DNA of 64,000 bases from a virus (IMGVR_UViG_3300025085_002722:66386-130385); one strand, 5' to 3'; positions 1-64,000 are shown, counted from the first letter of the stretch. Notes: generated by a model from the letters alone, not told the origin. Numbers and translations are program-made.

Positions 1-567
1 ATGAATCAACTTTGGGCACAGGCAAATGGTGAATGGCTTATGTTATGGAACGACGATGCTATTATGGAAACTAAAGATTGGGATTTAGAAATTGGAAAAT
101 TTGATAATGAATTTGCATTATTAAAATTTAATCAAACAAATCACAAACATCCATACGCATTATTTCCAGTAATACCCACAGACTGGTGCAGGCTTATTGG
201 TACGTTTAGTATGAATGCACAAAATGATGCATGGCTAAACTTAATTGCAAAACCGTTAAATATTATTAAAGATATACCTGTAGATGTATTTCATGACCGA
301 TTCGATCTTACTGGAAACAACGATGACGATATTTTTAGAAGCAGAGAATATGCAGAAGGCAATCCAGAAGATCCAAATGATTTAATGAGTGAAAATAATA
401 TCAGAATGCGAGATGCAGTTATACACAAAATTGCATGGTTCTGTAACAGAATTGGTCAAACAGATACAAGCGATTATTTTGATAAAGTAAAAGCAGGCGA
501 AATAGACCCATTTGATGATTGGAAAAAAATAAGAGAAGAATCCGTGGGATTAGGCTCAGGTTTATAA
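1..567 (+). CDS. GT-A/GT2-like glycosyltransferase, probably 5'-truncated by the window edge
   Basis: ANGEWLMLWNDD (DxD-type) segment and later NDAW motif typical of GT2-like enzymes; ORF begins at base 1. Confidence 0.55.
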   Translation: MNQLWAQANGEWLMLWNDDAIMETKDWDLEIGKFDNEFALLKFNQTNHKHPYALFPVIPTDWCRLIGTFSMNAQNDAWLNLIAKPLNIIKDIPVDVFHDRFDLTGNNDDDIFRSREYAEGNPEDPNDLMSENNIRMRDAVIHKIAWFCNRIGQTDTSDYFDKVKAGEIDPFDDWKKIREESVGLGSGL

Positions 568-570
568 ATA
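563..570 (+). promoter_or_regulatory. T4-type late promoter TATAAATA, 5 nt before the rpmG ATG
   Basis: TATAAATA-gtagc-ATG; the same spacing recurs at 15 other genes. Confidence 0.75.
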
Positions 571-575
571 GTAGC

Positions 576-779
576 ATGGCAAAGAAAGATAAAAGACGAA
601 CTATTGTATACTTAATTCCAGAGGGCGAGACTAGGGATCATCATACTTATCATTATACCGCAGTGAAAACTAAAGCACTTGTGATAGAAAACAGGAAATT
701 AAAACTTAAAAAATATAATCCTGTAAAGAGAATTCATGAGTATTTTGTTGAAGCAAAACTTCCCCCTCATAGTAAATAA
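576..779 (+). CDS. rpmG: 50S ribosomal protein bL33-like (Cys-less)
   Basis: MAKK..RTIVYL...YTAVK...KLKLKKYNPVKRIHEYFVEAK matches the L33 pattern (KLELKKYDP..R.H..F.E.K); true start ATG 576. Confidence 0.8.
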   Translation: MAKKDKRRTIVYLIPEGETRDHHTYHYTAVKTKALVIENRKLKLKKYNPVKRIHEYFVEAKLPPHSK

Positions 780-783
780 ATAG

Positions 784-812
784 TTGACAACTACTATAAA
801 TAGTTGTATAAT
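784..812 (+). promoter_or_regulatory. sigma70-type promoter with an embedded late promoter
   Basis: TTGACA 784-789, 17-nt spacer, TATAAT 807-812; TATAAATA at 795-802. Confidence 0.8.
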
Positions 813-821
813 AAGGTTATT

Positions 822-1259
822 ATGGAAGAAACAAGACATAAAATATTTGTTTACGGCACACTTAAATCTGACGGTATAAGAGGCCTTGATAAGCCTATAT
901 ACGATTTCTATGATTCAACCAAAGAAATTGAAAAAGAATTTATAGGTAAAGCAGTCACAACAGGCTCTAAATTTTCAATGGTAGATCTAGGTTCATTTCC
1001 TGGCGTTATTGTCAATGGTTACAATGACATATATGGCGAAGTATATGAAGGTGGTAACGACTTGTTAGAATACTGCGACATGATAGAGGGGCACCAAGGC
1101 GATAGAGCAAAAAACTTTTATCACAGAGATGAAGTTAATACATCTGAAGGCAAAGCATTCATTTATCATTTAGATCCATACTATGGAGATGAATATCCTA
1201 ACTATAAAGAAAGTAACCGAATTACATTCAAAAATAATATATTAACATGGCTAAATTAG
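822..1259 (+). CDS. gamma-glutamylcyclotransferase (AIG2/GGACT-like)
   Basis: IFVYGTLK, DLGSFPG, GEVY, CDMIEG, Y.R motifs; start at ATG 822. Confidence 0.85.
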   Translation: MEETRHKIFVYGTLKSDGIRGLDKPIYDFYDSTKEIEKEFIGKAVTTGSKFSMVDLGSFPGVIVNGYNDIYGEVYEGGNDLLEYCDMIEGHQGDRAKNFYHRDEVNTSEGKAFIYHLDPYYGDEYPNYKESNRITFKNNILTWLN

Positions 1260-1801
1260 AGTTTGCAAATAAATGGAACACTACACTAGTAGATCCAAAA
1301 CACCCAGCATTAAGAAATGAATGCACAATTGACCCATTAAGTACAGACATAGTATGGCAAACAGTTGAGCAAGAAATGTTTACACTGATGCAGGAAAGAT
1401 TTGGTATAGGCTTAGCCGCACCGCAACTGGGCAATCCAGTAAAAATGTTTGTAATGAGACACAGCACAGAAGGAAATATTGCAGTATACAATCCTAAAAT
1501 ATTAAATGTGTCAGAAGAACTAATTACATTAGAAGAAGGTTGTCTAACATTTCCAGGATTGTTTTTCCACATAACTAGACCAGAAGGCGTACAAGTAACT
1601 TTTCAAAATAGAAAAGGCGAAGAGCAAAGTATGGAACTTACTGGCATGGATTCTCGTTGCTTTCAGCACGAAACAGATCATTTGCATGGCATACTAAATC
1701 TCACTTATGTAAGCGATTTTAAATTACAAAGAGCACTAAAGAAAAGAGATAAACTGATTAAAAAGTATTCTAAGATGAAAAGATCAGTAAGTCGTGTATG
1801 A
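1247..1801 (+). CDS. def: peptide deformylase
   Basis: Three PDF motifs: GIGLAAPQLG, EGCLT, QHETDHLHG. Confidence 0.95.
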   Translation: MAKLEFANKWNTTLVDPKHPALRNECTIDPLSTDIVWQTVEQEMFTLMQERFGIGLAAPQLGNPVKMFVMRHSTEGNIAVYNPKILNVSEELITLEEGCLTFPGLFFHITRPEGVQVTFQNRKGEEQSMELTGMDSRCFQHETDHLHGILNLTYVSDFKLQRALKKRDKLIKKYSKMKRSVSRV

Positions 1802-2379
1802 TTCCTAAATACATTTATGACATTCCTAGTTTTATGTCTAAATCAGATTTAGAATCTATTTATGAATTAGCATATACGTTACCAAGCAATAGCAATATAT
1901 TAGAGATTGGTTGTTTTTTAGGCAGTACTACTTGCACATTAAAAGAAGCAAGACAAGACTCCAATTTATATTGTGTTGACAAATGGACTAACGAAAAACA
2001 CAATGATTACTTAATAGGATATGACAGGAAGACTGTATATGAAAATATAGAGTCTGATAAAAATTTATGGAGACAAAACACAAACCACTTAGATAATGTT
2101 TTTATGTATCATGAGAAGTCCCTAGATGTTGAATTTGACAACGATTTAAAATTTGATTTAATATTCTTAGATGGTGATCATACATATGGTAATGTAATAG
2201 GAGAATTAATTAAATTTTCAAAGTTATTAAAACCAAACGGTATCTTAGCAGGACATGATTACGGATGTGCACCTTGCACAAAAGCAATTACAAAGTTTGC
2301 TACAGACAATAATTTAGCAGTATGGACATTATTAGATAGTGTCTGGTACTATAAACCTTATAGGACTAGACAGAAATGA
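1798..2379 (+). CDS. class I SAM methyltransferase (Methyltransf_24-like)
   Basis: LEIGCFLGST, FDLIFLDGDHTY, GILAGHDY. Confidence 0.85.
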   Translation: MIPKYIYDIPSFMSKSDLESIYELAYTLPSNSNILEIGCFLGSTTCTLKEARQDSNLYCVDKWTNEKHNDYLIGYDRKTVYENIESDKNLWRQNTNHLDNVFMYHEKSLDVEFDNDLKFDLIFLDGDHTYGNVIGELIKFSKLLKPNGILAGHDYGCAPCTKAITKFATDNNLAVWTLLDSVWYYKPYRTRQK

Positions 2380-3221
2380 ATTATCCTTTTTGGGTCTTTG
2401 ATTGGAATCGTGTAAAAGACTATCAAGACAAATATCCACTTTCAAAAGAAATTTTTAAACACCCATTAAGTCTATGGTACGGTAATCGTAGTGCCAAACC
2501 TATAAAAGGTTTAGATAAAAGTTTACGCAGATTATTCAAACGTAGTGGCGACAAAATGCCTGTGCTAGTAGTGTATAATATGCCTAATAGAGATATAGGC
2601 CAATACAGCAAAGGTGGTGCCAAAACACATGACGAGTACTTAGAATTTATACAAGATTTTGCTAATGGTGTAGGCAAAAACAAGCCAATTGTAATTTTTG
2701 AACCTGATGCTATACCTCATTTAACTCATTTAGAAAAAGGAGAAGCAAACAGTAGGATAAAATTAATTAAGCAGGCATTAGAAATTTTAACACAAACTAA
2801 TGCCATTGTGTATATAGATGTAGGGCATAGTAATTGGTTAAGTCCAGAAGAAGTAAATCAATTTTTAAATAAAGTTACCAATACTAAAGTAAGAGGGTTT
2901 AGTGTTAATGTAAGTAACTATAGAACAACAATAGAGTCGGCAAAGTGGGCAAACAAAATATGCGAACTTAGACCACAAGATTATTATGTTATAGATACTA
3001 GTCGTAACGGCAATGGTCCACATGGCAACGATTGGTGTAATCCACCAGGTAGAGCATTAGGTGAGCCGCCTACATGCAATACAGGATTAGAAAAATGCGA
3101 TGCATTTTTATGGATTAAGATACCAGGAGAAAGCGATGGTAAAGCAAACGGTGGCCCAAGAGCAGGAAGAATGTGGGGCGAAATGGCCGAAGAACTAGTA
3201 AGGAATACAAAATGGATTTAA
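2376..3221 (+). CDS. glycoside hydrolase family 6 (cellulase/endoglucanase-like)
   Basis: VVYNMPNRD, IFEPDA, YIDVGHSNW, GFSVNVSNY, IDTSRNG, WCNPPGRALG, LWIKIPGESDG. Confidence 0.9.
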   Translation: MNYPFWVFDWNRVKDYQDKYPLSKEIFKHPLSLWYGNRSAKPIKGLDKSLRRLFKRSGDKMPVLVVYNMPNRDIGQYSKGGAKTHDEYLEFIQDFANGVGKNKPIVIFEPDAIPHLTHLEKGEANSRIKLIKQALEILTQTNAIVYIDVGHSNWLSPEEVNQFLNKVTNTKVRGFSVNVSNYRTTIESAKWANKICELRPQDYYVIDTSRNGNGPHGNDWCNPPGRALGEPPTCNTGLEKCDAFLWIKIPGESDGKANGGPRAGRMWGEMAEELVRNTKWI

Positions 3222-3790
3222 ACTTTTTTATAATAGATAACTTTTATAATAATCCAGACGAAGTTAGAGAATTTGCTCTGAGTAAAGAATTTATAACAGA
3301 AGGCAATTATCCTGGATTTAGAACAGGTCCAGAAGAACTACAACAACATAATTATTTAAAAACATTTTTTGAAGATAGTGTAATTAAAAAACCTATATCA
3401 TACTGGCCAGAAGAATACAACACCGCTTATCAAATTACTACAGAAGAATCTAAAACATGGATACACCATGACGAAACTACATGGGCGGCAGTATTATACT
3501 TAACACCAGATGCACCTGCAGAATCAGGTACAGGAATATACAGACATAAACCAACAGGTATTTATGAATGGGACGGTGTTAAAGATTCTGCATCTGATTT
3601 TAATAATTCTGATTTTCTAGGTGAGGAACATATAGACCAATGGGAGCAGATTGCATTTGTTGGTAATGTGTATAATAGATTAGTATGCTACAAAGGGTCA
3701 CTTTACCATAGAAGTGTATTACCAGGATTTGGAACAGATAAATATTCAGGTAGATTGTTTCAAACATTCTTCTTTGATACACAGGAATAG
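3212..3790 (+). CDS. 2OG-Fe(II) oxygenase (DUF6445-like)
   Basis: IIDNFYNNPD.VR..AL, WIHHD, AAVLYLTP, YNRLV.Y...YH.S, RLFQTFF; start ATG 3212. Confidence 0.8.
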   Translation: MDLNFFIIDNFYNNPDEVREFALSKEFITEGNYPGFRTGPEELQQHNYLKTFFEDSVIKKPISYWPEEYNTAYQITTEESKTWIHHDETTWAAVLYLTPDAPAESGTGIYRHKPTGIYEWDGVKDSASDFNNSDFLGEEHIDQWEQIAFVGNVYNRLVCYKGSLYHRSVLPGFGTDKYSGRLFQTFFFDTQE

Positions 3791-3791
3791 T

Positions 3792-4469
3792 ATGGATAGT
3801 TATTGGGAATGGAATAAAGAAAATTTTGAATGGCATTACGACCCAGCATCTAAGCATTCTGATGTACAATATGTAGGAAAATACATATCTAATCCTAAAT
3901 CATTGCTTACAGACGTTGTAAGTGCGTCTAGTGACGCCTTAAGTGACGATGATGCATACAATGAAGTAAGTATCAAAGGCTCACCCTACAACAAAGAAGC
4001 CGCAGAAATAATGGAAGGGTATCATAACGATTTAACTCGTGCAGGATTTACTCCACATAATACAGGCGGCAGACAAACATGGAATGTATGCGATACGTTT
4101 CGTAAAATGGGCAAATTAAGTGGATTAAAAAATCCGCAAATAATGTTTTTAGAACAACCACCAGGAAAAGCAATTCCATGGCATAGAGACAGTTATAATA
4201 ATTACAGACGTAACTTTGCTAAAGTTAGCGACGACACTGAAGTAATACGTTACCTAGTTCAACTCAATGACTGGAAATGGGGACACTATGTATCAGTGGG
4301 CAATGATGTACTACACCAATACCAGATAGGCGACATACATTGCTGGAAAGAAGGCATCTATCATGCTACCGGTAATGTAGGCTATTGGCCTAGATGGAGT
4401 TTGACTATTACTGGACAAGTAACACCCGATTCATTGCATTTGCACGAACCAAAAGAAATACTAATATGA
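3792..4469 (+). CDS. cupin/2OG-Fe(II) oxygenase-like protein
   Basis: QPPG..IPWHRD ... YHATGN.G..PR facial-triad pattern; start ATG 3792. Confidence 0.65.
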
Positions 4470-4795
4470 CATTTGTAGTTGGAAGTCCTTGTGTAGGGTG
4501 TAAAGATACTGCCTGTGTAAAAGTATGCCCGGTAGATTGCTTTTATGAAGGTCCTGACATGCTTTACATTGATCCTGATGAATGCATTGACTGTGCATTA
4601 TGTGAGCCAGAGTGTCCAGTAGAGGCAATTTGGAGCGATGACGAATTACCACAAGAAGAAATACCATTTATTGAAATCAACGAAAAAGGTGCAGAAAAAT
4701 ACAGAGATGCAAATATCGTAGATCAACAAGACCCAATGGCACATAAATCACCATATACTACTGCTGAAGCAATCAAGGTAGTCCAGATAGATTAG
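4466..4795 (+). CDS. fdxA: 7Fe-type ferredoxin (FdxA family)
   Basis: [50 protein letters not shown]. Confidence 0.92.
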
Positions 4796-4816
4796 AAAAA
4801 AGAGATAAATACTACT

Positions 4817-6934
4817 ATGGACCGTTCAAATATCATAGTAGTATACCCAGGTAGATTCCAACCTTTTCACAAAGGACACAAATCAGTGTTCGATCATCTT
4901 AAAAAAGATTGGCCCAATGTGTATATTGCTACTACAGATAAAGTTCAACCAGGCAAATCACCATTTAATTTCCAAGATAAATTAAATTTTATGCAACTGT
5001 TAGGCATTGATAAAAGCGATGTATTACAAGTAAGAAATACCTATAATGGGCAAGAGTATATAGACCAATTTGGAAAGAAATATACGGCTAGCGACACAGG
5101 GTTAATTATGGTCGTAAGCGAAAAAGATATGGTTGATGACCCAAGATTTAACTTCCCCAATACGGGAATGTCTATTAAAAAGGACGGTAATCCTGCATAT
5201 TTACAAAAATTTACACACGAAGATGATATGAAAAGTATGGCTGAGCATGGTTATATAATGACTGCTCCTATCTTTCCATTTAAAATAGCAGGACACGATT
5301 TAGATAGTGCTAGTCAAATTAGAGAACTAATGAAAGGAGACGAGGAACTAGCAAAACAGGTTTTTGTGGACTTATATGATAAATACAACGAAGACCTATT
5401 TAAACTTATACGAGAGAAACTTATGATAACTGAACAGGAAATATTAGACTTAAATTACATGCGTAAAATGGCAGGTTTACAAGAAGTAGACGTAGAAGAT
5501 GATGACTATGCTGTAAATCCAGGCTACAAAGAATTAGCAATGTTTGACCAATTAGGTAAAATTATTGACAGTGACGAAATGTCCAAAGATGGCGATGACA
5601 TTAAAAATCCTAAAGCAACTGTAAAAACAGATGACGGTTCAGAAATGGAAGTAAGTGTAGGTGAAGCAAAAGCACTAAGAAAAATGGTAAACATGTTAGG
5701 CTCAAATAGAGGAGCAGAAGATAAATCACCTAGAGAAAAGTTTTTAGATGCAATTCAAAAAGAAGAAGGTCTTAGAAATATGATCGAATTTGCTAATTCA
5801 AAAGGTTTAGTAGAAGAAGGTGATGTAGAAGAAGGTAACGCATTTGGTAAAGCGGCTAGAAACACTAAGAAAGGTGATAAATTTTCAGTAGGTGGCAAAA
5901 CATTTACAAAAGAAGAATTACAAGATTTAGACTTAAATGATATTAGATACGAATATGGTGTAAAACCAGTATCAGAAGGCGGTAATGCATTTGATATAGC
6001 AATGACAGATGCAGAAGATGTTATTATGACATGCCAGGATCAAGAACAATGTTTAAAAGATTTAGAAGCATTAATTAAAGATGGTGCAGAAGATTGGGAC
6101 GACAAATATGCAAACGAAGTTGTGCAAGACTACATCACATTAGTAGTTGACAAAGGCATAGAAGGTGCCAAAGAATATGTAGAACAACAAAATAGAGAAC
6201 CAGAAGGTGCACCATTAGAAAGCAAAGGTGCAAAACCAGACTACATTGACATAGACGGCGATGGCGACAAAGAAGAGCCAATGAAAAAAGCAGTCCAAGA
6301 CAAAAAGAAGAAAGAAGAAAGTTTCGATGTTAGTGCAGAACAAAGTCGTGAGGAAGAAGCATACGAAGAACTAATGACTGCATTACAAACTGGCGGTGAA
6401 GAAGCATACGCAAAAGCATGTGGTTTATCAATGAAAGAACTAGATGATGAAATGAGTGAGATTGGCAGAGACCTAAACTTACACATGGATGACGACAGAG
6501 ATGAAATTATTCAAAGACATGCTGAAGATACTGTAGACAATGCAGATTGGAAAGACTATGGTGGAATGGATCATGACATGGAAGAAGATTTAGAAAGAAT
6601 GCGTGAATTAGCAGGCATTGAAGAAATTGCTGAAGAGTGGAACTGGGATAAAGGTAGTTATGATGAAAAAGCAGGCTATGATGCTAACTTTAGTCTGTGG
6701 TCACAAGAAGTACAAAAAGAAAGAAGTCAATATGGCGACAAACCATTTAGCAGTCATGAGGAAATGCATCAAGAGTTTAAGAAAATAATGAAAGATAGAG
6801 GTATCAATGTATTTGCTCAACAACGGTTAAGTCAAAAAATGAAGGCTCAAAAAAGTCAAGCAGAAATAGACAAGTACAGAGGCATTAAGGTGAAGGACTT
6901 TGAGAGAAGAAGATCTGAAATGCAAACGGATTAA
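4817..6934 (+). CDS. HxGH nucleotidyltransferase-like domain fused to a long acidic modular tail; putative virion-internal protein
   Basis: YPGRFQPFHKGH and SASQIR in the N-terminal ~200 aa; acidic C-terminus with LAG helices and a DxDxDG module; late promoter at 4805-4811. Confidence 0.7.
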   Translation: MDRSNIIVVYPGRFQPFHKGHKSVFDHLKKDWPNVYIATTDKVQPGKSPFNFQDKLNFMQLLGIDKSDVLQVRNTYNGQEYIDQFGKKYTASDTGLIMVVSEKDMVDDPRFNFPNTGMSIKKDGNPAYLQKFTHEDDMKSMAEHGYIMTAPIFPFKIAGHDLDSASQIRELMKGDEELAKQVFVDLYDKYNEDLFKLIREKLMITEQEILDLNYMRKMAGLQEVDVEDDDYAVNPGYKELAMFDQLGKIIDSDEMSKDGDDIKNPKATVKTDDGSEMEVSVGEAKALRKMVNMLGSNRGAEDKSPREKFLDAIQKEEGLRNMIEFANSKGLVEEGDVEEGNAFGKAARNTKKGDKFSVGGKTFTKEELQDLDLNDIRYEYGVKPVSEGGNAFDIAMTDAEDVIMTCQDQEQCLKDLEALIKDGAEDWDDKYANEVVQDYITLVVDKGIEGAKEYVEQQNREPEGAPLESKGAKPDYIDIDGDGDKEEPMKKAVQDKKKKEESFDVSAEQSREEEAYEELMTALQTGGEEAYAKACGLSMKELDDEMSEIGRDLNLHMDDDRDEIIQRHAEDTVDNADWKDYGGMDHDMEEDLERMRELAGIEEIAEEWNWDKGSYDEKAGYDANFSLWSQEVQKERSQYGDKPFSSHEEMHQEFKKIMKDRGINVFAQQRLSQKMKAQKSQAEIDKYRGIKVKDFERRRSEMQTD

Positions 6935-6939
6935 TAACT

Positions 6940-7350
6940 ATGAGTAAAGTAAGCAAAGAAGATTTAAAAAAACTACAAGAACTAGCAGGTATCTATTCAG
7001 ATGTATTGAACGAAAAAGATGCTGGTAGTAGTGATAATGTTAAAGTAGCAATAGGTCATGTTGACAACGAAAGAGACATGATTAGAAGACAACTTTATCA
7101 AATGGGAAAATATAGTGTAGAGATCGCAAAGACTCTAAAAGAATTGCCAGATTCAGATTTCCCAAATTGGTGGCAAGCAAAAATTACTAAAGCAGGTGCA
7201 TATCTAAGTGATTGTGCTCACTATTTAGAAAACACAATGCAAGTACCACCGGGTAACGATATGACCAAAGACGGCACACAAGGTGAAGTTGAAGTATCAG
7301 ATCCAGACTATTACGACGATAGAGATCAAGACCCAAGCGGCGTAAGTTAA
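6940..7350 (+). CDS. hypothetical phage protein with LAG helix
   Basis: DLKKLQELAGI N-terminal motif; PNWWQAKITKA..YL helical module. Confidence 0.6.
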   Translation: MSKVSKEDLKKLQELAGIYSDVLNEKDAGSSDNVKVAIGHVDNERDMIRRQLYQMGKYSVEIAKTLKELPDSDFPNWWQAKITKAGAYLSDCAHYLENTMQVPPGNDMTKDGTQGEVEVSDPDYYDDRDQDPSGVS

Positions 7351-7391
7351 ATCCCCCATAAATATCCATAGTATCAAGGATAAATATTACT

Positions 7392-8045
7392 ATGGCGGCT
7401 ACAAAGCAAGAGCAATACATTGATAAGATTTTTAGAGACGGTGCAATAGAATTTGTAGGGTCAGAAAGTCGACTAGATTTTGACTTAATGGGCATAGATC
7501 ATTTTAATTACCTACAGCATCATGGACTTAGATCTCATCATATATTTTTTGATGTTGGTTGTGGAGCATTAAGAACAGGCCAATATGTTATACCCTATCT
7601 AGAGTCAGGTAATTATTTTGGGTTAGACAGAATGCCCCAACTTATAGAGTATGGATTAAATGACGTACTAACACCAGAAATTGTTTTTGAAAAACATCCT
7701 AAATTTTCAGTAAACAATAATTTTAATTGCACGTTTGTAGATAAGCCAGTTGATTTTGCATGGTGTCAAAGTTTAATGTCACATCTTAGTATAGCAGATA
7801 TAACAGAATGCTTAAAAAACGTTAAAGAAACATTAGCACCTAATGGCAGAATTTACTTTACTTACTTCCAATTAGAAGGGTTAGATGAGGAAGAAGCAAT
7901 CTCTCAAGACACTCACTCAAAAGAAGATTTATTCTACAGCGAACAACACATGGATAAAATTGTTGCAAGTTGTGGTCTAACCAAATTATATAACGGTCCA
8001 GTAGGTCATCCAAGAGGCCAATGGATGTACATTTGTAAGGTATAA
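7392..8045 (+). CDS. class I SAM methyltransferase
   Basis: FDVGCGALRTG, YFGLD, DFAWCQSLMSHL; late promoter at 7380-7386. Confidence 0.85.
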   Translation: MAATKQEQYIDKIFRDGAIEFVGSESRLDFDLMGIDHFNYLQHHGLRSHHIFFDVGCGALRTGQYVIPYLESGNYFGLDRMPQLIEYGLNDVLTPEIVFEKHPKFSVNNNFNCTFVDKPVDFAWCQSLMSHLSIADITECLKNVKETLAPNGRIYFTYFQLEGLDEEEAISQDTHSKEDLFYSEQHMDKIVASCGLTKLYNGPVGHPRGQWMYICKV

Positions 8046-8053
8046 ATAAAAGC

Positions 8054-8275
8054 ATGAAAGTTGAAATATATAGCAAACCACAATGTCCATACTGTGATAT
8101 GGCAAAAGCATTAGCAGAACAAAAAGGTCACGACTTAACAGTTAAAATGTTAGACGTTGACTTTGACAGGGAAGCATTAATGGAAGCATTTCCAGGAGCA
8201 AGAACATTCCCACAAATCATTGTAGACGGTGATAAAATTGGTGGGTATCAAGAATACAAAAAATTAGTAGGCTAA
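8054..8275 (+). CDS. grx: glutaredoxin
   Basis: CPYC, RTFPQI, IGGY. Confidence 0.93.
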   Translation: MKVEIYSKPQCPYCDMAKALAEQKGHDLTVKMLDVDFDREALMEAFPGARTFPQIIVDGDKIGGYQEYKKLVG

Positions 8276-8814
8276 CATTGAGTCGCTACGATATGTATTC
8301 TATCCTCATTGCTGAAATTTACTGCAGAATGTAAATAATTCGTACGCATCAAGTACGCATTTCCTGTTTCTAAATTATAGTGTTTAATCGAAATATCAGT
8401 GCCTGTATCGGTTGCTACAGGCTTATCCGTATAGAACATTAAAAAGTTTTGATCGTTTGTTATAACAGGTATATGTAGGCGTAAGACGTGCTCTATGCCG
8501 TCATGATGTACACTATAGCAAGTACGTCTTGCTTTATTCATTATACGCCATCTACAGTAATTAGGTGCTAAACTTTGTATTAATTCGCCTATATAACGGT
8601 CTTTTATGCTGTTATTAACTACAGTAAAGTCGCTTTCTTTATGCTGTAAATCTGCTATTTTACCAATGCTACAATCCCAATCATCATTGCCTGTAATACT
8701 AGTTAGACTGATTTGTTGGTTAGGCCACAGCGGAGTTAAGCCAAGTATATACTCAACATCTTCTAAAAGTTGTTTTTGATCTATTTGTAATGATAGTTTG
8801 TTTATATATTCCAT
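8272..8814 (-). CDS. Asp/Asn beta-hydroxylase-like 2OG-Fe(II) oxygenase
   Basis: YSVHHD, RLHIPVITN, HSAVN...DRIHIV. Confidence 0.8.
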   Translation of the reverse strand: MEYINKLSLQIDQKQLLEDVEYILGLTPLWPNQQISLTSITGNDDWDCSIGKIADLQHKESDFTVVNNSIKDRYIGELIQSLAPNYCRWRIMNKARRTCYSVHHDGIEHVLRLHIPVITNDQNFLMFYTDKPVATDTGTDISIKHYNLETGNAYLMRTNYLHSAVNFSNEDRIHIVATQC

Positions 8815-9437
8815 GGTACTAACTTAAATCGCTCTTTTGGTAAGCCTAAGTATTTAGTAGTCCATTCGCTTTGTCCAACAAAATCTAAGTGTGCCCATTC
8901 TGATTTTTTAGAAATTTTTTCTTGAGCAAAGTTTTTCCAATCAGTGTTTATTAATAATTCTTCTATTACAGATTTCTTTTCTTCTACTTCATCTATACTG
9001 TTACTATCCCACTCATAGTGAAACAGTTCCATAGTATTATATCTACTATCGTCTACATAATCTAAACTGATGTCTATACCCCACTTAGGTTTAAGTTGAG
9101 TCATTTTGTGTATAAGATGATTACCTTCTGCCCAATGCCCTAACTGTTCTAGAGCATATCCGTGATAACCTTTGCGTTCGAATAAGTAAGAATGATTAAT
9201 ATGAGGACCACTAGTTGTGTGTGATTCGAACCAAGGTTTTGCTATTGATCTTCTGTAACGTACAAAGTCTGCTTCGCCCATATTCTTTTTAGCATACTCT
9301 TGCTCAAGTGGACATAAGTCATATCCGCTTTGATCAAATAAATGTAACATATCAGCATTAGGACAATGCATTTGTTCTATGGCTGTACCCCAAGTACCTT
9401 GTGAATTAAATGTATTTTTGCTTTTACTAATGTGCAT
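8802..9437 (-). CDS. hypothetical protein
   Basis: 211-aa ORF overlapping both neighbours in a minus-strand operon. Confidence 0.6.
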   Translation of the reverse strand: MHISKSKNTFNSQGTWGTAIEQMHCPNADMLHLFDQSGYDLCPLEQEYAKKNMGEADFVRYRRSIAKPWFESHTTSGPHINHSYLFERKGYHGYALEQLGHWAEGNHLIHKMTQLKPKWGIDISLDYVDDSRYNTMELFHYEWDSNSIDEVEEKKSVIEELLINTDWKNFAQEKISKKSEWAHLDFVGQSEWTTKYLGLPKERFKLVPWNI

Positions 9438-9966
9438 ACCAATCCAAAATTAAATGTATTCTATCTTCATTTGAATTATTATAAACCGAATGCATATCCT
9501 GATTATCAATTTCAAATATTTCTCCTGATTTCATATAGATAGTCTCAGAACCTACTGTAAATTCAACTTTATTATTAGTAACTATAGGTATATGTATTCT
9601 ACTATTTATAGAAAAAGAATCACCGGTATCAATGTGTGGATATATAAAACATTGTGCTGGTAGAAGAGCAAACATAACCCTTATAGGGTGACCAGTTTTA
9701 TAATTATTAATTTTTTTAAATAACTCTTTAAAAAATACTTCATCCACATATTTGTCCCAATATTCTGTTTTAGGTGCACTTTGAGATGTGTATTCAAACT
9801 TGATAGATTCTAAAGACCACATCAATGGAATTACTTTTGTACTACTGTGAACTGCATAGTACGAATGTCTGATTATTGAATAAGGATTATCCCAATCATT
9901 GGAATTAGATAATTTATTAGTAATAGATTCTATATTGATATCATCAATATAAACAAATGGTTTCAT
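9427..9966 (-). CDS. Asp/Asn beta-hydroxylase-like 2OG-Fe(II) oxygenase
   Basis: IYPHID, RIHIPIVTN, HSVYN...DRIHLILD. Confidence 0.85.
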   Translation of the reverse strand: MKPFVYIDDINIESITNKLSNSNDWDNPYSIIRHSYYAVHSSTKVIPLMWSLESIKFEYTSQSAPKTEYWDKYVDEVFFKELFKKINNYKTGHPIRVMFALLPAQCFIYPHIDTGDSFSINSRIHIPIVTNNKVEFTVGSETIYMKSGEIFEIDNQDMHSVYNNSNEDRIHLILDWYAH

Positions 9967-12234
9967 TTACCACTTACGGCAAGACCAGTAACGTGCCTTT
10001 GTCTTTGGTCCTGGGTTATCACAGTTGTGTCTTGCTCTAAAACTCTTTCTGGCTTTAGGGTTTGACTTTCTAATTTTCATTGTTTTACCTTTGGCACTAC
10101 TTCCACCGTGTCCAAAGTTTACTTTTTTAACATTTCCTGTTTTAGGATCTTTCACATATACTTTAAACTTCTTAACATCGCCTTGCATAGGTTTGTTTAG
10201 TTTAACTGTACGCCCTTGGTATTCTGCTTCTTCTAAGCCTGCTAATTTTTTTAATTCTGCTAATTGCTTTTCTTCTTCAACAATGATTTCTTCTGCTAAA
10301 TTATCCCAACCAACTAAAATATTTTCACCAACAACATGTAATACTGGTACAACAATACCTTCGCCTTCTGCTGTTTCGATCATTAGTTCGTCGCCTACTT
10401 GAATGCTTTCTTCGTTTTTGGCTTTTTTCTTTTCAGGCTTATCGTGTTTATCAATTGTTTTAGTGCCAAATGTATCTTCTATTCTTCCTTCGTCTTTTTT
10501 CATTGGGTGTCCTGGATTATATCCTTTAGTCATCATGTGTTGTTGTGCGTAATCTTTATATGCAGTATTAATAGTAATATCGCTACCATAATTATGTGCT
10601 AACATCACATCGTAATAATCTTTATATACTAGTGGAGCACCGTTCTCATCAAATGGTTCACCATTAATTACTGTATATCTAATTTCTTTACCTGTCATAG
10701 GACTTTTGATTTTTTCAACTTTTAATTGTTCATTCATTTCTGCACCTTCTTTCTTGACACAATTATTAACTGTTTTACCAAACATCTTCTTTGTGCCTTT
10801 CTTTTCATAACCTTTCCAGCAACGTTGTCCTTCATTAGTTAAACCTGCGGCTTTCATGCCTTTGGCAACCAAACTGGCTCTTTGTGCTCTGCCCATGTGC
10901 GGATAATCTATAGCCATTTGTTGCATAGCCATTCTTGGATCATCCATATTCATAACCATATTACGAATCTGTTTGATTACTTCTTCGTCACCTGGATAGT
11001 TGTCTTTTGCTTGTTGTCTATCTACATTACGTTTGTCACTTTTAATAATTTCTGCCCAACTGCATTCATCATTTTTGAAAGTCATTTCACCTTCGTCACA
11101 ACCGTAATTGCCCCAACCGTCACAACTGTCTTCTTCTTCCTCGTAGTCTGCATCAGCATATCCACTTCCAGCACAATTAGGACATATACCGTCCTTGACA
11201 TATTGTGCCTCAGTGCGATCACATTGTTCTAATGCATCTTGCATTTCTTGATATGCCTGCTTTCTGTCCTCTTCGTCATAATAACGATCAGGTTCACCAA
11301 TCATACCATCATTTAAATCTACATCTTCGTTATTGACTACTTTTAATTGTGACCTTCTATAATCTTTTAAAAATTTATCTACTTGTTCGTCTGATAGTCT
11401 TGGAAAGTATTCTCTAAAAACTTGTTCTAATTTATCTATGCCATATGCACTTATAATTTGTTTAATAATTTGATCAGCATCTTTATCTGAAACTTCGTTA
11501 ATTCCAACTTTCTTTAATTCTATTTTTTTAGATGGATGTTTCTTTTTCATCTTGTCTTCCATCTCACCTGCGTCTACATAATCCTTAAAACGTACCTGTG
11601 CATCTTTACCGTCAATGTGTATTGCCCATCTACCTTCTTCCTCAGATTCGGCATGCATAGCCGCCATGTGTTTTTTATACTTTGCACTACCTTTTTTATG
11701 TGGTGATTTACCTTCTTCTAAATCTGAAGTGTCTAATTGTGCCATAACATCATCTATAACACTACTGCTATCTATAACATCTAATACACCGCCACTAGCA
11801 AAGTCGCCTATACGTTGTCCACCGTGTTCCATATCTGGATCAACACAATCTTCAACATCTAATCTTTCTAATTCAGTATAAACAGCATTTTCCAAAGCAT
11901 CTATGCTTTCAAATTCGTCTTCACTATCTAAAAACATATCTACTAGTTTTTCAATACATGCATCACGAATAATACTTCTTTCTTCGCCTTCGTTGACATC
12001 TTCTCTTCTGTATTTAGTAACGCCTTTGCCCTGATAACTATCAGGTACTAAACCATATTTTTTCATTTCTGGTTCAATATATTCGTCCTGTACATCTGTG
12101 CCAGCATAAGCAAACTTTTCTTTGGGTTGGCCTGTATCTTTTGCCCACTTTTCCGCGGCATTATGATAAGCATAGTAACTATCATTACTACCTTCTTGAA
12201 CTTTTGTTGCTTCTATAATGGTTCGTAGTTTCAT
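9967..12234 (-). CDS. modular phage protein, putative head-internal polyprotein
   Basis: N-terminus MKLRTIIEA; short modules (CWKGYEKKG...NCVK; AEYQGR...RARHNC...ARYWSC; CPNCAGSG Zn module) separated by hydrophobic-x-E sites; late promoter at 12241-12247. Confidence 0.65.
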   Translation of the reverse strand: MKLRTIIEATKVQEGSNDSYYAYHNAAEKWAKDTGQPKEKFAYAGTDVQDEYIEPEMKKYGLVPDSYQGKGVTKYRREDVNEGEERSIIRDACIEKLVDMFLDSEDEFESIDALENAVYTELERLDVEDCVDPDMEHGGQRIGDFASGGVLDVIDSSSVIDDVMAQLDTSDLEEGKSPHKKGSAKYKKHMAAMHAESEEEGRWAIHIDGKDAQVRFKDYVDAGEMEDKMKKKHPSKKIELKKVGINEVSDKDADQIIKQIISAYGIDKLEQVFREYFPRLSDEQVDKFLKDYRRSQLKVVNNEDVDLNDGMIGEPDRYYDEEDRKQAYQEMQDALEQCDRTEAQYVKDGICPNCAGSGYADADYEEEEDSCDGWGNYGCDEGEMTFKNDECSWAEIIKSDKRNVDRQQAKDNYPGDEEVIKQIRNMVMNMDDPRMAMQQMAIDYPHMGRAQRASLVAKGMKAAGLTNEGQRCWKGYEKKGTKKMFGKTVNNCVKKEGAEMNEQLKVEKIKSPMTGKEIRYTVINGEPFDENGAPLVYKDYYDVMLAHNYGSDITINTAYKDYAQQHMMTKGYNPGHPMKKDEGRIEDTFGTKTIDKHDKPEKKKAKNEESIQVGDELMIETAEGEGIVVPVLHVVGENILVGWDNLAEEIIVEEEKQLAELKKLAGLEEAEYQGRTVKLNKPMQGDVKKFKVYVKDPKTGNVKKVNFGHGGSSAKGKTMKIRKSNPKARKSFRARHNCDNPGPKTKARYWSCRKW

Positions 12235-12239
12235 ACTAC

Positions 12240-12734
12240 TTATTTATCATCTTTTAGCCACATGGCAAGTGAATACCTTTCTCCTGATGTTAGCATCTTA
12301 ACTCCATGTACAGAATCTGTATTTGAAAAAATCACAGCATCACCTTTATTCATTGGAATTACTTTGTTATTATAAACAAAATCTCCACCAGTGTAATCAG
12401 AATTTAATTGTATGATAATTGTTTCTTCTGTAGGGTCTACATGAGGAACACAAAACTCGCCCTCTTGATATCTAATTACATACATTCTGCTATCCATAGC
12501 AGATACTGGCTTTTTTAAAGATTCACTAATTTTTGATAGGATTGTGTGTGATGCATTAAGTTCGATCCTTGTAGGTAATAATTCTAATCTATACCACGTA
12601 TCTAACGGTACTTCTTCTTTTTCTCTATCTATTGCTGGTGCAGTATTAATATCTAATACCGGTAATTGACTAATAAAGTTGTCACATTCAATAGGAGTAA
12701 GAAACTGTTTAATAAATTTATACGGAGTAGGCAT
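12240..12734 (-). CDS. prolyl-4-hydroxylase-like 2OG-Fe(II) oxygenase
   Basis: RYQEGE..VPHVD, LNSDYTGG, HGV..LTSGERYSL. Confidence 0.85.
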   Translation of the reverse strand: MPTPYKFIKQFLTPIECDNFISQLPVLDINTAPAIDREKEEVPLDTWYRLELLPTRIELNASHTILSKISESLKKPVSAMDSRMYVIRYQEGEFCVPHVDPTEETIIIQLNSDYTGGDFVYNNKVIPMNKGDAVIFSNTDSVHGVKMLTSGERYSLAMWLKDDK

Positions 12735-12753
12735 AAATTTATTTATAGATATT

Positions 12754-12963
12754 TTATTCTTCGGATGGCGATTTCCAAACTAATTTTACACCGCGTCTAT
12801 CTAATTCATTACGGCATTTTTGTTTGATTTTAGGTTTTTGACCATTGTTGATATAGTCGATTAATTCTTCTTTAGGAGTGTTTTTAATATAAAAATGTTG
12901 TGTTACTACATTCTTTGTACCACGTACTAGTGTTTTTTGTGTTGGCTTAAATTTAATTGGCAT
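12754..12963 (-). CDS. small hypothetical protein
   Basis: 69-aa ORF; GGGAG SD upstream. Confidence 0.6.
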   Translation of the reverse strand: MPIKFKPTQKTLVRGTKNVVTQHFYIKNTPKEELIDYINNGQKPKIKQKCRNELDRRGVKLVWKSPSEE

Positions 12964-12964
12964 A

Positions 12965-13123
12965 TTATCTCCCTTGTCCTCTGTATTTTTTATGTGATCG
13001 CTTTTTGCTTTTGTTCATAGTCGACATGCTAATCTTAACACGTCTACCGCGACCACCCGCTCCAATGCTAGAACATTTACGGGATCCTACATGTGATGTT
13101 GAATATGCTTTTGATTTTGCCAT
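12965..13123 (-). CDS. small basic protein (52 aa; missed by the ORF track)
   Basis: Hand translation MAKSKAYSTSHVGSRKCSSIGAGGRGRRVKISMSTMNKSKKRSHKKYRGQGR; AGGAG SD; the K..YRGQG end recalls small proteins of aquatic T4-like phages. Confidence 0.7.
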   Translation of the reverse strand: MAKSKAYSTSHVGSRKCSSIGAGGRGRRVKISMSTMNKSKKRSHKKYRGQGR

Positions 13124-13161
13124 CTGTCTCCTTTTGTTGAAATATATTTATGAAAGGAGAT

Positions 13162-13419
13162 TTACTTTTTCTTCTTAAGTTTGGCCACTTCTTTTTCTAA
13201 GTCTACAATTCGCTGTCCTAGTAACGGATATTGCTTTAACCATTTTTCTTCACGAGTAGCAATCTCTAAATCATATCTCTTTGCTACCCATTCCATTGCG
13301 TTATCCATTTTAACTTGGAACCATACACCCATTTTAGTATTTTTAAACCATTGATAAAAACTACTGCCAATTATACTTGATAGTATAGCCTTTAATGATA
13401 AAATTATTAACCAGTTCAT
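13162..13419 (-). CDS. small membrane-anchored protein
   Basis: Start MNWLIILSLKAILSSIIG (ATG 13419) just after the upstream stop; coiled-coil C-terminus. Confidence 0.6.
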   Translation of the reverse strand: MNWLIILSLKAILSSIIGSSFYQWFKNTKMGVWFQVKMDNAMEWVAKRYDLEIATREEKWLKQYPLLGQRIVDLEKEVAKLKKKK

Positions 13420-13420
13420 A

Positions 13421-13723
13421 TTACTTTCCTTTTGTATTGCTGACGTTCTTTGCTTTGCCCTTTCTATTTTTATTAGGGTCATTACGTCTCTTTTTTGATA
13501 CAGCGGCACCAATTGCCTTTTTGCCACCTTTTGCTCTTAAACTTGCGGCTTTTGATTTGCTTAAACACTTAGGCTTACCTTCGCCTTTTTTAGCATCTCC
13601 GCATTTGCCTATTCTTTCGCCTTTGGTGTTGTATCTATCCCAACCGCCACCACCGGCTCCGCCTTTCTTGCCTTTGCCAAACCAGGCTCTTAAGTCTTCT
13701 GTGAGAATTTCGTTAATTAACAT
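13421..13723 (-). CDS. basic phage module protein (WFGK...GGW...GKC...PKC)
   Basis: Start MLINEILTED (ATG 13723); LRAWF..GGW..KCG..GKPKCL motif recalls conserved aquatic-myovirus modules. Confidence 0.7.
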   Translation of the reverse strand: MLINEILTEDLRAWFGKGKKGGAGGGGWDRYNTKGERIGKCGDAKKGEGKPKCLSKSKAASLRAKGGKKAIGAAVSKKRRNDPNKNRKGKAKNVSNTKGK

Positions 13724-13724
13724 C

Positions 13725-13916
13725 TTACTTCTTTTTCTTCTTAGATTTGTTACCCCAATTTTTAGCACCTACTTTACGGCACTTAACTAAGGCTCCACTT
13801 GCGTATGCACTAGGCCACACTTTATATCTGGATTTTACTTTGTGATAGCAGGCGTCTTTTTCGCCTGCCGCTTCGTCGAATTGTTCTTCTGTAATATACC
13901 TAGAGTCGCTTATCTT
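13725..13916 (-). CDS. start-less 63-codon module in the -1 frame of the upstream gene (frameshift extension)
   Basis: Reads KISDSRYITEEQFDEAAGEKDACYHKVKSRYKVWPSAYASGALVKCRKVGAKNWGNKSKKKKK*; fills the whole gap; no usable start; TAG immediately upstream of the A9 run in this frame. Confidence 0.75.
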   Translation of the reverse strand, partial: KISDSRYITEEQFDEAAGEKDACYHKVKSRYKVWPSAYASGALVKCRKVGAKNWGNKSKKKKK

Positions 13917-14665
13917 TTTTTTTGACTATTTCTAAAGTTTGCTCTAGTAATTGGACTGTTAATTGGATTTTTGCTTACCTTTGTATTGATGCTTGCCGGC
14001 TTATTGATGCTTGCCGGCTCACCTAGTTCAATACCGCCTTTTGGTTGTTGCATAGTTTTGCCTGCTCTTTTATATGCTGGTTCATCATACTTTTTGTAAT
14101 CCTGCTTAGGCTTGTTTAAGACTTTTTCGCCTTTTGCTTTATTCTGTGCGTTTTGGAATTCCATTTGATACTTAACTAAGTTTTGCTCAACTGCGGCATA
14201 AGTCTTATTAGGATGATTTTGAACTATATACTGTCTAAATGCGTCGTGATCAAAAACTATGTTTCTTTGAGAGTCTGCTCTTGCTTGTCTTTGAGCAACG
14301 GCAGTTTGTCTTTGATTATACATTCCTGTATCGTCTGCTTCGCCTACCATTTTACCACGCATTTTATTTGGGGATTCATGTCCAGTAGTAGGTTTTACTT
14401 TCATAGTGTTTTTGTCACTAGTCTTTGCATACTTTTTACTTGCATATTTTTCTTTTAATTTGCTTAATATTGGATCGTTATTTTCCACTTCGTCTTCTCC
14501 TAACTTTGATAAGTCAATACTTAAAGGACCTTTTGGCTTTTTAAAATTTTTGTGTTTTTTGCCTGAGACAATCTTCTCAATCTTCTTTGCTTTTCTTACA
14601 CGAGGCATTTCACCACCGTTATTATTGAGTCCTTGTAATCCGTTTAGTGCCTCTTGAATGTTCAT
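13910..14665 (-). CDS. basic modular phage protein ending at an A9 slippery run
   Basis: True start MNIQEAL (ATG 14665, 5 nt after ATAAATA at 14671-14677); P..MRGKMVGE module; ends CAA AAA AAA AGA TAA. Confidence 0.7.
   Translation of the reverse strand: MNIQEALNGLQGLNNNGGEMPRVRKAKKIEKIVSGKKHKNFKKPKGPLSIDLSKLGEDEVENNDPILSKLKEKYASKKYAKTSDKNTMKVKPTTGHESPNKMRGKMVGEADDTGMYNQRQTAVAQRQARADSQRNIVFDHDAFRQYIVQNHPNKTYAAVEQNLVKYQMEFQNAQNKAKGEKVLNKPKQDYKKYDEPAYKRAGKTMQQPKGGIELGEPASINKPASINTKVSKNPINSPITRANFRNSQKKR
13984..14019. repeat. 18-bp tandem duplication within CDS (PASIN repeated at 6-aa period)
   Basis: tattgatgcttgccggct twice. Confidence 0.85.
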
Positions 14666-14699
14666 ACATGTATTTATCTCAGAGATAGAAATTACGGCC

Positions 14700-14730
14700 A
14701 AAAAAATCCCCCTAAAATTAAGGGGGATTT
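14700..14730 (-). terminator. rho-independent terminator
   Basis: AAATCCCCCT/AGGGGGATTT stem with 7-nt loop, followed by a U-tract on the minus strand, after gene 14747-15724. Confidence 0.85.
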
Positions 14731-14746
14731 GATTTCTATCTTTGGA

Positions 14747-15724
14747 TTATAAAGAACCGTTATCTGTAACAAGTCCGTAATCTGTAGGTTGAATAGAACC
14801 TTCTGTTTCAATTTCCACGGAAACTCTGGCTGTACCTGCCGAAGCGGCACCTTGAGTTACCTCTGCAACTAATTGCACCGTTGCACTACTTGGCCATATG
14901 TAATGGAAGTCCGATCTATATTGCCCGGCTGATGTTAAATCAATATCACTCGCCTTAAATAAAAGATCTGTATCAGTGCTAGTACCAACTGTGATTGCAG
15001 TTGTATTATTAGCATCTGCCCAAGCATCGTCAACTTCGATTATAACTGCTGAGGCTCTGACTGCATTATTGACTAGGAATATGTTTGCAGTACCACTATC
15101 GTATGAAACGTTAGCAGTTGCAAATACCAAGCCATTAGCACCAGAACTAGCACCAACACCTTTTGTACCAACATATTGGTGAGCAACTAAAAATACGTTA
15201 CTACTAATACCTGATGGTACATTGTTAGGGAAGTGTAAAACACCTGCCGTATAATCGAACACCCATTCTTGGTTAGAACTTAAAGCATTCATTTTATTTG
15301 AATCGCCTTTAGCATCTGATTCACTAGTGTAAATCTTTGCTAAGTAAGTACTACCAATTGATGGTGGTATAAAGTCTCTTAGTCTATTAGCACTACCTGG
15401 AACAACGTTACCTGTAGGATCTGCTACTGCTAGCCATGTCTTACCTCCTGAAACGGTCGGGTCAGCAACCATTTGGATTGGTTCAGCAACATAACTGCCA
15501 CTAGCCGCGTTTGCACCGTAATATTTTACTGGTGTATCCGCACTACTTGTAGGTGCTGTTGCAGGAATATCTGAGGATTGTTGCCAAACGTCTTGTGCAA
15601 GTGTTAATGTTTCACTCTTGTAAATTTCGTTAGGCCCGTCTTTGCCATCAATGTTTGTTTCGGTTACACCGTAAACAACCTTCTTCCAAAGGAAATCTAA
15701 TTTATCGCTATCTGTAATTGCCAT
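14747..15724 (-). CDS. putative virion structural protein
   Basis: S/T/G/A-rich, beta-strand character; WVFDYTAGVLHF and YVGTKG motifs seen in phage structural proteins. Confidence 0.6.
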   Translation of the reverse strand: MAITDSDKLDFLWKKVVYGVTETNIDGKDGPNEIYKSETLTLAQDVWQQSSDIPATAPTSSADTPVKYYGANAASGSYVAEPIQMVADPTVSGGKTWLAVADPTGNVVPGSANRLRDFIPPSIGSTYLAKIYTSESDAKGDSNKMNALSSNQEWVFDYTAGVLHFPNNVPSGISSNVFLVAHQYVGTKGVGASSGANGLVFATANVSYDSGTANIFLVNNAVRASAVIIEVDDAWADANNTTAITVGTSTDTDLLFKASDIDLTSAGQYRSDFHYIWPSSATVQLVAEVTQGAASAGTARVSVEIETEGSIQPTDYGLVTDNGSL

Positions 15725-15737
15725 TTATCATTCCTCC

Positions 15738-17576
15738 TTAAGAAACACTAATTGCTGATATAGAGTTTGAACTACCTAGTTTAACTCTAACCAAAACAAC
15801 GTTATTGGTGGCGTTTGTTGTGCTTTCTGTACCTAATGTTATCGAAACTGAGCCGGAACTCCCACTTGCGACTGAACCATTACCACAGCCTGCACCATTA
15901 CCTGTACCACCTGGGTTACCTGAGCCATCGTATAATGTAAATGCATCATACCATGCTCCACCAGTTGCGTTAGGTGATGTGCTATTGCTATCACTAACTC
16001 CTGGCAATCCTATATATAGTCCTGAATAAGAACCTGTTATGCTAATACTAAAAGTACTAACGGCTGATTTGGCAAAATAGAATGTCATATACTGAGTAGC
16101 ATCTTTGCCACTGTAGTCTATTGCATTTTCATTTGGCCAATAGCCTGATGTGTAATCAGTTTGATCAGAACTTAAAATACCTGCAACTACTCCAGCCTCG
16201 TGTTCATAACCACTTGCTGTTAAGTCTTGGGTACTGTCCCATGTTAAACTGCTACTTGGAAGGTTACCTGCGCCTAAAGGTGTATCACCTGTCGCACTCG
16301 AACCTAAGTCTACTCTATTACCGCCAGTTGCTCCTGATGGTATAGATATGTTTTGCTCATCAACATCACTGCTTCGCGCCGTGCCTGCTTTGAGTAAGAT
16401 TGTACCGGATATGCTCTGAGAGCCTGATCCGTTTACGTTTGTGCCTGTTACTGTTAATGAACCTGACGTATGTCTATTAGATCCATTTACATTCACTGTT
16501 AAAGCACTCAATGATTGAGCACTTGTTGTTTGTCTGGTTATTGGAGTACTTACGCCTACATCTGAATAGGAATAACTCTGAGAACTAATAATACTATCAG
16601 AACCTGAAACACTTATCGGGTTTCCGTTATAGTATGTTTCTCCTGCCAAATTCGTCATTGTCAAGTTACCAATTGCAACTGCACCACTAGTACCAAAATG
16701 TTCGATACCTGAACTGTATGCTGTTGTACCATTTGTGTCACCTGTAATAGTCCCTGACGCAACTGTTGGTGATCCTGTTAGATCATCTACTACAAAGTAC
16801 ACTTCATTAGTGTCATCTGTATCAGTTTTTGTCATTTGGATTCTATTCCACCCTGTACTCAGGGCCGATGCTATTCTAATTTGAGCATCACTTTCTGTAT
16901 AAAATCCTGGTGTATCACTTGGCGAGTCAGCATGGCCGCTAACTCTTAAATCAGTATAAGTACCATCTTTGTCTGTGCCGTCGAATGTTACACTACCTGA
17001 GGTAGAGCCATTGACTACAGCCGCTAATGTTCCTGAGTCTGATCTAAAGTTGTCTACTTGACTTGAATTTGGAGTAGTATCAGTTACACGAGTCACACTT
17101 GCCCCAGCACTTGCTGGAAGTGTACCTCCGGAGGTTCTATCTGGAACTGAGCCATCTGCAAGATATGGTGAACTTCCTACACTTGAAACTGTTAAAGTTT
17201 CGCTGTTAGGAAAATCTCCAGGTGCTGTTGGTACTAACAATCCTAAAGTTTCATTTAGTGTATCGATCGCACTTGAAATTTTAGTACTATCTGTTAGTGT
17301 AATTGCACCACCGGCATAACTTCCGTCGCCGTATGATGTAACATCTCCCAAACTAATTTGGAATCCATCTGCACTCCCGGCAATACCTGAGTCAAATTGT
17401 GCTTTAGTTACAAAATGACTTGCGGCTGTACCGTTTGCTCCTGAGATTGTGGCCAGTGCTCCAGCGGCAGTCTTAAGGATAACGTTTCCGCCATCGCTCT
17501 CGATTGTATTACCTCTTTTGCCTAATTCTATATTGGCGCCTACACCTTTTAATCCATAATTTTTAGTGTCTGCCAT
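15738..17576 (-). CDS. putative virion structural (tail/baseplate-associated) protein
   Basis: 612 aa, strongly S/T/G-rich; AIDTLNE heptad segment; GGAG SD. Confidence 0.6.
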   Translation of the reverse strand: MADTKNYGLKGVGANIELGKRGNTIESDGGNVILKTAAGALATISGANGTAASHFVTKAQFDSGIAGSADGFQISLGDVTSYGDGSYAGGAITLTDSTKISSAIDTLNETLGLLVPTAPGDFPNSETLTVSSVGSSPYLADGSVPDRTSGGTLPASAGASVTRVTDTTPNSSQVDNFRSDSGTLAAVVNGSTSGSVTFDGTDKDGTYTDLRVSGHADSPSDTPGFYTESDAQIRIASALSTGWNRIQMTKTDTDDTNEVYFVVDDLTGSPTVASGTITGDTNGTTAYSSGIEHFGTSGAVAIGNLTMTNLAGETYYNGNPISVSGSDSIISSQSYSYSDVGVSTPITRQTTSAQSLSALTVNVNGSNRHTSGSLTVTGTNVNGSGSQSISGTILLKAGTARSSDVDEQNISIPSGATGGNRVDLGSSATGDTPLGAGNLPSSSLTWDSTQDLTASGYEHEAGVVAGILSSDQTDYTSGYWPNENAIDYSGKDATQYMTFYFAKSAVSTFSISITGSYSGLYIGLPGVSDSNSTSPNATGGAWYDAFTLYDGSGNPGGTGNGAGCGNGSVASGSSGSVSITLGTESTTNATNNVVLVRVKLGSSNSISAISVS

Positions 17577-17669
17577 TATTTTTTCTCCACTTATATTTTT
17601 AACCGGTTATAGTATATGTGTGTATGTTTGATAAAAGTATTTATCGTAAAACTGCAATAAGTTAGTACT

Positions 17670-18743
17670 ATGGAATTAAATATGTACATGGGCATCTTAG
17701 ATTTAATACCGTTTGACAGTAAGCACAAAGTACAGCAATTCTTAAATGAAAATAATCTTATATATGTATACGATTTAGATTTACCAAACGGTGTCAAAGG
17801 TAGCGAAGAGTGGCGCAAAGAGGATTTAATTAACATACTAGAGCATTGCGACAGCAAAAATATAGACCCAACAACTGTACTAGTACCCGAAAACTCATTT
17901 AGTGTATCATATAATACACCGTTGGTTCATGTACATTGTCCTGCAAATCTTATGATAATAGACGAGTTCGAAACATTGCCCGAATGTGAGCCTACTAAAC
18001 ATTTTAATTATCTAGCAGGAAACTTTCATCATGATAGATTTATGCTACTTGAAGAATTGTATCAAAAAGATTTACTAAAATGTACGCATTGGTCTGCGTA
18101 CAGAAATATTAATACAGATGCTTTCCCAAATCACAACTACACAGAAAATTTTATAGATTTTTGTAAAAACAATATACCAAGAACAATGAAAAACTTAGAG
18201 GTGTATAATAAATTTCCAGAAGACTTGTTAGAGCCTGCACAATATAGAGAAGGCAGTTTTATACTAGATGCCAACAATTCAGATGCAGAAATATTTAAAG
18301 ATAGTGCAGTAACTATTATACTAGATACTTTAGCAAACACTACACCTTCTCTATATAATAGCAAATGGCATGATGTAGAACAAGAACTAGGAAGAACATC
18401 TTTTTATACTAAAAAAATAGTAAAACCTATTTTGCATAAAAGACCATTTATTGCAAGTATTGGCAGAGGAAAAGGCATTAACAAGCAACTCACTGATATG
18501 GGATTTCAAACATTTGATTCTGTTTGGGATGAATCTTATTTTGATGCAGACACACCAAAAGAAAGAGTTGACCGCATAGCAGATTTGTGTTATAATTTAT
18601 CTAAATTAGAAATATCCGAAATACATGATAAAACTAAAGAAATTTGCGAACACAACTACAATGTACTTACAAAAACGGATTGGGTAGAATGGTTTCTGAG
18701 TCAGATACAAACAACTTTACATACACGGCAGGCGATTACATAA
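17670..18743 (+). CDS. glycosyltransferase-like protein (paralog family A)
   Basis: C-terminal K..KPI..KRPFI...L.DMGFQTFDSVWDESY...ICEHN shared with 23876 and 25251. Confidence 0.5.
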   Translation: MELNMYMGILDLIPFDSKHKVQQFLNENNLIYVYDLDLPNGVKGSEEWRKEDLINILEHCDSKNIDPTTVLVPENSFSVSYNTPLVHVHCPANLMIIDEFETLPECEPTKHFNYLAGNFHHDRFMLLEELYQKDLLKCTHWSAYRNINTDAFPNHNYTENFIDFCKNNIPRTMKNLEVYNKFPEDLLEPAQYREGSFILDANNSDAEIFKDSAVTIILDTLANTTPSLYNSKWHDVEQELGRTSFYTKKIVKPILHKRPFIASIGRGKGINKQLTDMGFQTFDSVWDESYFDADTPKERVDRIADLCYNLSKLEISEIHDKTKEICEHNYNVLTKTDWVEWFLSQIQTTLHTRQAIT

Positions 18744-19258
18744 AAACAAACGTCGGGTGGAATCCTCCGGACCTCAAAACTTTTTGCAAGTTTGCAACTA
18801 AACATCTAGTAAATGCGTTTCCAAAACATGATATTTTTATGCATGGGGCATTCCCTTATGAACCTACATGGGACGTAGATATAGCAATAATAGGCGAACC
18901 CACAGACGAAGCAGGTAAAACCATAATAGACTTGACAAACATCAGTCTAAACGAGTATAATATGCTTGTGGATATTACAATATATGAAACACCTGCAATA
19001 TTCGAAGGTATGTATACATACAATCAAACAGGTGATGTTAGTAAACTAGGTAGAACAGATATGTATAAGCCATTTTACGAAATATATAAAAACGGAGAGC
19101 CAATGCATTACTCAAAACGTAAAGTTGAAAAAATTTCAGAACATTTGTACAAACATTACACTTCGTTAGAAGAACCACAACTAAAATTTAAACAACATAA
19201 AAAATACATATATGAAGCAAAACATATATCAACATTCCTAAAGGTGCATAATGTTTAA
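18689..19258 (+). CDS. Pol-beta-type nucleotidyltransferase-like protein
   Basis: HGAF....TWDVDIAIIG (G...DxD) and later LVDI. Confidence 0.5.
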   Translation: MVSESDTNNFTYTAGDYIKTNVGWNPPDLKTFCKFATKHLVNAFPKHDIFMHGAFPYEPTWDVDIAIIGEPTDEAGKTIIDLTNISLNEYNMLVDITIYETPAIFEGMYTYNQTGDVSKLGRTDMYKPFYEIYKNGEPMHYSKRKVEKISEHLYKHYTSLEEPQLKFKQHKKYIYEAKHISTFLKVHNV

Positions 19259-20330
19259 CAACTCAGTTAAAAGAATTGGTTTTTGTTGTAAATACTTAGA
19301 CAGCGATCAAACACAGAAACCTAAAGTATTAAAAGAAATACAACAACAATACACCGAGAAAGGCACAACTGTTGCATGGTGCAATAGACAAGAAAAAAGT
19401 GTTGCTGAACAAAAACTATTAGACATAGTTGAACACAACATGCAAAGTGCCTACAACCTCGTTGATTACGCCGGCAGTTTACCTGCAGGTAGGAGAATGG
19501 TTAGACTGGGCAGTAACCAAATACCAATGGCAACTGAACCCAGTTGGAGATATGTTTTCGAAGATAAAACAGTTCGTAAGGAACTTGCCCGTGGATTCGG
19601 AAGAATTGGTGATCATGCTCGTGAGCGTGACGTTAGGATCAGTTTTCATCCTGGTCAGTTTTGTGTCCTTGCTTCGGACAATGATGACGTCGTAGAACGT
19701 AGCATTGACGAATTCGAGTATCATGCTGATATGGCCAGATGGATGGGTTACGGCCAAGAGTTCATGGACATGAAACTTAACGTACACATATCAGGTAGAC
19801 GTGGATATCAGGGTATCATAGATGTATTGCCTAGGCTTTCCCCTGAGGCTAGAAACACTATTGCTATTGAGAATGACGAAATGTGTCATGGCTTAGACGC
19901 AAGTCTTATGCTAAAAGATCATGTAGCACTAGTATTGGACATACATCATCATTGGATTAGAGATGAAGAATATATTCAAGCAGATGACGACCGTATTAAA
20001 ATGGTCATTGACAGTTGGCGTGGTGTCAGGCCTACTTTACATTACAGTTACAGCAGAGATGAATGGCTGGACCAGAGTACATCAATCGATGATGGAAACA
20101 GGCACAATTCCTTACATTCCATTCCGGTGCTGTTAGAGTCTGGAGCAAAGAAACAAAAACTTAGAGCACACTCTGACTACTATCCTAATCAAGATGCAAA
20201 TGATTGGGCATTGAGTTTTTGGGACGACTTTGATATACAATGCGAGGCTAAGGCTAAGAATCTAGCAAGTGAACAACTGTACAATAGAGCAGTTGAAACT
20301 AAAAAAGTAAATGAGGTGGATGTATTCTGA
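19251..20330 (+). CDS. uvsE: UV damage endonuclease
   Basis: RIGFCC, RLGS, SFHPGQF.VLAS, NVHISG, IENDE, LDIHHH, RAHSD, EAKAKN. Confidence 0.93.
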   Translation: MFNNSVKRIGFCCKYLDSDQTQKPKVLKEIQQQYTEKGTTVAWCNRQEKSVAEQKLLDIVEHNMQSAYNLVDYAGSLPAGRRMVRLGSNQIPMATEPSWRYVFEDKTVRKELARGFGRIGDHARERDVRISFHPGQFCVLASDNDDVVERSIDEFEYHADMARWMGYGQEFMDMKLNVHISGRRGYQGIIDVLPRLSPEARNTIAIENDEMCHGLDASLMLKDHVALVLDIHHHWIRDEEYIQADDDRIKMVIDSWRGVRPTLHYSYSRDEWLDQSTSIDDGNRHNSLHSIPVLLESGAKKQKLRAHSDYYPNQDANDWALSFWDDFDIQCEAKAKNLASEQLYNRAVETKKVNEVDVF

Positions 20331-20489
20331 TATCGTGTATCTTAGAGTTTCATCAGAGGGACTCAAATTGTTAAAGGTTGTGAGAATTTTATCACAACCT
20401 CATTTACATAATATATTTACAGGATCTGCCTTAAACCGTTTTAAAATAGGTAAAAAATTGTTAAATATGAGCAAGAAAAGGATAAAACC

Positions 20490-21317
20490 ATGTCAAACAT
20501 AGTCAGTATGGCCCTTTGCCGTATTAAAAACAATGATAAACTAGAATACAACACAGATCAGGGTGCCGATAATACCTTTAAACTGTATTCCAGCATGAGT
20601 GAAATAGTTTGCGAAAGTGTCGATACATTTCTAGAAGGTGATTGGGAATTTGAAATCATTGAGAATGAAGTAGACAGTTACCAAGAAGTATTTGATAAAA
20701 ACTTTGGTGAAGTTTATGAAATGTGGGACAGCGGTAATAATAATGTATTCTTTTTAGACTTAGATACAATTATGCTAAAGCCTGTAAATGTTTTTGATCA
20801 ACTTGAACATTTTCAAATGTTTAATTATACAGACCCAAAAACATTAGGTGGCAAAGATGCAAACAACAAATATGGATTACAACATCAACATTACTTTAAT
20901 GCAGGAGTAAGATACTATCCTAAAACAATGTCTCAAGATGTATGGGACTTAGGTTGGAAGTATGCAAGTGATTGGGACTATAACATTTGGGGTACGGAAC
21001 AAATAATATTCAATGAAATGATGTACAGCGAAAACAAGGATGTCAAACATTGGCATGACCCAACAATGAATTTTCAAATGATGAATGCTGTACCACAAGC
21101 AATATTTAATTCACATTACATAGCACAAATAGAAGCATGGAATGGAGCAAATATAGACGATGCAAAAGTTATGCACTTGCACGGAACAAGAGGTGCAGAC
21201 AAAACTGTAATGACACAATGGCAACTTTGGAAACAAGTAACAGGTGAAGAATTTGAATTTGAACACATAAATATTGTTCAAGATAACGGCATAGCCGTAG
21301 GAGTAGAATACAAATAA
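20490..21317 (+). CDS. GT-A nucleotide-diphospho-sugar transferase (GT8-like)
   Basis: FLDLD, YFNAGV, TEQIIFN, HLHGTR. Confidence 0.7.
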   Translation: MSNIVSMALCRIKNNDKLEYNTDQGADNTFKLYSSMSEIVCESVDTFLEGDWEFEIIENEVDSYQEVFDKNFGEVYEMWDSGNNNVFFLDLDTIMLKPVNVFDQLEHFQMFNYTDPKTLGGKDANNKYGLQHQHYFNAGVRYYPKTMSQDVWDLGWKYASDWDYNIWGTEQIIFNEMMYSENKDVKHWHDPTMNFQMMNAVPQAIFNSHYIAQIEAWNGANIDDAKVMHLHGTRGADKTVMTQWQLWKQVTGEEFEFEHINIVQDNGIAVGVEYK

Positions 21318-21490
21318 TGGACGGAGTAATTTTAGTAGCAGTAGTAGTGCCAGCCATAATTGGCTTGTTCAGTTTAATGTTTCAAGTAATTAATAGTGAA
21401 GGTGGTACTAAAGGTATCACACAACCATATATAACAAAAAGCGGAACAAAGCATACAGCACATAAAAGCAGAGAACAACATATAGTATGA
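21317..21490 (+). CDS. small membrane protein (57 aa)
   Basis: Hand translation MDGVILVAVVVPAIIGLFSLMF...; TAATG and ATGA overlaps with neighbours. Confidence 0.6.
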   Translation: MDGVILVAVVVPAIIGLFSLMFQVINSEGGTKGITQPYITKSGTKHTAHKSREQHIV

Positions 21491-21669
21491 AAATTATTAG
21501 AGCAACAATCACAGTAGAAGTTCCGTACGAAAATGAACTAATGAATTACGGTGATAAACTTAATAAAAAATTAAAACAAATTATTGCTGACACAGATTAT
21601 ATACCACACGAAACAGAAGCAGGTGACCTAAAGCCTTGCACAAGACCAGTAGTTAGACATGAAACTTAA
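21487..21669 (+). CDS. hypothetical protein
   Basis: 60-aa ORF coupled to both neighbours. Confidence 0.5.
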   Translation: MKIIRATITVEVPYENELMNYGDKLNKKLKQIIADTDYIPHETEAGDLKPCTRPVVRHET

Positions 21670-22105
21670 TTATAAAGATTGCGGCAGAATAGGTTTTACA
21701 TGTAGTACATTTGATTTGCTACATGCTGGACATATCACAATGTTAGAAGAAGCAAAACATCACTGTGATTATTTGATAGTAGGATTACAAAATGACCCCA
21801 CTGAAGATAGGCCTGAAAAAAACAAACCTGTACAGACAATAGTCGAAAGACAAATACAATTAGCGGCAGTTAAATACGTCGACGAAATTGTAATTTACAA
21901 CACTGAACAAGACCTAGTTGACTTATTACTAACATTACCAATAGATGTTAGAGTGCTAGGCGACGAATACAAAAACAAAGACTTTACAGGTAAAGATATT
22001 GCTAAACAACGTGGCAGTAAGATAGTTTACAACGGTAGAGATCACAGTTTTAGCAGTACGTCATTACGCAAAAGAGTACATTCAGCAGAAGACAGCAAAG
22101 CATAA
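21659..22105 (+). CDS. glycerol-3-phosphate cytidylyltransferase-like (TagD family)
   Basis: STFDLLHAGH, LIVGLQ.DP, YVDEI, RDHSFSSTSLR. Confidence 0.88.
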   Translation: MKLNYKDCGRIGFTCSTFDLLHAGHITMLEEAKHHCDYLIVGLQNDPTEDRPEKNKPVQTIVERQIQLAAVKYVDEIVIYNTEQDLVDLLLTLPIDVRVLGDEYKNKDFTGKDIAKQRGSKIVYNGRDHSFSSTSLRKRVHSAEDSKA

Positions 22106-22109
22106 ATAG

Positions 22110-22138
22110 TTGACACATTCACACAAATTTGTTATAAT
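22110..22138 (+). promoter_or_regulatory. sigma70-type promoter
   Basis: TTGACA-17-TATAAT. Confidence 0.85.
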
Positions 22139-22163
22139 ATAGTTTATAGAAAGGGCAAGAGAT

Positions 22164-22703
22164 ATGAACATTTATAAAAATTTGCTGTTATTAGCAGTCT
22201 TTTTATCACCACAAGTAAAAGCCAACTTTACAGGTCCTATTAACTTAAATGCTGAAGTAGAATGTCTCGCAATGAACATTTACCATGAAGCAAGAAGTGA
22301 AAGAACTGCTGGTATGTGGGCAGTAGCAGATGTAACCATCAACAGAGTTAAAAGTATATCATATCCTAATACAGTATGCGAAGTAGTGTATCAAGGCCCT
22401 GTGTATGAAAGTTGGAAAACTGCAAGGTTTGATCATTTACCAGATAGTGAACGCATTTATAATCCTGTAAAAGGCATGTGTCAGTTCAGTTGGTATTGTG
22501 ACGGTAAGAGCGATGAACCAACAGAACCCGATAGTTGGCAACGAGCATTAGACATAGCACACGGTGTAATGAATCATGATCTTGGATTAGGATTAACTGA
22601 TGGAGCAGACCATTATCACGCAAACTTCATTGAGCCTTTTTGGGCACCTCACATGACACTTGTCACCACAATTGGTAACCACAAGTTTTACAAGTCTAAC
22701 TGA
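22164..22703 (+). CDS. cell wall hydrolase (SleB/Hydrolase_2)
   Basis: CLAMNIYHEARSE, V..VTINRV, YPNTVCEVVYQ, CQFSWYCDG, HYHA, IGNHKFY; N-terminal signal-like segment. Confidence 0.92.
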   Translation: MNIYKNLLLLAVFLSPQVKANFTGPINLNAEVECLAMNIYHEARSERTAGMWAVADVTINRVKSISYPNTVCEVVYQGPVYESWKTARFDHLPDSERIYNPVKGMCQFSWYCDGKSDEPTEPDSWQRALDIAHGVMNHDLGLGLTDGADHYHANFIEPFWAPHMTLVTTIGNHKFYKSN

Positions 22704-22745
22704 TAAATACTCTTATAATCCCGTAGGTGGGAGTAGGAGTAAACA
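22702..22745 (+). promoter_or_regulatory. late promoter overlapping an SD-sequestering hairpin
   Basis: ATAAATA 22703-22709; TACTCTTAT (22708-16) pairs with GTAGGAGTA (22733-41); TCCC/GGGA inner stem. Confidence 0.7.
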
Positions 22746-23225
22746 ATGTACGAGTATAGATGTAAAGTACTCAGAGTTGTAGATGGCGACACAGTAGACG
22801 TAGACATAGATTTAGGCTTCGGTATTGTCCTCAAAGACGAACGAGTACGCATTATGGGTATCGACACCCCAGAAAGTCGAACAAGAGATAAAGTTGAAAA
22901 ACTATTTGGTCTAGCAAGTAAGACAAGACTCAAGGAACTAGTTGGTGGCCGTTCAGGTCCAATCCTCAAAACTCAAATTAACAAAAAAGGCGAAGACATG
23001 AAAGGTAAGTTTGGTAGAATCTTGGGTGACTTCGAAACAGAGGATGGCAGTATGGTTACTGATATATTAGTAGAAGAAGGCCATGCCGTAGCATACTTTG
23101 GTGGTAGCAAAGAAGAAATACAACAAAAGCATATGGCCAATAGAGATAAATTGCTTCGTGAAAGAAAAATATTAAAGAAAGATTACGACCAAGCAGTTAA
23201 GTTGATGGAAGCCAAGAAAAAGTAA
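22746..23225 (+). CDS. staphylococcal-nuclease-like (thermonuclease) protein
   Basis: RVVDGDTVD.DIDLGF, RVRIMGIDTPESRT, GKFGRILG. Confidence 0.9.
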   Translation: MYEYRCKVLRVVDGDTVDVDIDLGFGIVLKDERVRIMGIDTPESRTRDKVEKLFGLASKTRLKELVGGRSGPILKTQINKKGEDMKGKFGRILGDFETEDGSMVTDILVEEGHAVAYFGGSKEEIQQKHMANRDKLLRERKILKKDYDQAVKLMEAKKK

Positions 23226-23232
23226 AAATAGG

Positions 23233-23261
23233 TTGACATTTACCTAAATATACCCTATAAT
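23233..23261 (+). promoter_or_regulatory. sigma70-type promoter
   Basis: TTGACA 23233-38, 17-nt spacer, TATAAT 23256-61. Confidence 0.85.
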
Positions 23262-23287
23262 TACACAATTATTGAGGCATATTACAA

Positions 23288-23776
23288 ATGGCAAAAAGAT
23301 TTTATTCAGGCAAAACATATTCACATGCAACTGGTCACAGTTGTGCGTTCAGACAGTGGCGAGCAGATAGTCACTGCAATCTAATCCATGGTTACGCACT
23401 TCAATTCGAGTTCACTTTTGGTGGAGCAGAACTTGATGAACGTAACTGGATAGTGGACTTTGGGGGATTAAAGCCACTTAAAACTTGGTTGGCAGAAATG
23501 TTTGACCACACATACTTAGTAGCCGAAGATGACCCTGAGTTGGAGACATTTGTTGATCTAGCAAAGAAAGATTTGGTAGATTTAAGAATTGTTTCAGCAA
23601 CAGGTTGTGAGAGGTTTGCTGAGATGGCCTTTGACAAAGCAGAAGAAATTGTAAGTGAACTTACAGATAGAAGATGCTGGGTACAAAGTGTCACAGTAAG
23701 AGAACATGGTCACAATAGTGCCACTGTTGAACTTGCTGATCACCAAAAGATACGTTTTTTAGAAAACGTACAATAA
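23288..23776 (+). CDS. queD: 6-carboxytetrahydropterin synthase (QueD/PTPS family)
   Basis: SHCNLIHGY, W.VDFGGLK, FDH, GCERFAE, VRE..HNSA. Confidence 0.9.
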   Translation: MAKRFYSGKTYSHATGHSCAFRQWRADSHCNLIHGYALQFEFTFGGAELDERNWIVDFGGLKPLKTWLAEMFDHTYLVAEDDPELETFVDLAKKDLVDLRIVSATGCERFAEMAFDKAEEIVSELTDRRCWVQSVTVREHGHNSATVELADHQKIRFLENVQ

Positions 23777-23875
23777 CATAAAGGAGAAAAAGTTACTATA
23801 GAGGACGGCACCCTTAACTGCTCCAAGTAACTAATATAATGATATACGAGAATGTAGAAAAGGTAACCGGTGCCC

Positions 23876-25258
23876 TTACTGATTGAATTCATTGTCAACT
23901 TTTCTTCGCAAATTGTAATAATTATTCACACACTGATTAGTCATATCAGCAAATTGATTTAGTTGAAAATCCGTACTGTAAAATAAATCTAAATTAAATT
24001 TACAAATTTCTAAAATCTTTTCCTTATCTGGTGGATTATCTAAAAACTGCTTAATAGATTTCAATACCATTTGATATCTAACTTCTGGATCAGTTTCTTT
24101 ATCATAATCTTCGTCAATTAAATCCTCAAATGTCTTAAATCCTAATTGCCTAACTTTAAGTAAACTAAAAGCATTTCCCAAAATTATAAAAGGCATACCC
24201 CAAGCAATTGGTTTGAATACTTTTTCACTGATAAATCTAATGGGATAGTGATCGTAACCCTGCTGAAGTGTCTGAGATTCTACTGACATATAACTTTCTG
24301 TGCCAACGTATAATTTTGACTTAAGAATCCAGTCATAATTTGCAACAGAGTCATGTTGCATAAATCCATCATCGCTTATATTATAATCTGGTTCGTTATC
24401 TGCAAGAATAGGCAACGAGAAATCCTTTAAAATATCACTTGCCTCGCCTTCTTGGTTAATTTCTTGTAAACTATAAAAACTATTATCCAAATACCCGTCT
24501 TTGTATAAATCGTTTACTATAGCGGCTCTGTGTGCTTTGTATGTACGGTTTAATAGCAACAAATCCTTGCTTTTTTCTGTTTTTTGTTGTAGTTTAAAAA
24601 ATGAATCAACATTAAAATCTGTTTTGTCATTTAATTTAGAGCCATGATATGTAACACCGCTTTGCACCCATGTATCATACAGAAAATACTCAAAAACCAC
24701 AATATTTGCAGGAATATTATTTACAGATAACCATTTTTGTAACCCGTTATGCGAATTAGGTTTTATAATATTAATATGAAAAGGTGCTACTGCATCATTG
24801 CATTCTTTAATAGATTCAAACACATTATACATAGATAGTTTTGGGTCATGATCTAAAAATTCTGGTTCCCATACATCTGAAATAACTAAATTAAAGTTAG
24901 GAACTGCTTTTAACCAAAATTCACGTGATAGTACACATGCAAGATGCTCACTCATAGTAATATAAATTATTACTTCGTCATTATATGATTCTGATAGGCG
25001 TCTACTGATTTGATCTAACAAATCAATATCATCTACAGCAAGTCTAAATGGACTAATTGAAACTTTTTTACCATATTGCGAAAAATCCAAGTTGCTGTCG
25101 TACATCGGAGATCTTGAAAGTACATGAAAAATATCATGTTCAATATAGTCATTACCTTTTAAACCTAATTCGTCTTCCATACGTTGGACTTTTGTCTCAT
25201 CAACAAAATATCCGTTTGCATAAGTGCTAATATCTAAAGGTACAAAAATATTAATCAT
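23876..25258 (-). CDS. glycosyltransferase-like protein (paralog family A)
   Basis: LLLNR..KAHR, FISEKVFKPIAWGMPFIILG...LGFKTFEDLIDEDYD. Confidence 0.55.
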   Translation of the reverse strand: MINIFVPLDISTYANGYFVDETKVQRMEDELGLKGNDYIEHDIFHVLSRSPMYDSNLDFSQYGKKVSISPFRLAVDDIDLLDQISRRLSESYNDEVIIYITMSEHLACVLSREFWLKAVPNFNLVISDVWEPEFLDHDPKLSMYNVFESIKECNDAVAPFHINIIKPNSHNGLQKWLSVNNIPANIVVFEYFLYDTWVQSGVTYHGSKLNDKTDFNVDSFFKLQQKTEKSKDLLLLNRTYKAHRAAIVNDLYKDGYLDNSFYSLQEINQEGEASDILKDFSLPILADNEPDYNISDDGFMQHDSVANYDWILKSKLYVGTESYMSVESQTLQQGYDHYPIRFISEKVFKPIAWGMPFIILGNAFSLLKVRQLGFKTFEDLIDEDYDKETDPEVRYQMVLKSIKQFLDNPPDKEKILEICKFNLDLFYSTDFQLNQFADMTNQCVNNYYNLRRKVDNEFNQ

Positions 25259-26720
25259 TTATATTGTGTTCGTCAATCCTATCAATTATAATTCGCATCG
25301 GATCTACTAATCTACTAGATACCCAATAGGTATCATGTATCATATTAAAATTATGTACAAGCGAATCTTTAATTTCTTCAATGCTATGCTCTTCTGATAG
25401 GAATTTTTCGTATGAATCAAACATGGCTTGTATCCGTAAGTTAAAATTTTCTAGTTCATCGTAACTTTCATCAAACCATTCTGGGAATGTTCTGAATCCT
25501 AAGTCTCTTATACGTTGTAATCCATGTTGATTGCCTACAAATAAAAATGGCATTCCCCAAGCCATTGCTTTAAATGTTTTTTCTGTTAAAAATCTAACCG
25601 GATGGGGAGGATTGTGTTCTATAATTAAATCTCTTGCTTGGCTTTCTGTGATAATTTTTACTCTACACTTTTGTGGCCATTTCAAACTAAATTTTCTGTC
25701 ATGGTGAATAGGTATTTCATTTCCAGATATATTATCATAGGGTTCAAACTCTGCCTGTTTAGGCAACATGCTAATTACACGAGAATCCAATTCATGATCA
25801 TCGCCTGGTGTAACTAGACCATCTGGCTCATATCCGCAACTCCATATCATGTTATCTAGCAATCCGCGTTTTTCTGCTTCTATTATAGTTGTGAGTCTGT
25901 GTTGCTTGGGCATTCTATTTAAAAGCAATGCATCGTACTCTTTGTTATCGTGCCAAATACTGTCCATAATCTGATCTATGTCAAACGGCTGGTCGTTCAT
26001 TGCTTCTTCCCAATCCATCATATCCATATTTCTACTAGATTTTATACCACATGTATTGCTGGTATCAAATAAAAAGTACTCAAACGGCACAACCTCAAAA
26101 TCTATACCTTGTGACTGCAAGAATACTGTATAATCTTTATCAGAATTCGATTTTATATAAAATCTTTTATTTTTACATTCTCCTGCAGGTTTAAGATGTC
26201 TTTTACAATTTTCTACAAAATATTCCCAAACATTTAACTTGCTAATTTCAGTATGACCATCTGGTCCTAAATTTGGTTTTGTAGTTAATTGGGGTCCACA
26301 TTCCCATATATCAGAAATCATACCACTGAACTCTGGATGATTGAAAAATTTACTAAAAATTTTACCATTTAGCATAAATGCGGCTTTTTCAGAAATGGAA
26401 ATTACTACACGCCAGTCTTGTATTGGTTCAAAACGTTTTATTAAATCCACCCAAAAACCGCTTTCCACGTCAATGGCCTCATTTATATCAATTGATATAG
26501 GATATATAAAATGATCAGATGTTAAATTTATAGAAATTTCTCTACGACGTGCTTTTGTGCTTTTAATTAACCATCCAATGTATTCGTGTTTATTCACATA
26601 ATTTAAAAAATTGTTTTCTTTATCAAATAACGAATCTGCAATAAAGGCTTTTGCTACTTTTTTTTGAACTGTACTGTGATCTGAAGGATTTACAGTTGCA
26701 TTAACGAAAATTGTTCTCAT
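25251..26720 (-). CDS. glycosyltransferase-like protein (paralog family A)
   Basis: LLLNR..KQHR, FLTEKTFKAMAWGMPFLFVG...LGFRTF..WFDESYD. Confidence 0.55.
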   Translation of the reverse strand: MRTIFVNATVNPSDHSTVQKKVAKAFIADSLFDKENNFLNYVNKHEYIGWLIKSTKARRREISINLTSDHFIYPISIDINEAIDVESGFWVDLIKRFEPIQDWRVVISISEKAAFMLNGKIFSKFFNHPEFSGMISDIWECGPQLTTKPNLGPDGHTEISKLNVWEYFVENCKRHLKPAGECKNKRFYIKSNSDKDYTVFLQSQGIDFEVVPFEYFLFDTSNTCGIKSSRNMDMMDWEEAMNDQPFDIDQIMDSIWHDNKEYDALLLNRMPKQHRLTTIIEAEKRGLLDNMIWSCGYEPDGLVTPGDDHELDSRVISMLPKQAEFEPYDNISGNEIPIHHDRKFSLKWPQKCRVKIITESQARDLIIEHNPPHPVRFLTEKTFKAMAWGMPFLFVGNQHGLQRIRDLGFRTFPEWFDESYDELENFNLRIQAMFDSYEKFLSEEHSIEEIKDSLVHNFNMIHDTYWVSSRLVDPMRIIIDRIDEHNIND

Positions 26721-26748
26721 ATGTGTATATTATCCGATAAATATGTGT

Positions 26749-28350
26749 ATGTTATTTGGTATTCTAACATTAATTACTGCACTGGCTATTGCCGGTGTTG
26801 CCGCATGGTTTTCCATTGTCGGCTTAATGCTACTATTTAGTGGTATGCCCCTGAGTATAGCCGTAATGGCTGGCACATTAGAAGTAGGTAAACTCCTAAC
26901 TGCTAGTTGGCTGTACAGATACTGGAACGAAACCAGCATAATGTTGCGTACCTACCTCACGACCGCAGTTGTTGTCTTAATGATTGTTACCAGCATAGGT
27001 ATTTTTGGATATTTGAGTAAAGCCGCTTCTGATCAAGCAGGAGATATAGGCGATGCTGTAGCAGTAGTTGAAAGAATCGACGCTCAAATAGATAGAGAAG
27101 AAAACAAAATTGCATTAATTGAAGATAGAATACTAGGCATAGGCGGTAGTGTTGATATTAGTGCCAGCATAGAAGCACAAGAAGATATTAGAGACGGTGC
27201 TTGGGCAAGAGTACAAGGCGATATAGATTACAACCAAGAGCAGATCGAGAACGTTAGAGAACAACTCAAAGTAGACATTGCTCAACAAGATAGTAGATTA
27301 GCAGAATTAGACAAAGCAGTAAATGAACTTAGAGCAAAAGGTGTAGAAGTTGTTACACTAGATGAGGGCGGAGCATTTAGAAGTGCTGAAACCGAAAAGA
27401 TAGATTACATCGCACAGGCAAATGAACTTAGGGCAAGCCAACAAGCAGAACGTGATGAAATAAAAGCAGAAAAACAAAGTTTACGTGATACAGCAACAGC
27501 AGATATAAATGTATTCCAAACTGCTATTGACAATTATAGACAACAAGCACAAGACGATATAAACGGTGCTAACGCAGAAATAAACAGATTGCGTAATCAA
27601 AGTTCAACACAGGCAGATGATAACATAAACAAGATAAATGCTTTTAACGAGGACATCGACGCCATTTACGCCAACATAGTAACACTTAAAGACGAGAAAT
27701 TTGACGCAGAAAGCAAGATAAGAAACTTAGACAGAGAAGTTGGGCCAATCAAATACTTGGCACAATTAATTTACGGCAGTGAAGAAAGAGATGTATTAGA
27801 TCAGGCAATACGTTTATTCATATTAATGTTAGTGTTTGTGTTTGATCCACTAGCAGTTATGTTAGTTATTGCGGCTAACCAAACATTATTACGTTATGGT
27901 ATTAACTTAGAAAGCAGTGGACCACCAATGCCGCCTAAGGAACCAGAGCCAGAGCCAGAAGTAGAAGTAGAAGAAATAACAGACAAGGATTACGAGTTGC
28001 CACGAGACCCAGAAGGCGACCCAGGTAGTTTCTTTGATAAACCAAGTGCAGTAGATGATGCCGCTGATGTAATGAGCGGGTACGATGGAAGAGACAAAAC
28101 ATTTTTTGAAAGTATAAACGAACCTATTGTAAACATAGACAATCAAAAAACAGAAGACATAGTAAATCAAATTGAGAAAACTGAAAAACTAGAAGACGAC
28201 CTTAACAAAATATTAGGCGGCAAGACAAAAGCACAATTAATGCAGATGGCATTAGATGGTGGAATAGAATTACCTGCACAATTAAGCAAAGCAGAAATGG
28301 TTGCAAACGTTATACAAAATTACGACAGTATCACCAAAAAAAAAATTTAA
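26749..28350 (+). CDS. membrane protein with long coiled coil; ends at an A10 slippery run
   Basis: Three N-terminal TM helices, LEVGKL, GIFGYLSKA, heptads, EVGPIKY, VFDPLAV TM; start ATG 26749, 5 nt after ATAAATA. Confidence 0.8.
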   Translation: MLFGILTLITALAIAGVAAWFSIVGLMLLFSGMPLSIAVMAGTLEVGKLLTASWLYRYWNETSIMLRTYLTTAVVVLMIVTSIGIFGYLSKAASDQAGDIGDAVAVVERIDAQIDREENKIALIEDRILGIGGSVDISASIEAQEDIRDGAWARVQGDIDYNQEQIENVREQLKVDIAQQDSRLAELDKAVNELRAKGVEVVTLDEGGAFRSAETEKIDYIAQANELRASQQAERDEIKAEKQSLRDTATADINVFQTAIDNYRQQAQDDINGANAEINRLRNQSSTQADDNINKINAFNEDIDAIYANIVTLKDEKFDAESKIRNLDREVGPIKYLAQLIYGSEERDVLDQAIRLFILMLVFVFDPLAVMLVIAANQTLLRYGINLESSGPPMPPKEPEPEPEVEVEEITDKDYELPRDPEGDPGSFFDKPSAVDDAADVMSGYDGRDKTFFESINEPIVNIDNQKTEDIVNQIEKTEKLEDDLNKILGGKTKAQLMQMALDGGIELPAQLSKAEMVANVIQNYDSITKKKI

Positions 28351-28859
28351 AAATAGACAAACTAGAAACTGAATTAAAAGATTCAGAATATAGGTATCAA
28401 AAGCAATTAGACGAATTAAACGATAAGTACAATAGAACACTAGAAAGTCTCGAAGATGCCAAGAATTCGCTTGACATAAAACCAAAAGAAGTTATAATAG
28501 AAAAAGAAATCATTAAGGAAGTAATTAAGGAGGTTCCTGTTGAGGTCGAGAAAATTGTCGAAGTTGAACGCAAGGTCGAGGTCCCAAAGGAGGTTGTGGT
28601 CACTCGCGAAGTCGAAGTCCCAGGACCCGAGCGTATTGTTGAGGTCCCCGGACCAGAACGAATCGTGGAACGAATCGTGGAAGTCGAAGTCCCCGGACCA
28701 GAAAGAATAGTCGAAAAGATTGTCGAAGTACCAGTAGAATCTAAACCCAAACCCAAAGTACCCAACAGTTGGACATTTACTCCAAAGAAAGATCTGCCAG
28801 TAGATAACGCAGATAATCCTACAGATAGTAAATACTACATTAAGAAACCTAAAAGTTAA
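28344..28859 (+). CDS. start-less -1-frame continuation (coiled coil plus V/E/P repeats)
   Basis: Reads NLKIDKLETELKDSEYRYQKQLDELNDKYNRTLESLEDAKNSLDIKPKEVIIEKEIIKEV...; first possible start is GTG 28596, inside the repeats. Confidence 0.7.
   Translation, partial: NLKIDKLETELKDSEYRYQKQLDELNDKYNRTLESLEDAKNSLDIKPKEVIIEKEIIKEVIKEVPVEVEKIVEVERKVEVPKEVVVTREVEVPGPERIVEVPGPERIVERIVEVEVPGPERIVEKIVEVPVESKPKPKVPNSWTFTPKKDLPVDNADNPTDSKYYIKKPKS
28485..28739 (+). repeat. VEVPGPERIV / EKIVEV protein repeats (articulin/alveolin-like)
   Basis: EVPGPERIV three times plus flanking (E/K)(I/V)VEV units, with varied synonymous codons. Confidence 0.85.
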
Positions 28860-30097
28860 TGACAGACGACAACAACACAGATAAAAGTTCACTATCTTGT
28901 AATTTTTGTGGTAAGCACAGGAACGAAGTTAATAAACTTGTAGCAGGTCCAGATGTTTACATTTGCAACGAATGTATAGAATTATCATACAAAATCATAG
29001 ACGATGAGTTCACCGAAGAAGATCTGCAATTAGATAATATTGCCGACCCTAAAGAGATACGTGAATACTTGGACAAATATATTACTGGTCAAGATTATGC
29101 TAAAAAAGTTTTAAGTGTAAGTGCATACAATCATTACAAACGGATTGAGTCACCTGTAGTAGATGATGTTGAAATAGAAAAAAGCAATATACTTATGCTA
29201 GGACCATCTGGTGTTGGTAAAACATTACTTGCAAAAACATTATCTAAAAAACTAAAAGTGCCATTTACAATAGCAGATGCTACAACACTAACTGAAGCAG
29301 GTTATGTTGGTGAAGATGCAGAAAGTGTACTAGAACGTTTAATACAAGCCGCTAATGGAGATATAACATTAGCAGAAAAAGGCATAGTGTTTATAGACGA
29401 AGTTGATAAAAAGGCCCGTAGCAGTGAATCTAACACGTCTACACGTGATGTTAGTGGCGAGGGTGTGCAACAAGCACTCTTAAGATTAATAGAGGGCACA
29501 ACAACGTATATTAATGTTGGTTCCAATAAATTATCAAGTGAAAAAATTGAATTCAGTACTGAAAACATTCTGTTCATATTGGGCGGTGCATTTGTTGGAT
29601 TAGATAAAGTGATTAAGGCCAGGCTCAACAAGAAAAATAAAATAGGATTCAATTCTGCACTTGACAACGAAAACGATTTAGACAAAGATGTTTATTTACA
29701 TGCCACACACGAAGATATTATACAATACGGTTTGATACCAGAACTAGTTGGTAGACTTCCTGTGTTGTCAGGTTTAACAGACTTAGATGTAAGCGACTTA
29801 ACACACATACAGAAAGAAAGTAAAAATAGTGTAAGCAATCAAGTCAAAGCATTGTATAAACTTGAAGGTATTGATGTAGGCTTTACAGATAATTTTTATA
29901 AAATTGTATCAAAAGAAGCAATTAAATTAAAAACAGGTGCCAGAGGAATACGAAGTGTATTAGAACAATTTTTTATTGAACTAACATATAACATTACAGA
30001 TCTTAAGGCACAAAAAGTCAAAGAAATTTACATTGATAATCTTGATCATGAAACTATTTCATATATCAAAGAGGTTGACAATGAAGAAGATAACTAG
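28859..30097 (+). CDS. clpX: ATP-dependent Clp protease ATP-binding subunit ClpX
   Basis: CNFC..CNEC zinc domain, GPSGVGKT, DATTLTEAGYVGED, RDVSGEGVQQALL, IGF loop, TGARG. Confidence 0.96.
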   Translation: MTDDNNTDKSSLSCNFCGKHRNEVNKLVAGPDVYICNECIELSYKIIDDEFTEEDLQLDNIADPKEIREYLDKYITGQDYAKKVLSVSAYNHYKRIESPVVDDVEIEKSNILMLGPSGVGKTLLAKTLSKKLKVPFTIADATTLTEAGYVGEDAESVLERLIQAANGDITLAEKGIVFIDEVDKKARSSESNTSTRDVSGEGVQQALLRLIEGTTTYINVGSNKLSSEKIEFSTENILFILGGAFVGLDKVIKARLNKKNKIGFNSALDNENDLDKDVYLHATHEDIIQYGLIPELVGRLPVLSGLTDLDVSDLTHIQKESKNSVSNQVKALYKLEGIDVGFTDNFYKIVSKEAIKLKTGARGIRSVLEQFFIELTYNITDLKAQKVKEIYIDNLDHETISYIKEVDNEEDN

Positions 30098-30103
30098 TAT
30101 AAT
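30075..30103 (+). promoter_or_regulatory. sigma70-type promoter for rpsU
   Basis: TTGACA 30075-80, 17-nt spacer, TATAAT 30098-103; GAGGT SD at 30121-25. Confidence 0.85.
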
Positions 30104-30129
30104 AAAAATAATATTAAAAAGAGGTAATT

Positions 30130-30543
30130 TTGAGTAATAAATTTAAAGGCAACGATATCAAGAAAGGATATCAATATGATCGCAAAAAGAAGCAAGACTT
30201 CAAAAAGAAGTACGAGCCACGTGATCCATTTGATTCTGCAATATATGTTCGCAATGGTAATGTAGACCAAGCAATTAGAACTCTTAAGAAAAAGTTATTA
30301 AAAGATAACTTTCAAAAAGAACTTGCTAAAAGAGAGTACTACGAAAAGCCATGTGAAAAACGCAAACGCAAAAAAGCACAAGGCGTAAAAAAAGCACAGA
30401 AATCTTTTCGTGATAAAGTAATGAGAGGTGAAGCATTGCCTCCTGTTAGAGGTGGTCAAAAACATCTTAAAGGTAAAAGATCACTGAACAAATATCGTGC
30501 AACTAAGAGGCTCCTACAACAAAGAGATTGGGCAAGGAAGTAA
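30130..30543 (+). CDS. rpsU: 30S ribosomal protein bS21 with N- and C-terminal extensions
   Basis: VRNGNVDQAIRTLKKK...ELAKREYYEKPCEKRKRKK core; TTG start with SD. Confidence 0.85.
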   Translation: MSNKFKGNDIKKGYQYDRKKKQDFKKKYEPRDPFDSAIYVRNGNVDQAIRTLKKKLLKDNFQKELAKREYYEKPCEKRKRKKAQGVKKAQKSFRDKVMRGEALPPVRGGQKHLKGKRSLNKYRATKRLLQQRDWARK

Positions 30544-30545
30544 GT

Positions 30546-31346
30546 ATGAAATATGACTTTGCACTTGTAAGTGGTGGGTTTGATCCTGTACACTTAGGAC
30601 ACTTACAAATGTTTCAAGATGCAAGTAAGTTAGCAGACAATGTAGTAGTGCTACTTAACAGCGACGAATGGCTCACTAGAAAGAAGGGCAGACCTTTTAT
30701 GGACCAAGTCCAAAGAAAAGCCATACTAGAAGAAATGAATTGTGTTAGTCAAGTAATCATACAGTCCCAAGATGCAGATGATAGTAGCAGTAATGCTATT
30801 ATGAACTTTGCTATAAGACATCCTGAAGCAAAAATATGTTTCTGTAACGGAGGTGATCGTAGTGACACCAAAAGAATACGAGAAACAGATGTATGCAATA
30901 AATACCATGTAGCACTAGAGTTTGGCATCGGTGGTGAAGCCAAAGTTGCAAGTAGTAGTAAATTACTGCAAGATTATACAACCACAGTCATAGAAAGACC
31001 GTGGGGTAGATATAAACAACTATATGCTGGTGAAGGATATGTTGTTAAGGAACTTGAAATAGATCCAGGGAAAGAACTAAGCGATCAATTTCATTTTCAC
31101 AGAAGCGAACACTGGATAGTATTAAGCGGTATAGGACATCTTAGGCAAGGTGCTACTAGACAAATGCCTGAAAGAGAATTTTATATTCCAGAAGGCGAAA
31201 GTGTATATATTAGGCCAGCACAGACACACAAACTAAGCAACCCAGGCCAAGTGCCGTTGCGTATAGTTGAAGTTTGGGCAGGAGAGATATTAGAAGAAAC
31301 CGACATTAAAAGATTGGATGTTGGACCAAACTACGGAGAAAAATGA
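30546..31346 (+). CDS. HxGH cytidylyltransferase fused to a type II PMI-like cupin
   Basis: SGGFDPVHLGH, NGGDR; ERPWG.Y, LS.QFHFHRSEHW, HKLSNPG, IVEV. Confidence 0.85.
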   Translation: MKYDFALVSGGFDPVHLGHLQMFQDASKLADNVVVLLNSDEWLTRKKGRPFMDQVQRKAILEEMNCVSQVIIQSQDADDSSSNAIMNFAIRHPEAKICFCNGGDRSDTKRIRETDVCNKYHVALEFGIGGEAKVASSSKLLQDYTTTVIERPWGRYKQLYAGEGYVVKELEIDPGKELSDQFHFHRSEHWIVLSGIGHLRQGATRQMPEREFYIPEGESVYIRPAQTHKLSNPGQVPLRIVEVWAGEILEETDIKRLDVGPNYGEK

Positions 31347-31792
31347 GAGAATTAGGAATGGCTTTATTAGGAACAATGGCAATAGCATTGTTCTTTGGAT
31401 TTAAAATTTATCCAGATTTAGAATACACAGGCGGTAGCAGTAATACCAGTTGCACAGGCGAATGTTATGTTGCTTATGTTGAACAGTTTGGTACACCAGC
31501 AGAAATAGAGCAACGTAAAAAAGAATTAGCAAGTGCTGATGAGTTCAGTAGTATTAGAAGTTTATGGGCAGGTTGTGCCGCATGTCACGGAGCAGATGGC
31601 GGTGGTATGGGACCATTTCCAAGTTTACAAGGTAGAGATAAATCATACATTGTAAACAGACTTGTACAATACAAAAACAAAGAACAAGTTGGTGCAATGA
31701 GTAGCACCATGTGGGCACAGGCAGGAATGCTAAGTGATCAAGACATGGAAACAATAGGTAAGTTCATAGAAGCAGGCTTACCAGGAAAATAA
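31343..31792 (+). CDS. membrane-anchored class I c-type cytochrome
   Basis: N-terminal TM; CAACHGADG, PSLQG, MW.QA..LSDQD. Confidence 0.9.
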   Translation: MRELGMALLGTMAIALFFGFKIYPDLEYTGGSSNTSCTGECYVAYVEQFGTPAEIEQRKKELASADEFSSIRSLWAGCAACHGADGGGMGPFPSLQGRDKSYIVNRLVQYKNKEQVGAMSSTMWAQAGMLSDQDMETIGKFIEAGLPGK

Positions 31793-31798
31793 GGACTT

Positions 31799-32239
31799 AT
31801 GGAATTGAAAGAATTGAACACATCGAAAGTATGCGATATACTAAACAGAATTGTGGAAATGGAAATGGCTGGAGTTGTACGTTATGCTCACAGTTCACTA
31901 ATGGTAACAGGACCTAACAGGATTCCTATTGTTGCCTTCTTACAAGAACAAGCAAACGAAAGTTTAGCACACGCCTTACAAGCAGGTGAATACATCACAG
32001 GCTTTGGTGGACACCCAAGTCAAAACATTTCTGCTATCGAAGAAAATCACAATCATAGTGTTGAACAAATTCTCACAGAAAGTTTACAACACGAAATGGG
32101 TGCTGTAGAAATGTACAAAGAATTGCTAATGGAAGTTGCTGATGCAAGTATTATGCTTGAAGAATATGCTAGAGGTCAAATTGGCATGGAAGAACAACAC
32201 GCATTAGAAATAAGGAAGATGCTACAAGATTATTCATAA
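31799..32239 (+). CDS. bfr: bacterioferritin/ferritin-like protein
   Basis: E..GVVRY, EQANESLAHA, HE..AV..Y, EEQH ferroxidase-type pattern. Confidence 0.8.
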   Translation: MELKELNTSKVCDILNRIVEMEMAGVVRYAHSSLMVTGPNRIPIVAFLQEQANESLAHALQAGEYITGFGGHPSQNISAIEENHNHSVEQILTESLQHEMGAVEMYKELLMEVADASIMLEEYARGQIGMEEQHALEIRKMLQDYS

Positions 32240-32463
32240 TGGACAACTCGCAAAAAATACATCTATCTAAAGCAGTAACATGGCGTATTTTAGCAAGTAT
32301 TATCACAGCAAGTTTGGCACTAGCATTTGGTATGCCTCAAAAGGCAGTAGGCGGTTTATTTGTAGCAGATTTAATTATTAAGTTTATATTATACTATGGC
32401 CATGAAAGATTGTGGTATAATTTAGCAAAATTGTTTGAAAATGATCAGAAAGGTAATTCGTAA
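32239..32463 (+). CDS. DUF2061-like membrane protein
   Basis: KAVTWRILAS ... LYYGHERLW. Confidence 0.8.
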   Translation: MDNSQKIHLSKAVTWRILASIITASLALAFGMPQKAVGGLFVADLIIKFILYYGHERLWYNLAKLFENDQKGNS

Positions 32464-33140
32464 CCAAACGCCTTACAATCCTTATAATACATATCAGTAA
32501 ATAACTCTTTAAACTCGTTACTAGGATTAGGATGTGTTGTTGGTCTTTCTATATGTTTGTCCAATGAACTGTTTTGTTCACCCGGAGATTCAATACCATA
32601 TTTGTTTTTCATCTCAGGCCAAAACTTTGTATCCATTTCTTCAAACCAATAAATGTTCCATGAATCCGTAATAAAATGTTCCTGGGGTCTAAAATGATTA
32701 TCAAATACAAAACTTTGTTTGCCTTCTTTGAATTGTGTTTTACTCAATTGATATTGTGCTTCGTTGGCCTTGTATGCTTTGAAATGTGCTACAGCAAACT
32801 CGTCTAATGTTTTAAAAAAGATATCTGTATATCCATGTTGTTTAACATGATTGTTTGCTCCTGTTCGCCACATAAACTCAGACATTAACCTTGTGTAAGG
32901 ATTACGAATTACTGTAAATTGATCTGTGCAATTTTCACTAGGCATAATTAATTCTTCAATTAGTTCTGCGTGAAAATGCTGTGGGTTACATGGTCTTTCA
33001 TCATACCCAGTTTTCTTAGGTTCGTTAAGATATCCCCATTCCCAACCAGCATTTCTAAATGAATTTTCAATTGCTGTGCCACCGCATTTAGGAACATGAA
33101 CAAATAAAACTAAGTCGTCTCCGTTATGAAATAGAGGCAT
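32445..33140 (-). CDS. sulfotransferase family protein
   Basis: FVHVPKCGGTAIE (5'-PAPS loop), RNPYTRLMS, HFRPQ, Y.KD..AFGY. Confidence 0.85.
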   Translation of the reverse strand: MPLFHNGDDLVLFVHVPKCGGTAIENSFRNAGWEWGYLNEPKKTGYDERPCNPQHFHAELIEELIMPSENCTDQFTVIRNPYTRLMSEFMWRTGANNHVKQHGYTDIFFKTLDEFAVAHFKAYKANEAQYQLSKTQFKEGKQSFVFDNHFRPQEHFITDSWNIYWFEEMDTKFWPEMKNKYGIESPGEQNSSLDKHIERPTTHPNPSNEFKELFTDMYYKDCKAFGYELPF

Positions 33141-33147
33141 TTTTTTC

Positions 33148-33176
33148 TTGACCTTTGTTGCTCATTGTGTTATATT
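33148..33176 (+). promoter_or_regulatory. sigma70-type promoter overlapping a minus-strand late promoter
   Basis: TTGACC-17-TATATT with TG extension; ATAAATA on the minus strand at 33173-79. Confidence 0.6.
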
Positions 33177-33183
33177 TATAACT

Positions 33184-33672
33184 ATGACAATGCATTTACA
33201 ACAAGGTCTGAGTACCATAAACACTCGTAAGACACGCAAGATGCCTAAGTTGACTAAGGCGAAACTTGCTGAACTAGAACTTAGATGGCGTAAACATAAC
33301 AAAGAAATGAAACGTACTCACATGCATCATATGAGATATGAGACTTTGCAGGAGTATATTGATTACTGTTACGGTAGAGTAAAAATGCCTGACCCACGTG
33401 ATTATAGACACTTCAAAGTAAACAAGCCTACTCCAAGTTGGCGAGTCGAACAAGACAAAGAGCACAGAGAAAAGTATCCAAGTCTTATGGAACAACAAAT
33501 GAAACAAGGCACGTTTAATACTGGCATGGATGGTAAAGGTACTAAGAAGGAGCCTATGAAGTACACAGGCGACCTTATACAGGGTATTGCTACTATGCAC
33601 AAAAGTAATGCGGTGCCTGTAATGAAAGGCACAGATCAAGCAAAAGACATAGCAAGAATGAGGAGAGGCTAA
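33184..33672 (+). CDS. conserved hypothetical myovirus protein
   Basis: C-terminal YTG..I.GIATMHKSNAVPV...AKDIARMRR; ATG 33184. Confidence 0.7.
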   Translation: MTMHLQQGLSTINTRKTRKMPKLTKAKLAELELRWRKHNKEMKRTHMHHMRYETLQEYIDYCYGRVKMPDPRDYRHFKVNKPTPSWRVEQDKEHREKYPSLMEQQMKQGTFNTGMDGKGTKKEPMKYTGDLIQGIATMHKSNAVPVMKGTDQAKDIARMRRG

Positions 33673-33827
33673 TGTTTGAGAAGATAGTTGAATTTATTGT
33701 TATAGCCATGGTTTTAGGAATTTTAGGTGCTGGTATTTATGTAGCATTTGATAGTCGTTATGAAATGATAGAAAAACAAAAATACTTCGATGATGCAAAT
33801 AATTTAGATACAGATAAAATTGCATGA
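33672..33827 (+). CDS. small membrane protein (51 aa)
   Basis: Hand translation MFEKIVEFIVIAMVLGILGAGIYVAF...; AGGAG SD; overlaps both neighbours. Confidence 0.6.
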   Translation: MFEKIVEFIVIAMVLGILGAGIYVAFDSRYEMIEKQKYFDDANNLDTDKIA

Positions 33828-34018
33828 ATCAAAATTATCAAGAACTATTGAGACAACACTATGCCGCACAAGGTATAGTAATACCTGCAGAATTTGAATT
33901 GCCTGTATGTGATCACCCAATAGAAAAATGGTGTAGTAACTGCGACTACGATTGTGAAACTTATGAGAAGATAACGCATACTAGAAAATATCCTCAAATT
34001 TATTTTTTCGATGATTGA
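33824..34018 (+). CDS. hypothetical Cys-rich small protein
   Basis: CDH...WCSNCDYDC. Confidence 0.5.
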   Translation: MNQNYQELLRQHYAAQGIVIPAEFELPVCDHPIEKWCSNCDYDCETYEKITHTRKYPQIYFFDD

Positions 34019-34268
34019 ATTAGCAAAATTACAAAACAGTGAATTAATCTACGGCACATACGAAGAATGCGAGGCCTATGCAGAACAGCAAGACTCTTGT
34101 GTTGATAGATATTTTGACCACGTTAATCCCTCCACAGTATACAAAAACTTTAAATATGTAGGCAATAACATCAGTAACCCTTATAGTGTAAGTGTACCTT
34201 TTGATTACAGAAAGCAAAGGACTAAAGGCACATTTAACAATGCAGGGGTGAATCAAGATAAATGGTAA
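34011..34268 (+). CDS. hypothetical protein
   Basis: 85-aa ORF in operon. Confidence 0.55.
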   Translation: MIELAKLQNSELIYGTYEECEAYAEQQDSCVDRYFDHVNPSTVYKNFKYVGNNISNPYSVSVPFDYRKQRTKGTFNNAGVNQDKW

Positions 34269-34274
34269 ACAAAC

Positions 34275-34415
34275 ATGTCAGCAGATAAGCACTTCACAGG
34301 CAAAGGCTCTAAACAAAGACCAATTAAAGATCAAAAACAGTTTGACGATAATTGGGACAGAATATTTGGTAAAAAGAAATCAAAAGATGATAAAAATAAA
34401 TCCAACCCCAGTTGA
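34275..34415 (+). CDS. small phage protein (46 aa; missed by the ORF track)
   Basis: Hand translation MSADKHFTGKGSKQRPIKDQKQFDDNWDRIFGKKK...; GKGS..RP...NWDRIF motif. Confidence 0.7.
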   Translation: MSADKHFTGKGSKQRPIKDQKQFDDNWDRIFGKKKSKDDKNKSNPS

Positions 34416-35010
34416 TAGCGGCATTCCTATTTGGGAGGGTTCTTTAACATGGAAACTCAAACCAGAAGAGATTATCAATCAAACCGAATGGGCCAAAATC
34501 GAAGATGGTAAACACTTATTAACTGAGCCATCAGGTAATACTATTAGAAATTTAGAAAATCTATTAGGCTATTTTGGTTCTCATAGAATTATTAATAATC
34601 TACCAATAGAAGAAATTGGCGACCATCTATATGAACAATGGGCAACTGACAACATAAGAGATCCCGAATATTTAAAAACAATATTAAGTTATCATTCTAG
34701 TATTGTTAAGCACGATGTAGGATATAAAAAAGTCCCATTTAATGATAATAGGATTATATTTGGTAAAATTATTGTAAATTTAAATGATTATCTATTAACA
34801 CCGCCAGTATTATTTACAAGTAATATGGATTGGCCAGTTACCGATGTAATAGTAGAAAAGGACTGGGATTATCTAGATGCACTTTTCTTTCTAAATAGTA
34901 ACAATTTTTATTATGGCTCACAAAATAACACCAAGCGAGAATGCTACTTTTTAGAGTGCGATTTAGCACTTGAGCCACTTTTTCTGGTTGACAGAGACTC
35001 CTTAATTTAG
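34387..35010 (+). CDS. hypothetical protein
   Basis: Long ORF; likely ATG 34387. Confidence 0.55.
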   Translation: MIKINPTPVDSGIPIWEGSLTWKLKPEEIINQTEWAKIEDGKHLLTEPSGNTIRNLENLLGYFGSHRIINNLPIEEIGDHLYEQWATDNIRDPEYLKTILSYHSSIVKHDVGYKKVPFNDNRIIFGKIIVNLNDYLLTPPVLFTSNMDWPVTDVIVEKDWDYLDALFFLNSNNFYYGSQNNTKRECYFLECDLALEPLFLVDRDSLI

Positions 35011-35016
35011 TATAAT
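34988..35016 (+). promoter_or_regulatory. sigma70-type promoter
   Basis: TTGACA-17-TATAAT. Confidence 0.85.
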
Positions 35017-35041
35017 ATACTTAAATTGTTAGGAGTTAAAT

Positions 35042-35347
35042 ATGATCGAAATACTACAGGAAATAACTGATTGGGGCAAGTATCCAGTTGCCAATGGTGT
35101 GTATCATGTTAATAGTGCAGGTCAACTTGTTCAGCACAATGATACAGTATTTAAAAATCCAATTAAACAGTTTTCTAAAGCAAGGCGTAAGTTTACTAAG
35201 ATAGGCGAACGACCAGAAGAACTTGCCGCCGATGTTATCCAAGTACAAGGTAGCAATGGCAAAGTATACACTATTGAAGATGGCAAATGCAGTTGCCCTG
35301 GTTATACGTTTAGGGGGAACTGTAAGCATGTTAAACAAGTTGCTTAA
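35042..35347 (+). CDS. SWIM zinc-finger protein
   Basis: V.GS.G..Y ... CSCPGYTFRGNCKH; AGGAG SD. Confidence 0.85.
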   Translation: MIEILQEITDWGKYPVANGVYHVNSAGQLVQHNDTVFKNPIKQFSKARRKFTKIGERPEELAADVIQVQGSNGKVYTIEDGKCSCPGYTFRGNCKHVKQVA

Positions 35348-37130
35348 AACTATAGTCGATATAAGTGTTGTTGCTTTATTAGTATTTGGCTTAACAGCAT
35401 GTGGAGGCGGTGGTGGTTCATCGGCTGTCGCTACAACTACATCTGCACCAACATATCCTGCTAATGGTACAAAATCAGGTAGTGAATATTGTGGCACCGA
35501 TGACAATGAATGGACATTATATCAAGACTATCATAACGGTAGCGGTGGTACTTACACATCAGTAGTTGAAGAAAATTCTGCTACTTGTGGCTGGAAAGAA
35601 TTACCAGCATGGCAAGGCGAAGACTATAGCGAGTATGACAGCAACTCTGATCAATATGCAGTAATACAATACAACAGAAAAGAATTTGACGAGTATGACT
35701 TGTCTGCAATGGAACTTAATTTAGAAGGTAATGAATACTTTGCATACAAAAATACAGGCATGATGTATTCTGAAAACACAGGTTGGCGTAATGCAAGTAC
35801 ATGGCATGAACACGAACAATCAGAAGCCGGCTACTCATATAGTTACGAAAAAGGCCCAGCACCTATTGTAATGGACATTAACGGCGATGGCTTACAAGAC
35901 ATGATGTATGCACATAGGTTTGGTCCCAACCACAACGACTGGTTACCACGTACAAAACTTATACCACTTGTGAATCAAGGCAATGGAAGACTACATGTTG
36001 ATCCAGATGTATTTGTAGGTTACGAGATTCCATTTAGTAGTAACATGTATGTAAGTCATGTTGCTGATTTTAATGGAGATGGCAAAGACGACTTTCTAAA
36101 TATAGGTGAAGGTCCTGTGCTATTGCTGTCTGAGTATGGTGGACTTGCTAACCACACAGATAGATTGATATCACAAATGACCGATATAGGTTCATTAAAT
36201 AGCGAAAAATATGCAAATGGCATAGTAGAATTTAATGTATGGACTCACACTACTGCAATTGGCGACTTAGACGGTAATGGTACTATAGATGTATTTGTGC
36301 CGTCTCCATTAGTAGATCAAAATCATAATTGCCCAGATGCACTTTATTGTATTGCATTCACTATGTTAAATGACGGTGATGGCAATTTTACATTAGGTTC
36401 AGTGAACATGCCTTTTGTAGCAAGTGCAGGTGGCAGTTGGATAGACGACTTTAATAACGATGGTTATGGCGATATTGCAATACTATCTAGTTCAGAACAT
36501 AACCCATGTACTGACTGCAATGGATATGTAATGTATGGTAATGCAGACGGAGACTATACCAGAGATATTAGACCGCTACCTAAGAATTCAGAAAGCCAAA
36601 ATGGTTCATTGCAAATTATAGGTACTGACTTAAATGACGATGGCTTAACAGATTTAATTACAGGCCACACAGGTTCAGAAGGATACTATGTTGGGCATCA
36701 GTATCAAGTTTTTATTAACGGTGGCGATGGCAATTGGACTAATGAAACTCAAACATACATAGAAACAAAAGAAGTAGAAGGGCACCCAACCCACGGAGTT
36801 CAATTAGCATACGCCAAGTATGTTGATATGAATGGAGATGGCCATGAAGATATTGTATCAACAGGTTCGTGGTCATCACCTATTTATATTTGGGAGAATG
36901 GTAAATTTGTAATGCAGGGCAGACTAATAGACTACCTACCATATGCAGGTACAACAGCCAACTGTGACCCTACACAAGACCATACATGTGGTAGTGTAAT
37001 ACAAGGACACAACCCTATTAACATTAACGGAGATAACATATTAGATTTTGTACAAGTTATAGAATACGGCTCAGATCAAATGTCTGGAATAGTATTAACG
37101 CAAATAAATGGTAAAAAATTGCCTTTTTAG
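35328..37130 (+). CDS. FG-GAP/VCBS repeat lipoprotein
   Basis: Lipobox LTAC then GGGGGSS; about 7 DxNxDG repeats (DINGDGLQD, DFNGDGKDD, DLDGNGTID, DFNNDGYGD, DLNDDGLTD, DMNGDGHED). Confidence 0.85.
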   Translation: MLNKLLKTIVDISVVALLVFGLTACGGGGGSSAVATTTSAPTYPANGTKSGSEYCGTDDNEWTLYQDYHNGSGGTYTSVVEENSATCGWKELPAWQGEDYSEYDSNSDQYAVIQYNRKEFDEYDLSAMELNLEGNEYFAYKNTGMMYSENTGWRNASTWHEHEQSEAGYSYSYEKGPAPIVMDINGDGLQDMMYAHRFGPNHNDWLPRTKLIPLVNQGNGRLHVDPDVFVGYEIPFSSNMYVSHVADFNGDGKDDFLNIGEGPVLLLSEYGGLANHTDRLISQMTDIGSLNSEKYANGIVEFNVWTHTTAIGDLDGNGTIDVFVPSPLVDQNHNCPDALYCIAFTMLNDGDGNFTLGSVNMPFVASAGGSWIDDFNNDGYGDIAILSSSEHNPCTDCNGYVMYGNADGDYTRDIRPLPKNSESQNGSLQIIGTDLNDDGLTDLITGHTGSEGYYVGHQYQVFINGGDGNWTNETQTYIETKEVEGHPTHGVQLAYAKYVDMNGDGHEDIVSTGSWSSPIYIWENGKFVMQGRLIDYLPYAGTTANCDPTQDHTCGSVIQGHNPININGDNILDFVQVIEYGSDQMSGIVLTQINGKKLPF

Positions 37131-37131
37131 G

Positions 37132-37159
37132 TTGATTTTTATCCAAAAAGCACTATAAT
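37132..37159 (+). promoter_or_regulatory. sigma70-type promoter upstream of the hsp20 leader
   Basis: TTGATT-16-TATAAT. Confidence 0.55.
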
Positions 37160-37169
37160 ATATATTATA

Positions 37170-37430
37170 GATGGTAAATAAAAATGCGAAGAGATCTTCA
37201 AAAGAGCACGGGCCTTTAAATGTAGGTCTTCAAAAGTGCTCGGGTTGAACGCAAATGTAGAAGGAAAGCGGAAAGCAATCCTTTTTAGGCTACCCAACAA
37301 AGGACTGGAGATGGCAACATCAAAGGAAACCAAGAAGTGTAGCAAGTGTGGTGAGGAGATACGGACACACACAAACAGAAACGACCTCACAACGCGACTT
37401 TTTCATTCGCCATAATGGGTATGAAAATTT
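37170..37430 (+). ncRNA. candidate structured RNA / long 5' leader
   Basis: GC-enriched intergenic region with several stems, including GATG-GCAA-CATC (GNRA loop); family not recognised. Confidence 0.35.
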
Positions 37431-37446
37431 TAGGAAAATAAAATAA

Positions 37447-37473
37447 CTTGCTAAATTATAGGAGATTATTATG
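37447..37473 (+). promoter_or_regulatory. ROSE-like RNA thermometer hairpin
   Basis: CUUGCU (37447-52) opposite AGGAG SD (37460-64), directly before a small HSP gene. Confidence 0.65.
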
Positions 37474-37911
37474 GTAAACAAGCAAATCAGATTCTCTACA
37501 GAATCACTTTCCCCACTATTTAAAGCCAGCATTGGCTTCGACAACTTAGTAAACGAGTTCTTCAATGAGCCTCAGTTTACAAATTCTACAGGGTATCCCC
37601 CTTACAACATATCTAAAAACAAAGACGATGTCTATGAAATTACTCTTGCAGTTGCAGGATTTAAAAAGTCAGATATCGAAATTGAACTTGAAGACGGTAC
37701 ACTAAAAATTACTGGAACTTCTAATGTTTTAGATGCTGATGAAGTTGAATACTTACACAAAGGTATTGCAGAACGCAACTTTGTGAGAACATTCAAACTT
37801 GCAGAATATGTCGAAGTTAGTTCAGCAAAACTCGAAGATGGTATTCTAAGAGTTGGCTTAGAGAGAAATGTTCCTGAGGCAATGAAGCCTAAGAAAATAG
37901 ATATTTCTTAA
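37471..37911 (+). CDS. small heat shock protein Hsp20 (IbpA-like)
   Basis: IGFD, YPPYNI, LAVAGF, YLHKGIAERNFVRTFKLAEYVEV, A.LEDGIL, KI.I. Confidence 0.95.
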   Translation: MVNKQIRFSTESLSPLFKASIGFDNLVNEFFNEPQFTNSTGYPPYNISKNKDDVYEITLAVAGFKKSDIEIELEDGTLKITGTSNVLDADEVEYLHKGIAERNFVRTFKLAEYVEVSSAKLEDGILRVGLERNVPEAMKPKKIDIS

Positions 37912-37920
37912 TTTTAACTA

Positions 37921-37955
37921 GTGGCGGGATATTGCCAATGTGTGGTACCCGCCAC
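37921..37955 (+). terminator. GC-rich hairpin after hsp20 (no U-tract; terminator or stabiliser)
   Basis: GTGGCGGG / CCCGCCAC. Confidence 0.55.
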
Positions 37956-37979
37956 ACCATAAACAAGTAAATAAGTGTA

Positions 37980-38276
37980 ATGAGTAAAGCAGATATTAGA
38001 ACTAGAAAAACAGTAAACCTCAAATATCCTGACAGGTTTAAAATTGTTATTTTAAATGATGATTATACACCATTTGATTTTGTTATACAATTACTTGTAG
38101 AGTTGTTTAATAAAAACATAGACGAAGCAAAAAAAATTACTTCGCAAGTGCATGAACAAGGGCAAGGTGTCATAGGTTACTACAATGCCGAGATAGCCGA
38201 GCAAAAAACCAATGAAGCAACTGTGGCTTCACGAACAGCAGGGTATCCTCTAGTCGTGAAGGTGCAGAAAGCATGA
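37980..38276 (+). CDS. clpS: N-degron adaptor ClpS
   Basis: [26 protein letters not shown]. Confidence 0.93.
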
Positions 38277-39721
38277 AGCAATTTGACGAAGTAAATAAAA
38301 CTTATAAAGAAGGCTTTTCAACTGACATCGAGTCATTCTCATTGCCGCCAGGTTTAGATGAAGACGTAGTTCGTACTATAAGTAGTATGAAAAATGAACC
38401 CGAGTGGTTACTTGACTTTAGACTAAAAGCATTTGCACATTGGAAAAATAGTGTCGAGCCTACATGGGCAGAACTAGATTTCAAACCGATTGACTACCAG
38501 AGTATTTCTTATTACTCGGCACCAGAAAAATTTAACAAAGACGACATACCACAAGAGATTTTAGATACGTTTGAAAAGTTAGGCGTACCTTTACATGAAC
38601 GTAATGCATTACTAGGACTAGAAGAACCAGATCCAAATATCATTCCCACAGTGGCCATTGACGCAGTATTTGATAGTGTCAGTGTTGCTACAACATTTAA
38701 AGCAGAATTAGAAAAACACGGCATTATATTTTGCAGTATCAGTGAAGCAATAGAACAACACGAGGACTTAGTTAAAAAATATTTAGGTACAGTAATACCT
38801 ATTAAAGATAATTATTTTGCTACACTTAACTCAGCAGTATTCACAGACGGCACATTTTGTTACATACCACCAGGTGTAACATGCCCAATGGAACTAAACA
38901 CTTACTTTAGAATAAATGCTCGTAACACAGGGCAGTTTGAACGCACACTTATCATAGCAGACAAGGACAGCAAGGTTAGTTACTTAGAAGGCTGTACTGC
39001 ACCTGCTTACTCACAAAACACGTTACACGCGGCCTGTGTAGAACTAGTGGCCCATGAAAACGCAAATATCAAATACAGTACAGTACAAAATTGGTATCCA
39101 GGAGATGAGAACGGTGTAGGTGGTGTATATAATTTTGTAACCAAAAGAGGACTATGTAAAGGTGATAACAGTAAAATATCTTGGACCCAAGTTGAAACAG
39201 GTTCCGCAATTACTTGGAAGTATCCTTCCTGTATATTACGAGGTGACAATAGTGTTGGCGAGTTCTATAGTGTTGCGGTAACAAAAGGCAAACAACAAGC
39301 AGACACAGGAACCAAAATGTTCCATGTCGGAAAGAACACAAAGAGCACTATCATAAGCAAGGGCATAAGTTTTGATGATAGTGTAAACACTTACAGAGGC
39401 AAAGTAAGAGTAAACAAAGGTGCCACAGGTAGTAGAAACTACACTAGGTGTGACAGTTTAATGTTAGACAACAGTCTAGCAATTACACTACCAACAGTAG
39501 AACAACACAATAACGATAGTGTTGTTGAACACGAAGCAAGTACAAACAAAGTATCTGAAGACCAATTGTACTACTTAAACACGTTAGGCATTGATGAAGA
39601 AAATGCAACTAATCTAATTGTAAACGGGTTCTGCAAAGAAGTTTTTAAAGAACTTCCTTTGGAATTTGCCGCTGAGGCAAGACAACTTTTAAACGTAACA
39701 CTAGAAGGAGCAGTTGGATGA
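38273..39721 (+). CDS. sufB: Fe-S cluster assembly protein SufB
   Basis: [74 protein letters not shown]. Confidence 0.97.
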
Positions 39722-40845
39722 AGCCACTAATTATATGCGGTGGATGTAGTTTTACACATGCCCCAGATAGTTGGGCACAGGTCCTTGGCGGATATAAAAA
39801 AATCTGGAATGATCAGGCTCAATATCAGTATAGTCTATGGAAAGAGTACGGTAAAGTAGTTGCCAATGCAAACATGGATCATTTGCCGGAAAGCATATAT
39901 GATGTATGGGACGAGGGAGAGGATATATCTAAATATGCAGATGTAATGGTAGTAGGCCAAGGTGCAAGTGGTAATCAACTTAACAGCAGAGTTATTAGAC
40001 ACGCAGTTGAACAAAACGAAGGTAGACAAATTATTGTATTATGGCAATTAAGTAGTTGGTCTAGAAATGAATATGCCATTAATAGATTTGACTCTATTGA
40101 CTACAACACAATAATAAATGAACACGATGCACATCATATGTATAGCATACCTTATGCTAGAAGATTTAGAAATTGTGCTCATATAGACGGAGGCGAACAT
40201 GACCCGAATGTTCCTGCAGGTTGGGGGTATGATTTTGAAGAAACTGTAAATGAGAATTATGCTGGGATTACTCCGCCTCAATACAGAGCCGAACACAGAG
40301 TATGGATGAAGCAAGGCGGCGGATATACAGGCTGGGAAAACAGGCGACTATTTGAAGTATTTAAAGAAGATTATATAAATCTTAATACCGCGGATAATCA
40401 GTCAGTAAAAAATTTAGAAAACGTAGAATATATGAAACTTTTTTGCGAATCTAAAAACGTGCAATTATTAATGTTCCCTGGTTGGTATTGGTGCTGGGAT
40501 GGTATGTTTAATTTTGTTTCATCTGAGAGCACACTATATTCCAAAGATGTATTAGATAGAGTAGGATTAAGTGCAGTTGATAATATAAACAATACCGGAG
40601 GTATAGCAGAATATGGTATACAAGACGAACTATATTGTACACCTGATGCAACTAACCAGAACCCAGAAATAATGTTACTAAGCGGTGACGTATATACTGC
40701 TAACGAAACATCAAGTATTTACGAAAAGGCAAAACTAGACGACGGCACATGGTGGTGTGGTAATCATCCGAGTGGATATAATCATGCAAAATTTTGCAAC
40801 AAATGGCTAAAGCCTAAAGTACTAGAAATGCTTGACAACGCATAA
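39718..40845 (+). CDS. SGNH-like hydrolase/acyltransferase (paralog family B) inserted in the suf cluster
   Basis: GGCSFT, GASGN, C-terminal NHP. Confidence 0.5.
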
Positions 40846-40861
40846 TAAATTAGTGTATAAT
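40832..40861 (+). promoter_or_regulatory. sigma70-type promoter, 6 nt before the sufC ATG
   Basis: TTGACA-18-TATAAT, then ATG 40868. Confidence 0.7.
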
Positions 40862-40867
40862 AACAAT

Positions 40868-41566
40868 ATGAAATTCCAAGACGTAAGTATAACAATCGAC
40901 AATAAAGAGTTACTAAAAAACTTTAATAAAACAATTTTACCCGGTGAAACCGTTGTTGTTATTGGACCTAATGGTTGCGGTAAAAGTACATTAGCACATG
41001 GCATCATGGGCCGAGGCGACATCGATGTAGAAGGTTCAATAAAATTTAATAACAAAGAAATTACTGATATGGAAACATTTGAGAGATCAAAAGAAGGAAT
41101 ATTTGTCAGTTGGCAAACTCCTCCAGAACTACCAGGCGTTTCTACATTCGGACTAATTAAAGAAATCAAAGAAATTAAGTCTGCACAAATAGGTACAGAA
41201 TTAAAAGAATTTAAAAACACATTGACTAAAGTAGGATTACCTGAATCATGGACTACTAGACCAGTTAATGTCGGCGGCAGTGGCGGAGAAAGAAAAAGAG
41301 CAGAGTTATCTAATTTACTTACATTACAACCACAATGTGCTATATTAGATGAAATAGATACAGGTTTAGATTCAAATGGATTAAAACTTGTTGTTGAAGT
41401 TATTAATGACCGCAAAGAGAAAAACTTATCAACTATTATGATAACACACAATATCAATACTGTACAAAACTTAGAATACGATTATGGTTTAATGTTTGAA
41501 GACGGTAAATTAGTTGAAGTTGACAGCAATGTAGTTGAAAAGAAATTAAAGGAAGGTTATGACTAA
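40868..41566 (+). CDS. sufC: Fe-S assembly ABC-type ATPase SufC
   Basis: GPNGCGKSTL, Q.P.ELPGV, RPVNVG.SGGERKR.E, ILDEIDTGLD, ITH. Confidence 0.92.
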   Translation: MKFQDVSITIDNKELLKNFNKTILPGETVVVIGPNGCGKSTLAHGIMGRGDIDVEGSIKFNNKEITDMETFERSKEGIFVSWQTPPELPGVSTFGLIKEIKEIKSAQIGTELKEFKNTLTKVGLPESWTTRPVNVGGSGGERKRAELSNLLTLQPQCAILDEIDTGLDSNGLKLVVEVINDRKEKNLSTIMITHNINTVQNLEYDYGLMFEDGKLVEVDSNVVEKKLKEGYD

Positions 41567-42734
41567 GTCATGCGAGGATTTACTAGATTTATTAATCGAA
41601 GTTGGCGGTGAACAGTGGTCTATAAATGCAACTAAAGAATTCTTAAGCAAGTCCTTACATGATTCTTACACACCAGTAAATTACAAACTTGAAGAATATT
41701 CTTCTGCTGTATTCAAACGTCTTTGGACAAAAGAATTAGACTTTCCGTTTAATGGTCAAGGTAATGCCAGTGTATACAGTAACGGCTTTAATGACGAAGT
41801 GCCACAAAATGTTAGATTCAAGGCAGGACAATTTTCGGGTAATCACGAACTAAACCAACTCGGTGGCCATATATGGCATGATACCGGTGATGCACACGGA
41901 AACGTTTATGACTACTATACAAGGTCAATAGATGTTTTTAAAAACAGCACTATACCAGGATTACTAGCAACTGCATTAACAGGTGGAACAAGTGTATGCA
42001 TGTTAAGTACATGGGAAAACAAACATGCATTAAATTTTGTTAATGAAGATGTAGACAATGAAAATAATTCATTAAATGCAGGTGTATACATAGTGCATAT
42101 TAGAGACAAGTCTAATCTTACAGTTAAAGAATCTATCCTTAACGGAAAAGATATGTACTTAAACAAATGGATTTATATTATTGGGTATGACAGTAAATTA
42201 GAACTTACTAGAGAGGTAATTAACAGCAATGGCGTAGTTGATGATGTCAGTATAATTCAGTATCCTGGCAGTGAACTAATTGTGAATACATATGACAAAG
42301 ACCCACAATGGCGGCACTTAGATATTACTGCATACCAAAACACAACAACAACTGTCAATGGTAGTGTGTTATGCAAAAACTCTAGTTCATCTCATAATGT
42401 AATTGTTAACCATAAAGGTAATAATAGCACTAGCACAATAAAATATCACTCTGCAATTTACAACAACAATGTAACAGATTTTATTGGCAGTATAAATGTT
42501 GATAAAAAAGCAGTAGGTACAAACTCCAGTATGATAAACAAAAATCTATTAATGGACAAGACTAGCAAAGCAAAGTCAATACCGAAACTAAATATCAATA
42601 CCAAAGAGATACAATGTACACACGGTTGTACAATAAGCAATGTAGATGAAAACGAGATATATTATCTTGAAACATTAGGAGTTAGCAAAACAAATGCAAG
42701 AAAAATGATTGCAGACGGGCACATACAAATATGA
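41559..42734 (+). CDS. sufD: SufD-like Fe-S assembly protein (divergent)
   Basis: F.G.I.V...A.GT, NLL....A.SIP.L.I....CTHGCTI...DE..IYYL...G. Confidence 0.85.
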   Translation: MTKSCEDLLDLLIEVGGEQWSINATKEFLSKSLHDSYTPVNYKLEEYSSAVFKRLWTKELDFPFNGQGNASVYSNGFNDEVPQNVRFKAGQFSGNHELNQLGGHIWHDTGDAHGNVYDYYTRSIDVFKNSTIPGLLATALTGGTSVCMLSTWENKHALNFVNEDVDNENNSLNAGVYIVHIRDKSNLTVKESILNGKDMYLNKWIYIIGYDSKLELTREVINSNGVVDDVSIIQYPGSELIVNTYDKDPQWRHLDITAYQNTTTTVNGSVLCKNSSSSHNVIVNHKGNNSTSTIKYHSAIYNNNVTDFIGSINVDKKAVGTNSSMINKNLLMDKTSKAKSIPKLNINTKEIQCTHGCTISNVDENEIYYLETLGVSKTNARKMIADGHIQI

Positions 42735-43909
42735 TTAACAGTAACACAAGAGATCAATTTAAGGCACTAAAGTCTGGCAAGGTGTATTTTGATACAGCGG
42801 CAACCAGCCTTACTCCTGATGAAGTTGTAGATAAGATGGCTGAGTACTACAACGAGTACCCTAGCAATGTACACAGAGGTAACTATGCTTGGGGAGATGT
42901 TGCTACAACAGAATACGAAGGCGTAAGAGACAAAGTAAAAGACTGGTGTAATGCACACAATTATGAAGTAGTATTTACATCAGGTGCTACATTTTCTTCT
43001 AACTTAATTTATTACAATTTAAAAAATTTAGGTATATCTAAATCCATAGTAAGTCTTAACGACCATCATGCTAATATTGTACCTTACAGATTACACAACT
43101 CTAACGTTGAACAAATACCTGTACCAGATAACGGAGTATTTAATGAACAAGAACTGTTTAAATACGGGTCACTAGACGCACACATTTTGCATATAAGCGG
43201 GGTTTTCAATGCAACTGGGCAAATACTGGATATAGAAAAAATTACGCACACAGCAAAAGAATTAGGTGGCTTAGTAGCATTAGACATGAGTCAACATATG
43301 AGTCATGAAAGTTTAGACGCAGATAAAGTCAATGCAGATTTTTACTACTGGAGTTCACATAAACACTATGGGCCAACAGGAACAGGTATATTATTAATTA
43401 AAAAGTCTATTGCAGAACACATGGAACCACTAATAGGTGGCGGTGCCCAAGTAAGCAATGTAACTGATAGTAAAACAGAGTTTTGGGAAATACCGTTAAA
43501 GTTAGAAGCAGGCACACCTAACATAGCAGGAGTTATAGGCACCGGTGCAAGTATAGACTTTATGCAAAAGATTGGCATGGATGTAATACACAGTCACACA
43601 CAAAACCTATTAGGAATCATTATCAAAGAATTAAGAGAAAGAAAGATACCTATTATATGCGACGAACTACCACTAGAGAAAAGAGGTGGCTTGGTAAGTT
43701 TTACCATACCAGGTCAACATTCATATGATGTTAGTGTAGCATTAGGATTAAAAGATATATATGTTAGGTCAGGCAAACTATGTGCCCACCCTGTGGTAAA
43801 CAAATTATCGGACAATGGATTTATTAGAGTAAGTGTCGGTGTAAACAACAACGAAGTTGATGTTGCAAGATTCTTAGAATCGCTAGACCAAGTATTAACA
43901 TATGGATGA
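42731..43909 (+). CDS. sufS: cysteine desulfurase SufS
   Basis: YFDTAAT, SNVHRG, HHANIVP, SSHKHYGPTG (PLP Lys), EAGTPN, RSGKLCAHP (catalytic Cys). Confidence 0.92.
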   Translation: MINSNTRDQFKALKSGKVYFDTAATSLTPDEVVDKMAEYYNEYPSNVHRGNYAWGDVATTEYEGVRDKVKDWCNAHNYEVVFTSGATFSSNLIYYNLKNLGISKSIVSLNDHHANIVPYRLHNSNVEQIPVPDNGVFNEQELFKYGSLDAHILHISGVFNATGQILDIEKITHTAKELGGLVALDMSQHMSHESLDADKVNADFYYWSSHKHYGPTGTGILLIKKSIAEHMEPLIGGGAQVSNVTDSKTEFWEIPLKLEAGTPNIAGVIGTGASIDFMQKIGMDVIHSHTQNLLGIIIKELRERKIPIICDELPLEKRGGLVSFTIPGQHSYDVSVALGLKDIYVRSGKLCAHPVVNKLSDNGFIRVSVGVNNNEVDVARFLESLDQVLTYG

Positions 43910-44219
43910 TTTAAGAAAATTTATTGCTGGCAAAGTAAAAGCAGAACTAACAAAAATATTTGATCCTGAAGTACCAGTAAACATTGTTGACTTAGGTCTT
44001 ATATACAATGTAGAAATCAATCAAGAAATGGACTGCCAAGTACTAATGACACTAACAGCACCAAATTGCCCAGCCGCAGAAATATTACCAGCAGAAGTAC
44101 ATGCCGCGGCGGCAACTGTCGAAGGCGTACAAAAAGTAAATGTTGATATTACTTTTAACCCACCTTGGAATCCAGATCTTATATCAGAAGAAGCACGTTT
44201 TACACTAGGCATAGAATAA
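43902..44219 (+). CDS. sufT: DUF59/SufT (FeS_assembly_P) protein
   Basis: DPEVPVNIVDLGLIY, MTLTAPNCPAA, FNPPW. Confidence 0.9.
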   Translation: MDDLRKFIAGKVKAELTKIFDPEVPVNIVDLGLIYNVEINQEMDCQVLMTLTAPNCPAAEILPAEVHAAAATVEGVQKVNVDITFNPPWNPDLISEEARFTLGIE

Positions 44220-44257
44220 ATAAATGCTTACGCCACAACAGGTGTAAAAGGAAATAT

Positions 44258-44680
44258 ATGAATATAATAAATCACATCACTACTAACCTGAAAACAGTAT
44301 TAGTAGACAGATGGAAAGACTGGAGCGGAAGAAGTAATAGACCAGAGTATTGGTTCTTTACATTGTACGCAAGTCTTATTGCCTTAGTGGCAATGGGAAT
44401 AGATAACCTTATAGGATTCACATTCTTTAATTGGCTTGATCCATTCTCAGAAAGCAAGAACTCAGGAATATTTGTAGCGATCTGGATATTGGCAACATTA
44501 CCAGCATCACTAAGTGTTACTGTAAGACGACTACATGACAGAGGTCATAGTGGTTGGTGGGTAATTGCTTTCTTTGTACCTGTGCTAAACTTCTTACCAT
44601 TATATTGGTTAGTGAGAGCGGCAAAGGATACACCAGAAGCAAAGAAATACAAAAACCCTTATGGAAAACTACCTAAGTAA
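44258..44680 (+). CDS. DUF805 membrane protein
   Basis: GRSNRPEYWFF, VRRLHDRGHSGWW, NPYG. Confidence 0.9.
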   Translation: MNIINHITTNLKTVLVDRWKDWSGRSNRPEYWFFTLYASLIALVAMGIDNLIGFTFFNWLDPFSESKNSGIFVAIWILATLPASLSVTVRRLHDRGHSGWWVIAFFVPVLNFLPLYWLVRAAKDTPEAKKYKNPYGKLPK

Positions 44681-44692
44681 AGGAGAAAAATA

Positions 44693-45250
44693 ATGTCATC
44701 AATTAAGAGAAAAGTACCAGTAATGGATTTTCCTGTCAGAGTAGAAACTGACGAGAACCCAGGATGGAAATGGGATACACTTACTTATGACCAAATTTTT
44801 GCAGGTAAAAAAGTTATAGTATTTGGATTACCAGGTGCTTATACTCCTACTTGCACAACTAATCAATTACCAGGCTATGAGGCTTTCTACGAGCAATTCA
44901 AAGCAGAAGGCATTGATGAAATCTTTTGTTGTTCAGTAAATGATACATTCGTAATGAACTCTTGGTTCAGAGAAGTTAATGTAGAAAAAGTAAAACCAAT
45001 ACCAGACGGTACAGGTAAATTTACTAGACAAATGGGATTCTTAGTTGATAAGAGTGTCATAGGTTTTGGACTTAGAAGTTGGAGATATGCAATGATTGTT
45101 AATGATGGTAACATTGAAGCAATTTTTGAAGAGCCAGGATACAGCGATGAATGTCCTGATGATCCATATCAAGTCAGTGATCCAAACACAGTTTTACAGT
45201 TTATCAAATCAGGTACACTACCTAGCATAGACGACCAAAACGAAGAATAA
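44693..45250 (+). CDS. peroxiredoxin (Prx5/Redoxin type)
   Basis: GLPGAYTPTC, SVND.FVM, DG.G.FT, G.RSWRYAM. Confidence 0.93.
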   Translation: MSSIKRKVPVMDFPVRVETDENPGWKWDTLTYDQIFAGKKVIVFGLPGAYTPTCTTNQLPGYEAFYEQFKAEGIDEIFCCSVNDTFVMNSWFREVNVEKVKPIPDGTGKFTRQMGFLVDKSVIGFGLRSWRYAMIVNDGNIEAIFEEPGYSDECPDDPYQVSDPNTVLQFIKSGTLPSIDDQNEE

Positions 45251-45252
45251 GA

Positions 45253-45286
45253 TTAGGGCGGCCTTAACGCCCTAACCTTTTTATTT
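45253..45286 (+). terminator. rho-independent terminator
   Basis: TTAGGGCG/CGCCCTAA stem followed by TTTTTATTT. Confidence 0.85.
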
Positions 45287-45305
45287 CCACATAATAAATA
45301 CTAGC

Positions 45306-46001
45306 ATGTCCACAAAACACATCACAGATGTGCTGTTCGTAGTACAGGCTAGAGTAAACAGCACAAGAGTACCAAGAAAAATGATTAGACCATTTGCTAG
45401 TACCAGTTTGATCGATGTGTGTTTACGAAAAATTAAAAAGTCCAAGATACCACAAGAACAATTTATTCTCAGTGCTAACGAAATTCATTTAAAACGATTA
45501 GCAGAACATCACGGACTAAATGTGTTCGATAGAAGTGTTAAGAGTGCTAACGAAGAAAAAGATTTACAGTCATTATACGAATGGTACGATAAGTTTCCAC
45601 AATATAAATATGTAGTTCTAATAAATGCATGTAACTTATTTTTAACTGTAGAAACAATAAACAATTTTATTGATACATATCTTAACTCTCCAAACGATGG
45701 ACTGTTTGCTGTTACCAATAAGAAAAATTACTTTTGGAATAGCAACGGAGATCTTACAACACCATGGCCAGAAGGATATGAACTAATGAATACTAAAGCA
45801 GTAACACCTACATACGAAGGTGCTCATTGCTTGTATGCTAGTAGACTAGACTTAATAGGCGAAGGCAGTTTTATGGGCAAGGCACCATTCAAGAAAGACA
45901 ATCCAGAAATATTTGTTATAGATGAGTTTGAAAGTCTTGACATAGATTATGAATGGCAATTTGATTTATACACATCGTATTGGAAAAAGTTAAATGGTTA
46001 A
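45306..46001 (+). CDS. neuA: CMP-nonulosonate synthetase (NeuA-like cytidylyltransferase)
   Basis: VQARVNSTRVPRKMIR, ESLDIDYEWQF. Confidence 0.85.
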   Translation: MSTKHITDVLFVVQARVNSTRVPRKMIRPFASTSLIDVCLRKIKKSKIPQEQFILSANEIHLKRLAEHHGLNVFDRSVKSANEEKDLQSLYEWYDKFPQYKYVVLINACNLFLTVETINNFIDTYLNSPNDGLFAVTNKKNYFWNSNGDLTTPWPEGYELMNTKAVTPTYEGAHCLYASRLDLIGEGSFMGKAPFKKDNPEIFVIDEFESLDIDYEWQFDLYTSYWKKLNG

Positions 46002-46809
46002 AGTAATAGCAGAAATAGGAATCAATCACAACGGAGACTTAGATCTTTGTAAAAAAATGATAGCCGCGGCAAAAGAAGCCGGTGCTTATGCAGTAAAGTT
46101 TCAAAAACGTGACCCAGACACTTGTGTACCGGAACACCAAAAAAGTATGATGCGTCAGACCCCATGGGGCGAAATGACGTATTTAGAATACAAACATAAA
46201 ATAGAATTTGGCAAAGACGAATATGATGAGATACGCAGGTACTGTAAAGAAATAGACATAGACTGGTTTCTTAGTGTGTGGGATATCAAAAGTTTACACT
46301 TTGCATTACTGTATGGTAACAGACTTGTCAAAATACCAAGTGCATTAGCAACAGACGAAGAACTGGTTAGACGTGCTGGTAGTAACTTTGATAATGTTAT
46401 AGTTAGTACAGGCATGTGCAACTTCCAAGAGGTTGTACAAATGACAAAAAGGTTTGAACGTACAAGAAACTTAATACTGTTTTATACAGTAAGTGCCTAT
46501 CCGGCTCCACTAGATCAACTGAACTTAGATACATTAGACTTGTACAAAGAGTTTGGTCACCCAATAGGTTATAGCAGTCATGACGTAGGTGTATATCCTG
46601 CGGCCGCCACAGTATTAAAAGGTGTAAAGTATATTGAAAAACATTTTACCACTGATAAAACTTTATGGGGAACAGACCAATCAGCAAGTATGGAGCCAAG
46701 CGAATTAAAAGAATTAGTAGAGCAAGTAAGAATGCTAGAGCAAACTGTAGGCAAACGTTTTGATGTATTACCTTGTGAAGAGCCAAATAGAAAAAAATTA
46801 AGACCATGA
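45994..46809 (+). CDS. neuB: nonulosonate synthase (NeuB family, no C-terminal SAF domain)
   Basis: IAEIGINHNGD, VKFQKR, KIPS, STGM, SAYP, GYSSH, IEKHFT, DQSAS. Confidence 0.93.
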   Translation: MVKVIAEIGINHNGDLDLCKKMIAAAKEAGAYAVKFQKRDPDTCVPEHQKSMMRQTPWGEMTYLEYKHKIEFGKDEYDEIRRYCKEIDIDWFLSVWDIKSLHFALLYGNRLVKIPSALATDEELVRRAGSNFDNVIVSTGMCNFQEVVQMTKRFERTRNLILFYTVSAYPAPLDQLNLDTLDLYKEFGHPIGYSSHDVGVYPAAATVLKGVKYIEKHFTTDKTLWGTDQSASMEPSELKELVEQVRMLEQTVGKRFDVLPCEEPNRKKLRP

Positions 46810-47627
46810 AAGTAGCATATTGTTTATCAGGATTAATCGATAATATTACGCCAACAATACATGGCTTAAATGAAATACAATTATCACAGGAGATGGATTT
46901 CTTTTGCCATACTTGGGACGATCCTAAAAATCCAGGCATAGATATTGTAAATCAATTTCCCTTTAAAAGAACAAGGACATCAACATATAAAGAATTCGAA
47001 GATCATATACTATCACAGCCAAATGCAGAAGAATTACATATTAGATCAAACTCTCAAAAAAATATAAAACACTTTTTTAGAACTCATATGGCGCAATTCT
47101 ATAGCACTATAAAATGTATCGAAAGAGCATTAGAATACGGAGATTATGATATAATCATAAAAGCAAGATCTAATCTTAGATACGAAAAAAGTTTATGTAA
47201 TAATTTAAAAAGTAATTTAGAACAAAATATTCAGCCAATCGTAAATAGAGAACCTGGAGCATGGACTCATTTCCAAAGACCAGATAGCGACGACCGGACT
47301 GGTACAAAATGGGAACACTGGCCTTCCTGCATAGATGGTGTACAAACGGTTTTTGCACCTTCTTTTACTTTTCCTATATGGAAAAACAATGCACCATTTA
47401 TAGATACAATGTTTGCAATGGAAAAAGCATTTGCAAAAAAACATATACTAGAGCCAGACTTTTTAGAAAATATCATTAATACATTTATGTATTTTGCCGA
47501 TAATATAGATTCTCTTTCAATGGAGGCTGATAAAGTATGGTTTAGATATTTAATGGATAACAACATAGCAATTTTTGGTTTTCCAGTTGAGATGTGGATG
47601 ACAAGGAATCAAAAGATAATAATATGA
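46806..47627 (+). CDS. hypothetical, putative glycan-transfer protein
   Basis: MKVAYCLSG, FCHTWD, YDIIIKARS.L pattern; located inside the neu cluster. Confidence 0.45.
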   Translation: MKVAYCLSGLIDNITPTIHGLNEIQLSQEMDFFCHTWDDPKNPGIDIVNQFPFKRTRTSTYKEFEDHILSQPNAEELHIRSNSQKNIKHFFRTHMAQFYSTIKCIERALEYGDYDIIIKARSNLRYEKSLCNNLKSNLEQNIQPIVNREPGAWTHFQRPDSDDRTGTKWEHWPSCIDGVQTVFAPSFTFPIWKNNAPFIDTMFAMEKAFAKKHILEPDFLENIINTFMYFADNIDSLSMEADKVWFRYLMDNNIAIFGFPVEMWMTRNQKIII

Positions 47628-48535
47628 TAGCAATATGGGGCCTAGGTTCAGCAGGTGGTAGATATAAAAATATTGCCAACGACTTAGGTTATACAACAAA
47701 GATTTTAAAAAGGCAAGACAACGGAGACAGTTTTGATTTTGATGAGTTAGATTTATCAGAAATAGAAGCCGCTATTATATGTACGCCAACTGTATTCCAC
47801 AAAGAACAATCAATAAAGTTTTTAGAAAATAATATTCCTGTGTTATGCGAAAAGCCAATCGCACATACATACCAAGATGGTAGAGAAATAATAGACGTTG
47901 CTGTTAAACACGGAACCAATTTTATGGTAGGTTACAATCAAAGATATTTTGCGGCCTACAAAAAGTTTCAAGAGGCCCAGTGGGGCAAACCCATCTATGC
48001 AGAAAGCAAATGGAGTGAACTAGTATCCGGGTGGCATCCACACGAAGACTACAGAGAATCCTATGCTGTTAGACCTGACCTAGGTGGAGGTGTACCTTTG
48101 ACTTTGAGCCACGACTTTGACTGGTGGACAGGTCTATTTGGTGACTTAACTGTTTTAAGTGTACACCACTCCGCTGGTGCTCTTGATGTTGATATTCCTA
48201 CATCATATGACATTTTACTAGACAATCATGATTCGTCATTGCAAGTAAATATGCATTTGGATTATGAAGGTTCGCCTACTGAAAGATACTATAAAGTAGA
48301 GTACGAGAAAGGCACGTTATACTATAACCCAATAGAGTCAGTTTGCGAGTTTACATACAAGGATAGCACAATTGAAGAAGTAATGATACCTTCCTTCAGC
48401 AATGAAAGAAGCAGTTCTTTTGTAAATACATTTATTAAATTTATGAATGAAGACGATCGCATAGGAAACAAAACCGATTGGGAGTTAGGATTAACTGCAT
48501 TAGAAATAGCAGACACAGTTGAGAATTGGAAATGA
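47624..48535 (+). CDS. Gfo/Idh/MocA oxidoreductase
   Basis: GLGSAG, ICTPT..H, VLCEKP, VGYN.R, GGG....SHDFD. Confidence 0.9.
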   Translation: MIAIWGLGSAGGRYKNIANDLGYTTKILKRQDNGDSFDFDELDLSEIEAAIICTPTVFHKEQSIKFLENNIPVLCEKPIAHTYQDGREIIDVAVKHGTNFMVGYNQRYFAAYKKFQEAQWGKPIYAESKWSELVSGWHPHEDYRESYAVRPDLGGGVPLTLSHDFDWWTGLFGDLTVLSVHHSAGALDVDIPTSYDILLDNHDSSLQVNMHLDYEGSPTERYYKVEYEKGTLYYNPIESVCEFTYKDSTIEEVMIPSFSNERSSSFVNTFIKFMNEDDRIGNKTDWELGLTALEIADTVENWK

Positions 48536-49218
48536 GTAATAGAGTATTAATTTTAGGTAATGGAATAATAGGAACACAGGCAAAAATTGCGGCTACTCAA
48601 TTAGGCTATTCTGTAGCAACAGCAGATTTGAAAGGTGCAACATTTACTGTAGACTTACGAGACGAAGAACAATACAACGAAGTATTACACGACTGGAAGC
48701 CTAATGTAATTTTTAATACAGCAGGCAAAGATCAAAAGTTAGGCGAAGATGCAAAACCTTTACATGAAATGCACAACACTGACTGGGATAGTTTATTTGG
48801 ACATAACACAGATCTACTGTTTAATGTAGCAAGAACATCATTAGCATACTTAATGGAAAGCAAAAAGCAAAATAAAAAATTAATATTCACACCCAGCACT
48901 TACAGTTTTACAGCACCCAATCCAAATTTTTATGATGATGATTTTGTAAAAAGTTTTGCGTATGTTGGTTCTCAAAGTGTGTATGTAAACTTAGTACAAT
49001 ACATTGCAAGGCATTATGCTAAACACGGCATATCATGTAATGGCCTTGTACCACATTTAGTAATGCACGAACTTAAAAATGTTGATAGCACTTACTCACC
49101 AGTAGGAAGAACATGTTTGCCAGAAGAACTATTACCTGTATTAAAAATGCTTATGGACGAAAATAACACTTATATGAATGGAGAGTTTATTAAAGTTAAC
49201 GGAGGATGGTTGTGCTAG
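48532..49218 (+). CDS. SDR-family oxidoreductase (divergent)
   Basis: LG.GIIG, NTAG, S.Y, Y..S, YMNGEFIKVNGGW. Confidence 0.7.
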   Translation: MSNRVLILGNGIIGTQAKIAATQLGYSVATADLKGATFTVDLRDEEQYNEVLHDWKPNVIFNTAGKDQKLGEDAKPLHEMHNTDWDSLFGHNTDLLFNVARTSLAYLMESKKQNKKLIFTPSTYSFTAPNPNFYDDDFVKSFAYVGSQSVYVNLVQYIARHYAKHGISCNGLVPHLVMHELKNVDSTYSPVGRTCLPEELLPVLKMLMDENNTYMNGEFIKVNGGWLC

Positions 49219-49616
49219 ATGTAATTAAAAATTTAGTTAAGGACACTAGTACAGAGGGCGGTGTAAAAAATATTATATTATGGTCTAACAGTCATGACCT
49301 TGCACAGGAATATTATGAGTCTTATATTAAAATGCAGTTAGGTCTCAAACTAGTAGGACCATTAAACGTCACATTACATTCTATACCAGTATGGAGCCAG
49401 TTTACTAACTTTTCAGATGAGATGCCATGGTGCCTTTCAATGACACCAGCAGAATTGTTTTTAGGAGATTACGAGTACGGAGTAAGTGATCAAGTAAAAA
49501 GAACACACGAAGAATTAATTAAATACTGGATGTACACTCAACAAATTTTAACAATACAAATTGATTATACACCAGGTTTAGATCACCCGAATATTATTAA
49601 ACATGAGCAGTGGTAA
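49206..49616 (+). CDS. hypothetical protein
   Basis: 136-aa ORF in operon; GGAGG SD. Confidence 0.55.
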   Translation: MVVLDVIKNLVKDTSTEGGVKNIILWSNSHDLAQEYYESYIKMQLGLKLVGPLNVTLHSIPVWSQFTNFSDEMPWCLSMTPAELFLGDYEYGVSDQVKRTHEELIKYWMYTQQILTIQIDYTPGLDHPNIIKHEQW

Positions 49617-50805
49617 TTTAGTAGCAATTGATTTTGAAATAGCAAGTACATGCAATGCAGTATGTCCTGTATGCATCAGGCGTAACCACGGGCAACTTGC
49701 TGAGTTTTCTCAACAATACAGAACAGCAGAAGAAGTACAACGAATCTTAAGCGATACTATACATCAATTACAACATATACAGTTCTGTGGCAATTACGGT
49801 GACCCAATGACTAATCCTGAAATATTAGATATATGCGAATGGATTAGAGGTGAAAACGAACATGTGAGTATTAGAATCAGTACTAATGGCGGCATAGGCA
49901 GTCCTAAACACTACAAAAGATTAGGACAATTAGGTGTACATCTCATATGGGGCATTGATGGTGCAAGTAAAGAAGTAAATGAATTACACCGGGTAAGGGT
50001 TGACTTTGATAAAGTTATGCGTAACATGGACGAATATTTAAGCGACATTAAAGACGGGACTTATCACGAATGGCAGTATATTGTGTGGCAAGAGAATGTA
50101 CATGAATTAGAAGAAGCAATTAAAATTGCACATAGTAAAAATATTAAAGTATTTTATATAAGACGCCCGAATGGAGCAGATTGGGGACCTATTCATGTTT
50201 ATAACTTCCAAGGCGAGCATACACATTTGCTTCATGGTCCAAGTGAAACAGAGTTATTAGATACTCACTGGTCACTTAAAACACAATATCCAGAACTAAT
50301 GCAAAAGTTACAAACACAAAATATCTTTTTTACTCCGCCTAGAAAAGCAGAGTTTGATAACGTGCCACCTAATATAAAAGGTAAGCCTTTTCCTGCTAAT
50401 GCGCCATATAGCGAATCGTTACACGAAAGCGAACAGTTACAAGCCGATTCTATTACGGAACAAACATGTTTCAGTAAGAATTTTGAAAACCCAAAAAATA
50501 TATCAGAAAATAAAAATTATGTGTTTATAAGTTTTGATAACTATGTGTACCCATGTTGTATGATAGGCAGTAATGTTGCTCAATCTAAAACTAGTATATT
50601 CGAAGGTGGACCGATAAATTCTATATTGAATAAAATAAATAGTATTGGCGAACAAGCATTTAGTGTCGAAGATAAAACACTTAAACAAGTACTTGATAGT
50701 GGTGTATTAAATACCACATACTTCGATAACATGGAAAACAATGCAGACGCATTTTGCAAACTCACATGTGGCAAATGCGATAATAACAAGTACAAGGTTG
50801 TTTAA
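49603..50805 (+). CDS. radical SAM protein with SPASM/twitch-like C-terminal cysteines
   Basis: CNAVCPVC, GNYGDP, STNG, GIDG, VYPCC, C...CGKC. Confidence 0.9.
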   Translation: MSSGNLVAIDFEIASTCNAVCPVCIRRNHGQLAEFSQQYRTAEEVQRILSDTIHQLQHIQFCGNYGDPMTNPEILDICEWIRGENEHVSIRISTNGGIGSPKHYKRLGQLGVHLIWGIDGASKEVNELHRVRVDFDKVMRNMDEYLSDIKDGTYHEWQYIVWQENVHELEEAIKIAHSKNIKVFYIRRPNGADWGPIHVYNFQGEHTHLLHGPSETELLDTHWSLKTQYPELMQKLQTQNIFFTPPRKAEFDNVPPNIKGKPFPANAPYSESLHESEQLQADSITEQTCFSKNFENPKNISENKNYVFISFDNYVYPCCMIGSNVAQSKTSIFEGGPINSILNKINSIGEQAFSVEDKTLKQVLDSGVLNTTYFDNMENNADAFCKLTCGKCDNNKYKVV

Positions 50806-51488
50806 TGGAAGAACGAATAAGAGCAAGAGATTTCATTGATTGGGACGCATTATGGAATGCAGAAATCCAGACACACCCTTACATATACTGTGAAGTTGAT
50901 TTGATAAAACCAGAGTTCTGTGAACTAGTATACGAAGAACTAAAGCCAGGATTTTATGATAACTACGATCCAGATCTACATGACAGAGACGGTGCCTTTC
51001 CTGTGTTTTCAACAGGACCAATTAATGAATCATATGCAGGTGATCTAGTAGATGCACTCAACACCTGGGACGACTGGAACGAATGGTTTATACAAAAGTT
51101 TGATGCAGATTTAGGTCTATCACACGAAACATGGCCTAAATTTGGATACCAGGGAGCAAATCCAAACAGCAACTTTGAACCACACACTGATGAAATAGGT
51201 ATCACAGAAGTATGGGCAAAAGGTCTGATATACTTACACGATTCTGTAGGTACAAAGATGTACGAAAGTGAATTAATTACACACAAAGATATTATAGATC
51301 CAGATGGTAATACTGTAAGTAACCCTGTTCCAGAACCGTATTACGAGGCAAGAAACGAATACAAAGAATCTAACGGTATTGGTAAATTGTTTCTATTCAA
51401 GTGCAATAGACAAAGTTTCCATGGCACAGACTTTTCTTCTTTAAATCACGAGTCAAAAAGAGTTATACTAGCCGGCACATTCAAATAA
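50805..51488 (+). CDS. 2OG-Fe(II) oxygenase
   Basis: EPHTD, LIYL, SFHG, KR. Confidence 0.65.
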   Translation: MEERIRARDFIDWDALWNAEIQTHPYIYCEVDLIKPEFCELVYEELKPGFYDNYDPDLHDRDGAFPVFSTGPINESYAGDLVDALNTWDDWNEWFIQKFDADLGLSHETWPKFGYQGANPNSNFEPHTDEIGITEVWAKGLIYLHDSVGTKMYESELITHKDIIDPDGNTVSNPVPEPYYEARNEYKESNGIGKLFLFKCNRQSFHGTDFSSLNHESKRVILAGTFK

Positions 51489-51497
51489 ATATTTTAC

Positions 51498-51878
51498 ATG
51501 AAAATAAGACTTATATGGAATTTTATTCCAATCCTTATTTTTATATCTAACTGGATGCCTAAAAGATTTAGCGGATACCATGTAGGAACTCTAGTATTAA
51601 TCAGACCAGATTACAAAGATGACGAAGGATTAATACAACACGAATTAACACATGTAAAGCAAAATATAAGAACATTAGGTTGGTCAGGTATAAAACAAAT
51701 ATGGAATAAAAACCACAAATTAAATAGAGAGTGTGAAGCATACGCAGAACAGTTAAAGTATGTACCAGCAAATCAGTACAAAACAGTAAGCACTAGATTC
51801 GTAAACTTCATGTATACCAAATACAACTTAGGAATGAGCAAGAACTTCATTAGAAGAAGGTTCGAAGAGTACAAGTAG
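51498..51878 (+). CDS. HExxH zincin-like protein (DUF4157-like)
   Basis: LIQHELTHVKQ ... ECEAY. Confidence 0.75.
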   Translation: MKIRLIWNFIPILIFISNWMPKRFSGYHVGTLVLIRPDYKDDEGLIQHELTHVKQNIRTLGWSGIKQIWNKNHKLNRECEAYAEQLKYVPANQYKTVSTRFVNFMYTKYNLGMSKNFIRRRFEEYK

Positions 51879-51954
51879 TAGGGTACCGGCAGGCGTAGAC
51901 TCCGGCTCCGCTTAAACGATTTTTTTGACTCCTAATTGGATAAAGGACATTATA

Positions 51955-52755
51955 ATGGCAGGCAAACTATGGATCATAGGTGACAGTTTCTGGACTAGAT
52001 GTATTCAACGAGACACCAATTACCGTTTGCCTGGTGCTTCATGGGTAGACACCTTTGCAACTGAATGTCAACTAGATTTCAACTGGAGCAACAGTTGGAG
52101 TCACCCTGGTGCAAGTAATGACTGGAATCTGTATGGTTTAGACTGTATAACAAAAAATCCACAGTTTAACTGCAACACAGACACCATACTGTTTGGTATA
52201 ACCACTGTGGACCGTTGGGTAACATCAGGTAGGTCAGACACACACTTTGATGTACACAATGGCGAACGTAACCTTGTTGAAAAGAACATACACATAACCA
52301 ACAGAGACATGATGTTGATGCTAGAGCAAAATCGCAGTAGTGATATGTTATACACAGAAGCAATGACACACAACTGGGAGTTGCCATTACTACACTCAGC
52401 AATAGATTACGACATACTGAACTACGATGCGGCATGGCATCATTGGCGTCATTGCAGTCACATAGATAACTGTGTTACCAGTGCAAAACATCGTGGCATA
52501 GACATAGTGTTACATCGTGGCTGTTTAAACTGGTGGGATATATGGACAGAACAAACCAGTTCACAGTTAGAAGAATTCACAGAACCGCTGACAGATCCGC
52601 TGTATGATTGGCAAAACACAGAACTGTGGGATATGCCAAGTTTCACCCTGGGCATTACCCATCATGAGGATATATACAAGTACAGCAATCACATGAGCCC
52701 AGCAGGAGCAAAAATATATGGCGAAGCATTCGCACAATGGTGGAACAACAGATGA
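51955..52755 (+). CDS. SGNH-like protein (paralog family B)
   Basis: LWIIGDSF, GASND, NHMS. Confidence 0.6.
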   Translation: MAGKLWIIGDSFWTRCIQRDTNYRLPGASWVDTFATECQLDFNWSNSWSHPGASNDWNLYGLDCITKNPQFNCNTDTILFGITTVDRWVTSGRSDTHFDVHNGERNLVEKNIHITNRDMMLMLEQNRSSDMLYTEAMTHNWELPLLHSAIDYDILNYDAAWHHWRHCSHIDNCVTSAKHRGIDIVLHRGCLNWWDIWTEQTSSQLEEFTEPLTDPLYDWQNTELWDMPSFTLGITHHEDIYKYSNHMSPAGAKIYGEAFAQWWNNR

Positions 52756-53114
52756 CTAGAACAGTAAAGCCACACTCAGAAAAATTAGACGATGTGATCA
52801 TCGAAACGGCCAAGGGTCAAGAATTCACTGTGGGTGAGATCAAACACTCAAGTAGGATACAAAAGAGCGCCACACCCAAACAAGACCTTAGTTGGTATAT
52901 CAAATGGACTGCCAGTACTTTTATACTGGCAAGTATGAGTATGCGAGGCATAGAAGGCTTTCAAATGTATGATCTCATACTGAGCCTTGTGGGTGTAGCA
53001 GGATGGATGTGGGTAGGCTTCTTGTGGAAAGACAGGGCACTTATACTGTTGAACGGTGTGGGTATTATACTGTTTATGCGTACACTACTGCAAGATTACC
53101 TGTTGATATCATGA
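52752..53114 (+). CDS. small membrane protein (DUF6552-like)
   Basis: LSWYIKWTAS, GWMWVG.LWKDRALILLN. Confidence 0.7.
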   Translation: MTRTVKPHSEKLDDVIIETAKGQEFTVGEIKHSSRIQKSATPKQDLSWYIKWTASTFILASMSMRGIEGFQMYDLILSLVGVAGWMWVGFLWKDRALILLNGVGIILFMRTLLQDYLLIS

Positions 53115-53917
53115 GCAAACTGTGGATATTTGGCGACAGTTTCTGGAGCAGAAACACACTCACACCCAGGTATTCGCATAACACAGGCCAAGCAACAAAC
53201 GTCAGTTATGATCACTTCTGTGAAGTGTTTGCACAACACAGCAATTTGGATTTCAGTTGGGGGTCTACAGCATTAAGCAATCGCGGAGCAAGTAATGACA
53301 TCATCATGTATTACTTTGACTGGGCAACACATCAACCCAATTTCAACATAGATCAAGACATTTGCATTGTGGGACTTACCACATTTGACAGACGTGCAAC
53401 CAAACCTGTGCCCAATGATATCACATGGGACTGGAACATTGGCATAGAAAATGTACGTGAACAGCGACTCAGCAGTACTAACCACGACAGCATGATGACT
53501 TTGTACAGGGAAAAAGGCAGTCAACGATATTCTGCAAACACAGAATACTTTATAAATCGCTGGAACAAAGAAAGCCTTGACACTGAAATGAATCACATGA
53601 TATTCAATACTGATCCTGTTTGGGAAGAATACAAATTGTGTAACATGATAGATGGCATGATCACACACGCAAAACAAAGAGGTGTGAACGTGATACTACA
53701 CGAAGGTTGTAGCAAACTGTGGGCCAATAGATTAAACGTATCAGGCGATAGAGTAAATCAGTTACAGTCAACGTACAACTGGCACAACATGAGCGATGCA
53801 CCTGGATTTGAAAACTATGTTACCAAAGAAAGTGCGAAACAATATGTTAATCACATGAGTCCTGATGCTAATCGTGAATTAGGCGAATGCCTTGCTGACT
53901 GGTATAAAAATCAATAA
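53111..53917 (+). CDS. SGNH-like protein (paralog family B)
   Basis: LWIFGDSF, GASND, NHMS; clear paralog of 51955. Confidence 0.6.
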   Translation: MSKLWIFGDSFWSRNTLTPRYSHNTGQATNVSYDHFCEVFAQHSNLDFSWGSTALSNRGASNDIIMYYFDWATHQPNFNIDQDICIVGLTTFDRRATKPVPNDITWDWNIGIENVREQRLSSTNHDSMMTLYREKGSQRYSANTEYFINRWNKESLDTEMNHMIFNTDPVWEEYKLCNMIDGMITHAKQRGVNVILHEGCSKLWANRLNVSGDRVNQLQSTYNWHNMSDAPGFENYVTKESAKQYVNHMSPDANRELGECLADWYKNQ

Positions 53918-54705
53918 AAAGGTTTTTTGCTGGATTCGTCGTGCAAGTCTCTATTGCCAATGTAACTGACTTTATTAAATCGTTTTGCACTATGTTTGTG
54001 TATGTGTTCTGCTAACACGTCGGTCATCATCTCTGTGGGTATATTATCTTTGCTCATTAAACCCTTGTCCTGCAACAGTTCATACTGTTTGAATTTTTCC
54101 ATAATCATTGTGATTACTTTATGCTCATTGGGGTCAATCTTGCTGTTTAAAAATATTCTATCTCGATCATCACTGAAAGGTGAACTCATATAGTCTTCAT
54201 CTACAAATTTACACCAACTGCCCACTATTGATAAACCATGTTTATCACTGTTATCATCTGCTATTTGTTCGATCAATTTATGACCTATATCTGTGCTACC
54301 ACCAACCACATACCATTGTGAATTACTTGACGTTTCCTCCTTGCTACACGCAGGTAATCTTTCCTTAGATAAAATACTCAGTCTTTTTAAAACGTTCAGC
54401 ACAGAGCGTCTGTGTGCGTCTAAGATACCGGTTTTAGGTATATCAAAGTCACGAAATGTGTTTCCTAGCACAAATAATACTGTGATGTTACTTCGTGGAT
54501 ACATGCCTTTTAAATCTAAGTTACGCAAGTAATTTTCTAATGCGTCTATAGATTCTTGTGGTGACTGCATAGGAAAACCCAAATTGGTTACATTGAAAAA
54601 CTTTCTAAAACTGTTTTCTACACAAAGGTTACTGCTTGTAACAGCATCTATATAACTGCCCTGCGTCCATTCGTCTCCTGCTATTATCAGTTTAGGTTTA
54701 TCCAT
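53911..54705 (-). CDS. degenerate SGNH-like protein
   Basis: LIIAGDEWT (Ser replaced), NLG. Confidence 0.4.
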   Translation of the reverse strand: MDKPKLIIAGDEWTQGSYIDAVTSSNLCVENSFRKFFNVTNLGFPMQSPQESIDALENYLRNLDLKGMYPRSNITVLFVLGNTFRDFDIPKTGILDAHRRSVLNVLKRLSILSKERLPACSKEETSSNSQWYVVGGSTDIGHKLIEQIADDNSDKHGLSIVGSWCKFVDEDYMSSPFSDDRDRIFLNSKIDPNEHKVITMIMEKFKQYELLQDKGLMSKDNIPTEMMTDVLAEHIHKHSAKRFNKVSYIGNRDLHDESSKKPFY

Positions 54706-55360
54706 TGTGTTCTAATCTATTCCATAAACCCATAAGTGTATCTCCTTCATTGTAAATCAAAGTTAAGTGAGACTGTAACTCTAATAATAACTTATCGTTT
54801 TGCATAACAGTATGTACACGAGTTGCTACATTCTTTGGGATATCAGTTGTCATATTAGTAACTGTTTTTTGACCTTTTAATCCTGGTATGGGTTTTGGTT
54901 CGCCAAACTTTCCTGGTCCGTTTGGAAAGAGTGGATCTGGTGAAAGAGGTGCTTTGCTTAATATGTTGTTGTGATTAATCTCCCAATTGGTTAAATGCAA
55001 AAACAGGCTGTCTGTAATTAAACTTTTTTTGTATATTGCTGATAACCATGTAGCATTTACTTTACGAGTTGAAGGCAAATTTGTATCTGGATCATTAGGA
55101 GCATCTGCAAGTGTGTCTAGCACACTACATGTCCAACGCATATTTAAATTAGGTATAATTATTTTTTTGTATCTCTCTAGATACTCTTCAAACTTATCCC
55201 AATCTGTATTTTCTTTTCTGCGTAATTCCACAATCATTCTTTTGATTGTATAGACACACATTGGTAATCCAAAATCTTTTTGCCATTCTTTTTTTAAATG
55301 TTTATCAATGTCATCAACTATTGGTTGATTTGCTGATATAATTTCTAAATTCTGATCCAC
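54698..55360 (-). CDS. hypothetical protein
   Basis: 220-aa ORF with GTG start; LNMRW.CS.LDT.AD. Confidence 0.55.
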   Translation of the reverse strand: MDQNLEIISANQPIVDDIDKHLKKEWQKDFGLPMCVYTIKRMIVELRRKENTDWDKFEEYLERYKKIIIPNLNMRWTCSVLDTLADAPNDPDTNLPSTRKVNATWLSAIYKKSLITDSLFLHLTNWEINHNNILSKAPLSPDPLFPNGPGKFGEPKPIPGLKGQKTVTNMTTDIPKNVATRVHTVMQNDKLLLELQSHLTLIYNEGDTLMGLWNRLEHNG

Positions 55361-55362
55361 TG

Positions 55363-56886
55363 TTAGCCGCCGTGTTTCAAAATTGTTGATCTAATATAAT
55401 TTTCTGTGTGCATCATTCCTAACTGATATAGCCTATCTGGATCTTGATCTTTTGCTGTGTCAGGATGACTTTGGCCGCCTAATGCTTTGTCTTTTAGATA
55501 TTCCCAATTAGTGTATTCCATGAAATTACCAAACCCAAGTCTAGTAGATGTTTCTCTTCTAAATTTTTCTTTAAGAACAATTGACTCTTCTGATGTTATC
55601 CAATCGTTTTTCCATTCGTGCATATGAGTAGTTTCTGCACCATCGGCTGTTACTGTAAATCCAAACTTCTCTGGATTTTTGCTAAAGTCACTTGCCCATG
55701 TGTCACCCGGATACGGTGCGCCAATGCCTACTTGATTAATGTATGTGTTATGCAACAACTGATGTTCAACTATGTAATCAAAGCCTGCTTGAATTTTTTC
55801 TTCGCTGTCATAAGTTAATCCTATCATAAAAGAACCAAACCTATATAAGTCAGGCACATTCTCTTTTAACAATCTAAGTGACTCTAAGTTTTTAGCACCA
55901 CCTGTAATTTTTCTTATGTTCTTACCGGCTTTGTTATCTAATGTTTCAATGCCAAAGAAAACACCTTTAAATCCTATTTCGGCCATTTGTTCTATTTGAT
56001 ATCTCTTTGCACTCAACATGTCAAGTCTTGCGTAACCTGTGAACTCGGGTTGATAATCTAATTGTCTTACTGCGGTTAGTAAATTTTCATACTTCTGATC
56101 TACTTCATTAGTTGTTTCATCTGATAAATTAAAATGTTTTACTCCGTATCTGCTGTGTGCTTCACTTAAAAACTCTACTAAATTATCTACGCTCTGAAAT
56201 TGTGTTGCTGATTTTTTAAATGGTGTATTACAAAAACTGCAATTAAATTTACACCCTACACCTAACTCAATTGTCAAGACATCACGTGGATTGAAAGAAT
56301 CGCTATCATGTAATGCCATTACAATAGGTGGCTCTGGTATAACGTCTGGATTTTTTAATTTGTACCATATACTGTTATTGTGATCTGTTTCGTAGTAATG
56401 TTCGCTCATGTCTCCTTTGTTTAACCAAGTAGGAAACATTGTTAAACTTCTACCAATAAAGTATGCATCAATTAAATAAGGTAATTGTGTTTCAGCAGTA
56501 AATTCTTTTCTTTTTACAGGCAACGGCCTATATAATCCGCCTGCCGCAACTCTAACATTATAGTTTTTTCTAACTGCTTCAATGATTTTAACTAAACGCG
56601 AATCACCTAAAACAGCATGATGCCCAATTGTTAAACTAAGGCCTATGACACCATCTGTACAACCTGAAAAATGTTTTTCCATTATCAACGTTAATCCAGA
56701 AACAAACTCTGGCTTTGCTAACCAATCGTTGATGTATTCTATATTAATAGTATCGTATCCGTTGTCTCGCATACATTGTGCTACCATGTGAGCCCCGGGT
56801 GCTCTAGCAGTATTTTTGCCTAAACGTGTTTCATGTCCGCCGGATGTGAGTGCCGCCGGTGCACTTAATACTATTGCTTTCTTCAT
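55363..56886 (-). CDS. radical SAM protein (B12-binding class B-like architecture)
   Basis: GCKFNCSFC, SDETTN, YARLD, FFGIET, FMIGL. Confidence 0.85.
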   Translation of the reverse strand: MKKAIVLSAPAALTSGGHETRLGKNTARAPGAHMVAQCMRDNGYDTINIEYINDWLAKPEFVSGLTLIMEKHFSGCTDGVIGLSLTIGHHAVLGDSRLVKIIEAVRKNYNVRVAAGGLYRPLPVKRKEFTAETQLPYLIDAYFIGRSLTMFPTWLNKGDMSEHYYETDHNNSIWYKLKNPDVIPEPPIVMALHDSDSFNPRDVLTIELGVGCKFNCSFCNTPFKKSATQFQSVDNLVEFLSEAHSRYGVKHFNLSDETTNEVDQKYENLLTAVRQLDYQPEFTGYARLDMLSAKRYQIEQMAEIGFKGVFFGIETLDNKAGKNIRKITGGAKNLESLRLLKENVPDLYRFGSFMIGLTYDSEEKIQAGFDYIVEHQLLHNTYINQVGIGAPYPGDTWASDFSKNPEKFGFTVTADGAETTHMHEWKNDWITSEESIVLKEKFRRETSTRLGFGNFMEYTNWEYLKDKALGGQSHPDTAKDQDPDRLYQLGMMHTENYIRSTILKHGG

Positions 56887-56934
56887 GCAAGTATTTATCG
56901 TTGAGTATATTACATTTCTATAAATACTTGCATG
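56884..56934. repeat. perfect 15-bp inverted repeat forming two divergent late promoter/start units
   Basis: CATGCAAGTATTTAT (56884-98) / ATAAATACTTGCATG (56920-34). Confidence 0.85.
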
Positions 56935-57108
56935 TCAGTACAATCGCCATGTAAAGGAATTTGCAATTTAGATTTTGCAACTCACACGGTTTGTCAAGGC
57001 TGTGGTAGAAATGTAGACGATATTAGGAACTGGCGTATATACACTGATGAACAAAAACAAACAGCAGTTAATGAGGCAGAAATTAGATTGAGAGAAATAG
57101 AAGGATGA
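56932..57108 (+). CDS. DUF1289 (YdhL-like) Cys-rich putative Fe-S protein (58 aa; missed by the ORF track)
   Basis: Hand translation MSVQSPCKGICNLD....VCQGCGRNVDDIRNW. Confidence 0.85.
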   Translation: MSVQSPCKGICNLDFATHTVCQGCGRNVDDIRNWRIYTDEQKQTAVNEAEIRLREIEG

Positions 57109-57839
57109 AAGCATGGATAGTGGGCGACAGTTTCAGTACACCATGTGTAACCACAGACATATTTCCAGTTGACGAAGGATTACCTGATAATCAGGTTGTC
57201 AAAGACACAGAATGGGTTAAACAAGTTGTCGAAAATTTAGGCTATACTTATATGCCTGAATTAAATCTTTCTATGCAAGGTTGTAGCAATGATTATATAT
57301 TACATAATATTGATTGGATATTAAACACTGACAGATTTGACAAACAAGAAGATTTACTTGTAATAGTACCTACTGCACCAGTTAGGTTTATGTATCGAGC
57401 CCAACCTGATTCATATATAAATGGTAAAGGACATAAATTTGATTTTGCACTTAACCGCACACCGCATTTAAATACTGCTGGTTCTCATACTACTGGAATC
57501 AATACTATAGACGAGTATTCTGCAATATACCGAGATCAAGATTTTGAATATTATAAAACATTGAGTGTGTATGATAAAACATTGGGATTCCTAAATTTAT
57601 ATAACATAGACTATTTGTTCTGTAATGCATTTTGGTGCGACTACGAATATGGCGATAGCATTACAGGATACAGTCCACAGTTTATTAGTTTTGATTTTCC
57701 CAGATATGAAATAGGTTTCAATGCAGACTTAGAAGAATACAATCAACCTGTTGAAAATTTCTACAGTAATCATTTTACACACATAGGCAATAATGCTTAT
57801 GCAAAAGCAATACTGGATTATATAAATGAAAGGAGTTGA
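57105..57839 (+). CDS. SGNH-like protein (paralog family B)
   Basis: WIVGDSFS, GCSND, NHFT. Confidence 0.6.
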   Translation: MKAWIVGDSFSTPCVTTDIFPVDEGLPDNQVVKDTEWVKQVVENLGYTYMPELNLSMQGCSNDYILHNIDWILNTDRFDKQEDLLVIVPTAPVRFMYRAQPDSYINGKGHKFDFALNRTPHLNTAGSHTTGINTIDEYSAIYRDQDFEYYKTLSVYDKTLGFLNLYNIDYLFCNAFWCDYEYGDSITGYSPQFISFDFPRYEIGFNADLEEYNQPVENFYSNHFTHIGNNAYAKAILDYINERS

Positions 57840-58053
57840 GTTTTGGATACCTTCCGGAGGAGCCGGCATACCTGCAAAAATGAAAAGCGGACAGGTAAGC
57901 AGACACATGCGAGAGTGGTGTGAACGTTATAATGTTGAACCTGTAGACGTAATCAAAAGCAAAGGTGCACTCACATACTATTTTCTAAACACAGATATTC
58001 CAAAATTTGTATTGACGTGGAACGGTGACTTTGCTTACAAACTCACAGAGTGA
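57826..58053 (+). CDS. hypothetical protein
   Basis: 75-aa ORF coupled to neighbours. Confidence 0.5.
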   Translation: MKGVEFWIPSGGAGIPAKMKSGQVSRHMREWCERYNVEPVDVIKSKGALTYYFLNTDIPKFVLTWNGDFAYKLTE

Positions 58054-58064
58054 TAAATACTGTT

Positions 58065-59144
58065 ATGAGACTAAATGAATTAAAAGGTGATCAAAGAGAA
58101 CGAGTCGAAGCAATTTATGATAAGTTGAATGATATATTCTATAAAAAAATTGCTCCTGCTATGAAAGAGTTAGGAAATTACTATGCTCAACAATATCCTA
58201 AACCAACGTGGATTGCTTATACAAAAAATTTAGAATCAGTAATTAAAGGCTGGCAAACATTACAAAAATTAATAATTGATCAAACTAATGTTACACGCAA
58301 ACAAGAACCTGCTTATAGATTTCCAGCAGTTGTCATTGATACTTTAACAAAAAGTCATGCACAAATGGTTAAGAATGCTAGACTAACAGCAAGTGATATC
58401 AATATGAATAAATCCACTGCTGGTAGATTAATGTATACTGATGATCCTAATGATCAAATTCTTAATGACGTACGAAATAAAATTAATGAATTAGTAACAG
58501 CATTAAGAGGTAGTTTTCCAACTAAACAAAAATGGAGTAAACTATTAGACTTACCCAAAGGAACACAAACTATAGTAGATCCTGTTGAACCGGCTGAACC
58601 AGGTACAGACATTAGTACTGATGTTAAACTTAAACAAATACCAAACCTGCATCCAATGGGAACTATTGACGGTGAACTTATTCGTAAAGGTCAAGAAAAG
58701 ACAGCAGGTGATTTAGAAAAGTTTGGGCAAATTATAGACGGCGAGTGGGAAGTCATAGACAACACTATGAAACAATTACCTGACCTAAGACCAAAACAGT
58801 TACTAGATATGAGACCTAAACCAGGTGACTATGTTATGTGGACTGGTGGTGCAAGGAGTAGTAGACCCAATCAACCAAACTACGGTAAAGTAGTTAGTGT
58901 TAGAGATAACGGTGTATTAAATATTACCAGTGTTAACCAACAACCTAATCCTAGTAGGCAAGGCAGAGAATTTGGCTTGAATCCTACCAGCATACAAAAA
59001 GTCCTTAAACAAGCAGATGCACAAAAATTAATGCCACAACAAGATCCAGACAAATACAGAAAAGGCAATGCGTTCAAACAAGGAATAAAAAAAGTAGCAA
59101 GTACCAACCAAGGATACAAGTACAAAGGTAACCAAAACGTCTAA
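58065..59144 (+). CDS. hypothetical, putative head-internal protein
   Basis: Start MRLNEL, 5 nt after ATAAATA (58053-59); KPGDYV.W SH3-like C-terminal module. Confidence 0.6.
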   Translation: MRLNELKGDQRERVEAIYDKLNDIFYKKIAPAMKELGNYYAQQYPKPTWIAYTKNLESVIKGWQTLQKLIIDQTNVTRKQEPAYRFPAVVIDTLTKSHAQMVKNARLTASDINMNKSTAGRLMYTDDPNDQILNDVRNKINELVTALRGSFPTKQKWSKLLDLPKGTQTIVDPVEPAEPGTDISTDVKLKQIPNLHPMGTIDGELIRKGQEKTAGDLEKFGQIIDGEWEVIDNTMKQLPDLRPKQLLDMRPKPGDYVMWTGGARSSRPNQPNYGKVVSVRDNGVLNITSVNQQPNPSRQGREFGLNPTSIQKVLKQADAQKLMPQQDPDKYRKGNAFKQGIKKVASTNQGYKYKGNQNV

Positions 59145-59395
59145 TAGATTTTTCTAATCATATAATCAAAAGGCTGTACAGTTCTAATTTCAAATGCTTT
59201 GCCATCTAACTCTACACCTTTAACATGTGTAGGAGTTCTTTTTGAAATACTTTTTAATAGAAATACTTTTTTGCTTTTAGGATTGGGTGTTAGATTGCCC
59301 TCAGCATCTTCTCGTGTACCGCCATCAAACCACACAGTTAATTCAAACTCTTCTTTGATTAATGTGTTCCACCAATTAATTATTGCTCTGATCAT
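59141..59395 (-). CDS. hypothetical protein
   Basis: ATAAATA at 59401-07, 5 nt before the ATG. Confidence 0.65.
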   Translation of the reverse strand: MIRAIINWWNTLIKEEFELTVWFDGGTREDAEGNLTPNPKSKKVFLLKSISKRTPTHVKGVELDGKAFEIRTVQPFDYMIRKIY

Positions 59396-59403
59396 AATAC
59401 TAT

Positions 59404-60210
59404 TTATGATACCGATATCGGTTTATTAGTAATCGATTCTATATAGCAATATTTAAGAAATGCAGGATAAGGCATTTTGGCATTCCAACTTTGACATGTA
59501 TCGTTCATATTGGTACATGTAATATTAAAATCTTTATCGAATCCTACTTCCCAAATAATATCACCATAGTAATGCTTTTCTTTTATGTAATCAGGAATAG
59601 GATCACGCAAGTCTATTGTGCATAATTCTTGTACATTACTTGCAGTCAGACCCACATACTCGTTAATATGAATAGAGTTCCATTCAAAGTCTGGTAAAAA
59701 TTCTGTAAATTTTTGTACATCTTTGTGCAACTGATGTATGCCATTGTGCTGAGGATCACTTGGCACTTTTTTATCAAACTGTACATCACCTACACTAATT
59801 TTAGCATGTGACGGATATACGTTAGTGATATTTTGTGAACGCATATTTGAAAACATTTGAGCCATGCCTTCGCCTAATAGTGCATTACTAATTATTTCAT
59901 GTATGTATAAATCACCTACCGGCAATAAATCAGTGCAGATATTTAATTCAACTACTGATACATTAGGCGTATCTGCAAATACTTTTCTCAAATACTCACA
60001 AGTATTAGGATTATGATCACATGATATTACAGAACTTGCTCCACCGCATAATGCCAAGTAAGTTAGTATTCCTGAACCAGCACCGCAATCTACTACAACT
60101 TTGTCTCGACATATACCGCTTGTTAAAAATTCAGCATACGCATTTGTACGTTTATAATCGCAAACTAAAGAATGTAGATCTTGAATAGTGTAATTTGAAA
60201 AACTCTTCAC
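59404..60210 (-). CDS. SAM methyltransferase, PRMT-like
   Basis: RTNAY, VVVDCGAGSGILT..A..GA..V, IHEIISNALLGEG double-E-loop-like motif, YP. Confidence 0.7.
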   Translation of the reverse strand: MKSFSNYTIQDLHSLVCDYKRTNAYAEFLTSGICRDKVVVDCGAGSGILTYLALCGGASSVISCDHNPNTCEYLRKVFADTPNVSVVELNICTDLLPVGDLYIHEIISNALLGEGMAQMFSNMRSQNITNVYPSHAKISVGDVQFDKKVPSDPQHNGIHQLHKDVQKFTEFLPDFEWNSIHINEYVGLTASNVQELCTIDLRDPIPDYIKEKHYYGDIIWEVGFDKDFNITCTNMNDTCQSWNAKMPYPAFLKYCYIESITNKPISVS

Positions 60211-60228
60211 AATGATATTTATATGTTT

Positions 60229-61092
60229 TTATGATGTAGGTGCTGAATTCTTATACGGATGATCTGATGGTAATGCTGAAGTTCTACCCCACTTGTGAGC
60301 AAGATAACCTTCTGCTTTTTCCAGTATAGATATGTCAGTACCGCTGGTACCTGGAATGTCTGCTACAGCAAAGAACTCTCCTAACTTACCATCAAGTTCT
60401 TGTGACGCTCTGTTTCTCATCAATCTTAATTCTTGATTTGTTTGTAAACTGTTGTCATAGTCATTTACTGGTGTAAATGCGTTAGAACCATCTACCCTAA
60501 TACCAATTTGATTGCCTGACTTGTTAAACCAACAAGCAACGATGTGCCAACTGTTTCTGGTTAAACTTTTTAAACTCCATAATTCCAAATTACCAATACT
60601 GCTACTGATCCTGTTAGAACTTAATCCATCTAAATCTAATTCACCTGGCCAAGAGTTTGATGAGTTACCACTACTTATTGCATAATCTCTTTTTGGTGAA
60701 CTATTTGTTTCATAACTCCAAAGAGAATCTTGGGTACTATTTGATCCTTCAAATCTAAACACACCTATTGCCCAGTGATTACCACTTGATACCTGTGCCG
60801 AATATGTTGTACTCTGTAAGTAATCACTGTTGCCGTCAAAATCAAACACATTCAAACCGTTTTGTGTGCTGGAATTTGTTACTGGGTTACCACCTACATT
60901 CATAGTGTATGTACCTGCTTTGTCAGTTACTGACTGTAATGATGTTCCGCTTCTTGAATAACTTGAACTGTCACTGGCGTCTATCCAAGCAACTGCGGTT
61001 ATATCTGTGCTTGGTGACCATGGTGTTGATTCTTCGGCAACACTTCTTCTACCTGCGTAAAATGATCCTGTTGTTGAACTGATGAATGGCAT
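60229..61092 (-). CDS. LamG/concanavalin-like putative tail protein
   Basis: WIDASD...TDK, NGLNVFDFDG, GE.., EGYLAHKWG...LP.DHPYK. Confidence 0.7.
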   Translation of the reverse strand: MPFISSTTGSFYAGRRSVAEESTPWSPSTDITAVAWIDASDSSSYSRSGTSLQSVTDKAGTYTMNVGGNPVTNSSTQNGLNVFDFDGNSDYLQSTTYSAQVSSGNHWAIGVFRFEGSNSTQDSLWSYETNSSPKRDYAISSGNSSNSWPGELDLDGLSSNRISSSIGNLELWSLKSLTRNSWHIVACWFNKSGNQIGIRVDGSNAFTPVNDYDNSLQTNQELRLMRNRASQELDGKLGEFFAVADIPGTSGTDISILEKAEGYLAHKWGRTSALPSDHPYKNSAPTS

Positions 61093-62399
61093 TATGTGAA
61101 GTCAACTAACTGTCCAAGTACTACATAACTTCCACTTACTCTTAGTATGGTAAATGAAACAGCATCTATGCCGTTAGCAGTTCCTGTTGGTGCTGAACCT
61201 CCTTGCCAATTAATTGTTTGTGCTGATCCACTTATTTGTACAGCACTTGGTATTCTTGCTGTAGCACCTTGATCCAATATCAATGTTAGGTTAGTACTGT
61301 AGTTACTGCTGAGTCCTAAGTTTGTAAAATTAGCAGTAAAGTTAGCACTGATACTGCTGTGATAAAATATATGTCCATTATCGCAATCGTGTGTAACTAC
61401 ACCTGTAGCACCTGTGAGTGAACTGAACTTTTCACTTACACCATCTTCTATAATTAATTGATTGTTTACTGTGAGTGGACCTGTTACACCAATTGCAGTA
61501 CTGCTGTTGGCACCAATATAAACTGCACTACTATTTTGGCCTATGTTTACATAACCGTTTTGTAATGCTCCACTACCTGCATCAATGTCTACATTACCAC
61601 CTGTGCTGTTTAGTCCTGTGGCATCACCACCTTCTAAAGCAAGTGATGTACCGTCTGTGCTATCAGTACTAATACTTGCAGGTTGTACATCTGCGCCATG
61701 ATTTGCTAATTTGTTCCAACTACCACCGTGAGCAAAGTATAATGCTCCTTCGGCATGTACGTGAGCAATAGCACCGTGATATGTACTTGCACTTGGCAAG
61801 TCACTGGTACTACTATACAAGTATTGTGTTTGACGTAGGTCAACATTGTTTCCACCTAATATACTGAGGTTACCGTTAGCACCTAATGTTAATGTTTGTG
61901 ATCCACCTGCTCCAGTATCTCCTTTGTCTCCAGTAGCACCTGCGGGTCCAGTTGGTCCAGTTGCTCCTGCAGGTCCTTGTGGTCCTACTGGTCCTACTAC
62001 TGTACTTGCTTCACCTTTCTCGCCTTTGGCTCCTGCTGGTCCTTGTGGCCCAGTGGGTCCTGGTACTGTACTGTCTGCACCAGTTGGTCCTACATTACCT
62101 TGTGGTCCTGCTCCGCCTGATTCTCCCTTTTGACCTTTGGCTCCGTCTACTCCGCTGGTACCTGCTGGTCCAGTTGCGCCAGTTCCGGTTTCACCCTTTT
62201 CACCTTTGCCTCCAGTAGGTCCTGTGGCTCCAGTTGGGCCAACCTCACCTTTTTCTCCGCCGCCGGGTCCAGGTTCTCCTTTGTCGCCTTTACTGCCGCC
62301 GGAAGTTTCCCACTTCTCGCCATCGTAGGTCCATAGTTTACTATCGAACGTGTAAGTATCGCCGTTACTGGGTGAGTTTGGAAAATCGATATTGCTCAT
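61092..62399 (-). CDS. collagen-repeat tail fibre-like protein
   Basis: [13 protein letters not shown]...W.YDG.KW N-terminus, long Gly-X-Y tract, [17 protein letters not shown]-terminal domain. Confidence 0.8.
61908..62300 (-). repeat. collagen-like Gly-X-Y repeat
   Basis: [13 protein letters not shown] and GPQGP triplets. Confidence 0.85.
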
Positions 62400-62472
62400 G
62401 TAAATCCTCTTTAAGTGTATTTATCGAAATCACAGTGATAGCATATAGTTTGAAAAAGTGATAAATACTGTA

Positions 62473-64000
62473 ATGCGATTATTTGAAGTAATACAATTAT
62501 TGGAATACAATAAAGGTGCCACACTAAACAACTGGGGCGAACGTATTGCTCAAGCGGCAAAATTTAATCGGAAGTACATATCAGATCAATTCTTTAATAA
62601 TTTTGATGGTGAAATGGAATACGAGGGTCACGATCCTGAAGACGACGGTGATATTGCTAACGTTGTACTGATGAATTTAGAACGCATGGACCCCACTCCT
62701 AACAAACAGTATGTAATGACCTTAGTACGTTGGTATATAGGCAACAGCAAAAAATTCAAACAACTACAACAAGATTACACTGATTGGCGTAGAGATACTA
62801 ATTTTGACATATATGGCGAATACGATCATCCAGACTCTCAATATCCAGAAGACATCCGAGACTTAGAAGACTTTGCAGATGAGTTTGATGATTTCGAAAA
62901 CGACATGAGTAATTATGTAATGGACGCAGAAAACTTGAACACATTCAAGTTAGAAGATGCTGATCAAATACGTGACGCATTAGAAACCTATGAAAGAATA
63001 AAACCACAACTGCAACCCAATGAACGTGACATAGGCAGATTTAAATCATTCTATCGCTTTGAAGACTTTGTGGACAGCAAGAACAGTTTTGATGCCGATG
63101 ACGGTGAAATCAAAGATGAACTAAACAGAAGTGATGTAAAAGTATTATACAACGGTCCATTGGGCACAGTCACAGTACCTAAAAGTGAAGAAGCCAGTTG
63201 TCTATTAGGTAAAGGCACCAAATGGTGTACTGCCAGTACACGAGGAGACAATTGGTTTGATCATTACAACAAAAAAGGCGATTTGATAATATACAACGAA
63301 AAGCCAGGCAATAACAAGTATCAGTTCCATGTGACATTAGATGGCATAGAAGCCAGAGATGCACGTGATAGGCTTTTATCATTTTCACAGCAAAGTAAAT
63401 TTGTAAATGAACATCCTATAATGAGCAAAGTCATAAAAGGTGAACAAGAAAAGATATTTGCAACCATGGCACAACAACCATGGACCACTGATGCTATAAC
63501 CAATGACGGTGGCGACCCTACTAGGTTAGTGAGACACTTTATAAAGTTCAATGAAAAACACAAAGGTGGTGTGATGCGTTATGTAGATGAATACTATGTT
63601 AAGTTTGCATTACCATCTATTTTAGACAGCAGAGTCACAATACCCAATAGAGAAATGGTAGACTTAATGCTCACATACGCAAAACAACGTGGCAAGCCAT
63701 GGCCTGAAATGATGGCGTTGATGATGCAGATATTACGCAAAGCGGCTGAAAGGGCAGATTTCTCCAGCAACATAGAATTAAAATCAATCAATAGACTGGT
63801 TGCTCAATTAGACACAGTTGTAGGACCAGTGGGCAACAACCCTGAACTAGAGCAGTTCAAAGCAGAAATGATAGACAAAATAAAGGCCAGTCAAGTAGGC
63901 GAAAGCAATGTGTACAAAGCCGATAGAGAATTCCCCACATACGAACTGTGGAATTTTCCCAAACACCCAACAGAGTTCGGAGAACGTGTTATGACCACAC
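62473..64000 (+). CDS. large phage protein with PcfJ-like motif; runs off the window end (missed by the ORF track)
   Basis: Hand translation MRLFEVIQLLEY...DPTPNKQY...VPKSEEASCLLGKGTKWCTAS...FDHYN...KYQFH; open to base 64000; ATAAATA at 62461-67. Confidence 0.75.
   Translation, partial: MRLFEVIQLLEYNKGATLNNWGERIAQAAKFNRKYISDQFFNNFDGEMEYEGHDPEDDGDIANVVLMNLERMDPTPNKQYVMTLVRWYIGNSKKFKQLQQDYTDWRRDTNFDIYGEYDHPDSQYPEDIRDLEDFADEFDDFENDMSNYVMDAENLNTFKLEDADQIRDALETYERIKPQLQPNERDIGRFKSFYRFEDFVDSKNSFDADDGEIKDELNRSDVKVLYNGPLGTVTVPKSEEASCLLGKGTKWCTASTRGDNWFDHYNKKGDLIIYNEKPGNNKYQFHVTLDGIEARDARDRLLSFSQQSKFVNEHPIMSKVIKGEQEKIFATMAQQPWTTDAITNDGGDPTRLVRHFIKFNEKHKGGVMRYVDEYYVKFALPSILDSRVTIPNREMVDLMLTYAKQRGKPWPEMMALMMQILRKAAERADFSSNIELKSINRLVAQLDTVVGPVGNNPELEQFKAEMIDKIKASQVGESNVYKADREFPTYELWNFPKHPTEFGERVMTT

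Follow-up and report, generated by a model that had tools for sequence, protein, structure and literature searches.

[quoted passage not shown] The closest cellular relatives of the locus reported here are the SUF systems of E. coli (sufABCDSE) and Bacillus (sufCDSUB). In E. coli, the SufB residues C254, C405 and E434 and the SufD residue H360 are reported to be essential, and the N-terminal CxxCxxxC motif of SufB to be dispensable (PMC5571166). On the viral side, published accounts of marine phages describe single Fe-S genes (for an A-type carrier, IscU, PaaD/DUF59, SufE or NifU) together with viral radical SAM clients and Clp genes (PMC5332604; PMC8940887; 10.64898/2026.06.18.733297), and the SufB of amoC-phages is described as grouping with host homologues. 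We found no description of a phage sufBCDS set in the literature, where the supplementary tables of the single-gene papers might list more. None of the bona fide GenBank phages carries the SUF set, which fits the original prediction for this DNA that a scaffold-plus-desulfurase set would be rare.

Here we analyse such a set in a stretch of 64,000 nucleotides (the window) from a 130-kb viral record. We assign a probability of roughly 0.7 to the reading that its sequence encodes a genuine phage SUF pathway, belonging to a marine jumbo myovirus that has not been cultured. Instead of one helper gene, the virus apparently carries the larger part of a pathway for building cofactors.

Organization of the SUF cluster

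The genes sufB, sufC, sufD, sufS and sufT, together with a gene for a 375-aa SGNH-like protein, occupy positions 38273-44219 with intact ORFs, all on the plus strand (Table 1). Both the ORFs and the Pfam domains agree with the set that had been proposed for this interval. The genes had also been described as translationally coupled. Overlaps of 4 to 8 nt at five junctions (clpS/sufB, sufB/SGNH-like gene, sufC/sufD, sufD/sufS and sufS/sufT) bear this out in part; coupling is broken between the SGNH-like gene and sufC, because a 22-nt gap with a promoter in between lies there.

Table 1. Features of the SUF cluster and of candidate client and iron genes, in positions of the window.
Feature	Position	Strand	Remarks
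FdxA-like 7Fe ferredoxin	4466..4795	+	CxxCxxCxxxCP motif; candidate client
Ferritin-like protein	31799..32239	+	Pfam Ferritin 1.3e-16; possible iron store or donor
hsp20, small heat-shock protein	37471..37911	+	Pfam HSP20 6.4e-19; opens conserved block
clpS, Clp protease adaptor	37980..38276	+	Pfam ClpS 1.3e-25; 4-nt overlap with sufB start
sufB, Fe-S scaffold subunit, 482 aa	38273..39721	+	Pfam SUFBD_core 7.5e-74 and SufBD_N
SGNH-like gene, 375 aa	39718..40845	+	Conserved between sufB and sufC in type A; no Pfam/NCBIfam family
Sigma-70-type promoter, TTGACA-N18-TATAAT	40832..40861	+	Perfect; ends 6 nt before sufC ATG
sufC, scaffold ABC-type ATPase, 232 aa from ATG	40868..41566	+	Pfam ABC_tran 1.3e-18
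sufD, divergent scaffold partner, 391 aa	41559..42734	+	Pfam SUFBD_core 4.4e-32, C-terminal half only
sufS, type II (SufS/CsdA-class) cysteine desulfurase, 392 aa	42731..43909	+	Pfam Aminotran_5 7.6e-95
sufT, DUF59 Fe-S maturation factor, 105 aa	43902..44219	+	Pfam FeS_assembly_P/DUF59 5.2e-16
DUF805 membrane protein	44258..44680	+	Pfam DUF805 1.2e-22; start taken as ATG 44258
Peroxiredoxin (prx), Redoxin family	44693..45250	+	Pfam Redoxin 1.7e-24; last gene of the unit
Hairpin, T tracts on both strands	45253..45275	.	Terminator-like unit end; both-strand sites at 45253-45279
Radical SAM protein	49603..50805	+	Pfam Radical_SAM 3.4e-11; candidate client, conserved neighbour of type-A clusters
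Second radical SAM protein	55363..56886	-	Pfam Radical_SAM 1.4e-13; candidate client

The promoter ahead of sufC, which had likewise been anticipated, is the only site in 37000-45500 that matches the sigma-70 consensus at 12 of 12 positions. Eight such perfect sites occur in the window, all on the plus strand, against 0.10 expected, and none of 100 shuffled windows reached this number. The start codon of sufC is most likely ATG 40868 rather than TTG 40832, since the SufC match begins at residue 13.

A canonical SufB with divergent partners

SufB aligns closely with E. coli SufB (5awf_A, E 1.2e-183), and this alignment places phage C241, C393 (in the motif YTRCD) and E421 at the positions of E. 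coli C254, C405 and E434. It is the only phage Suf protein that clears an NCBIfam equivalog cut-off, scoring 803.7 bits against the proteobacterial SufB model NF008773 (cut-off 717); its score against TIGR01980 is 602.4 bits (cut-off 346.4). An SmsB-type scaffold, as in the minimal SmsBC system, was considered and rejected: the NF052511 score of 166.6 bits is below the model's cut-off of 650, and the locus has both SufD and SufS. SufB had been described as host-like, a view that we revise: the protein is canonical but belongs to a phage-only clade, which is separated from 40 bacterial rows with SH-aLRT values of 100 (9 phage rows) and 98 (10 phage rows). Its phage relatives are 67-99% identical to it, and the best 80 bacterial loci in a scan of one genome from each of 185,579 species reach 62-66%.

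The other subunits are divergent, as first proposed, and all score below their NCBIfam cut-offs. SufC reaches 196.1 bits with its best model, TIGR01978 (cut-off 212.8), SufD 117.5 bits with its best model, TIGR01981 (cut-off 222), SufS 336.1 bits with its top match, the 'SufS family' subfamily model TIGR01979 (cut-off 475.1), and SufT 124.4 bits with the SUF_assoc model TIGR02945 (cut-off 143.4). Outside the phage family, identity to any cellular protein is at most 41% for SufS and 38% for SufC; together with the phage-only SufB clade, these values support a long residence in phages.

Alignment to solved structures supports the key residues listed for SufB, SufC, SufD and SufS in the original prediction. 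The best solved match of SufC is E. coli SufC (2zu0_C, 4.3e-39), and all its motifs are kept: GPNGCGKST (Walker A), SGGE (signature), ILDEID (Walker B-Glu) and ITH (H motif). With a SufD profile built from 20 relatives, the match to E. coli SufD reaches 1.2e-24, and only the C-terminal third aligns with solved SufD; there, the histidine of E. coli KCSHGAT corresponds to H355 in phage QCTHGCT, and the pattern C353-x-H355-G-C357 is invariant in the 20 relatives. SufS enzymes are the best solved matches of the phage desulfurase (1.2e-68 for B. subtilis SufS and 6.8e-54 for E. coli SufS). The segments SSHK, with the PLP lysine K211, and RSGKLCAHP, with C351, align with solved SufS, and residues H112, H113, D185, Q188, K211, R346, C351 and R366 show no variation among 24 sequences.

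The cluster genes are under purifying selection. In comparisons with six relatives, dN/dS was 0.02-0.23 for all nine genes and 0.03-0.16 for sufC, sufD and sufS, and dS exceeded 1 for several of the genes.

Two cluster types in marine phages

The gene block hsp20-clpS-sufBCDST-prx is found again in 9 of 11 IMG/VR loci and across a set of 80 marine metagenome loci, which fall into two types, a distinction that is new here. Type A (38 loci), to which the window belongs, is marked by an SGNH-like gene separating sufB from sufC and by very divergent sufC, sufD and sufS genes; type B (42 loci), which also includes the IMG/VR loci L008-L016, is without the SGNH-like gene. All five suf genes occur together in 60 of the 80 loci (25 type A, 35 type B), as they do in 9 of the 11 IMG/VR loci. 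The neighbouring genes recur as well. In the metagenome set, hsp20 precedes clpS-sufB in 17 loci of type A and 28 of type B; in all 46 loci that show both clpS and sufB, clpS comes first and is 0-45 nt away from the sufB match; and prx is present in 28 loci of type A and 26 of type B. The DUF805 gene was found in 11 type-A and 4 type-B loci, and an ORF-based comparison identified a 140-aa homologue with 93% identity in L008.

Type-B records, which come from jumbo phages and are fragmentary (CheckV completeness 3-32%), share with the window a common backbone, the block order hsp20-clpS-sufB...sufC-sufD-sufS-sufT...prx and the SufB clade. Their SufB proteins are 67-82% identical to that of the window, but the other subunits are far more distant (SufC 31-39%, SufD 27-34%, SufS 29-32%); bacterial pairs at equal SufB distance retain about 66% identity in SufC and 53% in SufS. 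As part of the preferred reading, and with the same confidence, we consider it likely that the SGNH-like gene, sufC and sufD form an old divergent cassette that was moved by recombination among related phages.

SufA is absent from some bacterial SUF systems. The original prediction that sufE, sufU and sufA are missing holds for the 130-kb record (about 25% complete), in which SufE (PF02657) and SufU/NifU_N (PF01592) gave no match at E <= 1 and the A-type carrier (PF01521) gave no match; it does not extend to the relatives. Four of five related records (44-138 kb) carry sufE, these four being 92-138 kb long and either of type B (G001, G002) or of a sufB-sufE-sufC form, with no type A among them. 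One of the five (G003) encodes an A-type carrier, and none contains a SufU/NifU_N domain.

A different reading is that the phage parts plug into the host SUF system, with phage SufB working with host SufC, SufD, SufE or SufS, or phage SufS feeding the host scaffold, so that host activity is boosted or redirected and no all-phage SufBC2D complex forms. The absence of sufE from the fragment favours this, as do the sole equivalog pass of SufB and its far stronger conservation within type A (88-99% identity, where SufC shows 50-87% and SufD 38-82%); marine phages with single Fe-S genes that need host partners are also described (PMC5332604; PMC8940887). We regard this reading as unlikely, however, given that sufC, sufD and sufS are intact and constrained, that the relatives have their own sufE, and that the 8-nt sufC/sufD overlap and the joint divergence of the two genes as one cassette fit a co-adapted phage pair.

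The SGNH-like gene between sufB and sufC

The 375-aa protein matches no Pfam or NCBIfam family. It has 31 full-length homologues; a 13-residue motif, GxAGNxLNSR and GNHPS are invariant, as is C-G-G-C-S near the N terminus. Its AF2 model (pLDDT 70.9) retrieved nothing at E <= 0.001 with Foldseek; in VIA-align, most of the top 30 chains were GDSL/SGNH esterases, with Z values of 7.1-5.5 that lie below the tool's safe level of 8. The SGNH fold is defined by Ser (block I), Gly, Asn and His (block V), and the invariant residues S11 (GGCS), N89 (GNxLN) and H350 (NHPS) are located at what we take to be the expected SGNH block positions.

This gene had been regarded as an unrelated one that splits sufB from sufC. 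Its placement stands, but a chance interloper does not fit its presence between the two genes in 28 of 28 type-A loci in which both are visible (0 of 37 in type B), nor its dN/dS of 0.15-0.23. One might go further and propose that the protein, with its invariant C-G-G-C-S, is a new integral SUF component of type-A phages, which would act as a sulfur relay in place of SufE or would make the sulfur or iron substrate available by providing or unmasking it, co-evolving with SufC and SufD in an exchangeable three-gene cassette. We consider this improbable; if true, it would represent a virus-invented variant of a core cofactor pathway, without a known transpersulfurase.

Function of the desulfurase

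Still less probable is that the desulfurase mainly serves other sulfur uses, such as thiolated tRNA or thio-cofactors, with the scaffold genes as a hitch-hiking operon remnant. SufS does fall below the general 'SufS family' cut-off and scores 237 and 230 bits with CsdA models, and type II desulfurases are described as feeding several pathways (PMC8300815). Against this, sufB, sufC, sufD and sufT are retained with sufS in the 25 type-A and 35 type-B complete loci, all five suf genes are under purifying selection with the ligands C393, E421 and H355 intact, and a remnant would decay over the observed divergence, for which dS exceeds 1 in several genes.

Phage origin of the locus

The 130-kb record (CheckV completeness 25%) encodes a tail sheath (phrog_10581, 3.9e-240), a TerL (phrog_36964, 7.4e-128; closest cultured TerL that of Pseudomonas phage PA5oct, 58.5%), DnaB and RNR. 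Within the window, the cluster is flanked by phage genes for a tail fibre (61092-62399) and a phrog_8578 protein (15738-17576, 2.3e-133), and GC content stays at 0.33-0.42 along the whole stretch. The 110-kb record G002 matches 49 of 153 ORFs with the order largely kept; a tail sheath was detected in 0 of the 5 related records, which are fragments. DNA contigs assembled in two further studies account for 30 of 30 bins and run from sufB across the SGNH-like gene into sufC without a single difference, and every junction is bridged by independent DNA assemblies. At least half of the sampled words occur in 14 DNA runs, and 20 runs from 14 studies hold some part of the sequence. Metatranscriptome contigs from one sample cover 28 of 30 bins, which is weak evidence for presence in RNA because DNA carry-over is possible. 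Tail sheath and TerL identify the record as a phage fragment, the point on which the original prediction had asked for a check.

That a bacterial suf operon was joined to phage DNA by chimeric assembly or cellular contamination has a negligible probability: artefacts of this type exist, because the GenBank record of Microcystis phage MaAM05 appears host-derived at its end (sufBCDS-iscU beside panB, panC and pxpA, resembling host DNA), and the SufB/SufS matches in staphylococcal, listerial and enterococcal 'phage' records are mostly to short or unannotated entries, but here the same block and phage backbone recur in independently assembled records from many samples, the junctions are bridged by DNA contigs of other studies with phage genes on both sides, and no bacterial SufB among the best 80 loci exceeds 66% identity.

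A proposed model for a phage SUF pathway

In the preferred reading, a genuine phage SUF pathway, host RNA polymerase with sigma-70 would transcribe sufC-sufD-sufS-sufT-DUF805-prx early in infection from the consensus promoter, yielding a sufC mRNA that would be nearly leaderless; clpS-sufB and the SGNH-like gene would form the upstream unit. SufS would strip sulfur off cysteine to form a persulfide on C351. The sulfur would pass to SufB C241 through a transpersulfurase encoded outside the fragment, supplied either by the host or by a phage sufE in another part of the genome, like the one in the relatives, and then onward to a site formed by SufB C393/E421 and SufD H355 in a scaffold of the SufBC2D type that the SufC ATPase would power.

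SufT may aid cluster delivery to phage clients, for which three radical SAM enzymes and the FdxA-like ferredoxin on the contig are candidates, and perhaps to host clients. FdxA and two radical SAM genes had been named as potential clients in the window, where an FdxA-like ferredoxin and both radical SAM genes were found. The ferredoxin scores 118.5 bits against NCBIfam FdxA_Protbact (cut-off 135). Homologues of the first radical SAM protein occur with 46-72% identity in 18 loci of L126-L148, following prx within about 1-1.7 kb where prx is also visible. The second shows a weak likeness to B12-binding radical SAM methyltransferases, with sub-threshold NCBIfam matches only. Counterparts of the ferritin-like protein in the related records G001 and G002 share 75-76% identity with it. 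Together with the linked genes for peroxiredoxin, Hsp20 and ClpS, its gene would fit a module that sustains Fe-S supply in surface seawater that is oxic and poor in iron, as synthesis by the host falls off.

If a widespread family of marine jumbo phages carries this set on virus-only branches, then most of a pathway for assembling a cofactor can belong to a virus. The phages would probably use it to supply radical SAM proteins and ferredoxins of their own where the water is oxic and poor in iron, and viruses would have partial control over the use of iron and sulfur in infected cells. The two cluster types offer natural experiments on which SUF contacts tolerate change, given a conserved SufB, divergent SufC, SufD and SufS and a recombining cassette, and they bear on whether SufS works without SufE or SufU.

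Comparison with known systems

Similar to E. coli SUF, the phage locus has the order sufB-sufC-sufD-sufS, with counterparts of all four essential scaffold residues and of the SufC ATPase motifs. It differs in that the fragment is without sufA and sufE, SufB is without the N-terminal CxxCxxxC motif, and the virus-borne operon is split by the SGNH-like gene and a promoter and linked to clpS, hsp20, sufT and prx. Relative to the bacterial loci with the closest SufB, the partners are only 28-38% (SufC), 23-36% (SufD) and 27-37% (SufS) identical. The phage SufS matches that of B. subtilis best, and neither system has sufE next to sufS; unlike Bacillus, however, the phage record contains no SufU/NifU_N, has another gene order and encodes a SufB of the proteobacterial kind, and its SufS reads RSGKLCA where the B. 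subtilis loop reads RAGHHCA. Finally, the marine phages with single Fe-S genes, as portrayed in the sources cited above, carry lone carriers or subunits that need the host pathway, whereas the window combines scaffold, ATPase, desulfurase and maturation factor, on phage-only branches.

Gene content and organization of the SUF cluster

The SUF module in the window is genuinely encoded by a phage, one of a widespread family of marine jumbo phages. The module represents a distinct variant, here called type A, in which an SGNH-like gene (the 375-aa gene) separates sufB from sufC, an early promoter is predicted inside the cluster, and sufC and sufD form a cassette that recombines. The reading frames are tightly packed, with the pairs clpS/sufB, sufB/375-aa gene, sufC/sufD, sufD/sufS and sufS/sufT each overlapping by 4-8 nt.

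Features of the SUF cluster, its surroundings and predicted promoter sites (window positions)
Feature	Position	Strand	Remark
FdxA-like ferredoxin	4466-4795		
Cytochrome c, ferritin-like (31799-32239) and DUF2061 genes	31343-32463		6 kb upstream of cluster
hsp20	37471-37911	+	
clpS	37980-38276	+	
sufB	38273-39721	+	
375-aa gene	39718-40845	+	SGNH-like
Promoter TTGACA-N18-TATAAT	40832-40861	+	only 12/12 match in 37000-45500
sufC	40868 (ATG)-41566	+	likely start
sufD	41559-42734	+	
sufS	42731-43909	+	
sufT/DUF59	43902-44219	+	
DUF805 gene	44258-44680	+	
Peroxiredoxin (prx)	44693-45250	+	
Terminator	45253-45275		two-way hairpin
Radical SAM gene	49603-50805		
Radical SAM gene	55363-56886	-	
Other perfect TTGACA-N16-18-TATAAT sites	784-812, 18932-18961, 22110-22138, 23233-23261, 28471-28498, 30075-30103, 34988-35016	+	

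The gene identities originally proposed from the sequence alone are upheld by matches to solved structures and by the preserved key residues, with SufB being the sole suf protein above its curated NCBIfam cut-off (803.7 versus 717). The best NCBIfam matches of SufC (196.1 versus 212.8), SufD (117.5 versus 222), SufS (336.1 versus 475.1) and SufT (124.4 versus 143.4) fall below theirs. SufB matches Escherichia coli SufB (5awf_A) with an E-value of 1.2e-183, and in this alignment C241, C393 (in YTRCD) and E421 are the equivalents of E. coli C254, C405 and E434, which PMC5571166 describes as essential. For SufD, a profile built from 20 relatives gives an E-value of 1.2e-24 against the E. coli protein; H355, located in an invariant C-x-H-G-C motif, aligns with the essential histidine of E. 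coli SufD. SufC matches its E. coli counterpart at 4.3e-39 and has complete ATPase motifs; since the match leaves out the first 12 residues of the longest ORF, the ATG at 40868 is the likely start. SufS matches the Bacillus subtilis (1.2e-68) and E. coli (6.8e-54) enzymes, with K211 as the PLP lysine and C351 (RSGKLCAHP) as the active-site cysteine; H112, H113, D185, Q188, R346 and R366 are also invariant among 24 sequences.

In all 46 metagenome loci that show both genes, clpS ends 0-45 nt upstream of the sufB match. Plant SUFB is reportedly regulated by the Clp protease (preprint 10.1101/2024.11.01.621566). The adjacency of clpS and sufB could conceivably reflect a regulatory link.

Phage origin and continuity of the contig

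The IMG/VR virus record that contains the window, as its bases 66386-130385, is linear, 130,385 bp long and 25% complete according to CheckV. Its viral origin, assumed in the original prediction, is confirmed by genes for a tail sheath (phrog_10581, 3.9e-240) and a large terminase (phrog_36964, 7.4e-128) on the same contig, which also encodes a virion protein, DnaB, another helicase and RNR; within the window itself lie genes for a tail fibre and for a protein with a strong match to a phage family. The cultured phages with the nearest terminases are jumbo myoviruses throughout, namely Pseudomonas phage PA5oct (58.5%), Sinorhizobium phage Phosso (50.7%) and the Rak2/121Q group (43.9%). The tail sheath found no match in five related records, all of them fragments, so that this result is uninformative. 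CheckV completeness of 3-39% for the IMG/VR family fragments of 25-138 kb (G000-G010) implies genomes of roughly 240-850 kb, these figures being rough estimates.

A search of IMG/VR with the single SufD sequence returned no close relatives, and a profile was needed. One search yielded 42 SufD relatives, and the profile built from SufD relatives retrieved 11 IMG/VR loci, nine of which show the order hsp20-clpS-sufB-sufC-sufD-sufS-sufT with prx nearby. With the same profile, 80 marine metagenome loci were found, and sufB, sufC, sufD, sufS and sufT were all seen in 60 of them. The similarity extends beyond the cluster: among the 153 ORFs in the record of the window, 49 recur in a related 110-kb record (G002), with largely kept order, and 29 in a 119-kb one (G001). 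At least half of the stretch's sampled words occur in 14 DNA runs, and some part of the stretch occurs in 20 runs from 14 studies. Two runs that were not marked as the source yielded contigs that cover 30/30 bins of 28800-47000 and span the transitions from the FG-GAP gene to sufB, from sufB through the 375-aa gene to sufC, from sufC to sufD and from sufD to sufT, with 0-1 differences. An assembly chimera is therefore ruled out by the phage genes on the contig, the even GC content (0.33-0.42), the recurrence of the block in independent records and loci, and the contigs from two other runs that bridge its junctions.

Two cluster types and further forms

The 80 metagenome loci divide into type A (n=38) and type B (n=42), the latter also taking in the IMG/VR loci L008-L016. 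In type A, 28/28 loci showing both sufB and sufC have the 375-aa gene between them, versus 0/37 in type B. Relative to the window, type-A proteins are 88-99% (SufB), 50-87% (SufC), 38-82% (SufD) and 58-99% (SufS) identical, versus 67-82%, 31-39%, 27-34% and 29-32%, respectively, in type B. In an all-against-all comparison, phage pairs at 75-80% SufB identity have median identities of 37% in SufC and 31% in SufS, versus 66% and 53% in bacterial pairs at the same SufB distance. Within types, the phage identity ratios are close to the bacterial ones, and thus the excess divergence marks a step between types A and B.

This step points to a possible xenologous replacement of sufCDS between the types. 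In the SufS tree, however, where A and B form separate clades (SH-aLRT 100 for each) with long stems of 1.37 and 1.21, a topology that keeps the two types together is not rejected, its log-likelihood being 11.1 higher (p-AU 0.764). The simplest reading of the split is one old acquisition followed by fast divergence. In initial SufC and SufS trees, which used every third bacterial locus, the branches leading to the window were very long (9.0 and 3.6), and these trees were uninformative.

The sufB-sufC junction is an insertion hotspot with inserts that differ by lineage. In locus L181, from one sublineage of type B, sufB and sufC are separated (1989-3436) by a 372-aa gene, whose PhyH match is weak and sub-threshold, and a 114-aa cupin gene. 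A third cluster form, found in loci L017 (1924-10390) and L018 of IMG/VR records G003 and G004, has sufE directly downstream of sufB, followed by sufC; a SufD-like ORF of only 188 aa lies ~5 kb further on. G004 is flagged as a provirus.

The SGNH-like gene

The 375-aa gene has no family in Pfam or NCBIfam, and its 31 full-length homologues all come from type-A loci. The invariant motifs of the protein include an N-terminal C-G-G-C-S, G-x-A-G-N-x-L-N-S-R and G-N-H-P-S. An AF2 model (pLDDT 70.9, pTM 0.74) gave no Foldseek match in the PDB at E <= 0.001. VIA-align against 48,161 chains placed mostly GDSL/SGNH esterases in its top rows, at Z-scores of 7.1-5.5, which are under the tool's safe level; on the basis of this model, "SGNH-like" appears a fair label. 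A protein atlas offered DUF6071 as a lead (39% of one cluster), which Pfam did not confirm, and otherwise returned only viral hypothetical clusters. Complex prediction of SufS with the 375-aa protein scored 0.00, giving no support and counting neither for nor against an interaction.

Expression signals

The window contains eight perfect sigma-70 sites, all on the plus strand, versus 0.10 expected, and eight were reached in 0/100 shuffles; judging from these predicted sites, one class of phage genes evidently relies on the sigma-70 consensus of the host. One of them bears out, as a predicted site, the earlier proposal that sufC has its own promoter. Its -10 box ends 6 nt upstream of the sufC ATG, and the sufC mRNA would therefore have no leader or almost none.

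Contigs of one metatranscriptome sample cover 28/30 bins, with DNA carry-over being possible. Their summed depth reaches 130-240 over 36691-37904, versus <30 elsewhere in 28800-47000. This peak comprises hsp20 and the non-coding stretch upstream of it, and is only a lead because contig depth cannot rank genes; neither the peak nor the two uncovered bins are taken as evidence.

Candidate clients and sulfur supply

Among the candidate Fe-S clients named in the original prediction, the analysis covered FdxA and the two radical SAM enzymes; all three are present in the window, the ferredoxin being FdxA-like. A third radical SAM gene lies on the contig upstream of the window, and clpX is also present on the contig. 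The ferritin-like gene upstream of the cluster is 75-76% identical in G001 and G002. The first radical SAM gene has matches in 18 of the more distant type-A loci (L126-L148), and where prx is seen in these loci, it lies downstream of prx within ~1-1.7 kb. In the window, the interval between the two genes holds genes for a CMP-sugar cytidylyltransferase, NeuB, a Gfo/Idh/MocA oxidoreductase and an SDR (45306-49218). This sialic-acid-like cassette is confined to the closer type-A loci (L111-L125), and given the short interval in L126-L148, it is a later insertion. A tie between the cassette and the 375-aa gene was rejected, as the gene occurs in both type-A subgroups.

No SufE, SufU/NifU_N or A-type carrier was found in the 130-kb record (CheckV 25% complete). 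The lack of sufE, sufU and sufA reported for the window thus holds for the whole fragment. Relatives do carry sufE, which is present in four of five related records, the four being 92-138 kb long and the exception a 44-kb fragment. It was seen in 0/5 records of 25-38 kb. The sufE-carrying records are of type B or of the sufB-sufE-sufC form, none being type A. In G002, sufE lies ~22 kb downstream of the cluster, and one related record (G003) has an A-type carrier at 39800-40105.

Origin, selection and recombination

For the SufB tree, the best 80 bacterial loci were taken from a scan of one genome per species (185,579 species), and every second one (40/80) was included; the phage loci L016 and L018 were omitted, being near-copies of L011 and L017. 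Against these 40 bacterial rows, phage SufB forms one clade, with an SH-aLRT of 100 for nine rows including the window and 98 for ten. None of the sampled bacterial groups is its sister, so the tree gives no host. In their best tblastn segments, the best 80 bacterial loci reach no more than 62-66% identity with SufB of the window. Together with the phage-only clade, this ceiling indicates that SufB, although canonical, is not host-like as originally described. The divergence noted for SufC, SufD and SufS stands. In a 5.8-billion-protein collection, SufS identities drop from at least 57% within the phage family straight to at most 41% (named matches being CPR, Marinimicrobia and others) and those of SufC from at least 51% to at most 38%. 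None of these sequence comparisons reveals a recent donor of any of the genes.

Relative to six type-A relatives, all nine genes have dN/dS values of 0.02-0.23, with 0.15-0.23 for the 375-aa gene. From the intact residues, this purifying selection and the linked clients, we infer that the phage set would function in Fe-S assembly. Synonymous divergence along the cluster is a mosaic: relative to type-A locus L116, dS is 0.04 in hsp20, 0.44 in clpS, 0.34 in sufB, 1.31 in the 375-aa gene, 1.66 in sufC, 1.14 in sufD, 0.06 in sufS, 0 in sufT and 0.24 in prx. Together, sufC, sufD and the 375-aa gene make up a segment that is an old allele, which recombination moves between phages that are otherwise close.

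Comparison with known viral Fe-S genes

Among GenBank phages, the sole record with sufBCDS is Microcystis phage MaAM05 (L007, MW495066, 267786-273195), in which sufB-sufC-sufD-sufS-iscU follow pxpA, panB and panC at the very end of a linear record. Because of this position beside panB, panC and pxpA, the set looks like host DNA joined to the phage record. The remaining GenBank phage matches come from "phages" of Gram-positive bacteria whose records are short or lack annotation. In the main text of openly available papers, we found no description of a phage sufBCDS cluster. In their accessible text, previous reports describe single viral Fe-S genes, namely an A-type carrier, IscU and PaaD (PMC5332604), sufE and nifU (PMC8940887), and a cysteine desulfurase alone (PMC12911398), whereas the window holds a multi-gene set in which sufS accompanies scaffold genes. 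The viral SufB described in the accessible text of a preprint (10.64898/2026.06.18.733297) is likewise single and is host-like, unlike the SufB of the window.
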